Assembly: GCA_051294905.1 (NCBI GenBank)
Contig: CM119371.1
Location: 30,878,001 to 30,942,000 of the forward strand
Direction of reading: 5' to 3'
Length of the DNA stretch: 64,000 bases
DNA from: Botryllus schlosseri
Lineage: Eukaryota
Part shown: piece after piece, positions 1 through 64,000 of the stretch
Numbering within the stretch: the stretch's first letter is position 1
Layout: each line of letters starts with the position of its first letter
Position numbers and translations under genes: made by a program
Notes under the pieces: generated by a model
Told to the model about the DNA's origin: nothing
Seen by the model: the letters and a program-made list of their open reading frames with translations, nothing else
Databases searched by the model: none

Positions 1-128
1 ATCGCAATATTCCATATTATTTTTTGTAGATAATATATTCTAAATTTGGTAAACCAGACAATGCATATTCCAATGTACATTGTATTCATAATCGGAAAAA
101 CAAAAATATCAGTTACATAAAACATCAC

Positions 129-3100
129 CTTCACTATATCCTTCTTGTCAGAAGCATAGAAGTGAAAATCAACGGCCTGGTGTGCTGTATTCTTTTCAAA
201 GACTGATGAACAAAACTCGGCAAAGCCTATAGAAAATACAGGAACTATTTGTTCAGTATGCTGTAATTACTGCTCACTTTCGACAAGCAGATATAGCAAG
301 TGATGACGAGTGATGGATGCAGTAGAAGTACCCGCAAATTTTCAGTAGATGCATGGCTGGATGACGAAGGTACAGAGCAGGGCTACTGAACAATTTGTAG
401 CAAAGGTTCAGTTACAAAAGCTTAGAGTTTGCATAGGACCATTATACCTCGAGATCATGAAATAATTAACAGTAACTACTGTAATTTTCCAAGTATAGTA
501 CGCCCCCTAGGCACCCTTAAAATGGCATGCAAATTCTGGGGAAAAGCCTCTACCCATGTATAGTACGCAACCTGAATTTGCAGTACACGAATAGCTGTGT
601 TTTAGTATACTATGCCGACATGCCGGTCTGTATTGCGATGTCACTGTTCAACAATCATGACATAACGATCGCTAACCATTATGCAATTAACGCCATTTTC
701 TCTAAACGATGGTAGATAGCAGCCAAAGCCTGCAAGGCTGGTAACGCGATAGTTCAGGCCAGCGACACGACATATTGAGCACGAGGCCTATCACAGATGC
801 GTTTGCTAATCATTATACAATTAACGGCATTGTCTCTAAACGAAAGTAGATAGCAGTAAAGCCTGCGAGACCGGCGACGCGATAATTGAGGCCAGCGACA
901 CGACATCTTGCGCACGAGGCCTCTTACAGATGTCATTGCCCAGGCCAGCGGTTATGTCTTGCGCACCAGGTCTTTTAGAGATGCGACTGATTACGCAAGC
1001 GATTATATCTTGAGCGCATGGCCTGTTGTATATGCGATTGTTCAGGCCTGTCTTCGACGCAATGAATTAGCGAGGATTGCCGCGCGTGCCTGCAGCAATG
1101 CTCGCTCGTGCTCAATGACCTAATTTCGCTCGCGTACAAACAGCAAACTAACTCAGCAGGAGACCGCGTGCTGTGCTGCTCGTTAATTGGTAACACACTT
1201 CTCGCTAATTGGCAGCGCGTAACACTGATAATAAGAATTATTGGGCACGATGGCTGAAAGTGATGCGCGATTGGAAACAAACATGAAGAAAGGTGTGATT
1301 TCAAGTTTTTTATCGGGAGAGATTTTTTCAAACGGCTTGTTGTACCGATGTATAATACGCACCCTCCTATTTTAGGACAAAAAATTGTGAAAATTATTCG
1401 CATTATACATGGAAAATTACGGTATATAGAAAATCCGCTAAGTGGTATTAGCAAAAATAATAAGCAAAATGTATTTATCGCTCTGTCAAATCACAGCTAG
1501 TGGTAAGATAGCATTTCTTATATTTTACTACGGTAGTTAAATTTTGGCTCTAAAGTTGGGAGAGCGAGTCAAAGGTAGTGGTGAGATTTGTTACTGGTTA
1601 TACCAATGCCCAATCTATTCTTTATAAACTTTGTGTGTGAAAATGCCGACTACCAGTAAGTAGAAGTATTAGTGAGAATTTGCACTCCAAATTTGTGAAG
1701 GGGTGGAAAATTATTCGGGAATCCTTCCATCAAGTTTCTCATCAATATCAAGAGATGGTGTAATAATTAGACGATACAATCACAATGAATTCACCTCTTG
1801 CTTTAGCTTTAAAAGTCTTTTTTCTCATTACACGATAACCGACCATGATGGTAATGTAATCCTGAATTAGCGTTTTGTTGTACACAACAACAGTCATTCT
1901 TTTGAGATTTTGAGGGGTCGGATTATTCTGTATGAATTCTTGTAACGCAGAGTGCAGCAGTGAGGCAGCATCTTTGGCCGGCTTGTTTATGTTTCCTGCA
2001 TAAAGAAATTGACTTGAATTGAGTCAAAAACACCTGATAGCAAGCAACTCGCAAGCAACTCTCAGGGGCGGTCGGAAATAATTCGGCCAAAATTGATAAG
2101 TTCTGTCTCCTTGCACCTGTTTTTTCATCTTTCAGTTGTTTTTCATATGCTTCCATTGCAAAAGTTATTGAAAATCAATAACTCACCTCCAAATACAAGA
2201 ATTTTCATTCAAAACCCTGGGTTAATCGAATGCATTTTAAGGTCTTCGGCACCTACGATTATCATAAGATGATGATGATGATGATGAAGAACGAATGTTG
2301 CTACTCAAAATATATTGTAATCGCTGACACGCACCACACCACCTACTTCAGCAAGACACACACTTTTCCCTACTGCCATTTTTTCACAGGATGATACAGG
2401 TGGTGAGGATAAAGCTATTCGACGCTAGCTATTTCGGCCCCTGGACATATCAAGAGTGGACATGTCAACTTATTTTGTTGTGGATACGAGACGTCCAGTG
2501 CCGTAATGGTGAGAGTTCCTCAATGCTGAACTAAAGTATGTCAAAGGCAACCGACGATATTATGAGAAACCCCGGAATGCCACGATCATGCGCTAAATGC
2601 ATATGATATAATTCATGCGCAAGTCACCAGGCCAGTTCAATCATCCAAACCCACCGACCAGTAGCCTACCTGGAAAAGTGGTATTGGTTGATATAATAAA
2701 ATAAAAATTAAAGAAATACTCAATCATTCAACCAGTGTTATGCAGTAACTGGTTGGGATTACGAGCCCATCAGTAAAATTGCATTGACGCATATTATAGT
2801 ATAGAATATGTCAAATCGAGTATGCCAACCAAACCATACCAATGACAGGAAATCTGGTGGTGGTGGATGAAAAAATGAAATAAAAAGTAAATCATTCAAT
2901 AACTACAATGTGGTGTCTGTGTTGGGATTACGGGCCCAACTGTGAAATAACTGTGAAATTGTTAGGTATATAAAATAGTTGAAAGGTCTAATCAAATATA
3001 CTAACCAGTACCAAGGGCTGGAAATGCAATGGATGATGCTTTCAGGGAATCAGCTTTCATCAGAACTTTTACAATTGTCTTTCTCAATTGCCTGTCTTCC

Positions 3101-6100
3101 GTCCAAGATACCAAATGAATGATGTGTTTGCACGGAAGCTTTCCACCAGACGTGACAGCCATGTCACCAGTGCTATTTTTCAATTCATTTTGGATTTCCG
3201 AGCCTCCTTGCCTCAAAATTGCAGCTGACAAGGGTCCTACAATTCGAAATAAATAGATAAGGCTTGTGTTTACCATTACTAATTCTGGCTCATTTGAAAA
3301 TGGTGTAGTGCTGGCCTTGATTTGCTATGGAAAGTGTGTGTGTGTATGTTTGCCAATTGGCTGTATAAAGAGAGTAATGAAATTATTCGTAAAGGGAAAA
3401 GGGTGTTGGGAGCTTCACCACTCATAAGTTGGTTGATCACCCTATGCGGGCCCAAGAGTGGAGTTTAGGGGGTGGGGGTTCAATGCAAATTTGAACTGGT
3501 TGAATAAGATTAAAGATATTAGGGTTGCATTGTCCAAAACGCAACTAAAAAAAACTTAACAGGACACAAAAAGCAAGTACACCAGTCACATTATTACCAA
3601 AATACACAATATGATTGCTTGTTCTGGATATCAATGAAAAGGCAGAACGGCTCATTAATAGTCAGATGACATTTTTTCCAAGTCACACTGTGATCAAGCA
3701 ATACCCTCATGGCAACTGATATTGCGATTGATATATTAAGCATTCATGTTCTAGGCACCTACAGGCCACTGTCAATAGCATGGTCAACAACGTAGTGATT
3801 AAACATTGAGCAAATACTTACCAGCACGCATCAAGTCAAAGGTCATGTGAGCACTGTTTACAATAACATCTTCGTTTCGCTGAAGAATATCTCCATCGGT
3901 AATACAGACGTTCAGTGAGCCATAATTCGCATAAGACGATGTTATCATATTTGTTTGATTGAATTCGGCCTGAAAAGCCTGATAGAACAAGCAGAAATAA
4001 ATAAAAAATACTTCAATTCTAGTGTATAGTGAGATAGTTGATTATGTCACTTTGTCATTCGGCCTATACCGCGTATGGGATGTCACAGCATATGAGCGAT
4101 TCCACATTATAGTTTGGTTGAAGTTTTCAAGCTGGATGACATTGCTGCCACAATCCTGCCAACGTGTGGGTAATAGAATGAACAGTGTTCACCAGTGTAG
4201 GGGTTTTATGGCGATAGCCACTGACGGAATCTTAAACTGGGCCTCCAGGTTGCAAGAACTGAGATATTGTTGCTATATTGTTAATAATGTCACTGTTGAT
4301 TATAATATATGGCAAAAATATTGACAAGTCTGTTAAAAGCTCAAATTAACTATCGAAGGTCATCTTGCTACTAATTCATCTTTGATTATAGTGGATTTTC
4401 ATTATAAACAAATTTTCAGTTATACATTCCGTAATATTTTGTACAGATAAACTGCTCCATAACATTGATGAGTTGGATCCCAGACATGGAACTAGCCTTG
4501 GGCCACATATATGTATGCCTAGTCTAAAAATATTCATTTTCACTAGACCCGCTGTCTTAAACTCAAATTTGCACACGGGTCAATTTCCTAGTTTAGGATC
4601 ACGTCGCGGGCTTCAGCATTAATAATGGGGGCATTTCAAGTAGGCCATATTTCACAGGACTTTGCAGGATGACACTTCAGACCGATCATGAAAATGGAAT
4701 TCGGTGAGTAGCAATTCACCCCTGTCGCGACAAAATCGCAATTTGAAATAAACTCGCTGCATGGCCATTAACTCAAGACTACTGAACTATATTTACTAGA
4801 TGGGTAAAATGTGATTCTCCCACTTTCATACTACTTACGTTAAGAGCCTTAGGATTGGACATATGGAGTACAATCTTTACATGGGTACTCTTCGGTCCAT
4901 AATTGTTTATGGCTTTTTTCATCCACATGGCAACTTCATTTGGTGGCATATTAAAACCCCCTGTTCCAATAGCAGGAAATACTATTGACCTGAGAGAAAA
5001 TGATACATTGTCACAATAATCAGAACAATGAGCCGAACGGCTTGCAGAATCATAATAGGTCTCATTCTTATGCAAGGATACTCCATCATGAATTACACCA
5101 TGTAACATAAATTAATTTGAACCGATTTTTTGATATTTCCTATGCTATATTCCGTAGTAAAACATGTTTCTTGCATTTATTTGCCTCAAGTGTCGTTAAT
5201 TAAGATATGAATAGACAAATTAAATGTGACTACTGATGACCGCGCCATAACAAAATAATGGTGTTACCGTTTTCGAGCGTATGACTGCAAATCGTTGATA
5301 TTTGGCATTCTTTGATAAATCAAGTATGATGATAATAGGCACCTGAAGTTTTGAAAATCTTTGCTAGAAAATTTAGTTGTCTCAAGAAAATTCAATTGCT
5401 TTTCTATCTGGGTTTGGATTCATTCGTTGTGTAAGCAAATGTTTTGGGATTTAAAATTTACTTTTGGTTTACATCAAACCGGTCTCACGGAATATCATTC
5501 TAAAAATGTGTTCCAGAGTGTACGAATGTAATCCTAATCAAGTAATGAATAAGAAAAGGAAAGGACAAGGAATTGAAAAAAACGATGCCTATTACTGCAT
5601 TTAAGGTTATCCCACAAAAATGATATAAACAACTCCCGTGCTGAAAAAATATGCGTCTTTCTGTTTATACAGACAACTTTACTGCTGAATTTTCACATCA
5701 GGTAATCTGTTGTGTAAAACCAAGATACTAAATGAAGAAAAGCTGTTGATAACTTGCCATTTGGCACACTGTATACGTCAGGTTGCCTAACCTTGGATCA
5801 GAAAAATGAAATCAGCAGTTAGGCGATGAAATATGCCTACATCAACAACTGAATTCTATAACAAATTTATTTTACCGATAGTTTGCTTGACTCGCATGCT
5901 GCAAAGACTTTTGCACAATCTTTTTTACGATTTCCTCCGAATTGCGATCGTACGTCGATACAATGCCATGAATTATATTTTTACAGTGGAGGGATCCTGC
6001 CCTGGTGACAAATATGTCTCCATCATTGTACTTTCCACTATTCTGGGCACATTCTTTCTGTAATGGAAAACAAAAAGTGCTAGTGTGCTGTATATATATT

Positions 6101-9100
6101 CTTGAATACATATGTTTTCAGAATATATTCATATGTAGATTTGGTTTCAAATTCTCGCATGATGAAGTCAAGGAGATACAAAAGCTTTCCATATATATAT
6201 ATATATATAATGATTAGTTCCCTTCAACTAGTCAGATGTTGTTTCAGGGATGAGGTCTTATAATATATATGTAGTAGAATCTTCATGGTGATATCATGTA
6301 CTCACAACAACATCTTGTCCAGCTGCGGCAGCGAGAACTTTGGCAATGACCGATCCCTTCGTCATGTCAGCAATTTGGTACTTTGCCATTATGTTCACCA
6401 CAGCATCAGCCTACACAGAAAATTACATGAATACACCAGCATCAATGGGTGCCTCCAGTATTGCAGCATGCAATGTGCGTGTCACGTTTGACTAGAAGTA
6501 TATATCTTCCCCTTTCTACGTGTACTCGAGTGGATTTCATTTCATACTAATTCACCTGTACAATTTTGTCACCAAGACGGTGTCGAATCACCAACCACAT
6601 CAACTCATTTCGATGTCATTTGAAGGATTACAGACGGACGTTTTCATACCTCTTGGCAAGTTGGATCAAAATCAGGGTGGGAAAGATGCCCAAAATACCT
6701 CGTACCATATCCCACATGCTAAAAATCATTTCAATGATGACCTGACATGGATTCGGTGTAAGAGGTCAGATGAATCTTAATTAAGATCCCACTACCACAC
6801 AGTGAATTTTTTAATTACATTAGGAATATGTCCAGAATGTGAGTGTGAATACGCCTTACTTAGGGTTACCCTATTTCCTCCCCTACCTTACCCCCTAAAT
6901 TCAGAAAACAAAAATGTTATATTTTACCCTCCTACTACCTAAAGATTCCACAAATTTGAATGAGGGGACTCTGGTTCCAGTAAGATAGCTGGTTTGTCGA
7001 AAGTACTAGATACGTTGAAATGTCTAACCGACAAGTTGGGTTTGATACCACCAGCCTAGATCATTTCCGATCAGTCTTACATTTTGCTTTGCAATATCTC
7101 CGATTTGCACCACTGTGGTTGGTCTCGTAGTTACGGTTGGTCGAATTTCAATCTGCCTGAGAACTTTCTGGAATTCATCGAGCACTTCTTGATTTTTGAA
7201 TTCAACAAAGTCCACCTGAGATGAAAGCAGTGCAAGGTTGATTGCCTGTGCAGGATTTAGACATGTCGCTACGTTTTATGTGATTTTCTAGCAACTTAAA
7301 CAAGAAAAATCATATTGAAGTAGCAGGACTTCATTTTACATACTGTCCCTATTAAGAGATGATCAGCGCTACAATTTCCATCTATAAATAGTGTTCCTTT
7401 ATATTAATTAGGCCTACTGCATCCCAAAGCAGTGTTGGGATGACTCGAGTCATGATTTGACTTGACTCGAGTCACTTTGCTAAAATGACTTGACTTGCCT
7501 TGACTCGGCGTGTCAGAAATGTGGATTGACTCGTGACTCGGAGCAAAATTCACGAGTCAATTTCAAATCATCAAGTAATAGTGTCGATAACAATCACTGT
7601 ATCTTGCATATGTTCAGACTGTTCGCGAAACGCTTACCTAATCCGTGAGAGCGACCAATCATTCAATGACCGTGCGTTTCACTGAGCCTCGATTGTTCTC
7701 TCACAAATAAATTGACCGCACACGAAGTGATCGAAGCTTACAGCTTACGTTGTCGTAACTCTAGCAGTAAAGTAATAGAATAGCAATATGTATATTTCTG
7801 TTCTCTGTTCTTAACTTAACCAAACCTCTTGTTTCATTGAAATTGAAGTCGAATATAGTTTATATTGTTCTCAACCATTGTCGCAGGCTCGAATGGTATC
7901 ATATCTATTTGTAAATATGTAATGTATTGCATCTAGTCAATTCGTTTCTCTATTCTCTACTTTGGCTGGTAACTATAAACTGAAGCTATGCATTCACGTA
8001 GCTTAACAGCTCAACGTATATGTGAGCGATACAGCGCCTTATTGCTTGTATATTTAAATATATATTCTTTCATCGTTTCGGAATCAATGACCACTGAAAC
8101 TGTATTTCAGATTGCTAGCAAATTGCAATGACGTAGTCATGCCTCATACACACTTTGAAAAAGCAACTCGACTTGAAATGTGACTTGACTCGTGACTTCA
8201 CTTGACTTGACTCGACTTGACTCGAGTCATCTCCGAAAATCGAGTGACTTGACTTGACTCGAGTCACCTTTGCAAATTGATTGACTTGACTTGACTCGAG
8301 TCAAAATGTGCATTGACTCGAAATGACTCGTGACTCGAAGGTAGTGACTTGATCCCAACACTGAAGTTGTTCAACCTTTAGGCTAGTTACATTTTAGCTT
8401 TTTCGACCCCAGAGTATGGTCAACTAACCTAATAATTTTAATTTTTAATCCGTCTGTGACCATAGAATCCCACAAAATTGCGGCTAGCTGAAATGGCCAG
8501 TTGCCAGTTGGTTCACTGGTAGATTTGCCGACCGACAAGATAGCGTAATGGTTAAGCGTCCGGCTCTCTGTAGCAGTAGTTTTGTGAGTCAGATGTCTCA
8601 CAGCCATAGTGAAACCAACCCATTTCAAGGTCAAGCCAACATACAAGCATATTGTACCAATTAAATACTAGTCAGCGTTCGAGAATACTGGACTCTGATC
8701 AGTTATATTAACTTTGCCTAAAGAAGCATGTCCGTTTTTTTTTCTTCGCTTGTGGGTGCTTTTATATAATATTCTGTTACTTTTCATTCAGTGTGCATGC
8801 CTTTCATTTACATGTTATGGTAAGATGAGGGATGATTGAGATCCGCCGAAGAGACAAATTCATTAATGTGAGGCTTCACTTCGCTGCCACCATCTTGCGA
8901 ACAATTGTATCGCTTTTCATCATTTTTAGATCTAACATTCTTGAAAATCGCTGGTTACCAGCTATGCTATAGAAAACAATATGACTATTTCGAAGTCTTC
9001 TATTTTGTTCAAGGTTCTGTACAACTGAAACGAAAATATCGAAAGATGCCCATCAGTTGTGGACTGAGTTTGAAGGTCAAGTGACCTGGCATGTCTAGCA

Positions 9101-12100
9101 TGCAACTGGCTAATTAGGCGAATCAAATCATCAAAACCCCAAAAGTGACCCACCCAGTTTAAGAACCACTGATTTGAACAGACGGTCCACTACACCAGTG
9201 TGTAAACTATATTTAAAGCGCGTCAGACAGCAATAGAACATATACTTTAATAAAATCAATTGAAATCTCATTTACGACAAGTGCACAACTTGAAATCGTC
9301 ACATGTTTGTAGGCTGTGCAATTTTTCTCTTGTGGTTGAACTCTGACTGCGGGCTGAAGATGTACATTGCTAACCTATACATCATCTTTGTACATAACAA
9401 ATACATAAATATGCTATACTTCATGTGTAATTTGTTTCGCAAAAGGTGTCAGTTATATTCCCTTAAATACCTTCATAATAACAATGGAGAAGTTTCGAAA
9501 ATCCACAACATACCCGCGTAATACACGATTTTGGGTGCCCTTCAAAATATTGAGACACTGCATTGACGATGTGTGGTGTAACAGCATTTGGATTGATCCG
9601 AGAACCACCCCAACCCATCGCCGGAATAGCAATCGAGGTAAGGTTTTCTTCTTCTGCTACTTCCAAGATATTCTTGATGAAGGATGCCACCAATCTCTTC
9701 TGTTCAATATCCGATGCCCCCTCCAGTCTAAATATATGAGTGAAATGGATAGTTGCATTGTTTAACATGAAATAAATGGTTTGCATTCCGCCTCATGCGA
9801 TCAGAAAGGAAGTACTTTACAGCTTTCAAAAGTATGTTCATATTGACGTTTATTTACTCGACAAACTTTTCACATGATTCTTATTAAGAGCCACAGGGAC
9901 AATAAAGAAAGGACATATAACAGAGTTGGTGGCAAATTGTGACTCAATATCGTCGAAATTATAAATAGCATGAATGGAAACTGAGCCATAGCAACAATGC
10001 AGCGTATAGCAACAGCCAGCGTTACAGAGTGTTGTTGTCGTGAGACATCGAAATACAAAAACAGTTTGCAAATGTAGGGATACAGAAGAAAAAGGAAAAG
10101 AAAACAGACGGACACCAGTTATACCACGACAGCTAATGAAAAATCTTGAGACTATACAAAAATTCTTTCAAGTCGTATTCAAGTAGGATGAGTACTTGGA
10201 AGCGAGCCCAACTACAACTTGGCCAACATCTGTTAAATCATTTCACTGCATGTATTTCAACCGAGAACAAAGGAGTCCTACCCATAGTACCCATACCTAA
10301 ATGGTAGTCATTATGTGAGAGGTTTCGTAAACAGATATATGGCTCTTGAGGAATAGTCACTGGCCATTTGGTATCATAGAGCTAGGGATGGTGTGAACGC
10401 CCGAAAGGTTCAGGTTCGTGTGAACGCGAGAATTTTTGAAAGGTTATACATGAACGCGAACGTGAACCTATGACGTCACGTGACCTCATACTGCTAATTC
10501 CAACCCTACATTTCATTGAAGTGATATATTAATTGACAATTGTACACGATAGCTAGCAACAACCCAGGCCATATTATTCCACAATGCCGACGTACATGCT
10601 GAATTTTAGAAAAGTCAATAAATGCATCAACTCGAGCAATCAAATGCTGTAGTAAAATTAATAAAATGAATATCTTCCGTCACTTTTCCAGCAATTTCGA
10701 ATAGGAATTGCAAGGGAAAAAAAGCTTCCACTGTAAGGGTCCAGACCAGTCCGGACAATATATTCGTCAGTTGACTATTGCTACCTTGATATTGAGTAGA
10801 GTATAAAACGGGTTTCCAGACTTGCTATCAATGCTACGCCATAAACAAGTTGGCTGGCACGCCAATCGAATGGATTTTGTTTTCATGATATAATAAACAT
10901 TTAAAATCAAGATTGATCCCGTACGCTTATTAAATTTTTACATCATGCAACGATGTATTCTTTATCTCAATATCATTGATTGGCTGAAAAAGCATCATTC
11001 ACGGACTACCTACATATAGTGTATATCGTTCTTGATGTTGTGTGATAGCCGGTCAAGCTCACAGCAGACAGTCACCAGATATTCACAAAAGTAAGCTGAA
11101 TATTTCGAGCAAACTTTTGTAACAAGCCAAGTAAAATTCTTGAGATTGTCAAGGCGCATGCTCGTTTAGTGTTGATTTTGTTTATGCTGTTAGCGCCATG
11201 CATAGGGGGGTTTGATGTGAAAATGCAAAAATATATGAAAAAGGTTCACAGCGCAGAACCTACCAAGTATTGTTTGTGAATGTGAACCTGTACATTTCGG
11301 AGGTTAACACACAGAACGCGAACGTGAACCTCATATGGTCACACCATCCCTACATAGATCCATTGAAGTAGCCACCAGGGTGAGCAAATCCAAGTATGGT
11401 TTCTCCAATTGTTCGCCTTGAGTGTAGTGACATCATCTGTGTTCACTGTGTCACACTCGATCAGATGCATCGTTAAAAAAGTTTCGCCGCACAAATTTTT
11501 ATCTTGGCTAGTCTACGATCACAGAGCTGATCACATAATTTTTGTTATAATAACTACAAGTTGTAATGGCTCTGCTTAGCGTACTGGTGGCGGTATACAG
11601 CCGTTTCAGAAATCTTACTCTGGTCCAACGACATTGACGATCTTTTGGCAATTTGGCAAATTCCCACCGTTCGTTATGACAGCCTCTATTGGCAGCAAAT
11701 TTCTCCGCTTGACAGATTTCATTTTTTTCTTTGTTTGATTTGCTTCACGTGTGTCTGTAATTGAGTTGATGATAAATCACAAATGCATGTAGGAATGTGC
11801 GCCTTAAGAAGGGGATATCTGACAATCACTCACAATCAAAATCGAGTCTTAATGATGCTTGCCACGGCATTTTAGATTTGAATTCAGTTTGCATGAATAT
11901 ATCAATGAACATTGAAAGTCAAAGAGGGCCCAAATGCGTAGTAGAGTCCGGCCCAATCCCATAATATTGAGTATGAAGTCGATTTTCTGCATTTCTGTCA
12001 TTGGATAGGACGGTAATGGGGAACCTATGGTTCTCAAACCAAATATGCCTGTTGTTGCTAGCGTTTCGCTGTGACGAGATTGTGACGAGATTTGAATTGG

Positions 12101-15100
12101 ATCGCCAGGTTCAGCTCAAGAGTCTCAATACAATAAAGTGTTGTGGTGTCTGGCTATTGTTTTAATACTAAACAGTGTCTCTTTCTTCAGTGTCTAGCAT
12201 ACATCAGTAGTAAGAGTGGAAAGTGTGCACTATGTCAGGAAGAGTTGGCTCATAGCATGGCTGATATAAGTCTTACTTGATAAAAATGGCATATTCACTA
12301 GAGCAGTGGTTCTCAACATTTTTTACCTCGTGGACCGGTAAAACTTCAAAACATATGTTATGGACCGGTGAACCTTTAAAAATCAAAATAAACCCTAAAT
12401 TTGAATATGACAAATTTATGCAACTCTAAATAATGTAATATTGGAAACTTCATTCCTAATAGATATTTATACGCAGTTCTATAGAAGTTTCTGCGGGGGA
12501 CAGCTCGCGAAATCCTGTTACAAACTTCTAAATTGATTGAGATTGTACGGTATCCGTTGTCAGAAATGCGTCTCTACGGTTTGTTATAGCCTATACTATA
12601 CACAGTTTGTTTACGAGTCTTCGCAGCTTTAACAGATAACTTGTTCGAAACGAGTTGTAGTCTACTTTCAAACAGTTTTGTAGAACACTTGAACCATTTG
12701 TGACCTACGCCCAAAGTCAGGGGTGTCAAACATACGGCCCGCTAGACCATTTCATCCGGCCCACAAAGAAATTCTGAGTAAATTAAAAAATGCTTCTATT
12801 ATTTAACACATATGCAACAAATGATTTTAGTAAGAAATAAGGTCAACAAATGAAGAACCTAGCTGTGAATAGGCCACATATACCCATATGACAGTATTGA
12901 TGCAGTTTCACTCTCTCAGGAAAAAGTATTTGACATGATGAAACCTGATAAAGGTGAATATGGCATTGTCCGAATTCAGTGATAAGCCTGTGGTATTTCA
13001 CTGAAATTTTGCGACACGCGAACTGTTCCAATTGTCAAGATTGCATGATCTACCAGTCCAGCTTGAATACCCGATTTTGATGGAGAGACATAAATCAATC
13101 ATCTCAGAATACTGCACATAGATATAGTGATTAGATTCCAGGATATATTACAATTAGAAATTCCTTACTGGATAATAAATCCATTCTGCAAAGTTTCCGA
13201 GCATGAAATGATCGAAGAGCTGATTATGTAGCGTAGAGCAATTTTGAGTTCAACCCAAAATTTAACATCTCCAATCAATCGTTCTGGATACACAATTGAA
13301 TCAAATAGAATTACCCTCACTGGAGTCGGGTTAACATTTCCGTCGTTGCCCTTCCCCGCTCATATTCGATAGAACATGTTTTCAGTGCCGTGATCAAGTT
13401 TCTGGCTCACAGCAGAAACCGACTTGACAGCAAGGGACGCAGAGACTGGATATTTTAGAATGAAATTGTTCTTATCAAAACTAAAACCAATGTGACGAGG
13501 ATGGTGATAATAAAACACCAGCTTCATCCTTCTCATTATTATTAGCTTTAATGAATGCAGAATAACTTTCGTCTTATGAGTTAGGCGTGGCGAGAGGGTC
13601 TGGGGCACCTTGTTCGTTCTCCAGGGGGGCGGTAATCTGAAAAAATTTGGAAAACACTGGTATGGAGTGAGAAATAGGTTGACAAACAGTGCTTTTCAAG
13701 ATGTAAACTTGGATTGAAATTTCCATGGATTTAAGACCTGTAATGCTAAGATGCTGATAAGATTAAATGATTGGGAATAAAGTCGTTTTTATACGATTGA
13801 AATGGATTTAGGCGAAATATAGTAAAATTACCAAATACATGCCCAATTTGTTTTCACCTTCCTTATTATGACTTTGAGACGTCACTTGTTCGAGCTTCAA
13901 CACAATCATCAAACTTCCGACTGCCTTTGTCATTCGGTCGCTCACGCCTTTCAGATCACGCAGTTTGCGAACCCCTTCAAGCAGACCTGGTTCCTGGAAT
14001 TAATTTGTTTTTTGACATAATCAGAAACTGGTCGGCATTTCGTGCAGATTCCGGGTATATTTATACTCTACGACAGGGGTCGGCAACCTTTTGCTAGTCG
14101 CGGGCCAAATTCCGAGTGCACAACTTTTTGGCGGGCCGGAATTTTTCTTGATACTATATTTAACGCTCACGTCGGTTTATTACCCTCCATTGCTGCAATC
14201 TCAATCATACAAATCACAAAAAGGGCAAAACACATGTATTTACACTTCAACAACGCAGCATAAATGTGACACTTGGCGCAGCATGCTTTGTGAAAGAATT
14301 TCAACTTCTAATAATAAGTCAGATGAAGCAACAATCAAACCACATTCTAAATGGGCATTAGATTTAGAATACACGTGATCTTAGCTTGCTCTTTGTGAAT
14401 TCCATTGTTTTAAACTATTTTTCACATGCGTATAGGTGCTATCAAAAGTCGATGCCATTTCTTTTGTATTGTTGGTCAAGCTGGGATAAAGACCCCTTTC
14501 AAGAACGTACTCTTTGTCAAAGTCATACAGCGATATGCTCTTCGTATGAAATTTGTCTTTCAATTCAACTGCATCACATTTCAAAAGGGCCCATTTGAAA
14601 TTTTCAGGCAACGGTATTGACGCTCACATTAAACCGAGTACTGAGTAGTCAGAATTTATTTTTTACAGAACGAATGTCGAAAAAGCGGGTGGAAATTCAG
14701 TAATTAAATTTCGTATCACAGTTACAAAGGTATTGTGCTGGTACTAGAGGTTTACTCTCCACCAGTATAGGAAAGTGAGCATAATTTTCTTTTTACTGTT
14801 GACATTCCCAGAGTCGTAGTTTTGTTTCGAATGCACCTCAACATCTCATGTATTCAGTTATTTCCTCCTGAAGTTGCAAATTCAATTTGTTAGATGTGAC
14901 GTTAAATGTACTACAGAAGCAAGATTAGATACTCATTTTCGATGACAAGATTATGAGTCGGCGATGTTTGTATTTTCAAGGAAAGTTGCTATTTCGTTTC
15001 TCAGTTCATACACTCGTGCAAGGATAGCGGCTCGACTTAATGTGCGAACATGGCAGATATACAGGACATCGCCATATTGATTCTCCGCTTCTAGTAATAT

Positions 15101-18100
15101 ATGGGGTAGGCTAACTGTCGGTGATCAAGTTTGTGAGACGAAATCAGCTTTCCCCACTGTGTCTAAAACACTATTCAGGTTTGTTGTCTTGGCGTACAAT
15201 GTCTTCTGGTGAATTAAACTGCAGATGACTAACCTACGGAGGCTGGTTATCTCAAATGAAACGGAAAGTTTGAGATTTTGTCATTGCGTCTGAGATGTTC
15301 CAAGCGTTTTTGAAGCAGAGGAACTGCGCCTTTAATGTCGCACCCTATCAGAGTGGCAACCCCTTAAAAAGTATGGTGTACCTATGGTTGCGCGATACAC
15401 ACGCTTTATAAGCACTGGTCTAGTCTACTCTACATACATTCTCCATCTCCTACTTTTAGTACGAGATAGGCTACTAATCAACAGCGTTCGCATCAGTTTT
15501 ATGGCCTAACAATAGACCAATACCACGTAGGATACTTACATCGTAGCAATGCCGCATTCTTACCAAGCAGTGATGCAGTGCTGCACTGCAGATTGGAACT
15601 CATTACGAAACGGCGGGCCGTATTCTTGTGGTAACTAATTATTTCGTCGCGGGCCGGACGATTTCGCTTGGCGGGCCGGATCCGGCCCGCGGGCCGTAGG
15701 TTGCCGACCCTTGCTCTACGAGATGATAGAGCGCCTATAGAGCACCGAATCTCAAGTTAATGTTCTCATCAATCAACTCAGGCAAAAAAGTAATGAGAGC
15801 ATAAATCTCACTTGGATAATCTTTTGCTTATTGTCAGTATGGAGGGCAAGCAACCTGATGAGGTTCACAGCCTCGAGATTTTCTGTCGCCGATGACGAGT
15901 CGGGATCGAATAGTTTCGTCACAATCGGCAGAATCCCAGCGTCCACAATTGCTTTCTGTTGATGAGACGAGCAAGATGTAGATTCCGTTTCATAATTCCG
16001 TTTTACGAACCTTGTTTCCATCATTTGACGCCAATTTATTGAGTGCTCCAAGAATTTCTTCCACAGAGAATGAGCTCGTGATTGTGCTCATGCTCATGCT
16101 CATGTTCCCAACGTGAGTGACAGTGGACACAGCTGATTTGAGCATCTTCAGGATAAATGGAATCACTTTGGCTCCTATCAATATCAACAGATCGAGTTGC
16201 ATTTGACTCGATTGCTTGTTGTCGATTCTTTCAACCATCCCTAACAGACACTTTGTCTTGCATTGCAGGCTTATAAATTTAGTGACAAAACCATCACACT
16301 ATCTGTGTGTTTCCATCCGGGAAATAATCCTGGTCAATGTATGAATACCTGCTGAGATTCAGCAGAGGTGGTCAGTAACGAAGTACTTCTACTTTTTCAA
16401 AGTACTCAAGTAGTTTTCCTCTACTTCTGGTACTTACTCAAGTAGATCCGATTTTCGCTACTTCTACTTCTACTTCGTAATATTTTGTGATCTACTTACT
16501 TACTTTTCGCTATTTTCAGTTTGTCAAGTAGAAGTAGTTCAATCTTCCAATCAGGAAGATAGCCTGAGAAATTTCGGGGCTGTTTTCACGGAGTATCAAC
16601 ATTTAATTGTCACAAAAGTTGAGTAAAGCCAAGAATTTTCGTCGCGCTTCGCGCGCAGGGGATATGTAGTCACCAGTGTGATTTCACGAAAGTATCGGTG
16701 AATATAATTTAGGTCGCGGGTTGGCGTGGTTCCGTTTACACCACATTGTCGCCCTTCGCCCATATGAAATAATTCATCACAGTATATATGGCTCATCATA
16801 ACGTTTGAAACTGATGTTGCGCAATCTAGCATTTACTTGTCATATCGTAATCTAGCATGTCCACGGCGTGTCCTAATCTGGAAACGTGGACTTTTTTTTA
16901 GTTTTAGAGCTGTTTTAGCACACCACCTTTGAAACTTTCTGAACTAAAGGTATGAAATACATGCTCCGCTTTTAGAAGTAGTATTTATATTTCACTTATA
17001 ATTCCCAGTATCATATACTTTGAGTTTTAATTAATATCAGTTCTTTTGTCTGGATAAGATACATGTTGAGGTATAAAAGCAAGTGTAGTAATGCCTTTAA
17101 TTTCCGGAAATAAAGCTACACAATATGGCATTTTTACGGTCCACCATATTTTTTATTAACGTTTACTAATCGCGCAAAGTGTTTACACCGTATCCTATGC
17201 AACTTCTCCGTATTGCTCTTTGACTAAACTACGGGCCTTATAATATGGGGATGGCGCCGTACCATGGTATTTTCTAAAACGTGCTATTCGAGTAAACAGA
17301 TGATTAGAATCGCATTTCCATATCAATACTATCATGATGTTGATGAATGCTTATGCTATCGAAAATTGGATACCTGTTGGTATGCATCAATATGAATCAC
17401 GCTCGTCACCTTTCGCATAGCTCAATTTGCACCTTTTTACAATCCATGTGAACGAAGTAGGATCGTTTTCACAACTACTTACTTACTTGAGTACTTTCAA
17501 AGTCAGTCAATTCTACTTCTACTTCAAGTAGTTTTAGGTTGCTTATGGAAGAAGTACTTCTACTCGTACTTGAGTAGATTTTTTCGTCGCTACTTCTACT
17601 TCTACTTGAGTAGCATTCTTGACTACTTTGACCACCTCTGAGATTCAGCGAGGAAGAAATGGATTGAAATTGATTTTTAAGAAGACACTACTGTCATTAC
17701 TGTGAATAAGTTGCTGACAGTGCAGCAAACGCAAACAAAAAGAAACGCTCTCAAACCTGACTCGATTATTGAGTTTTCCTCCTCATTTATGCAATAGGCG
17801 AGGACAAAAAAGACATATGCTTTGATGTAGAGAGGCTGTGAGTTCTTGTAAGCAAATATCTTTTCAATCCCGTTGTTCCTTCTTATGTGGTTTCTGATTT
17901 GGTTGGCATTCCGCACCAGGTTATGTAAAATTGCCAAGTCTGCCTGTGAAAGAACCGTTTCTGAAAATATTCGCTTCAAAAATTTTAAAACCAGGTCTTG
18001 GCCTGCGTGGCCTACTGACTCCGAGCCTTAGCGACGTTGGAATAAGATCATAACGTTTGATATGGTCACCTCGATCATATACGATAAACTGGGTTGGGCA

Positions 18101-21100
18101 AGTTTCTGGACATTCAGCTGTGGGAGGGTGAAATCCTTCATCAGTCTGTCAATGAGGGCGTCATCCTTAAAGCAGGCAGCGGCGAGACTCTTGCACTCGT
18201 CCGAGAAATTCAACAGAATGCGTTTCATCTGTAAGCAGACACGAGTTACAAGCATTCCGCACAATGTCATAATGTCAACATACGGACCGTCTTTAGAATC
18301 TTGAAAAGAACATGTTCGGTGTTGCTGTAGAACGCATTGGGATTTTCATGACACCGATCCCACAGTCTGACAAAAGTCTTCAAAATGCCTTCCTTGAGGA
18401 GAACGTCACAAATCATATCCAAAACCGTTGGTTTGTAAAGGAACTTGAAAATCGTCTGGATAACAAAAGCTATATTGATACACGACTCACAACAGAATGA
18501 ATCCAAACCAAGTATCCTAAAAAATAGACCGAATCATCCTGTGTTTCGGGTAGTTAAAATAAGCTGCCTACGCGGCCACTTGCTGACACTATGGTGTGTT
18601 TTCTGGTTTGCATTGTTTGGCCCAGTGCTCTTCAAATGGTGTCCACCAAAATATGCATGAGGTATATCAGCATGAAACAGCATTCAAGGGTGCATCAAGA
18701 ACTTGTCAGACCATATTGACTTGAGTGTGGAAACCAAAATTCAAGTAATTAAATACTGGATCTATGGTCAATCTGTGAATTAATCAATCCAAAGATTATG
18801 ATTATGATTATAACTATAATGTATAAAATCATTTAGTCTCACTTTTTGCAATGCAATTTATCGCACCAGCGATTAGGAAGTAGATAATTTTCATACCAGA
18901 ATGTAAGATGTTTAAGTATTCATTTGAATTGTTATGATAGGTAGTATTGTGTTCAGTGCATATGGAGGAAATTTTGGAACACACAGCGAATCGACTATAG
19001 AGCTTTTTATATTTGCTGCAGCCTTTGGCCAATTTGCCTGGAGCTGATTCGATCTCTAACATCATTGTCAATTATACATATACAGTTGATTCCTCTTAAT
19101 TAGAGCACTGGGGGTTCTGCTCACTTTTGGCCGAATTAGGCGGAAAAACGACTATGTCCGAAGGCGTTAAATCAATTGTTCGTTACATAATCATGGGTAG
19201 AGGCAGACAACGCATTGAAAATACTGTTATGTTAGGTATTAAATGAATTGCAGCTGCTCTATCATGCAGTAATCGGCACTGATCGCACAAAGTACAAAAG
19301 AGTGATACCTTACGTTTGGTTATATTGTGCAGTACCGTGCTGTATTTCGATACCAAACGATTCAACAAATACTTTATACCAGCACTTGGTCCTTACCCTT
19401 GACTGACCCGTAGAACCCCAAATTTTCGTTTAGTTGTAAACACAAAAATCTATCTCGATTCAAATCTAACTATGGAAAATCAGCGTTACATCTCCTGTTC
19501 TCTTTCAGACACTAGTTAAGAAATGCGAGGCCGAACCTCGGAAAGTGTCATCGTATTGTTCGGTCGAAACGCAACTGTGTGATACTAATTGCTTATTTAC
19601 ATATGAGTTATTAATACCTAAAATAGAATTGGCATTTAGGAAGGTCACAATTACACTATCGAGCAAAATTGCCTGTAACCCAGGCGTTGCCAACTCAAAA
19701 CAGGTCTCGGGCCACTTTTCAAAATTCGTAGAGGCCGCGAGCAGCTTGACTTTAACAGCAACGTTTTGATGAATCTACGCCAGCACGACGCTGGGCACTG
19801 TAACATGGGCGACGGCCATAATTACCACAAAAGAAAAAATATTTTACTGAGGAAATACCAATACAACAAAAGAAATCATGATCATCACTTCCATTCTATT
19901 TTGAACTATGAGCTGCGTACGATACCTGACAATACTCTTCAGCATAGGGGTGGGCAACCTTTTTGCTGTTGACGGCCGCATTTCGATTACTTATGTAGCC
20001 TACGGCTGCATTCCAGTGGATATAGTCGTAATGAGCAAACTGGAGGCCCAATATCCATGTTAAACTGCCCATGCCCATTGCCAGTGAATTCCGGACTAAT
20101 CTATTTACTCATATCGGCTTACTATGCGCATCGAAATCGCGACTAGTCAGGGATTTGTTTTCTCGTCAAAATTTTTTCATATTCTTAGCGAATTTCGTCA
20201 TTTATATTAGTATTGTTTCACATATCACTATCGAATATTTATCTTTCCTCAGCCCATGTGATCAAATTCGCAGGAAGAGTTGATGTAGGAGGTGTCTTCG
20301 AGAATTTAGGGAAGTTATTAATGCTGCGCTCCATCTTTTGGTGGGTCAATTGTTGTTAGACCCCTGCTGTTATTCCTTGACATCCCATCAGGATTGTCAG
20401 TATAGTGAAAAGATATTGGATTCGCCCAAACTTAGGCTTATCAGAAAAAAAAACTTCCTTTGTGGTAAGGAGAACACAATTACAAATTGGTATTTCTTTA
20501 TGGGGCGCATCATTTTCTTCTGCGGTTCGCATCTGTACTGTTCGGCTCAGATTACAAAGGACACTACTGTATTAAAATCGAAAATCAACCATTCATATCG
20601 GCAAATTCTTCCTCAATGGAATGATATTACCATCACCGAAGCCGTATTAGTTGGTGAGGGATAGTGATATTGGGTACAGGAGAAGAGCTTTTCGAACAAC
20701 AACAACAATGTGTTTAAACTGAAATGAATTTCAAAGTGCTTTAGTAATCGTTCTTCCGACATTTCAAATCAGGTCGCGGGCGGCAAAATATGGCCTCACG
20801 GGCCGCGCGTTGGTAACCCCTGCTGTAACCACATGCTGGCGAAGACAATTCATCACAAATCATATGTGACTTGACCTCCATGGAACGGTCCCTGAACGGT
20901 CCCTGACACTGGCTCATCGAACCCCTAGTGTTCTGTGGGATGCCGGTAAGAGCCACTGCTTCAAACTATTCACTGTATTACTGTGTTAATGTGTAACATA
21001 CACACATAGGGTTGAAATAGCACAGTAATTCTTCAAATACAGTCCCAAGCAGCAAAGGCTGAAAGAGTATTTTCACCTGATAAAAGTAGGCCAACTATAC

Positions 21101-24100
21101 TTAACAGTAGGAATTGAAAGAAAAAATATTTTAGCTAGGCAGAAAACATTTCTGCATCATTCTGTTCTACAAAATGGACGCAACTTTCCCAAAGTAAAAG
21201 CGACTATAAAGCTGACATGGCCTTATATGAATTCCTTATTATCAATTGGTAATGTATCGATTGTCCCTGTTTCACCATTATTACTCCTTTTGTGTTAAAC
21301 AAACAGAGCTGCTTATTTTGCCATCACCCAATGATAAGAATTTCTAAGCTATATCCGAATCAAGTGAAAAGTTGTTCGAAATATTTATTGATCTGGCGAA
21401 AAAAAGTTTAGGAATTCCTGCACAAAACAGAGTGCTTGAGTTAGTCAGAACAACTTGAAGAGTTCACTACACTTAAAAAGGTTGAAGCGAACTGATTTAT
21501 CCTAAGGGTAAGCTATCGCTTGTACCTTTGAAATTTCCTGCAGATGATCCAGCGAGGTTTCATCAAAGTTTTGTGAGAGCCTGAGATGCTGCACAGATTC
21601 CTGAAATTCATTCAAATGATCTTGGAGCAGTCTTGACAGTGATAGATTCATTTGTGAGCGTCAAGTATGACAGTTCAATGAAACATGGCCAAATTTTCAA
21701 AAAAATTCGATGGGTATGACATTTCAACGGAACATTCAAATTCAAAAATAAACCGTACGGTTTGACATCTCCATGAAGCTTTGGCAAAGGATTAGGAAAA
21801 AATGCTTGTATTTAATATCCCTACAGAAAAGCTATTACTCATCCATACCTTTAGAATTCCATTGAGATCGTCCATTGGGGTTTCATCAAAGTTTTGTGAC
21901 CGCTTGAGCTTCTGCACAGATGCTGCACCTTCCATCGAATGATTGAAGCGGGCTCTTGAAAGTGATAGATTAAATTGTAAGGGTTATGTATGCAGATGCG
22001 GCAAGGAAAAAAGTGCTTCTACTATTTCGAAGTACTCTATTTGCAGTCTTCACTCAAGTAATCCATTTCCACTTCTTCCTATTTTGTGACTTACTTTTTG
22101 CAATTTACAGTTTGCCAAGTAGAAGTAATATATTCTTTCAATAAGAGAGACTGAGAGAGACCAAGACGGTGACATTTATGGACGTTTTTCACTGAGAGTA
22201 TATAATTTCTGTCATCCTTCGCTGGAAGTAACTGTGGAGTGAGCAATATGCTTCTACAAAAGTCTTGGTCAATGTAATAAATTTATGTAGCGGTTGTGTG
22301 ATTCATGTGCTCAATTTCATATGGCACAAGAAGTAGAGTTCAGCGAAACACTTGGAATTATACAATCTGCCACATTTACAGTTGCCTTCCTAATTGGAAA
22401 ACCGTTAATGTAGTATCATATACAACTACTCCGTGTCACTTATCTTCTTATTATCGCCAGACCTTATAATATGATGACGGGCATCTTACTGTCGCATTTG
22501 GTGAAAAGTGGCACTGAGACGAAAAAGGGTTAGATTAGAAGCACTGTTCTATAGCAAAACTAGTATTTGTATGGTGTATCACATGATGCCGTAGAACCCG
22601 TATGTGGTTGAAAGATATATCTCTAGTAAGGGATGTAGCACCACAGACCCAGCTCTCTACACCCAGGCGCGTAGTCAGAGGGGGGATCTCGAGGGTCGAA
22701 ACCCCCCTTCTGAAACGCAAAACTCCGTCTTTTTGAAATGACCATTCTGACCCTAATATTCAGTTGCAATTCAATAAGTCGTATTATCAGTGTTGCGCGC
22801 AGCCGTGACCAATTAGCAAGAAGCATGTTGCCAATTAGCGAGATTTGTCTGTGCACAATGCAACGCGATGCGCCGTCGCGCCTCCAACAAGCCTAGTTCC
22901 GTTGGCTTGAAGAATTGCATCTGCAATAGGCCCGATGCGCACCATGCCATCGCTCTCCTGCACAATCGCATCTGCGCACAAAATCATCGTTTGCCTACAG
23001 AATCGCACAAAAGATATCATCGCTGGCCTAACTATCGCGTCTCGGACCTAGCACACTTTGGCGCCTATCTCTCGATGGCTTGGAGACAATGCCGGTAAGT
23101 GTATGCTGATTAGCGATTGTGATTCAAGAGTGCTATCGCGAAACTGAATGACTTCAAATGTCGGCAAACATGTGCCTGCGTACATGCGTATTGCATAATT
23201 GATTTCCGATAGTACTTGAACATAACCATCAGAAGATCTGTGTCAACGCTTGAGTTATAAAAGATCAGGCTTGAACCACCTGAAATCGATGTCATTATAG
23301 AACAGATTCCAAAACAACTCGGATATTTTTGCCTGTGAAAATGGAGACCACGTAATCGTGCGTATTTAATTGGTCACGAGAGTTCAAGGACTCGCTAATT
23401 GGCAGCACTTCCGGACTCATTGACAAGCTCACCATACGCGAAAGTTCGCCAACACGAGGAGATTTTATAATCGTCGATTTACGGATGTCCTTAATCTTAA
23501 TGAATTGATTGCTATAATAGTAAATTCGAAAAAATTGACTCCCCCCTTCCATTTTTCGGCTGGCTACGCGCCTGTCTACACCGTACGCATATGTCAGTTT
23601 TCAGAATTTTGACGGTCCATGAGAGCGTAGCACTGAATTTTAAAACTACCGGTAGCCATTTACGGGACTACTTTTCAACGACGCCCAAACTACTGGTACT
23701 TTGAGCTGCTTTGAAAAGCGCTATTTTTACTCGCACTCGAGTAGAATTGTGCGTTGCTACTTCTACTTGAGGTGCCTACTTTGAACAGCTCTGTGTGTAT
23801 GACATGTGGTTCAAGCATTGGCGAAGATTCAGAACAATTTGCCAGGTATGATATATCGATGAAATTTGAAGGCACTGTCATCATGTTCACTTTCAGATGA
23901 TGACGGTAGTGAAACTGTAATGATGGAGTAGCGTAGTATATTCAGGAGTATTCGCGATGTTAACTAAATTTAGGCGGTGCCCGCAGGCCTAGACACGCAC
24001 GGTTCGATTTGAAATCTCTTCCTGCTTTTATCCACGGTCGCATTGTATTCATCCGCTGAAGTGGAGTGACCATGTGTGACAATGTTGACGATGCCATCGG

Positions 24101-27100
24101 CGGTATGTGAGACAATGTCAACCATACAAATTCTCATAGTCAATTTTCCCAGTTGAGTAGAGAAGAGACTCGTTCTCGGAACATTCTGGATAAAGATCAC
24201 CTTCATTATTAATACGTACAAAATATATGTTTATATTAAAATAAAACCGAATGGTTTGGGGTTCCGGCAGTAATCGGCAGCGAATAGTCGAGTTCTCAAA
24301 AGAACAATACATAAACAGCCATATCTCCAGCATAAAGTTTAAATATCAGTTCAAATATGAAGTTGAAGGTAATAAATATGAAATGCCGACTGGAAATTCT
24401 TGATAAGTCATACAACCAATTGGTAAAATAATCAATTGGAAGAGAATCAAAAGTCAGAATTTATAGACCTTGCAGGGAACAAACTTGTTTTATATCTTCA
24501 AGTACCATTGCAGTGTTGCTTACTTTGGGCTCCAGCTTCGTTTTTTTTGTGCCTTTGGTCTCAAAAAGTTTTGGAGGCATTGCTTCAATATAACAGTTGG
24601 TAGCACGTCTTATGTTTTCCATCACTCCTTGGTTAGCAGGATCCATATAGTATCTTTTGATGGCTGGGTTCGACCGCGAATGCTTCTCTGTTACTATACC
24701 CGCTACTATCTGGTTGATCTCCAATTGTGCTGAGAAGTAATCACATATTAAAGGATAAAGTTCAACAAAAACTTTATTTGAACAGCAAGCAAATATTTGT
24801 CTATGATAGTCTATGTATGACAGGATAGGCCAACCTTTTCGGCCAACGGGCCACATGAGATTTACAAACCATTGCGTGGGCCCCTCAAGTATTGACTACC
24901 TTATTTTAGTTGTCTGATAGGTGCGAACCAGATTAGTCAGCGGAGAAAACAAGATTTATATTACTACACATCAAAATCGATAACAATTATGTTGATGGAA
25001 ACTCGGTGTGCATTGATATCCTAGCCGATTGAAGCGCGAAATTTCAAAGTTAACAAATGAATTTGGTCAATAATAATGTTATTTGCATATATTGCGGGTC
25101 GCCTCTGTATACCGCTGGGCTCATTTGGCAAGTACAGGATTATTCGACGCTTGAACATATCGAAGATTTCGGTGAACATGTGTCCATCATTATGTGCAAA
25201 GGTTATATCGCCGACCACCTTTATGTGAGTGCAGACGCCAAGTCATAATTGCGAATATAGTTAGACTTAATTCTGTAAATTATGTCGTAACCTGATTTCT
25301 ACTGAAGACCATTTGTCATGCAGCATTGAATAGTTTAGTTGAAGTAGTAGAGTTGAAGCACACCTTATGATCACAACTAGATGAACCCTAGGCCAATACT
25401 CATGGTGAGTAAAAGCATATTGCTTCAGGCCGTCCCTGTTTATAAGGGGGAAAATTTATCTACATTATTGGCAGTACCTTCTTGAATACTTTTTTCTGTT
25501 CCCTCAAGACGTAACGTCCCACCATGCTTGCTCAGTTGACTGAAGTGTTTCAGAGCCTTGCGTTTCGGATTATTGACATTAAATCTCTCACAATAGTCCA
25601 ATACAAATTTTGCTTGGCACTGATTCAGCGGAACGGTGGCTACCCTGATCACATGCTCTTCAAAGAACAGCCGGAACTTTTCCCGAATTACATCAGCATC
25701 AACATCTTTAAGTCCGACGATGTCAATGGAGTTGCAGCCCTGGATATAAACAACACTTCATATGTCTACATTTGCGGTAATAACAGTGCAAACGTAAAGG
25801 AAAGCAGCTACCATCATCCAGCAGATAAGTCAACGCAAAATTAGCACTGGTTTAATAATTGAGTACCGTAATTTTCCATGTATAATTGGCTATGCAGTAC
25901 GCCCCCATGTATAATACGCACCCTGAAAATAGCAGGTCAACACTGGAAAAAAGCGATGTATAATTTTAGTTTCATTTTTCAATGAAAAAAAAAACGACCT
26001 TTGAGGAATACGAACACGGCAAACAAGGTATCATATCAGTCTAAACTTCATTTTAAAGGGCAACCTACTACAATGTAAGAATGGTGTCAGGCCACAACTA
26101 TGAAGATTAACGGATCAGGTGCATAGAAATCAGTAGGACGGGAACCTCCCTTTCCAGGGAAACAATGATTGAGTCGGTACTGCAATGTGTGAACATACAT
26201 ATACCCTTGGCGCAACCAAATAACTTTTCGATTGTTATGTGCATTTCGCGTAGTAGTACTACTTGACTACTTCCACTGGGTATCAATTGAAATTATTCCA
26301 AACAAACTATATATGTTGTTGTAGTCTTGATGGATGGATGTTGACGAGTTCATCATTCCATAATTGCTATTACTGAGCAGATAGTCGGCAACATGCCACA
26401 TTGGCCCTGAGTAGGTTTGGGCGAAAGTGCTGACCCTTCTGTTTTAGTAATCAGCAGAGCAAATTGAAAAGCGGTGGCGGAAAATTTTGGAATATAAATT
26501 TAGGTTCGCGACCATCTAAAGGTTGGGAACTACTATCATGGATAAACGCTACCTTTTCATAAACGGCACAATTTTCTTTGGCTATTTTCTGCACGAACTC
26601 CTTCCATTTTTCCTTTTCGATTACTTCAGCTTTGGGCCCAGAAACATCCAAATTTGAAACCCAGGTCAATCTTCTAATGACATTAGCGACTTTCGTGTGG
26701 TCCTCTTCGCATTTTGATTTAATGTACACCCCGCTGGCATTGGGTACGAATTCGGCTGCAAAAAAGTTCATGCCACTGACGGCACTTTAATATTGGACAC
26801 ACTAACACAATTACATAAATTGGGGTAGATAGCTATTCAGACGACTGTCCTCATAAGCAAAATGCAGTAAATACTGTGAAGGAGTTTGGTTTGTGTGATC
26901 CAAGTACACCAGTGGTTCCCAACCTGTGGTACGCGTACCACTGGTGGTACGCGAAGGTCTTCCAGGTGGTACGCGAGTAGATTCTGTTTTTTTTTTCGAC
27001 CGAAGGAAGTTATTGGTTCAGGTGAGGTTGATTTTGGATTTTTTTGACTAGTGGTGAAAAAACAATTCCATGCATCCCATCAACCTGGGCTGATAATGCT

Positions 27101-30100
27101 TAGTTTAGTAGATTTTGTTATCACTACGGCGATTTTTTTGACAGAATTGAAGCGTTAAGTCGAAAATTGTCAAAATTGTTTACAAAGTCAAAAATTTTTT
27201 GACCCTTCCATTTTGTTTGTATCATAGATTTTGATATTTTAAAGCTTGTAGCCTACTTTATAGGCCTACCGTTGTGGACGGCCCATTGACTGCACATCGT
27301 GGATCATAAACTGTCTAACGAAACAAATAGGTTGACAATTGACATGGTGTTATGGTCAACGTACCGTAATTAGGGCTGGGCACAATGATTCGAGTACTCG
27401 AATCTGAATCGAGTATTAATTTTAATGATACGGGTCGAGTAGTAAAAGACGATTTTTTCGAGTACTGAAATTATGCGCTCCTCGCCACCGAAAATTAATT
27501 TATCAACAAGAATTATAGTTTCGATACTAATTTTCACTGTTGAAGCCTTGAAACTTTGATTGGCCGTATATTGTATCATACTAAACATATCATACAGATA
27601 CGAACGTTACTGGAAATAGCACATTTCCGAAGACATGATCATCCCACAACATTGTCACCAAGTACAATGAAATCGGTATGGTCGAAAAAATACCAAAGTA
27701 TCTTTAATGTGATAGATAACACAGGCATTATATTCTTCGCGGTCGCATAAAATGTACCTATTTGAACTTCGCCATATTACATTCTGTTATGACGTCATAA
27801 TGAGTGATACTCGATTACTCGACTCGAAGCATTTAACGTGATTCAGAATCGACTCACCCAGGTACTCGATTTTTCCCAGCCCTAACCGTAATATCCTGAC
27901 TGAAACAAGACTACTTGGAAATTGCATGGTTCTTTTATCATGAAGCGCATGATAAATTGTGATGCATGACAGCATTGTCAGAATGAAGGAACATGGTGTT
28001 TCACACCAGCAGTGTACGCACAACTTCAGTGTTGTCAGCCAACAAGTACTGCTGTTGAACGGTCTTTCTCAATTCTTGGCAAGCCACTCAATAAGAACAG
28101 ACACTCTACCCGAGAATGTGAGAAAGTATCTTTCGTTGCACTACGACAAATTTTAATTATCTCTACCGTAATACGTGGTGTAACATCTACTGGGCCCCGG
28201 CCAGATATCGGTAAAATAAAGCTTTTCGATGTCAGAATTTGTCAGTTCCCCAGTCAAAAACGCTTTTTCAGGCCAAACTACTTCGTAAGGACAGGCAGTC
28301 CAAACCAGAAATGAATATAAGTAGTACAATTTTAACATGATGCCCAAAATCACCTAATTTGCTTACGTGAGGTCAAAATTTGGTAAAAATTAAGTTTTTC
28401 TTGGTCAAAATCCTCCGATTTTTAGGTAAAAAATCGCTCTAGTTATTACACCTGACATAGGTCCAATACGTGGTTATGACGTCATAAATGAAGAAAACAT
28501 TTTTGCCCGCCTACGGCGCGCGTAAATTATGTAGGTTGTACGCGAGCACTGCATAATATCTCGAAGTGGTACGTGGGTGGAAAAAGGTTGGGAACCACTG
28601 GAATACACCAAAGAAAGATAAACTTATGTGGGGACCATACAATACCCAACATTATATGAATATTTGTCGACGGTTCTATCATTATTCCCGGTCATTGATG
28701 ACTAAATTAGTCCTTGTAACTATAGCATGCTCTCCCCATATTTATATTTAGTTAATAGCTATTCCTAAATTAAAAGTCTTATCTTCCTTTTTTACTTTTA
28801 GTAACACCTGGCGCGAGTCTCAGAGTTTCGCACAAATGATGCAGTTATCTCACAAGCTTAAAAGAAGGCACTTTAGTCATCTCCGGGTCTCTCAATATAA
28901 CCTAAAACTTCTTGTCGAAGTTTAAGGCATTGGTGTTCTACTCGGAAGAATGAAGACAATTAGATGGCAGTCATCTAATATCGAACATGAGATGAAATTG
29001 TTAATGACAGGACGATAGATTTCGATAGGGGGAAGAACCGACGGATTATTATCGACAAGGACTGGGCAAAATCGAGTACCTGAATGATTCGATTCTGAAA
29101 CATGTAATGTGCTTCGAGTCGAGTATTCGAGTATCACTCATTATGACGTCATAACAGAATGGAAGATGTCAAAGTTCAAATATGTACCTTTCATGCCACC
29201 CAGAAGACTGTAACGCTTGTTATCCATCATATTAAAGATACTTTGGTATTCTTTCGACTATACCGATTTCATTGCACTTTCTGACAATGTTGTGGGATGG
29301 TCAGGACTTCGGGACTTGTGTTATTTCCACTACCGTTGGTAGCTTCGTACTATATGTTTCATATGCTGTTGATAAATAACTGTCAGTGGCGGGGAGCGAA
29401 TGATTTCAGTAGCCTACACGAAAAAATCGTCTTTTACTACTCGACGCAAATCATTAAAATTATTACTCGATTCAGATTCGAGTACTCGAATCATTATGCC
29501 CAGCCCTTTTATCGACCAAATGTGAGATTACTCCAGCATCCAATCTTTGAATTAGTTTATAACATACTGTGATAATGTGCCTCTACTGTAAGTCGAAAAT
29601 ATTGGCCATAAGTCGTAATTCGCTTCAGAGAGAAATACGGGAGTGTTGAGAAGCAAATAATATATTATCATAATATCACAATATCATCATCAACATCGAA
29701 CACAGTATGCGCAAAATCTATTAGCCGAAAAAACTGGTCAAGGGCTCAGACATCCAATAGCCTCTGTCCCGCCGATTTTATATGAGCAACAGGAAGCGGT
29801 ACATGCGATTATGCTGAACTTACCATCGGGCAACCTGTATGGTTTATTCTTTGAGACAAGGATATTACCAATAGTAGCATCAATCGGATACTTCAGGCAT
29901 CGTTCGCACAGTTACACACCCCATAACTAGGTCTTGGCGCCACTTCGATTTACCTCCATGATCTTATGCGGAATAAACCAATCTGAGGACGCGGTCAACA
30001 ATTCTACGTTAAATATGGATGCCTAGTCCATGTTTGGTAGCAAATCTATTCCTGTAACAATACTTTCTCAGTTCAAGCGATTGAAAATATAGAAACGGAG

Positions 30101-33100
30101 CTTGAATCTGTGAGTACTAGAACACACAAGATATCAAATGATTACGAATTTCATGATTTTGTTAAGAATGTGTAATTTAACAACTGCAGGTAGTGTTCAC
30201 GGACCAGAGTTTGGAGCATCCTGATGTAGAATCTGTAAAGTTTCACATACCCTTAATATCCTTTGCCAGTATTTCATCCTGTATTTTTGCACGATTGACA
30301 GCAATAGTTTCGATGAGATACCGTCGAACAGATTCCTTCAAATCGGCTATTCTTCTTTCTTTGATGCTCTAACCAATAAATCAACGGTAAGGTCGACATA
30401 TTAGGACTAGGGCTGGGCAAAATCGAGTACCTGAGTGATTCGATTCTGAATCACGTAATATGCTTCGAGTCGAGTCGAGTAATCGAGTATCACTCATTAT
30501 GACGTCATAAAAGAATGTATTACGTCAAAGTTCAAATTTGCAACGTTCTTGCTACCACAAAGAATATAATGCCGATTATCCATCTCGTAAAAGATACTTT
30601 GGTATTTTATCGACCATACCGATTTCATTTCACTTGGTGAAAATGTTGTGGGATTATCATGACTTCGTAAATGCGCTACGTCCAGTAACCTTTGTAGGTT
30701 TTGTACCATATTTCGTAAGCTACAATACCGCCTATCAAGGTTTCAAGGCTTCAACAGTGAAAATTAATATCGAAACTGAGAATTCTCGTTGATAAATTAA
30801 CTTTCAGTGGCGAGAAGGGTATAATTTCATTACTCGAAAAAATCGTAATTTACTACTCGACTCGAATCATTAAAATAAATACTCGAATCAGATTCGAGTA
30901 CTCGAATCATTGTGCCCAGCCCTAATTAGGACTATATTTTGAAGATTAGAATCGCGTTTTCTGCGTTCTATTCCCATTACCATCATTTAGAATGACACTG
31001 ACTTTATCTCCCGCCCCATAGCAAATTGAATCGCATTTGGAAATTAGAACCGTTGTACAATGCAGATGCATGGAATCTCAACGCTTGATATTTGCAGTCT
31101 CTTGCGTATTATTATTTTGAGCACATAAATTTGCATACGGGTTGTAGCTCACGAGCTGAACTTCAAAGTTGACGGCAAAAAATTTAACAAGTGTGCAAGC
31201 AACATTTATCTACATTGTCTGCTATCGAGTCAAGTATAAAAAGGTATGAGAGTACTACCTTTGTGCATCAAATGATTAGCAATATTTAGCAGACAAAGAT
31301 GTCCTATCATATACGAATCAATTCCCGAAAGAATGCCCACATTTTTCCATATCTTCTTTTGTATCATCGGCAAGTCCCTATCTGGTGCAATAACAGTCAG
31401 CAAATTTCTGTCGCGAGAAAACTCGAAAGAGGCATTCCTGAAATTCTTCTTCAAATCCTCTATTATGCCACACAGCGTCAGTGTCCTGAAAACAAGACAG
31501 CGGCTCGCATGATGACATCCTAAACACATAACCATGGTGTGAACAGTACCAGGTGTAGTGATACAACAGACATTTGTTACACTAAATGCAGGTTGATGAC
31601 TTTTTAGGCAATATGTATCCACGCCACATGCATATGAGCTAGCAATACCTAAATTCGTCTTCATCTATTGGAACTTCAACAGTCTTCAATTCCGTACAGA
31701 TGTTGATATTCTCCAGGACGGAATTCTTGGACTCAGTTGTCCCAACAGCATTGTCATCCCATCTGTAATTTAGTGACAGTTGCACTTCACAAACAATTGC
31801 AGATGTGTACTTTTCGAGCGCTGGGGACGGCGACCTTTGATATGCAGTATGCCAAAACTAAATATACAACCAAATCTCTTGTCAAACATTTCAGTATTTA
31901 CCCAGCATTGTAGCACAGGCAAACCACATGATGGAGAATTTTCGAGAGAGCATTGAGCAATGTGTGGGTACTTTGATACACTCCAGAGAACTTATTTGCT
32001 CAATGCCTCTTAGCCATGGCTGGTATTGCAGAATCCTGACTTATCTCGACAATTCATATTCATAGGCGCCAGGTGGTGACAAAATTATGGTGTTATGAAA
32101 ATAAATTCGAAGGGTTCCAGTCTGGGGTCACCAACGCGGCGCTGGTGGGCCACAGTAGCATTTTGAGGTGGGCCACAGACCTATTTCGAAAATTGTAAAA
32201 ATAGTGAAAGTTTAGTTATATGCTATTTGTTATGCTATTCGCACAAAAATATATTCATAATTATTATCTAATTATACGTAATGTTACATATAGCTTTTCA
32301 TCAGACTCTGATGAGTAAGGCGATTTTTTTGATATGTCAAAATTGTTCACAAAGTCAAAACTTTTTTGACGTCTGCATTTCGTTTTTATCATAGATTTTG
32401 CACTGATGGTGAACTGACCATTTGATATTTTACAGCTTGTGGCCTACTGTATAGGCCTACCATTGTAAACGATCAATGGCCCGCTCACATGACTCATAAA
32501 CTGTCAAATAGAACAAATAGGTAGACATGATTTTATGGTCAACGTGACGCAAAATCCTAACTGAAGAAAGACTTCTTGGGCACTGCATCACTCTTATATT
32601 AAGATGCGCATGATGAAAAATTGTGATGTAGCCTATACAACATTGTCCGAATCAAGCAACACGGTTTGTCACCAGCAGTGTGCGGACAACTTGAGTGTTG
32701 TCAGCCAATAACTGCTGCTGTTGAACGTTCTTTCTCCAGCCTTGGCAAGTTCCTTAGTAAGGGCATGCAATTTCTATCCAAGAATGTAGGAAAGTATCTC
32801 TCGTTGTACAACAACAAATTTTCATTATTTCTATCATAATACGTATTTTAACCACTGGAATTCTTTATAGGGGCAGATTTCGTTAAAATATTAGTTACTT
32901 CACGTAAAAATTTGCCCAAAAACATTTACAGGCCAAACTACTTCAATAGGACAGCCAGTTACAACCAGAAATGAAGATAAGTGGTACAATTTGAACATTA
33001 TGTGAGAAAACACCGAATTTGCATATGTTAGGTCAAAATTTGGTCAACATTCAGTTTGTTTAGGTCAATTAATGTCAAAATTTCGAATTTTTAGGTGAAA

Positions 33101-36100
33101 ATTTTCCTTTTTTTAGGTAAAAAATAACCGCCCTATTGTTGAGACATAGTGGCACGTATGGAGTCACAATGTACAAGTCGAAACTGGAAGGGGGAAATGG
33201 CGGCCGGCTACGACAACCTACGAAAATGACGAAAATAATTTCGATTACCGTATATATGAACAAGAACTTTATGCTGGGGTATCTCTGCATACATTGTTAA
33301 TGGCAAATAAAGAACTGTCAATAGCAGTAGTGATTAAATGACAGAGGGATAGGAAACTTATGACTAGGAAAGCAATGATTAACTGGTACAGGATGACCTG
33401 ACTAGAAACAGAATATAAGATACAGCACACCCGTCTAATACCACTCCTACAATTCCTGCTGCATACGCCCCTGATGGCAATATTACCACTTTTGGTACTA
33501 TTTTCCGAATCAAGGAAGTTACAGCTCAACTAATGGTTAAGTCTGTTTATGGGACAGTAAAATCTGTTTTGTGCAATTTCATAAATAATATTGAATATCA
33601 CCCAAAATAGCTGAACATTACCTGTATTTGGTCCATGGCCATAATAGCATACAACATTCTGGGATGTGACAGTTAAGCATGTGAGTTGACCTCGGGAAGT
33701 TGTAGCTTGTTTAGGCCTAGAAAGTTCCATGCTATGTGTTGCATGCTGGATCGTATTGTGCTCAATGACCCTTTTGAATGTGTGATGTGCTCAAATGTCA
33801 GGCAGCCCTATGTATCCTTATCACCTAACCATATGTTTGCTTGAAAGTGGTGTGTAATAGAAATCAATCATTAACTTTAATGCAGTTTTAGGACTGTTGA
33901 CTTACTTTGAACCAGAGGAAGCAGGCAATTGTTGCAAATCTTCCCCATGGTGTATGTGCATACGCAGGTCTTCCTTTATGTCTATAAAGTTAGAAAAACA
34001 AGGAAAGTGAATCACACAAACAGCCAAATCGTCTGATAATAAGGAGACAAGCAAATTTTTCCCACCTGGAATCTCTATGGGTGATTTCAGATATGTCAAT
34101 GGGTATGATTGGCTGCCAAAGTGAACTTCTCTCATGCTGTGATGCGGAAAAGCATGAACATCTAAACAAAGAAACAAGTGAATAATACACCACTGAGTTC
34201 AAGGATTGCATATAGTGTAACCAAACAAAAATCACGCAGTAGGACTAGATATTCATCTACTAATGTCCACAGTTACGGTATTCAGCTTTGAGCAGGACAG
34301 CCACAAAGCATACCTGTAGTACCGTATTTCATAAAATTGACCTCATATCACGCATTTGATGGTACACCTTTTCCGAGTAATACTTCACTGGTAGCCAACA
34401 AAAATGCTCTACCACATTTGCAATACACCATCATATGGAGGTTAACTGTAATATCATACATTAACTGAAGGCTAGCCTATCTGAGACCATAGTATGACAT
34501 AGTATCTCAGCACGCCAACTAATCAATTTGCCGATTTATGCTGACATTACATCTTTGCTTTTGCTGACATCACATATTCAAAAATGCGAGATAAATGTTT
34601 CATCTCATCCTGGGTGACGAAAGAGAATTCCCCAATATAAGTACCGTAATTTTTCATGTATAGTAGCATACCCCCCATGTATAATACGCACATTGAAAAT
34701 GACATGTAGATTCTGGGGAAAAGTCTGTACCCATGTCTAGTACGCACCCTGCATTCGGAGTACATGATGGCGTATGATAAGGTACCAGTGATGGTTCCGT
34801 TTTAGTATTTGATGTCATTCTGTATTGTGATGTCACTGTTGAACAATCATGACATGATCACTAATCATTAAAGGCTACATTTAACACCATTGGCTCTCAA
34901 CGATTGTAGATAGCAGCGAAATCCTGTGACGACCGCGACGTGATAGTTCAGGCCTATTACAGATGCGATTGCTTCAAGGCCAACGATTATATCGTGCGCA
35001 CTAGGCTTGTTGGAGATGCAACTGATTAGGCCAGCGATTATATCTTGCGCACAGGGCCTTTTGTAGATGTGATTGTTAGTGTTGTCGTTGTCGTTGACGG
35101 GTAAATTATCGAGGATTGCACAGCGCAATGACACAGCAAACAATGACCTGATTTCGCTCGCGTACAAATGACAAACCAACCCAGCAGGACATCGCATGCT
35201 GTTGTGCAGCTGAGATGAATCTCAATAATTGGCAACATGCTTCTCGCTAATTGGCAGCGCGCAACACTTATAATACGAATTACTGGGCACGATGGCTGAA
35301 TGTGATCTGCGATTAAAGACAAACATGAAAACAGGTGTGATTAAAAGAGAGATTTTTTCAAGACTTGTTGTACCCATGCATAATTTGAGTGAAAAACCTT
35401 CCCAGCAATTTCATATTTACGTAGCGCGGACAATTTTTCGCCATGCGGAGAAAACTTTCCAATCACGCGATAGATCCATTTGTCACGCGCAACATATTGT
35501 CGAAAACAACCCCCGATTCCAGGTATACAATCACAAAAAAAGTGTTGGGGTAGGAATAATGGTGTTTCTCTGTCCTTATTCAGCTGCGACCATTGCATGA
35601 ACGCTATTTCTTGACCTGACTAAGATATGTCACCGATCACTGCACAGCGGGTGGGTTCCAAATATAAAATAGGATACCGATAGCGATGAAGCTAACAAAA
35701 ACGCTACTGACCTATGGTATTTCACCGAATAATATGATGAGCAGTGGGCTAAATGTAATGGTCACAGTTTCTCATTCAGACACTGTCATACTATTGTAAA
35801 ATCATCAAAATTTAGGCTATAGCATATATATCAGTGACGTGCGGTGAGGTTCGTGGTTGGGGAGGCACGGACCCCCCCCCCCCCCCAACACACACACATA
35901 CACACACACAAACACGCACGCACGTGAAATATTCAGTTTTAATCGATTTATTACAGATTACTCAACGAAAAGTATGAAAAGAAACACAAGAAATATTATT
36001 CAAGAACTTAATTTCGGTATTACATTGTCTCAAGAGAGAGAGAGAGAGAGAGATGATATTCTTTCTCGCCTGCACCATCGAGATGCTTTGGCGACGGAGT

Positions 36101-39100
36101 TGCGATACGGCCCCATGAGGTCATCTAGTCTGCGCCCCCGTTTTTTTTCCTCCTCCATGCTATCCGTGATTGCTGAGCGCCTAGCAGGATGGCTGCGGAT
36201 ACCATTTTACGAGTCTTTGGTATGACCCGGCCGGGGATCGAACCCACGACCTACCGCTCGAGAAGCCGGAAGCATAACCATTACACTATCTCAAGGATTG
36301 GAACGGACACTGTTTGTGGACATTATTTGTAAATAACGTCCATGCGCCTATCCTTTGCCACAAAAATTTCTGTGACTTCGTTGTGAAAGTCCTCCTTCAG
36401 TTTCAAAAGTCTCTTCGCCTCAATTGAGATCAGGGCCAAAGAGGAAAGTCGCCCTGAATCGGTCCTATTTCGACTGTATGCCTGGAGTCTTTTTAACGCA
36501 GAGAAAGACCTTTCCACTGACGCTGTAGTAGCTGGCACAGTTAGCACCAGTTGGAGCAACTTTGTGGCCTCTGGAACTGTCTGAAGCAGATCTTTCTGGG
36601 TTAAAAATCTCAGAAGCTCTCCTGGAGATTTGCACTCATTCCTCACTGTTTGCGAGCTGTACAGTCCGATGAGGTCAGTCTTTAGTCTAACAAAGTCAAA
36701 AAACTTTGCATATTTTGACAGGCTCTGTAGTTTGGTGTCATCAAAATGTCGTGACATCTCATTAAATTTTGTACAGTCGACCAAACCGAGGAAAGCTAGC
36801 TCCCCAAAATGATCGAACCTAGCTTTCATTTGAACAAGGATGTTATACAGAATGCTGTAGAACATTCGTTTTCTCTCATCTCTGACCGACTGATTTCTTC
36901 CGCTATCGGTTAGTTCAAGTCTACTGCATTTCTGTTCAAATCGCTGGTACATCATGTTAAACTCTCTTCTCATGCGTTCAACAGCTTCGATGGTGTCCTG
37001 GATTCGCGCACAACAATAGCCAATGTCCATGACCTTGTTTTGCAACACTCTAAAAAGCGCATCAGTTTCACAAAATACGTCTTCATATGCCATAATTAAA
37101 AAGCATGTTGATGCTTTTGTCAGCCAACGATAATATCCAGCGGCCATCATTCGAGTTTCATTATCCCAATTGTCCGGATTTTCAATAATGATGCGAAATA
37201 CGGCACGCAGATCAGATTGGTACATGCTTGTTGTCTGTAGCAGGCGGGAATTTGAACTCCATCTTGTGGACGCTGCTCTTGGTAAGCGCCGTTTCACAAC
37301 TTCATCCAATAAACGGGTGCGCTTCGAGGATTTGCTAAAAAATGACCCTAGTCCCTCAAGTGTTTTAAAAAACGCTCTGCTCTCAGGCATACATTTTGCT
37401 GAATGCTGGAGCACAAGGTTAAGCTTGTGTGCATAGCAGTGTGTGAACATGGCCTCTGGTACTTTTTCTTTAATTTTAGCTTGCACTCGAATAAGCTCTG
37501 ATGCCATCACAGCAGCCCCGTCATATGTCTGAGCTACTAGGTTTTCGACACAGCTGTATTTTTCCAATACACCCAAGACATACGAAGCTACCGCAGAGGC
37601 TCGTCTGTCCTCACTTACGTCATCAAATCTCAAAAAGGCCTCCTTGACTTCACAGTCTAATCCCCTTTTTCCTACGTAGCGGAAAATAACAGAGATCTGT
37701 GCTTTATTTGTGACATCCGTTGTCTCGTCTACCTCTACAGCGACAAATTTGGCAGCATTAATCTCACTTTTTATATCATTACGAATTACATCACCGACTG
37801 CCTCAATTAAATCGTTCTGCGTTCGATTTGACAAGCCAGAAAACACACTGGATGTCTCCAAATGTCTTGCCAACCTTTCATCTTTCTCGGCAAAAGCATG
37901 TAACAGCTCTACATAATTGCCGCGATTAGTAGAGCTTGCCTTCTCATTGTTGCCTCGAAATGCTAGCTCCTGTTTACCTAAGAAGCAGGTTGCATTAATC
38001 AGGTCTTTTAAAATATCTCGGTTTTCCGTTACTTTTGCATTGTGGATGCTAATATCGAGTCTCCGCTGTTCGTTCAAAGCCGTATCGATCCTGGAATTTC
38101 CGAAATATTTTGCAGAAATCGTGGCTTTGAATATGAGTTGTCGATCTCTCATGTCTGCTGAGGCTTCGTGGCAAATTTTTCAAGTCACAATATCCCGTGG
38201 TAGTCCAGACATTGTTAGAAGTTGAAAACAAAAGGCAGGGAAAGCAGTAAAGACGATTTTTTAAAGCGCAGCCACACAGCCATTCTTTTCGGGTATACCA
38301 GTCCGATTGAAAAGTGCGCATTTTCTTCTTTCCCATATTTTGAAGCAAACCTTTTAGTTGCGGCGTTGGTCTTCCGTTGCTGATCACTTCTATTTTTGCG
38401 CGAAACTCCAGTTTTGAGAAATCCCGAAGCTTGGATATATAATCCTCTTCCATTTTGGGAGCCCCAAGCGTGCTGTTTAATCACTGCGGTTCTGTATTTG
38501 ATCAGCAAAACTAAATATGTCACTCACTATTATCACACCTAAATGATTAGACATCAGCCAGCCTGTGACAAATCAGGGTGATATTCATGATTGGGGATAG
38601 AGATGTCATTAGAATCGACCTGGTGTAAATAACTATTGCAGTCGAAAACACTATAAACGACCACAAACAACGACAACGCAGGCTATGTAAGTACATCAAT
38701 CACATATCACAATTTAAGGTTATACAGCTATTGAATTTGAACACAGCATAAAGGCCACAAAAAACGACAATAGGCTATGCTAGTAGCTATCACATACCAC
38801 AATTTAACGTATCTATGGATCGAAAATACATAACATATATATTTGTCGTCGCTACTATGCAATTCCTACAAGACAATTCCGAAATCGATAGAGCGTTTCA
38901 CTTTGCTGCAATTGTCCAATTGTTAGCAAATAGTGCATGAGCTAGATTCGTTTGTGCCTCCTCTGGCCATTGTTTTTCTGCGTTGGCATTGTCTGTAATA
39001 AAGCCGGCTGTCACCTTCTTTGACGATTTTTGGGGGGTTCTGGTGCTCTGACACTGCTAATATTTGGATTTTCGGGATCAGTGCGACGATAGCATTTGAT

Positions 39101-39576
39101 TGATACCAATTAATATGAATTCCGAGCTATTTATGATGAATTGCATTGTTCCAAGTGAGGCACGACCCGCCCTAAATCAATTCAAAGCGGATCTTCTGCT
39201 AAAAGATTGCTCGATTTATTACGATGCCATGATTGGTTTCATTTTCACTTATGCTTTTATCAGCTGTTAAAGAAGTTGAAGTGCAGTTGACCTGCATGTG
39301 CTAGTCTTAGGGCCTTATAAAAATATGTAGGCCTATGTACCCCATAGTGCTTTTCCAAAAATATTCGTGGTACACCCGAGAATCTGCGGCGGCACACAGT
39401 TTGGGAATGACTGATTAATAGTTACCTTTTGCATTGCAGATCTTGATACCGACTCTTCCCTCCCCAATTTTTTCCACCTCGAATTCCTTCCGAAATCTTC
39501 CTTTTATGAAAAGTTCAATCTTCTTCTGGGCCATAGTTGACGGAAAGCCCTGCACTACAACGTCAAAGACCTCCAT
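129..39576 (-). CDS. PARP14: PARP14-like macrodomain mono-ADP-ribosyltransferase gene, multi-exon, 3' end beyond the left edge of the window
   Basis: Hand-built GT-AG exons, phase-consistent except at the marked gaps: 39576-39426 (MEVFDVVVQGFPSTMAQKKIELFIKGRF..., RRM-like start), 34161-34066, 33981-33906, 33716-33622, [linker unresolved], 31762-31649, 31485-31341, 30368-30251, 26755-26553, 25739-25478, 24729-24524 (KH-like region), 24185-24001, [ARM cassette], 11754-11619, 9727-9514, 7215-7081, 6410-6306, 6057-5876, 4989-4839, 3978-3822, 3236-3006, [unresolved], 226-129. Three tandem macrodomains after an RRM/KH-like region is the PARP14 architecture. The catalytic domain is not in the window, so the symbol is architecture-based. 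Confidence 0.8.
479..1422. mobile_element. Tc1/mariner(pogo)-type MITE
   Basis: TA|CTGTAATTTTCCAAGTATA ... TATACATGGAAAATTACGG|TA inverted termini with TA flanks; related copies start at about 34644 and 25866. Confidence 0.7.
3006..6410 (-). CDS. Macrodomain 2 and most of macrodomain 3 (exons 6410-6306, 6057-5876, 4989-4839, 3978-3822, 3236-3006)
   Basis: Macro 2: ADAVVN...LAAAAG, VTRAGSLHCKNIIH, SIVFPAIGTGG. Macro 3: GDILQRNEDVIVNS, GPLSAAILRQGG, VTSGGKLPCKHIIH, SIAFPALGTG. Confidence 0.9.
7081..11754 (-). CDS. C-terminal part of macrodomain 1 and start of macrodomain 2 (exons 11754-11619, 9727-9514, 7215-7081)
   Basis: EAVITNGGNLPNCQKIVNVVGP, ENLTSIAIPAMGWG, VDFVEF and GDIAKQN are canonical macrodomain elements; splice phases 1,2,0,0 match. 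Confidence 0.85.
7430..8363. mobile_element. Non-autonomous hAT-like MITE with GACTC/GACTT subterminal arrays
   Basis: TIR CAGTGTTGGGAT...ATCCCAACACTG; pentamer arrays at both ends; no clean TSD; similar to the element starting at 62103. Confidence 0.65.
10383..11352. mobile_element. hAT MITE
   Basis: TIR TAGGGATGGTGTGA...TCACACCATCCCTA; 8-bp TSD CATAGAGC/CATAGATC; related fragment at about 51690-51840. Confidence 0.8.
13858..18455 (-). CDS. Six exons encoding an armadillo-repeat module, resembling the N-terminal part of invertebrate ARM-TIR proteins
   Basis: Exons 18455-18288, 18228-18070, 17943-17757, 16174-16011, 15955-15812 and 13993-13858 are all open, with intervening phases 0,0,1,0,0 and a final phase 1. 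ARM-type motifs: LAILHNLVRN, FSVEEILGALNKLASNDGNKKAIVDAGILPIVTKL, EAVNLIRLLALHTDNKQKIIQEPGLLEGVRKL. Confidence 0.8.
14074..15713 (-). mobile_element. Charlie-type hAT element with decayed transposase remnants, inside an ARM-cassette intron
   Basis: TIR CAGGGGTCGGCAACC...GGTTGCCGACCCTTG; perfect TSD CTCTACGA; ORF 14381-14611 (YPSL...MASTFDSTY) resembles the hAT C-terminal FGSTY region. Confidence 0.85.
16363..17640. mobile_element. hAT MITE with TACTT subterminal arrays
   Basis: TIR CAGAGGTGGTCA...TGACCACCTCTG; perfect TSD AGATTCAG; relatives at 21993-23793 and from 39839. Confidence 0.85.
19681..20822. mobile_element. hAT MITE
   Basis: CAGGCGTTGCCAAC...GTTGGTAACCCCTG; perfect TSD CTGTAACC. 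Confidence 0.8.
21526..21631 (-). CDS. Duplicated exon B (106 nt, phase 2 to 0), paralogue of exon A
   Basis: aatctatcactgtcaag|A CTG...TCA AAG|gtacaa; open frame LLQDHLNEFQESVQHLRLSQNFDETSLDHLQEISK; shares SVQ.L..SQNFDET..D.L..I.K with exon A. Confidence 0.7.
21849..21954 (-). CDS. Duplicated exon A (106 nt, phase 2 to 0), first exon of the ARM cassette
   Basis: aatctatcactttcaag|A GCC...CTA AAG|gtatgg; open frame ARFNHSMEGAASVQKLKRSQNFDETPMDDLNGILK. Confidence 0.65.
21993..23793. mobile_element. Older hAT MITE of the TACTT-array family, carrying a nested element
   Basis: Diverged termini CAGATGCGGCAA...TTGAACAGCTCTG; TSD TATGTATG/TGTGTATG; internal similarity to 16363-17640. Confidence 0.65.
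22664..23574. mobile_element. hAT MITE nested in the 21993-23793 element
   Basis: TIR CAGGCGCGTAG...CTACGCGCCTG; perfect TSD TCTACACC. Confidence 0.85.
24001..24185 (-). CDS. Exon encoding the N-terminal part of macrodomain 1
   Basis: ttatccag|AAT GTT... gives NVPRTSLFSTQLGKLTMRICMVDIVSHTADGIVNIVTHG...FQIEP, matching the macro start pattern (GDI...aDaIVN). The best donor is GAACC|GTGCGT (phase 2); a weaker phase-1 donor CATG|GTCACT lies at 24070. Confidence 0.75.
26910..28600 (+). mobile_element. Non-autonomous hAT element with a dimerisation-domain remnant
   Basis: TIR CAGTGGTTCCCAACCT...AGGTTGGGAACCACTG; TSD AAGTACAC/GAATACAC (6/8); remnant QPTSTAVERSFSILGK at about 28040-28085; internal sequence repeated at about 32320-33110. 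Confidence 0.75.
27371..27884. mobile_element. ~0.5 kb hAT MITE, copy 1 (nested)
   Basis: TIR TAGGGCTGGG...CCCAGCCCTA; perfect TSD ACCGTAAT. Confidence 0.85.
29057..29508. mobile_element. Same MITE family, copy 2 (inverted relative to copy 1)
   Basis: AAGGACTGGGC...GCCCAGCCCTT; perfect TSD TTATCGAC. Confidence 0.8.
30408..30924. mobile_element. Same MITE family, copy 3
   Basis: TAGGGCTGGGCA...TGCCCAGCCCTA; perfect TSD ATTAGGAC. Confidence 0.85.
36035..36288 (-). mobile_element. tRNA-derived SINE inserted in the hAT 3' region
   Basis: Minus-strand A box TAGTGTAATGG and B box GGTTCGATCCC, non-tRNA body, (TC)n tail, 7-bp TSD TCTCAAG; a decayed similar head lies at about 8539-8590 on +. Confidence 0.75.
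36323..38453 (-). pseudogene. hAT transposase (ZMYM1-like: TTF-type Zn finger, DUF4371, RNase H DDE core, dimerisation domain) with one frameshift
   Basis: Motifs WLCGC...LYCFPC...HERSTTH, AFRG, VDETTD, YDGAAVM, HCYAHKLNL, TRW, PATTASVERSFSALKRL. ORFs 38453-38049 and 38152-36323 join on removing 1 nt near 38121 (AGC CA[C]G ATT). Confidence 0.9.
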
Positions 39577-40867
39577 TTTCGGAGTGAATAGATCGCCACA
39601 CCACGTGTCTGTAGATTTTACATAGGTCTAGGCTACATGCTACAGCAAAGAATATGCAAGGGCAATCTCATACAACCAAGCTTGAGGCAGTTTATAACAC
39701 AAAAACTGCATGATAATGTTGCATTGAAATTCCATAAATGGCAGTGGCAGTCTTCATAGCTGAATCCATCTAATATACATACTTTGCATGCAGCCATGGA
39801 GAGAAACGCGAAAGAAAAGCCGGATCATGATATATATTCAGAGGTGGTCACTAATGGAGTAGGTACCAGAATTCTACTTTTTTGAAGTGTGGTACTCAAG
39901 TAGTTTTCCTCTACTTTCAGTACTTACTCAAGTAGAACTAATTTTTCGCTACATCTATTTCATTAAATTTTGTCATTTACTTAGGCTTCTTACTTTTCGC
40001 TATCTACAGTATATGAAGTATATTCTTCCAATGAGAAGGAGAGAACGAGACAGAGAAATTTAGGGACTTCTTTCGAGGAGCATCAACAATAATTAAACGA
40101 TCACAAAAGCCGAGGAAAGTTTAGATTGTTCGTCGTCGTTGATTGACTGACGTATGCTTTTCATGAAAGTGTTGGTTAGTACCTAGCAGGTTCTTGTCAT
40201 ACCGTATTGTAGCCCATATGACATCTTTAATCACAGTCAATATATTGCTCAGCATAAATATTGGAACCATCTAATCGCAATCTAGCATTTTAGCCACACA
40301 GCAAGCGCTCGCTCAAAGAGGGGGAAATTGGTAATTGACTTTTTAACGTTAGACTGTTGAGCGTCAACAGCCGTTGACACTTTACGTACAAAATACATGA
40401 AATACACTGCCTATTTTAAAATATTGCAGTTATACATATCATTATACACGGTATTGTTACAGAGAGTTCTTCGAATTGATCCAAGTTCTTTTGTCCAGAG
40501 CACATGCACGTAGAAGTTTAAAATTACGAAGTAAAATTACATGTAACTGGCATTTTAAGAGCTTGTTGCTTCACGTAACAATCATCGTGCAAATCGGTAT
40601 TGCCGTGTCTGATGCAACTCCATATTGCTTTTTGCCTCAGGCATTATAATATGCTGGCGGTGGCCCGGTGGGCACAATTTCATGACATCGTCTCAAAACA
40701 CCTCAAGATACCGATACAATGAAAATATACAGTAGGGAGGCGTCGAAAAAGAATTGATAGTATTTGAAATCAGACACCCACCCAGCTGGGCCTAGGGCAG
40801 GGGTGTCAAACTCAACTTGGTCAGTAGGCTGAATTCAAACTCAAAACTGTATGAACGCAAACAATTG

Positions 40868-41699
40868 GGCGCTTCTTCGATATACGCCCCAGATCGAAAC
40901 AGTGTTTCACATGTCACCAGCAAGGGTTTCCCTTGAACACGATCAAATTTTATAAACGTCAAAATAAATTGTTTTTTGCCTGTGGAGAGACGGACATTAG
41001 GGTTGGATGTGGGTTAGGGTCAAAGTTGGGGTTAGGGTATCCCAAGATTAGGGTTGGGGGAGGGGGTATAAAGGTTGGAGGAGAAGAGGATATTAGGGTT
41101 GGGGGTATTTAAAATATCCCAAGATTAGCGTTGGGGAAGGGGGTATTAAGGTTGGAGGAGAAGAGGATATTAGGGTTGGGGGTATTTAAAATATCCCAAG
41201 ATTAGCGTTGGGGAAGGGGGTATTAAGGTTGGAGGAGAAGAGGATATTAGGGTTAGGGGAAGGTGGATATTAGGGTTGGGTTACGGTATTCCAAGATTAG
41301 ATCTGGGGAAGGGGGATATTAGGGTTGGAGGTCGGTTAGGGTCAAAGTTCGGGTTAGGGTGTCCCAAGATTAGGGTTGGGGGATATTATGGTCGGGAGAC
41401 TGTGGGATATTAGGGTTGGATATCGTGTCCCTCGCCCCAATCTTGGGTTACCCTAACCCAGCTCTAACTCTAACTCTAAACCCTTCCCCAACCCTAATAT
41501 CCCCCTCTACCCAACCCTAAAATCCTCCCTCCCCAGTCCTAATATCCCCCTCTCCTCCAACCATAATAACCGCTTTCCACAACAAAGGCCAAAAATAATT
41601 TATTTTGACGTTTATAAATTTTTATTGTGTTCATGTGAAACATTTGCTGGTGTCATCGGGAACACTGTTTCGATCTGGGGCGTATATCGATGAAGCGCC
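40868..41699. mobile_element. Foldback/MITE with ~110-bp TIRs and an internal TTAGGG-containing minisatellite
   Basis: GGCGCTTC.TCGATATACGCCCCAGATCGAAACAGTGTT and its inverse; TSD AACAATTG/AACAATTC; G-rich array at about 41000-41420 faces a C-rich inverted array at about 41430-41580. Confidence 0.8.
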
Positions 41700-42920
41700 A
41701 ACAATTCTGACTGAGGGCAACTTTACCAATGATGCCAGATTAAGAGACCGGTAATGGTATTTTCGGTATCTTCCTATCTGTTCATGGCATTGCAATGTGA
41801 CTTGTGTAGCGCATTGTATGTCTTGACTGGATAAACCTATTTTATAATCAGACGATTGTAGATTTTTAGGTTACTAATGCAATGACGGGCAAATATTCAG
41901 CAGCAACATCATCATCATCATTGGTTTATTAGCAATTTTATCAGTTCAATACACCACAAAAAATGCGATACAATGAATAGACAGGAAGATGTCGAAGCGA
42001 CTTGGATTTGTCAATGGAATCGGACACCCACCTTGGCCTAGGCGTAGTAAAGAGGAGGCATGCACACTGAATGAAAGTAAAGAATACAGTATAGAAAAAG
42101 AAAGCGACAAGAAATAGGGCGGCATGTCATGGGAAGCGAGATCGATAGGTCAGTCGTGGTCCGGTAAAAAACATAAGAGTTTAGGGCCTATAGATGACCG
42201 TATACGGTGACCATCTGACTTGACTAGATGCCCTGATGGTATTATCTGTTGCCATTATTTCACTGACTTATTTCTCTTATTTTTGAAATAAGCTTACCTG
42301 TCTGTATCTATATCTGTCTGTCTGTCTTATCTGCTGTCAAGGAAGCGATGAAAATGAAGTTGCATGTGTCGATCGACTAAGTATTATATATATGTCAGAT
42401 CGTGGTCCGGCCTATACCGATATTGACATAAGCTACGAGTACGCTACAGCTCAACGCATTTATAGGCTTACTGTAGGTTTACTGGCCTACAAAATGTTAT
42501 ATACCGTAACCGCATATTATCACCACGAAACGAAAATGCTAAAGTCTGTCTCGTTGAAAAGGTCCGTATCACACGCGGGGAAGTACCCATATATTGCATA
42601 TTTTAGGAGCAAATCATTGAAGTCTTCATATTGAACACATACAAACGACCAGTTACGGTCTCCTAATCTGGATTACACAACGGCCTAATTGCCGGATGTT
42701 GCAGTTTTTACCGTTTTAATCTTTATTCTATTCAGTTCTGTTTATTATCAATTTTTATCAGTTCAATACACCACAAAATTTGCGAAACAATTATAAAAGA
42801 TAGTAAGGTGTCGAAACGACTTGGAGTAGTGTTTGGAATCAGACACCCACCTTGGCCTAGGCAATGTAAAGAAGAGGCATATGCACTGAATGAAAAGTAA
42901 AAGAAGATAGTATAAAAAAC

Positions 42921-44336
42921 GATTACCAGTGAAACCAGCCCTCGGTAAACCCGGCCTCACAAACCCAGCCCTCGGTAAACCCAGCCCTCGGTGAACTCGG
43001 CCCTCGGGAACTTTTCATCATCATTGGTTTATTAGCAATTTTATCAGTTCAATACACCACAAAAAATGCGATACAGTGAATAGACAGGAAGATATCGAAA
43101 CGACTTGGATTTGACAATTGAATCGGACACCCACCTTGGCCTAGGCGTAGTAAAGAGGAGGCATGCACACTGAATGAAAGTAAAGAATATAGTATAGAAA
43201 AAGAAAGCGACAAGAAATAGGGCGGCATGTCATGGGAAGCGAGATCGATAGGTCAGTCGTGGTCCGGTAATCTTGAGGATGGATTGTATTTATTTAGTAG
43301 TAATTGCTTGTATTTCGACTTGAATGTGGACATGCTCGTCGACTGTCGGATGGCCGGCGGGATACTGTTCCACACATCAGGTCCGGCATATTTGATGGAG
43401 CGATGATCTTTTCGGTCGATCATATGATATTTGGACGACGTGGACGCGCGTGTGTTGTACTTGTGCGCTTTTGATTCAGAGGTAAAGAAGTAATTAAGTG
43501 TATTACCAATATGAATTATTAAACTAATAATGTTATTATCAACTGATTTGTCGATCTTGTAAGGAGGTCAGGGCATGCGTAGATCACGCAGTCACGGCCT
43601 GATCAGATCACGTGATCACGATTGCGCAAGCGCCAAGCGCGGCCTTACAAACTCGGCCCTCGGTGAACCCAGCCCTCGGGAAATTTTGTATTCACCGGCA
43701 ACCCTAATATCCCCCTCCCCCAACCCTAATATCCCACCTCCGGCAACCCTAATACCCCACCTCCGGCAACCCTAATATCCCACCTCCCCAACCCTAATAT
43801 CCCACCTCCACCAACCCTAATATCCCACCTCCCCCAACCCTAATATCCCCCCCCCCCTTAACCCTAATATCCCTCCTCCCCCAACCCTAATATCCCACCT
43901 CCGCCAACCCTAATATCCCACCTCCACCAACCCTAATATCCCCCCTCCCCAAACCCTAATATCCCACCTCCGGCAACCCTAATATCCCCCTCCCCCAACC
44001 CTAATATCCCACGGCACCTCCACCAATCCTAATATCCCCCCTCCCCCAACCCTAATATCCCCCTTCTCCAAACCCTAATATCCCGCCTCCGGCAACCCTA
44101 ATATCCCACCTCCGGCCACCCTAATATCCCACCTCCCCCAACCCTAATATCCCACCTCCACCAACCCTAATATCCCCCCTCCCCCAACCCTAATATCCCA
44201 CCCCGCTTACTCAATCCGTGAATACAAAATTTCCCGAGGGCCGAGTTCACCGAGGGCTGGGTTTACCGAGGGCTGGGTTTACCGAGGGCTGGGTTTGTAA
44301 GGCTGGGTTTACCGAGGGCTGGGTTCACCGGCAACC
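42921..44336. mobile_element. TIR element with 9-bp TSD (MULE- or Merlin-like) carrying subterminal repeats and a minisatellite
   Basis: Termini GATTACCAGTGAA...TTCACCGGCAACC; TSD ATAAAAAAC on both sides; AAACCCAGCCCTCGGT repeats inverted at the two ends. Confidence 0.75.
43695..44200. repeat. Minisatellite, ~22-bp unit CAACCCTAATATCCCACCTCC(N), about 22 copies
   Basis: Directly visible tandem array; each unit contains CCCTAA. Confidence 0.95.
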
Positions 44337-46649
44337 ATAAAAAACCAGCGACAAAAATGGGGTGGTCAGCCATGGAAGGCGAGATCGTTCGGTCAGGTCG
44401 TGGTCCGGTAATCTTAAGGCCGGACTAGTATTTATTTACTAGAAATTGCTTGTATTTTGACTTGAATGTGGACAATGTGGACATCATGATCGCCGACTGG
44501 GGGATGGCCGGCGGGATACTATTCCACAGTAAGGTCCGGAATAGTTGATAAAGGTGATTATTTTTTCGTTCGACCTTATGATATTTGGACGACGTGGACG
44601 CGCGTGTGTTGTACTTTGGCGCTTTTGTTTCGAAGGTAAAGTAGTCATTGAAATATTCGGGACAATGATCGCAGTGAAACTGATACATAAGATTGGTGAT
44701 TGCTAGTTTCCGCATATATCTTCCATGTTTAGGTTTATTTTTGAGAATTATGTTCTAAGGCAAGAAATATGTTCTCCTTCATGTAGCCCACATTACTGTA
44801 GTCAGGGGTGGACCATTATTTTCCTCCGTGGGTCAAATGAGAAGCAGGATCTACGTTGGCGGGCGGAGTCAAAAAATTTAGCTGTGTTCTCCAGCGCACC
44901 AATTTTATTTCTAAATTTTAAGCAGTGAATTACAATTAATAAATGTTGCTCAGTGGATGTGTTGATATTATAGAGGGGATGAGAAAGTGACAGAAAAAAA
45001 AAATATTTATTTGCCGTCATATTTCGAAACAATGTTAAACATGATAACTTTTGAACTGTCGTTTAATCCCTATGCGCGTTTTTCCATCAAGACATTAAAT
45101 TGTATTTGGGATATATTTCACAGCTATTCGTCTTGGTCGCTGCCTTCCGAGCAATGTGTAGCTTGGATAAATATAGCCTTTGTTGTGGAGCGAAGCTTAC
45201 AGTTTTTCTCAAATTCGCCCACCCGTGACAGTGTATGTCTTCGTGTTCTTGTCATCAAACCGACTTAAACTCCTTAAACACGGCGATCGACCTGACGGCA
45301 CTAACTACTAAAAAGACCAGTTTACCATTAACTTCAGTAAACAAATATTTATTGCTCCAAACCTTTTCTCAATTCTCAAATACGAAATTCGCACTATGCA
45401 CAGAGCAAGAACTATGAATTGAAGGTGAATAGCGCAGAGCGCAAATTTTTTTCTTTTGCCCGCGGCTTCGGGCCCCCTTCAAATGCTTTCACGCCCCCAA
45501 GACGGGCGCGCTCCCAGTTTGAGAGTTTGATGAATTCTTGTGACTTTGATTGTTACGGCGTAATTTGCCACATTGACTTTATTTTGAATCTGGATTACGC
45601 ATGCGAGGTACGTAGGCTGCGTAATCGCGGCATATGAAAGTAAACGAATTTTCCGTTCAATTTATACAGCCTATGGTTTTAGTCAATGCAGCAACATCGA
45701 AAAGCAGGTTTTATGTTCTGAATTCCAGTGGCGGCTCGTGACAATATCGGGTGGTGGGGCAAGGGCCGCAAGCGACTTGTTATCAATATGACGTCACAGT
45801 AGCATTTTTCAACGTTCATGATGGCCACATGAATTTCCCGTAAACAATGATTTTTAACGTAGGTGCCGCGAGAGGTTTGCCGGTGGCGTGACTTGAAGTG
45901 CGGTAACAAATGTTTTATTCATTGTTTTTTATTCAAATGATTATTTTACAAAATGTACGCGAACTAAGAATCGTTCCCATGCCACGAATCAATCATCAGG
46001 TTATCCTTGGTAGCATGCGTTATGATTTCGTGGTAGAGATTACGCAAGCGCCGAGTAAGACTATACCAAAAATACAGAGACCAACTACCTACAAAGAGCA
46101 TTCGCATGACACCTTGTGGTGTTTTAATCGTTCCATCCTCAGCAATTCTGTAAAGTGCTGCAGCGCCTCCGACCCGATTTGTATATGGATTCTCGTCCCG
46201 AAAGCGAGTCAAATCGATTTGCCCTCGTCCGAAAGTGTTTGGTACACGATCCTGATGCGTTACGACCAGGGGATAGGCAATCAAAGCGGTGGTACCCATA
46301 AACGTAAAACATTATAAAAAGCCAGCTGTTATCCATGAAAGATTAATTACGAGTCTGCCTGCCATCATTCAAGCAGGAATCAAAGCATTGTGTTAAATTG
46401 AAATGCGAGCACATATCGCATTAAACAATTTCATGAATAAATTATTTCATCTTGATGAATTTTTCACTTTTTTTCCATAGCCATAACAAAATATATCGGT
46501 AAATTAACTGTCAGTGTGGCTCGAGTAATAAGGATGAATACCACTCACTTTTCCTTAGCCATAGACATGGTTGAGTTACCTGGGCTCACTTGATTGAAAT
46601 TATTCGGAAAGAACATGATGTGTACAGTCGTCCGCCCACCAGCATTAAT

Positions 46650-49600
46650 TTATGTCTTGTATAAGTATTGTGCGCGACGTGATTTCTTATTAGCAAAATG
46701 TTCAATAACGAGTTTATTGAAATCTGGAATTCCCAGAACCACGTCGTTGTGAATCGAGAGAACAGCCAACGCATTAAGCCTATCTTGGCCCATCCTGTTT
46801 CTGAGAAAGGTCTTGATACGTTTCAATGTGCTGAAACTGCGCTCGGATTCCGCGGATGAAATCGGGGTGGTCAAAATGATATTCAGAAAGCTAGTTACTG
46901 TAGCAAAGTTGATCGAAAGCGAATTTTCAACTAGGAATTTTGAAAGTTCACTAGTGGTTTTAATTTCCGAAAAGGATGTGTTAGAATACAAACAAGTCAA
47001 CTCGCTCTCCAACCGAGCAATGTCGATCATCGGGTAATAACGAGGCACGCTGCGCAGTAGTCCAGAAGGAAAATGAATTTTGTAGGCAGGGAAATTTCCC
47101 GGATTTAACAGGGCGAAAGAACCAACTGGTCACTATTCAGACGATGTTGGATTTGGGACATCAGTATATCGCAACATTCGTAAGCCGCCACAAGCAGGTT
47201 TTGCACACTTATCCCACGACGTAAAAGCGCTGTGTCACCAGCGAAGTGTACATTCGCCCGGATATGCGAAATTGCCTCACAAAAATGTGCAATACACAAT
47301 TGCGCAGTACAGGGCCGTAACAGCACTTCGTCAGGCCCCCCCCAAAAACTTTGGTCTTGGGCCCCCCATAGGGTTATATATACCTAACTTCTGGGGGGCT
47401 TCGCCCCCCAGACCCCCCCTCCGGCGATACACTGTTTACCACTATTCATCATATTCATTGGGAGTATGTTAAGTGAATCAGCTTTTGCCGCCTGAGCGCG
47501 CGAAGCGCGGAAAATTTCTAGAATTCATGATTTCATCGGTCAGTATGATCAGGAATTGCATATATTGGTATCAATTTTTATCTTCTCTCTGCTCACGTAA
47601 CCAGATTTGCCGGTAGAGCTGATTGAGGTGTGTTTGAAAAGGTAGGACCACTCAATAATAATTAAACATCTTCGGGCGTATACCCGTTGGTAGGAACGAA
47701 ACAGCACCTCGTCAGGCCCCCCAAAACGTGGGTCTTGGGCTCTCATAGGGTGATAAAACGACCCCCCCCCCCCCCATCACGTTGTTCGCGTTTGTCACGA
47801 AATTATCTGTACTGCATTGTGAGCCAGCGCGAAACGCGAAAATTTTCGATAATTTATGATAAAATCGGCCAATCAGATCGGCGATTGCATATATATTAAT
47901 ATTATGCTATCAATTTATTGTCCTCTCTACTCACGTAATTAGATTTACCGGTAGAGCTGATTGAAGTGTCTTGAAAACGGGAGGGCCCGTAAATAATGAT
48001 TAAACATCTTCGGGCGGACGGACCCGTTGATATGACTTCGTTACATGATGTTATTTCGTGACTTCCAGTCTGCTATATCAAAAAATATAGAATCGCCCAA
48101 ACGTAGGCTTCTAAACTAAGAGACGCACACGATTTCAAATTGGTATTTCTTCACTGGAACAAAATTTTTCCCAGCGGAATGGTATTTGTCTTGTGAGGTT
48201 CAGATTGCAAAGACAGGAACATTCGGTGCCAGTCATTTAGGCGCCTATGGACAATTAAACCTATATGCCTTTTGTATAGCCTATATAACGAAGTCTTCGG
48301 TCTGCATAAGGGCATAGACCTTTTCGGCCAAGCTTTTCTCGCTGCCGATCGTTCTGGCACACTTCTTGGAGTCGCATGTTATATGGCCTAAAACTTGATT
48401 GTATGTCATGGTTGGTCGTGGCGCGGTAATGGCTCAATACCTTATAATATAGAGAAACGGCAACATGAAATCGCGCGCGGCGCGAAAAATTTTGAAAAAA
48501 TTGCATAAATTTTTAAAAAATACTCTATGATTTATGCTAATTCACGAAATAATTTTGGGCCCCCTTCGAGCTCGGGCCCCCCCCAATTGGGGGGTTTGGG
48601 GTGCGGCAGTTACGGTGCTGGCGCAGTAGTACCATCGGCCATACGCGATTGACAAGTGCTGTACAGTGTATCGACGTGCATGAAGATGTCACAAAAAAGC
48701 TTCAAAAAGAACAAAAATTCTTCGTCTTCCAGGAGTCGTTTAAGCCCCGCCGCTTCACGTATGGAAGTATCATCCCAGACAGGAGAGCTCGCAATCACTG
48801 AGAAGCATTCCAGAAGCTCCACCCTACTCTCTGACACTCGTTGCACAACTCTGGATTGGAAGTTCCACCGTGTTGATACGCATCTAGGTAACCGGTGCTT
48901 GCATATGTCGCGCAATAGATCAGATCGCTTTGGCGAAACAGAGAAAAAGGAGGAGAACCCTGAAAGATTTGCAAAGAATATCTTGACAGAAGATATTCCT
49001 AAGCACATTTTTTTCACTACAAGATTGAGCTGATGCGCGTAGCAATGCAAAAAATGCGCATGCGGGTAAACTTCTTTCATTAAAACTTGTACGCTATGTC
49101 GCGATCCGCTCATGACTGCTGCGCCGTCGTAGGTTTGCGCAATAAGTTTCGACTCAACTGAATAGGGCTGTAATGTTTTTTTTAATACGTAAGAAATTCC
49201 GACAGCAGTGCGATCGTCAACAGCCACAAAGCTGTGGAATCGTTCGACTGGCATACCAAATTTCGTGAACCGAAAAATCACGACTAGTTGTGACAAACAC
49301 GTAATGTCAGTTGTTTCCTCAGACTGAATAGATAGAAATTCAGCGTCAACAATCTCGGTAAACAAATGCTGTAGATAGATGTGATATATCGAATGAAGCA
49401 CATCATTTTGAATAGTCTTTGAGGTACCCTTAGCTACTGTTGCGGTGTCGAGATGTTCGCGCAAAATGCTATCAATGGAAGCCGTGTATTTAATTAGATC
49501 CAAAAATACCCCCCTATTGAGAGAGCATTCCTTCTCATCGTGGCCTCGAAGGGGCAATTCATGAACTCCAATACATTTAATGGCATCAATCACCCGAGAG

Positions 49601-50061
49601 AGAACATGCCTATTCTTATCTACAAGCTCATTGTGCTTGCAGACTGATACGCGATAACTTTCATTGAGCTGCGACATTACACTTACTCTGCCAAACAATT
49701 TATATTTAACTGCACTAGCCATGTGCACTTGGGATTTTTGGTGCGTTTTCAGACGCTCTGACAAATGCTTCAGATCGCGATAACCAATTTTGTTCCAACA
49801 AGAGCCACTGCTTCCGGTACCGGCACTGTCGAATAAAAGACTGTAAAAGCAAAACAAGGCGTTTTTATCCTCGCCATAAGTAAGCCATTTATTTTTATCG
49901 AAATGCGCTGAAGAAAAGGCACGAGTGCGTTTTCCTCCGGCGTACGATTGGATCAATGGGCAATTTCTAGGCTGATACGGACCTAGTCGCTTTACCTCTA
50001 ATTTTTGCTCTAAAGGCAGCTGGCTAAACGGCGTACGGAGCAAAGATTCAACGCGATTCAT
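46650..50061 (-). pseudogene. ZMYM1-like hAT transposase, interrupted by an insertion and one frameshift
   Basis: Motifs LPLRGHDE, SEETTD, YDGAAVMSG, HCYAHQLNL, TRWN, TPISSAESERSFSTLKRIK. The frame continues across the 47310-48620 insertion (..DGTTA|QLCIAH..); frameshift near 47125. Confidence 0.9.
47310..48620. mobile_element. Non-autonomous hAT nested in the transposase ORF
   Basis: Termini CAGGGCCGTAAC...GTTACGGTGCTG; perfect TSD GCGCAGTA; internal duplication of about 380 bp at the left end. Confidence 0.9.
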
Positions 50062-52064
50062 GTTCGCACTTGACCTGATTACTTATCTGCAGAAATGGAA
50101 ATAACTATAAATCGAGAGATTGCGTATGCCTAACTGGAAAGGTCAACGAGTTCGGACACATACGCAATTGTTATCTCATAGATTGGACAAGGAAATGTCA
50201 TATTGAATCCAAAACATCATTCTGAAGAACTACGGATAGCAGCCTCGGAAATTCGGTCCCGGTACAGCTTGGGAGATTCTGGCCTTGAGGCTGGAGACTG
50301 TCGCACGACACATACGGCTTACGGTCTATAGTGTCTATATGTCTGCTGCAAAATCGCCTTCGGAAAATATATTACCGAATAAATACGTGGATGAAAGCCG
50401 AAAACTTGGTACACTGTTACATGAAATCATCGAGAAGTATAGCCTCATGACCGTTTTCGGTATGGTACACTGTCAAAATTAATACGAACAGATCAACGCC
50501 GAATTTTGCGTAATATTTACTGAGGAATCGGCTGATCAATCGATCAGCTGTTAGCCGCCATCGAAAACGAAACAGCTATCGCGCTTGACAGGGGTTGTAA
50601 TTGTGAGCAAATGGCCCGAAGGCCACCATTCCACGGTGAAATTGACATTGGAGAATATAAAATAAAACTAAATATTTGAATGCAAACCGAGGATGTTAGT
50701 AAACTGTTTCATGATATCATCATCTCATCACCTATCTCAGTATGGAACACAGATACACCGGCTTTTGCGTGAAATCCGCAATGCGTTAGGTAGGCTAAGT
50801 GTCAGATCAGCGCACATCTCTACCATACTCGAACTTAATAACGAAATTGCTGCCCTAATCATTGAGTGTCAACCTTGAGACTTGGCACAGCGTTCGATAC
50901 TAAAATCAAAACATACCATGTAAAAGTTCATGACGGATCTAGCTAAGGAGCATCGTTAAAATCAATGGAGACCAATACCGGCTTTGCGTGAAATATGTTT
51001 GCGATACATGACCGATCAGCACACACTCGACTTTGGAAACGGAATTACTACCCTAAACTTTGAGTAGAAACCCTGAAACTTAGGACAGTGTTAAATACCA
51101 CCATCACGACATGACATACCAAGTTTCAAGAATTATCATGGTGTGAAACACCATCAAAATCGACCTGTACCAGCAACGGTCGACTCAACGCATATCACGG
51201 TATCCGAGTTCAGATATAGATACGATTGTTACATCACACCTTAGGGGCGAGCAAGCATATTTGCCCCGGTTGCTCGGCCATTTTACGAATAGGAGAGAGT
51301 AAAGCAACGTTTCTTAATTGTGCGCAGCTTTGAGAGAATAGATAGTGAAAGCTTGTTATGAGCGCTACCGGGGCAAGCCCCGGCTAGGCATTCACAAAGC
51401 GAAAACACAGAAGAGAATTCGATTTTCGCGGAGACTTCGCTATGTATGGGCATTTGCAAGCGAAAGCACAAGAAGAACGCGGGTTTCGCTGTGATCTCGA
51501 TATATATTGAGCGCTGTGCGTCTATAAATGGTTAAATTGTTATTGAACAGAATTTTAGGTGGGTCAATGCCCCAGTTGCCATATAGGACGAGCCGCCACT
51601 GCTGAATTCCAAGAATCTTTTCGCAGGCCACACAGAATAGCTCCACGGGTCACATTTGGCCCGCGGGCCGCACTTTGCCCATGTCTGCTGTGATGGTGTA
51701 AACCTGTGAAAAGTTCTGGTTACTGTGAACGCGAACCTTTTTGAAAGGTTCCATGTGAACGAGAACGTGAAACCACAGTGTCCTATATCGTGTGGACACA
51801 AGTAAATCTCACGATTCATTAAAACCGGTTTAGGTCACACTTTCCCTTTGGCCAATGATATATATACAATGATTGGAAACTGCCACGCCCCCTAACGCTG
51901 TAAGGTTTACTCCCGCCGAAATCAGCGTGTGCGCGGATAAGGTTGACTGCATACACTTCATTGAGTAATGTTGACCGTGGTGGAGTACTGCTATCACCTT
52001 TGCTGGCAGTTATTCCACTTTTTTTTCGTTTGTTGGTTGATTTTTAACAGGTTTTGCGAGCATA

Positions 52065-52630
52065 GTGAGACAGTACTGCATACTAAGGTCTAATCAAACT
52101 TCCGCCAATGCGCAATATTCAGGTACTGACTAGCTGCTTAGGTTTTTGTACCTGTGGATGAGCGTAAAAAAGCTTGGAAAATTAGGACAGATTGAGATTC
52201 GAACATTTTAAAGCATCAATTACGCCATCTGATATCTTGAAAGCGAAACTGATTAAGATGCTTTTGTGAGTAATCTTATTGCTGGTGGGTGGCCAACCTG
52301 AAAATTCGATGAGACCCATTTAACAGAAAGCAATTTTATTGAAGGCTACTATAATATTTATAACTATTTTTTCTCACTAATAGTTGATTGATGAATAGTT
52401 GGTTGCGTCAGATGTGAGATAGTGTTGCATACCAGGGTGTGCTAAAACCTCTGCCAATGCGCATTTGTTTAAATTTTCAGCAAAACGTTTTTGTACTGGC
52501 GCCAAATATGAATGGGCGGAAAAACTTGAGAAATTTATAAGGAGCATGCGTCAATATCGTGGCTGGATCAATTGTACAAAAAAAGACGATTTAAAGATTT
52601 GCGAACTTCATTCGCGTCATCTGATTTGTT
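52065..52630 (+). pseudogene. Two tandem decayed THAP zinc-finger coding remnants, probably from a DNA transposon
   Basis: Copy 2 (from 52414) reads VR*CCIPGCAKTSANAHLFKF...EW...KICELH followed by a frameshift, i.e. the C2CH THAP signature; copy 1 (from about 52065) is a more decayed duplicate. Confidence 0.65.
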
Positions 52631-53564
52631 GAAAGGTGCAAAGCATAATTTTACGACTTAAAAAAACAGTTTTTCTAAAAAGGACTTTGTGTAACACACT
52701 GTTTAAAACATGTTTCAAACAAGCTGTATTAAAACACCGTTTGTTTTACATACAACCGTACAGCCAATGGTCCATCCAAGCTGCGCGCTTGCGCCGCCGC
52801 GTACAGTAAAATATGTGCCTCGCACAAAAAGCCGACTCACCACATTGTCCTCTGTAACGGATTTCAACATGATACGCACTGTTGTACAAGGGACCGTGCA
52901 GTAAGATGCAGACTCGTGAAAAGGGGAACACTGCTCACAGCCTGTCAGAGATAATCTCCTGACTGGATTAGACGATTCTGGCTCTTGATCTTGAAGCTTA
53001 CCAAATTCAGGGGTGGGTCGCGGAACATTATCATATAGGAAATTGGTTTTCAACCATAATAAGATTGGGAACCCCTGTGTTAGAGAGATATGCACGCAAC
53101 CGCAGTTATCGCATTTTCGTTTGAAGTCATTATTATATCGCATATTCAAATCGTGTATCAGTCAAAACTGGGAATTGGACGGCTATCCATTGCGTCGTAG
53201 ATGCATCCGTAGTATATTTTTACTACAATATAAACATAAGTTGACTAATGTCTCGGTTTGATGGACTGGGATTGTAGCAATTCCATTTGTGCCCCACCAG
53301 TATCACGTGATAGTTAGCATAGTAGTGTGACAATTGAATAGTATATTCACATTGAAATGAACCGGAATATTTTCGGCTGACACTCGTCAGGGGTAATTGT
53401 CAGCAACTAGTGGAGAATTGGAAATTACATTGTATATCAACAATTGTTTCACATATTATGACGTCACCGACATGAAATTTCGAATATTCGGGGAAAAAGA
53501 AAGCGCTTAAGCTCAATGTACTATTTTTAGATGGTCGGCCTACACAAACTGCTTCTGTAGGCAT

Positions 53565-53669
53565 AGGCTTGGTTGTCGTATTTTGATAAAAGTCGACTCC
53601 GAGGCACCTGTTCACACTTTGATTTGGGTGCTTTGGATCGACTTTTATCAAAATACGACGACCAAGCCT
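53565..53669. repeat. 105-bp near-perfect hairpin / mini-MITE
   Basis: AGGCTTGGTTGTCGTATTTTGATAAAAGTCGA ... TCGACTTTTATCAAAATACGACGACCAAGCCT. Confidence 0.8.
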
Positions 53670-53683
53670 TTGCTATTTTAGAT

Positions 53684-55126
53684 CAGTGGTTCTCAACCGC
53701 CGGTCCGCGAAGACTTTCCTGCCGGTCCGCCAGGCTTATTACAATTTTATACCTTAGTTTCAAGATGAATTATGTTGAAGGCTTGTCCATTGATAAAACA
53801 AATATGAATCAAATTTTAAACTGATTCAAAACTTTGTGGGGTAACATATTCGATTTGACTTAAATTAGTTCAAGCCATGTCATTTGATGACATGAAAGCG
53901 ACAAGTAAAATCTGACTCGCTAAACCGCGCAGTTTGCGCGATCATTCGTTTTCGAATCACTAGTTTTGTGCGACCGTAACTGCCGCACCCCAAACTGAAT
54001 CGGGGTCGTGCTTGAGAGGATCCGAAATCATTTAGTGAATGACCATAAATTATAGAGTATTTTTCTTAAACTTTAAGCAACTTTTTCAACTTCTTTCCCA
54101 CTTTTATGCGATTTAGTGTCTCTAAATGTCTTGATTATTGAGTGCCCTTCCCCCAACAAATACGAATGATTTAGTGAAATAGGCATTTCGGCGTTAGCCA
54201 ATACCGCCCCACGACTCACCAACACATTATGGAGTTTAGGATGACATGGGACTCCAAGAAGTGTGCCCAAAAATTCGGCCGCTGGAAAACCTTCACCGAA
54301 AAGGACTGTCCTTTGTTGACCGAAAACTTCAATATATATGTCTAAATGTGCATAGGCACCTAGCTGCCCTGGAAATCTGTAGGCCAGAGGACAAATGCCA
54401 TACCACAGAGAAAAAATTATTTGCCAGTAAAAAAAATTCAACTTGAAATCGTGGAAAGATAGAAAATTTATAGCAATATATACATGTAATTATTAATATT
54501 ATTGACCGTTTAAGTCATGATATATGGAAAATTGTCGCGCTTAGTGCGATTAGGTCACATCAAGTGTTTGCCTGCACTGAGTAGAATGATTGCGCTCGCG
54601 TGTTGGTGAAAACATCCATCACGCTGAGGGGTGTGAAGGGGGGGAGAAGCACAGAAGTTGGGGTTATCACCCTGTGATGGGCTGGGCAATATCAAAGTGT
54701 GTTGGGGAGTGGACTGACGAAGTGCTTTTTCGGCCCTGATTTTGTGGATGGCCAGATATAGCTGTTGTCAGATGTTTTCGTGCGGCGCACTGGTGGTCGT
54801 GGGCAATGAGCAGGATAACACGACGATAAGGTACTTGGATGGACTCCAAAAGGCTTCTTCTCTCGATATTGTCGGAGATAAGAATATTATTCGAGTTGGC
54901 ATGACCGGTCAAATCCGCGGCTTCCGGCAAGAAAGGCTTTGATCGACTCTCCGCGGTAGCACGTTGCTAAAACCACATCGATGCCATCTTGAACATAATT
55001 AATTGTGATCAAAACCCTCAAATATCACTCTCTAGCACCATATAATTGCAAGAAAATGGTGCATACTTCACGCTTTGAGTTAATTTTAATTTTTGAAATG
55101 TTACCAGAAAAGGTTGAGAACCACTG
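53684..55126. mobile_element. Non-autonomous hAT (Charlie-like)
   Basis: TIR CAGTGGTTCTCAACC...GGTTGAGAACCACTG; perfect TSD TTTTAGAT. Confidence 0.85.
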
Positions 55127-56496
55127 TTTTAGATAGTAGCCCGCAGGCACCGCGTTAGTGACCCCTGACTAAGTCAGTTGCGTCCTCGTGGTCGTTTCCA
55201 TAGTAAGGTGCGTATCCCCATATCCAAGTTAAGAGGGCTTCCAAATTGTGGTAAGATTACATCAGTGTGCACCTTCGAACCGTATTGTTATCACTCCAGA
55301 CTGAAGAAATAAATGAAAATCAGTGTGGTAGTCGCCGTCTGTAGTCATTTGTCCGTGACTCTTGATTTTGAATGTGGTAAGATCAAGCTATGCTGCTATG
55401 ATGTGACGTATGCAATATGCAACTTCCACTCTGGGCTCATGGTTTCATATGTTGTTTTTCAGGGTTGGGAAAATTTTCATGGCTTCGATTGTGATATGAA
55501 TAAATGGAGAATAAGGTCGGGTCACGGGGGCAAGGGAATGCCCCACTGTAAACGGAAACGGTGTATTTTGCCGATTTTCACCCTAGCGTTGGGCGTAAAT
55601 ATTGTAAAATTCCCCCATAAGTTTTCAAATTTCTATTTCACACCCTTCCAGCGTGCGAAAATGAGTCAAATACACCATTTCTTACGGAGATATATCCCAG
55701 GGATGTTTGTTTTGTTTTTATTCGCACAACATTTGCGCTTATCGTCTATAAGGTCATTTGCCCCCAGTACATCACTTTCAGTAATGTCAACTGTCTTTTT
55801 ACGGTCTTTTCGTCGTATAACGGACGACTTCCATGCACGCGCTCTTCCACCATCAGTCTCTCACGATTTTCATGCGCCCGCAACTTAGTCTTTTTGGTGC
55901 CATCTTTCAGGAGTTCGGCTCTCTCTTTCTCTGGGCTTTTCAAGGCGCTGTATTTACAGCGGGATCGGCGATGAGGATCCCAGGGATGTGGTGGGTTCTG
56001 TTTTCTAGTGCCACCCCACGTAATACTAATTAGGTGGTTCACGCTAACACTACCCCGTATACTAAACCCACTATTAGCTTTAGATAACTCAAGTCGTATT
56101 CGACTACTGGATATAAATAACTAAGTCCGACTCGACGCTGAAATCCATTGGTAATGCGATAGTGCAACACTCGGCAGTCATAAGCAAATAAGGGTCGACG
56201 AATTTCCGATTTTGTCGTGAATCACAGTGTGTGGTTTCAACTGCGAGTGTTCATGAGCCGTAAAAAGTTTCCGATATAGTTTTCATGCCCATTACTCTCG
56301 ATCCAAAACGCCATAAAAGTGTTGAAAAAACCGATATTATGTTCCGCAGAATACTGCGACAGGTTTTAAATCTCATGGTGCCACATTTCCTTTTCTGAAA
56401 TCATTGTGATATGACCGACTACAGACGCTACTTGGAATGATTTAGAGAACCGGCTTTCCCACTATTTGATGCTAGATGCCTTATATATCCACTGGT

Positions 56497-58837
56497 TAGG
56501 GTGGAGTGAAAATGACTTTTTTTTCAAATCGAAAAAAGGGCTTCCTCAATCCTGACAAATGACCTAAAACTTCAATAAAAAGTGACTTCAGGGTATTCCC
56601 CCCATTTTCCAGCTGGCAACCCCCCAATTTCTGCGCGTGGGGGGGTAAAATACCCCATCTCGGCAACCGTTGATCGTAGAGTCATGATATATAGCTCAAA
56701 ATCTGCGGAAATATCATGTTTCTATCTGTCTTAAGAAGAAAGTTTTCTCTATTGTTAACAAAGAATGAGTTATAGCCAAAAAACAATATATACGCACATT
56801 TTTGTTGAAATTCAGCATGTATTCTGACGAATTGCGATCAGTCATCAGTTTTTTTGAATAGAAAAGTAACACACTGACAATAGCTAATATTGGGCTGATA
56901 ATACAAATATATTCACAACACAGTTCTTTTAAAATCGGTTCAAAACATCATAATGAAACACTCACATTTAACGACTTATTGAAAATGCATTTTTGTGTCA
57001 AATTTTTTTCATCAGTTTACGAAACTAAATTTTTTGGCGAATGAGGCCATCTCGTCTTTTAAATCCCGAAATTTGCGCTGATCCTTCTGTTACGAGCTTT
57101 ACATGTCCTTCCACTGTTCAATTGTGGCATGGATGAAACAAAATCAGAGGCTTCTCGCGGCATTCTTCCAACTCTGCATCAGTTAAGTGCTCAATCGCTG
57201 GAGGAAGATGTTGATAAGGTTCAACATCAACCAACTCGTGGCATGCCTTGGCTTCCAAGTTCTACTTTGGGACACAGAATAAACGAATAGGACCGCAGTT
57301 CAATTGGTTGGAACTGCTATGACTTTAAATGTCCATAAGTGAATTTTGTTCAGCGGCATGTTTTCGAATCGCAAGCACCTTGGTCACACCCAATTGGAAA
57401 AAACTACATGGAAGAGTATCTTGTTGGCCAGTTACTCAATTCAAAAAGCTCTCGCCAGCACTTTTAGCTTGTCCAAAGCTCCCATCCGAAGTTGTGAATG
57501 ACTCAAGTACGGACCAGTTATATGCTTATAAAATGTGCTGGGCAATTATTCAAGTAAATGTTGATGATGATCTGGCTTATTTGGAGGTTGGACCAGTTGT
57601 GCCTTCAAGATGGCTAACTTTGGGATGCAGAGTTTTACTGTATTGATTGTTGATGAACTGCCTTTGAACCTGGAGATTCTGGATTGTGTTTGCCTTGAAG
57701 TATATTTTCCGATTTGGTTTGAGATCAAGCTAAACAAACATATGACACATGGATCCAGAATCTTCTTTAACTTGATTCAATGGGTTTTGAATTTGTCTGA
57801 CTAAAACGTTAGGAAAATTGCTTTGAATGTGGTGATAAGAAACCGTTATTTCGCACACCCCGAAAATATTATGATTGCAATGCTGGCAGATGATAATGAA
57901 GACATACGAAATAAGGGTGTGACCAAGGTGCTTGCGATTCGAAAACATGCAGCTGAACAAAATTCACTTATGGACATGCAGTGACAGCAGTCATGTCAGT
58001 ATGATATGCAGTCATAGCAGTTCCAACCAATTGAACTGCGGTCCTATTCGTTTATTCTGTGTCCCAAAGTAGAATTCGGAAGCAAAGGCATACCACGAGT
58101 TGGTTGATATTGAACCTTATCAACAACTTCCTTTAGCGATTGAGGACTTAACTGATGCAGAGTTGGAAGGATGCCGCGAGAAGCCTCTGACTTTGTTTCA
58201 TCCATGCTACAATCAAACAGTGGAACCACATGTAAAGATCGTGACAGCAGCATCAGCACAAGTTTCGGGATTTGAAAGACGAGATGGCCTCATTCGCCAA
58301 AAAATTAAGTCTCGTAAACTGATGAAAAACTTTGACACAAAAATGCATTTTCTATAAGTCGTTAAATGTGAGTGTTTCATTATGATGTTTTGAACCGATT
58401 TTAAAAGGACTGTGTTGTGGATATATTCGTATTATGGGCCCAATATTCGCTATTGTCAGTGTGTTACTTTTCTCTTCAAAAAAAACTGATGACAGATCAC
58501 AATTCGTCAGAATAAATGCTGAATTTCAACAAAAATGTGCGTAAATATTGTTTTTTGGCTATAACTCATTTTGTGTTCACAATAGAGAAAACTTTCTTCT
58601 TAAGACAGATAGAAACATGATGTTTCCGCAAATTTTGAGCTATATATCAGGACTCTACGACCAGCGGTTGCCGAGATGGGCCATTTTACCCCCCACGCGC
58701 AGAAATTGGGGGGTTGCCAGCTGGAAAATGGGGGGAATACCCTGAAGTCACATTTTATTGATGTTTCAGGTCATTTGTCAGGATTGAGGAAGCCCTTTTT
58801 TCGATTTGAAAAATAAAGTCATTTTCACTCCACCCTA
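56497..58837 (+). mobile_element. Foldback DNA transposon (hATm-like, TAGGG termini): 828-bp inverted arms around a decayed transposase core
   Basis: 56497-57324 is the diverged reverse complement of 58010-58837. Core fragments include STDQLYAY..SRWLTLGCR, VYFPIWFEIK, HPENI and HPCYNQTVEPHVK..RDGLIR. The superfamily assignment is from recall. Confidence 0.8.
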
Positions 58838-58949
58838 ATATCCAGTGTCTGTGGTCTTCGACGTAATAACCACTGTTACAGTTGGATACGGTACCACGCA
58901 AAAAATACATCTCACCCAGACACGAAGGCATTACTTATGACTATATATT

Positions 58950-61900
58950 TTATTTCTCGTCAGATATGGCTTTCAGTCGATAGGTAACGCGTTTCGAAAG
59001 ACTATAGTCACATTTTCCGAACAGGTAATAGACAAATCGGATAATTATGTACATGTATCCGCTCTTTTTGTGATTACTCCCAACTATGGAACCTCCCCCA
59101 TTTCCGTCATCTCCACAGGCATGGTATGGTTATGTGTGACCTTGGATTGTGTTGTTCTTATCCGCCTTAGTTTGTTCCAAACGATTTCAGGCAGATCCGA
59201 ATAAAGCAGTGGTTCAGGGCGCTATTTATCGGCACGATAAGGAGTCCAGCTGGCAAGTATACGTCGTTCGGGATAGCCACTCCTTAAAAAAAGAATAGTC
59301 AACTTTAAAGTTTTTCATGCTTTCAATCAACATTTAACTGCTCAATCATAGCCATCTCATGAAAAAAACTCGTTTTACAAATACTCTGGGAAGTTGCAGC
59401 AGAGATATCGAGAGACCTTGTTTTCAGTGGCGTGGACTAAGCAATGGTTACATTATATATCACAACGCAATGACAGATGTAGAGGGTGAAAGACGCCAAT
59501 GCTCCTTCAAACTTCTGACCTGTAGGCTGTGACGTGGGTCGTTTCTGCTGCGTCACAATAGACCTTTTTGGCGTCAAACTTGATTCCCTCGATACATCTC
59601 GTGTCATTACAGAAAGCGGATATAACAAATTCTGGAGATGGATACTTACAAACCATTCCGAATGTAGTTATTACCATGTATTCTTACCATTTAGAGTCAG
59701 AAAGCCCATTATGCATATTGGTATCCAGCACAAAAAGTCCGATATCACGATTCTTGTCAGCTTGCGTTGTAGGTTTGTGTTTTCTTCATTATTCTTGTCG
59801 TCACCCATAGCTAAGTTCTTTTTGGCTCGTCTACGCAGCATCCATGCGGAATATTATAATACATTGCGGTGTTAAGAAGACAGATTTAGGATTTAGAAAT
59901 GAAGGTTCATCATACGTTTTCTACTTATCTCAGTATTTGATACCGTCACCTAAATGTCAGTTCGCCACAGTGGAATGCACTTTAGCAACTTCATTTTCAG
60001 ATTTAACGACACTGAATTGGAGACTCGAATTCCTAAAACGTAGGCCTATATATCGCCGTTTGGCATCTTGATGAGTCGTCTCTACCTTGATCACACACGC
60101 ATTCATTGCATTTACTGTATCTCAAGAACTCGTACCTGTAAAATAGAATGTAGCAAACGACCATAAACAGGAAACACACAAAGTTGATGAGCAGCAAGAA
60201 GAACGTATACGCCCACGCCTTGTCCATCGACGGGTCGGGGAAAAACGTCGGAAGACACACAGTATGACTCGAATAGTAACCGAATTCATACGCCACTGTT
60301 ATGTTAGGATCGATTTTCCGGATCAGATCCCGCATTCTGCTCCAGTCCGTCTGACTGTGAATCGAATTTAACTTATTCCACGTGGAAGATTTTATGTTGC
60401 ATGAAAACGTAAGCACGTTACCCAGATCCCTGCCCTTGATCTGAGGTCAGTTGGTCCAGCCACTTGTCCATGTATGGGATTTCTTGATAATGCATCACCT
60501 TGAATATCCGATTTTCGGTAAACCTGAACGTTTAATGAGTCTCATCAGTTTATATTAAGCATTCAATATAGAATTATTAAATAGCAAGATGAGCCAGTGG
60601 ATTAAGCGGAGATTATTACCAGCCCATAATGCAAGTAGAGTTGGAAGTGGGCCATGTACACCAGGCTGGAACTCTGCACCATACGAATAGGTGATAATGG
60701 AGCCAATTACGGCCCTTTCTGAGTCAGAAAAACTGGTCTGCGTTTCGTGAAATGAAAATTACATGTATACATGTCGAAATGTGTACATTGGATTTGAGTC
60801 GCATAGGGAAATTCTAGCAATATGTTATAATGATATTGTGTATTCCCGTTACTTTTTAAACATCGAACAACTTACTAAATTCTAAAAGAGGACGGTTACT
60901 CAAATTGACAAGAAAAAAGAAAAATAATTCAATATCTCGTCCGATATATAGTTGGTTCGAATCCGAAAATCTTGCACCGAGTTTGATCTCAGATGCAAAC
61001 TAAAACCAACTGTTGCATACCCAACGCTACTGACGAAGTAATCTTCAATCTGTGGAATCAGTGGGACGACCCCAAGAATGACTGATGCTGTCCAAGATAT
61101 GGCAATCGCGATGGTCACAACAGTCGGATTTGGTTTCGAGAACGGGCTGAAATAAATGAATAAATATTCATATCGAAATAGCACAAGATTCTTCAGACAT
61201 TTTCGATGTTGGCTTCCTGGCCTGCAGAGTCAAGCCATGTAAGACATTGTTGTGGAACATTTTTACAGGTGCGGGTTGTCAGTTATGTCGACGTATGTTT
61301 CGTAGTAGACTTAGTGCACGAAAATAGTTTGGAAAATAATAAGGATCAAACAATGCATAAACAATTGTGAATGACCAGGTCTTTGCAGCATGCGTGACTG
61401 TTAAATTGCCCCATCTCCAGTACTCGCTTTTATCATAAATTAGTTCCAACTCGCGCTCCGAAGCTCATTGACATTGATCCATTGTACGAGTCAATCGGTA
61501 GTCACTATCATCCGTTGCAGCTACAAACTTGTGATTACTATGCTTTCAAATCCCCATCGACGTGGTTACTTAGAAAAGGTGGCACCAAAAGACACAATTC
61601 CGAATTTTGTGAAGGTTCGCTGTTAAATGACGTGAATTCAGACATTAGTGACAGCATAGCCTCTTATGAAACACATCGTAGCCGGAGCTGTTTTTCAAAC
61701 ATCTGTACCGTCATTGAATCGTAGAAATCTGCTTCTGTAGAATAATTTACCTCATCACAGAATGTAACCTCTGCGCTGCAATGATTACCATGGCGAGAAC
61801 CGATTGCTCGGATCCAATAACTAATATCGCGCCTAGCGCTGAACAGGTACCGCTGCCTCTCCACTCCCTGTCGATTTTGCAATAATCCGTATTGGTTTGC

Positions 61901-62102
61901 GAAGCCTTTATGCATATCGAGAAGGCATAGATCTGAATAAAGGTAGAACACATCTTATATTTGTTCACACATTTTACCAGGAATAAAATGTCAATATTCC
62001 TTACCCCGACAAACAAATCAGAAATAGCGAGATTCAATACCATTCGATTCATTAGCTTGTTATGTTCGGAACTGCTGGTGGCGACACCTCGGGTGATTAG
62101 AG
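58950..62102 (-). pseudogene. Rhodopsin-class GPCR of the LGR/GRL101 (relaxin-receptor-like) type, TM2-TM7 exons, apparently disabled; 5' part outside the window
   Basis: Exons 62102?-62005, 61932-61751, 61146-61021, 60523-60422, 60354-60136, 59830-59688, 59282-58950 with matching phases. Motifs LNLAISDLFVG, CSALG, FGYYSSHTVCLP, SDFLCWIPI, PINSALN(P)LLY; 1-nt deletion in NPxxY at about 59211. Confidence 0.8.
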
Positions 62103-64000
62103 CAGGGTTGTAATGACTCGAGTCATGACTCGACTCGAGTCAGACTCGAGTCACGATTTTTTTATGACTCGACTTGACTCGAGTCATTTTCTTGAAATGG
62201 GAAAATGACTCGACTCGACTCGAGTCAATATTTGGATTGACTCGACTTGTACTCGAGTCATTACGCATGACTCGCCCCAAGTCATTGACTCGGCTTATTT
62301 TATATGACTTGAAGATGAAGAAATTTGCGAATCAAAATGGCTAGATCAACGCATCCGACGAATTCTGCCGATATCGCTATTTGTCACCACTGCTTTCGTT
62401 GCACTTGTCTGATATCAGATATGCCGCCGTAAAAACAACAGAAAATGATACATAGTAGCAATGCGTTGTACAAAATCGTCCAGTGATGAAGAGGTAATGG
62501 ATCCTCCGCAATTCAAGTACTCAAGACTTTTCAATTATGCAAGCAAACAATTGAATAAAAGTTCAATTAGAGCCAATGAAACGACTCAGATGGTGAAGAG
62601 ACTGATAAGCTCATGTGTAGATTTGAAGGCTATGATTCTTTGCATTTTTGGGCGACTAGAAAGAATGAGTATTCAATGCTCTTCAGTGTGGTTCAAAAAT
62701 GCTTGTCAATTCCTGCATCTAGTGCACTAGTGGAACGTGTATTCAGTAGATGTGGATTAATTCTGCGGCCATGCCGCTTTAACATATTTGAGGATCTCCT
62801 TTCCACATTAGTATTTTTGAGGTGTAACTCATTTATTTGACCTGCTGTCTGTGAAAACACACAATGCCCCTCGTTCTTCTGATGTTTTGTTAGGTATGTG
62901 CATTGTGCACGTGAGTAATAATGAATGGCTAATGTTGTGTGATGTTTGTACAATATGGCTGTTCTAAAATAACTTCTTTGTTATTTTGCTGGGTGGTTAC
63001 ATGATAAAATTGTTATGTTGCATAAAAGGAACACTGAATCTGGCTTAATTTGAAAAAAAGTGGAATCAATGATGTGAGAGGAGAATATTTTGGATTTGAA
63101 AATAAATGGAGTCTTTTAGTGAGAAATTCTTTCATATAATATAATTACATAGTAGTAAGCCGACTATTTTTTCATATCCTAAACATTCTACTCTAATAAC
63201 TTCACTTTTTCTAGTTGGAATTGAGTCAAATTTGCTATGAATCATATTTTTACACAATGTAACAATATCATGAGATAGCCGGTAAAATTCGAAAATCTCT
63301 ATTTGTAAATATAGTCCAAAATTTTCTTTCATAGCATTGCCTTCTACTGGTTGGAATTGAGCCAAATTTGATTTTTAGGCAATCTAGCAATTTTAAGAAG
63401 TAGCCAGAAAATTTGAAAAAATGTTTTTGAACAGCCCCATTGTACAATTATTTCTCCAATGCTGTAACTGCGATGTAGTCTGTAATGCAATTGAGAAAAC
63501 CTTTAGTATAATCAAAAGGTATCTGTTCTTTTGTCACTGCACAATGCACGTAGTTGCATGCACGCTTTTACAGCATGCTGACCTGTTGTAAATACCTCTA
63601 CATAAACATGCATCTATTGATTCTCTATCAACTAGTATCTTGACGTGAATTTGTTGGTTCTCTATCAGATAGTATGTAGACGTGAATTCGTTGGTTCTCT
63701 ATCAGCTATTCGTGAGCTATCGTTGATGTGTTCATAATAAAAACTGAATGCTTGTATTGGTGATGTATCAGACTGACAAGAGAGATATTTGATTTTAAGT
63801 TCTAAGATTAGTAAAGTTATCTTTAGCATCGGTAAATGAGGCCAGGACCTGTCCGTTATCTGCCTAAATAAACACGTGCCAAGACTCTGATAGGGACAAA
63901 ATGAGCATGTTTTGCAAACAGGGAATTCGATATCACCCAGGCAGGATTGAAAACATGAGTTGAACATGACTTCAATACTGTGACTTGGACTCGACTCGAG
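62103..64000 (+). mobile_element. Non-autonomous hAT with GACTC arrays and a dimerisation-domain remnant; right end beyond the window
   Basis: Starts CAGGGTTGTAATGACTCGAGTC; ORF 62613-62840 CLSIPASSALVERVFS...; GACTC array resumes at about 63980. Confidence 0.8.

Follow-up and report, generated by a model that had tools for sequence, protein, structure and literature searches.

Evidence that a PARP14-like gene of Botryllus schlosseri carries an inserted armadillo-repeat gene fragment in its first macrodomain exon

We analyzed a window of 64,000 nucleotides from Botryllus schlosseri (GenBank assembly GCA_051294905.1, contig CM119371.1, positions 30,878,001 to 30,942,000), which carries exons of a PARP14-like host gene on its minus strand (Table 1). 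Further host exons lie upstream of those listed, up to ~31788. Tandem macrodomains are present, with PF01661 scoring over its cut-off in segments 3004-3324 (55.1 bits), 5875-6117 (27.9 bits) and 9466-9792 (25.6 bits); exon 4782-5111 scored 19.5 bits, under the cut-off of 22. The PARP catalytic domain (PF00644, 38.2 bits; cut-off 26.7) is encoded by a terminal exon below the window (L030:838-1224), which has a stop codon at its end. This catalytic exon matched only two proteins in a word-based protein search, and its best named matches were 'PARP14-like' and 'poly [ADP-ribose] polymerase 14'. A KH_PARP14_5 match in the host gene (E 0.024) fell short of the Pfam cut-off, and a single exon picked by eye as WWE had no Pfam WWE match at E<=0.001. 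As in vertebrate PARP14, a macroPARP, three macrodomains precede the PARP catalytic domain of the host gene. The host gene differs in that its first macrodomain (macro-1) has lost a loop through a 10-kb insertion with armadillo (ARM) exons inside.

Table 1. Features of the PARP14-like locus, in window positions. C3a and C3b are paralogs of the host gene, and C10 and C6 are paralogs of the ARM gene; a slash marks a splice border.
Feature	Positions	Strand	Remarks
Upstream host coding exons	26768-26529, 25754-25476, 24736-24491 (HSP ranges; span 24491..26768)	-	collinear with C3a and C3b, 55-65% amino acid identity
Macro-1 N exon, host-derived part	24073..24185	-	acceptor cag/AAT; ancestral 3' end (~54 nt) and donor missing
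Inserted segment, ~10.24 kb, bearing the ARM gene fragment	13836..24072	-	junctions mapped on both sides
Insert DNA read through from N exon	24001..24072	-	up to donor AACC/gtgcgt at 24001, phase 2
Old dispersed repeat within insert	22657..23592	.	73 more matching stretches genome-wide, mostly 70-80% identity
Exon A	21849..21954	-	acceptor as first drawn 21954 (phase 2); family acceptor shifted 1 nt to 21922 (74 nt, phase 1 to 0)
Exon B, tandem duplicate of A	21526..21631	-	family acceptor tttcag/GAA kept at 21600 (75 nt, phase 0 to 0); acceptor as first drawn 21631
Six ARM exons	18455-18288, 18228-18070, 17943-17757, 16174-16011, 15955-15812, 13993-13858	-	matched to C10 exon by exon
High-copy repeat, intron between ARM exons 17943-17757 and 16174-16011	16363..17640	.	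85-94% identical copies in C6 locus; very high read and contig depth
Stretch past donor AAG/gtgaaa (13858)	13808..13857	-	last 11-19 nt of ARM-gene homology, junction, host intron, TAA stop 13810-13808
Remaining host intron, insert to macro-1 C exon	11755..13835	-	C3a intron homology at 13835-13792
Macro-1 C exon	11619..11754	-	phase-1 start; borders acag/ACAC and CCAGA/gtaaga; homologs in C3a and C3b
Last macro-1 exon	9508..9750 (piece 9466-9792)	-	Pfam Macro positions 65-114, 25.6 bits
Macro-2 and macro-3 exons, then further host exons	27..7250	-	Pfam Macro 27.9 and 55.1 bits; collinear with C3a

An initial sequence-only reading had described macro-1 as split by an in-frame ARM cassette. The N and C exons of macro-1 do lie 12 kb apart, with ARM exons between them on the same strand, and the corresponding intron measures 3.6 kb in C3a and 0.65 kb in C3b and contains no ARM exons in either. 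The C exon (piece 11618-11776) matches Pfam Macro positions 25-64 at E 8.6e-4 (19.7 bits, under the cut-off of 22). The intervening exons, seven or eight in number and free of stop codons as first reported, have homologs in C10 exon by exon (tblastn E 1e-9 to 6e-34). Eight of 15 queried window pieces matched C10, as did none of six host pieces. The window exons show 67-71% identity to C10, with which they have intron positions in common. Their assignment to ARM repeats was borne out by a profile of exon 15955-15812, which matched designed armadillo proteins and Vac8 at E ~2e-6; Pfam searches with single cassette exons returned Arm alone (E 0.063). The ARM coding sequence (1029 nt) has no stop codons or frameshifts, and the AG/GT dinucleotides are intact at all 11 splice sites common to the window and C10. 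An ORF at 19508-19774 was considered as an additional exon and rejected, having no match in the paralogs.

The genome holds three copies of the ARM gene: the copy in the window and two full paralogs, C10 and C6, on other chromosomes. At the 3' end of the homology, the corresponding exon in C10 and C6 continues into ..HIMLSYNW.. and is followed by a TIR_2 exon (32.2 and 30.4 bits; cut-off 28). A genome-wide search with the C10 TIR exon found C10, C6 and a distant C4 locus only, and the TIR and SAM ORFs of C10 and C6 found no TIR or SAM exon in the window. C10, C6 and the homologs P0002 and P0014 begin with an N-terminal MG(S/C).. start exon, which is absent from the window, where no minus-strand ATGGG occurs between 24300 and 21900. 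Between C10 and C6, the upstream exons did not align, and neither set aligned to the window. Forty-eight homologs in other species, collected with a profile of exon 17943-17757, include 14 with TIR_2, five with SAM and none with a Macro or PARP domain, in keeping with the earlier view that the ARM/macro pairing is unusual. SAM was seen only in these homologs; the 'SAM' exons of C10 and C6 gave no Pfam SAM match (0/15). The donor was identified as an ARM-TIR-SAM immune adaptor family (including C10, C6, P0002, P0003 and P0014). The window copy shares its homologous ARM exons and intron positions, but lacks the MG.. exon, TIR and SAM and is therefore a fragment of the family rather than a member by architecture. 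The donor family contains the same three kinds of domain as SARM1, but in a different order (ARM-SAM-SAM-TIR in SARM1). Kinship with SARM1 was considered and dropped: a search of solved structures with P0002 gave no SARM1 match at E<=0.01 and ranked Vac8 and designed armadillo proteins highest.

Both ends of the insertion could be mapped. On the 5' side, homology of the N exon stops at 24073 in the comparison with C3a and at 24077 with C3b. The N exon as first drawn (24185-24001, starting cag/AAT and ending AACC/gtgcgt) is thus macrodomain as far as 24073, and its last 72 nt (24072-24001) are insert DNA. On the 3' side, homology to the C10 ARM gene stops at 13847 and homology to the C3a intron begins at 13835. 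This intron match (C3a 10789-10832) scored 43, compared with a maximum of 30 among 300 shuffles, none of which reached 43. Window positions 13835-13792 are the counterpart of C3a intron sequence ~110 nt past the C3a N exon. Relative to the paralogs, the insertion therefore removed ~54 nt of the N exon (~18 codons), the ancestral donor and ~110 nt of intron. The missing exon stretch encodes the conserved loop after ..IVN.., which reads ..HAAGVSGAI.. in the paralogs before a phase-1 donor (G/gtatg); the window has insert DNA instead. Two other explanations were abandoned in the process. The 3' end of the N exon had been taken for frameshifted, diverged paralog sequence until the C3a intron homology at 13835 showed it to be insert DNA, and an apparent 8-bp deletion at the start of TIR is the insertion junction itself. 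The stretches flanking the dispersed repeat (24072-23593 and 22656-21990) occur once in the genome, and a genome-wide search found no parent locus left for them.

These data give good support to an origin by DNA insertion: part of the interior of an ARM-TIR-SAM adaptor gene entered the first macro-1 exon at its 3' end, in sense orientation. The fragment extends from the third coding exon of the family, present here in duplicate (A and B), to the first TIR codons. The exon shuffling proposed at the outset thus holds at the DNA level, as a sense-oriented insertion of ~10.2 kb, but macro-1 was not simply split. The loop and donor were deleted, and the remnant (C exon plus last macro-1 exon) has since changed faster on the window branch than in the sister paralog (23 window-unique versus 9 sister-unique changes, p=0.02). 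Macro-1 is probably dead, because its loop and donor were deleted and the remainder then changed faster. The acceleration also suggests that the insertion is not brand new, with an age of ~0.07 dS (wide error).

Because the fragment lies in sense orientation within the macro-1 exon, it may be read as part of a fused protein. A host transcript would have to cross seven or eight genuine sense-oriented exons, and their inclusion as an in-frame cassette of ~355 amino acids would be the most likely single outcome. The predicted route runs from the N exon through donor 24001 to exon A or B, then through the six ARM exons and donor 13858 to the macro-1 C exon, and this path contains no stop codons. 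The phase arithmetic first offered for it is right. It is weak evidence, however, since rival in-frame paths and a 364-aa ORF also exist. Since A or B offers a fitting acceptor for every donor phase (3/3), agreement on the 5' side says little; agreement on the 3' side has about a one in three probability of arising by chance. Donor 13858, whose phase fits that of the C exon and which lies 11-23 nt ahead of the junction, scored 7.2, among the best at the locus, on a crude, untrained matrix built from consensus frequencies; at the position of the window donor GGTG, C10 reads GGCG. We put translation of the cassette within the PARP14-like protein at a little short of an even chance. The product would comprise, in order, a KH-like region, a macro-1 stump, the ARM solenoid, the macro-1 remnant, macro-2, macro-3 and the PARP catalytic domain.

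The insertion also created a second donor at its junction (CACATG/gtcact at 24071, phase 1), from which in-frame paths lead to 21922 and, skipping the whole insert, to 11754; a direct splice from 24001 to 11754 meets a stop after two more codons. The insert could accordingly be part of a 12-kb intron, with 24071 joined to the C exon. Macro-1 would then lack ~18 residues, or the host gene would be very recently dead, and the ARM exons would be untranslated and decaying. The open path from 24071 to 11754 fits this possibility, as does the similarity of the two donors, which are both weak on the same crude matrix (2.6 for 24071 and 2.4 for 24001). The fragment has neither a native start nor a native end, and partial gene duplicates are mostly relics. 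The ARM copy has changed 5- to 7-fold faster than C10 (49 window-unique versus 7 C10-unique changes, p=7e-9), as expected of decay, and intact frames are likely for a young insertion: simulated neutral divergence of 0.02-0.03 left them intact with P 0.36-0.51, which is unremarkable. At greater divergence, fewer runs stayed free of stops (15% at 0.06, 2% at 0.12), and the suggested age sits poorly with 1029 open nucleotides and 11 of 11 conserved splice dinucleotides. Skipping would also have to bypass seven or eight genuine exons with conserved splice sites. Nor is there decay in the host exons outside macro-1, where 44 window-unique changes compare with 48 in the sister (p=0.76). On the window branch, dN/dS is ~0.29 in the upstream host exons (dN 0.102, dS 0.349) and ~0.35 downstream of the insert. 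Together, the host exons evolving at the sister paralog's rate, the open ARM frames and the retained splice dinucleotides favor ongoing translation. We regard a skipped insert as somewhat less likely than inclusion of the cassette.

Selection on the ARM exons had been suggested as a further criterion. Their dN/dS against C10 is indeed low, at 0.12 over 321 codons, but this value may reflect time before the insertion. The ARM dS against C10 (1.3) exceeds the host dS against C3a (0.63-0.88), and the ARM copy therefore probably resided elsewhere first. The coding character of the ARM exons, seen in this ratio and in the simulation, would also suit a nested gene whose transcription begins within the insert. 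Such a gene would run from an in-frame ATG inside exon A (21935) to the TAA in host intron DNA, while the host splices around it. Its product, an armadillo protein of 364 aa that lacks both TIR and SAM, might regulate the full-length adaptors or act as their decoy. No stop interrupts the frame between this ATG and the TAA, there is an ATTAAA at 13552, and more distant homologs of 300-500 aa, some perhaps fragments, have no Pfam TIR. Against this, the MG.. start exon of the family is missing, position -3 of the ATG is a pyrimidine, no AATAAA occurs within 1 kb of the stop, and the host would still depend on the weak donor 24071. We consider a nested gene rather improbable.

Read depth over 7001-27000 was confined to repeats (7001-9000, 10336-11669 and 16339-17672), with ~0 on the macro and ARM exons and no splice joints, in a sample of four runs (three as contigs, one a raw RNA-seq run sampled at ~6%) that is uninformative on expression. 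None of the sequencing runs matching the locus is recorded as RNA, and a word-based search of longer proteins gave no match to the ARM exon ORF or the N-exon ORF.

Were the fused protein made, macro-1 would be inactive and the ARM solenoid would bring in a protein-binding surface from a TIR adaptor. According to PMC10499325, macrodomain 1 of human PARP14 is the macrodomain with ADP-ribosyl hydrolase ('eraser') activity, and an engineered macro-1-dead mutant raised cellular mono-ADP-ribosylation. That mammalian PARP14 has repeatedly lost macrodomain activity is described in PMC10221186. A full-text literature search on PARP14, macrodomain, armadillo repeat and domain architecture found no ARM-containing macroPARP among the matches listed. 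Invertebrate ecTIR-DC proteins are widespread cytosolic proteins in which TIR is joined to further modules, armadillo repeats among them, and are thought to be adaptors or regulators (Gerdol et al. 2017, as cited in PMC6836662 and PMC6321704). The one class compared here, family 6, is ARM-Death-TIR-TIR, as opposed to ARM-TIR-SAM in the donor family. A more specific proposal is a writer-only macroPARP, in which an adaptor's ARM module was captured and translated, the enzyme's own eraser macrodomain was destroyed by the same event, and the protein is targeted to the binding partners of the ARM domain. This stronger version seems to us somewhat unlikely.

Should the cassette go untranslated, the locus would be an ordinary insertion relic in a long intron. 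If the cassette is translated, the locus would represent a clean natural domain capture between innate-immune families, from a TIR adaptor to a macroPARP, with mapped junctions, a known donor family and a datable hydrolase loss. It would also provide a natural 'macro-1-dead' PARP14 for comparison with the engineered human mutant and show a route by which invertebrate immune architectures originate. In plant NLR immune receptors, integrated domains are foreign protein-interaction modules that gene rearrangement has brought into an immune protein. The Botryllus locus would be similar in carrying a foreign module within an immune protein, a likeness that covers architecture and not decoy function, and it differs in protein class and kingdom. 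A writer-only macroPARP, if true, would be an animal counterpart of these integrated domains, arising from a single mapped DNA insertion.

The window belongs to an animal genome of 495 Mb (contig C1) and carries a PARP14-like gene. A Pfam search matched Macro in five host exons, with three scores exceeding the cut-off, and placed the PARP catalytic domain (PF00644, 38.2 bits) in the gene's last exon, which lies immediately below the window start. The sequence-only reading had described a gene of this kind with its first macrodomain (macro-1) split by an in-frame armadillo-repeat (ARM) cassette of ~355 residues. Both macro-1 exons that it named, N and C, proved genuine, with proper splice sites, and the same-strand exons between them are present: A, B (a tandem copy of A) and six more. 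The C exon also matches G000:C5 (3130451, 2996683) and C12 (14084050), so the number of PARP14-like paralogs in the genome is five or six at the least; the paralog comparison covered the two copies on contig C3 (C3a and C3b).

Features of the window and the basis of their assignment
Feature	Position	Strand	Basis
PARP14-like gene	~31800 to below window start	minus	exons collinear with C3a and C3b
Macro-1 N exon	24185-24001	minus	splice sites, homology to C3a and C3b
Tandemly duplicated exons A and B	21526-21954	minus	comparison with C10 and C6
Macro-1 C exon	11754-11619	minus	splice sites, Macro search
hAT-type transposase long ORF	36326-38480	minus	domain matches
hAT-type transposase long ORF	46653-47129	minus	domain matches
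hAT-type transposase long ORF	48613-50082	minus	domain matches
Receptor-like ORFs	60036-62139	minus	by eye
High-depth repeat	7001-9000		contigs of three runs, raw RNA-seq of a fourth
High-depth repeat	10336-11669		contigs of three runs, raw RNA-seq of a fourth
High-depth repeat	16339-17672		contigs of three runs, raw RNA-seq of a fourth

The cassette exon set occurs in three copies genome-wide: in the window and in C10 and C6, two complete genes on other contigs that each open with a short MG.. exon. The window exons have counterparts in both genes with identical intron positions. In C10 and C6 the counterpart of the last cassette exon continues directly to ..HIMLSYNW.., and a TIR_2 exon comes next (bit scores 32.2 and 30.4; Pfam cut-off 28). 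A profile of one ARM exon, built from the three copies and run against 1.84 billion representative proteins, matched 48 proteins at E<=0.001. Pfam assigned TIR_2 to 14 of the 48 (13 above the cut-off), Arm to seven and a SAM-family domain to five; Macro or PARP domains were found in none. In full-length homologs (610-707 aa) the TIR domain lies ~210 residues past the profiled ARM exon, which fits the window exon series. The profile of another ARM exon matched designed armadillo proteins and Vac8 (E ~2e-6), establishing the armadillo identity of the cassette, and the family member P0002 itself matches Vac8 (E 6e-12). Searches of the window recovered neither a TIR or SAM exon nor an MG.. start exon. 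The cassette is therefore an internal piece of an ARM-TIR-SAM adaptor gene, lacking both the head and the tail of that gene.

The duplication that produced A and B is unique to the window copy, with one such exon each in C10 and C6. Exon B retains the family acceptor; that of exon A has moved by 1 nt, bringing an upstream ATG into frame. The sole length difference from C10 across the six ARM exons is a 24-nt in-frame insertion of ATGAGC-like repeats at 16080-16110 (exon 16174-16011). In P0001 (1078 aa), a homolog from another organism, the N-terminal portion of the ARM repeats forms three tandem copies ahead of one TIR domain. The family's ARM module seems to undergo internal duplication readily.

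Both junctions of a single insertion are readable. Homology to C3a and C3b ends within the N exon, at 24073-24077, and homology to C10 ends at 13847. A match to the C3a intron begins at 13835 (44 nt, 80% identity, score 43, a value reached by 0 of 300 shuffles), corresponding to a point ~110 nt past the C3a N exon. Thus ~10.24 kb (24072-13836) took the place of ~165 nt of host DNA, namely the last ~54 nt of the N exon, the ancestral phase-1 donor and ~110 nt of intron. The lost exon end encodes ..MTLHAAGVSGAI.. in both paralogs. Because the N-to-C introns of the paralogs (3.6 and 0.65 kb) contain no ARM exons, the insertion occurred after the split from C3a. We found no second copy of the insert's unique flanks and no orphan TIR-SAM copy in the genome, which argues against a misassembly and shows that the parent copy is gone. 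The earlier observation is confirmed and its origin explained. Under every reading, macro-1 has lost its core loop and is no mere split domain that could refold.

On the window branch, host dN/dS is ~0.29 on the 5' side of the insert and ~0.35 on its 3' side, similar to the paralogs, and outside macro-1 there are 44 window-unique and 48 sister-unique amino-acid changes (p=0.76). Constraint on the host has therefore persisted on each side of the insert, which requires either some in-frame route or very recent damage. In the macro-1 exons that remain, change is accelerated (23 window-unique vs 9 sister-unique changes, p=0.02; branch dN 0.19 vs ~0.10 elsewhere), consistent with a macro-1 disabled for some time, roughly 0.07 dS with wide error.

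The splice path first proposed is open, running from the N exon donor at 24001 to A (21954) or B (21631), through six exons to 13858 and into the C exon. A second path through the cassette, from 24071 to 21922, is also open. That the ARM cassette is translated within the PARP14-like protein is the likeliest of three readings, at somewhat less than even odds. Somewhat less likely is that host splicing bypasses the ARM exons as a relic. The path from 24071 to 11754, which omits the insert, is open; direct splicing from 24001 to 11754 meets a stop two codons on. A nested ARM-only gene is unlikely; a 364-aa ARM-only ORF is open from ATG 21935 to TAA 13810-13808. Phase agreement on the 5' side carries no weight, because acceptors in A or B accommodate every donor phase, and 3' agreement has a chance of ~1 in 3. 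On a crude matrix of consensus frequencies, donor 13858 is good (7.2; GGTG in the window vs GGCG in C10) and the N-exon donors 24001 and 24071 are weak (2.4 and 2.6).

Compared with C10, the ARM exons show dN/dS of 0.12 (dN 0.151, dS 1.28, 321 codons), no stops or frameshifts, and AG/GT at all 11 shared splice sites. ARM dS to C10 exceeds host dS to C3a, so much of this constrained history may predate the insertion. The window copy is strongly accelerated, with 49 vs 7 unique changes against C10 (outgroup P0002, p=7e-9) and 35 vs 11 with P0003 as outgroup. At simulated neutral divergences of 0.02, 0.06 and 0.12, the probability of a stop-free frame was 0.51, 0.15 and 0.02. Together, these signals favor, moderately rather than decisively, the view that the ARM exons are still translated.

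No sequencing run recorded as RNA contained the window. The contigs from three runs, together with 6% of the reads of an RNA-seq run, mapped to repeats only and showed no splice joints, and in the protein collections searched no protein contained these exons. The three repeats of very high depth account for the 5-9% word shares of those runs with the window. The hAT-type ORFs (DUF4371 plus hAT dimerisation domain, 618 aa; DUF4371, 490 aa; hAT dimerisation domain, 159 aa) represent at least two elements upstream of the PARP14-like gene. The receptor-like ORFs resemble pieces of a seven-transmembrane receptor, with no Pfam match at E<=0.001 for three pieces.

An ARM-macro-PARP architecture was found neither among the 48 homologs nor among the papers listed in the literature search. 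Two reports describe invertebrate 'ecTIR-DC' proteins, in which TIR is joined to other modules, armadillo repeats among them (PMC6836662, PMC6321704). Macrodomain 1 of human PARP14 is the active hydrolase, whose inactivation raises cellular mono-ADP-ribosylation (PMC10499325), and macrodomain activity has been lost repeatedly in mammalian PARP14 (PMC10221186).
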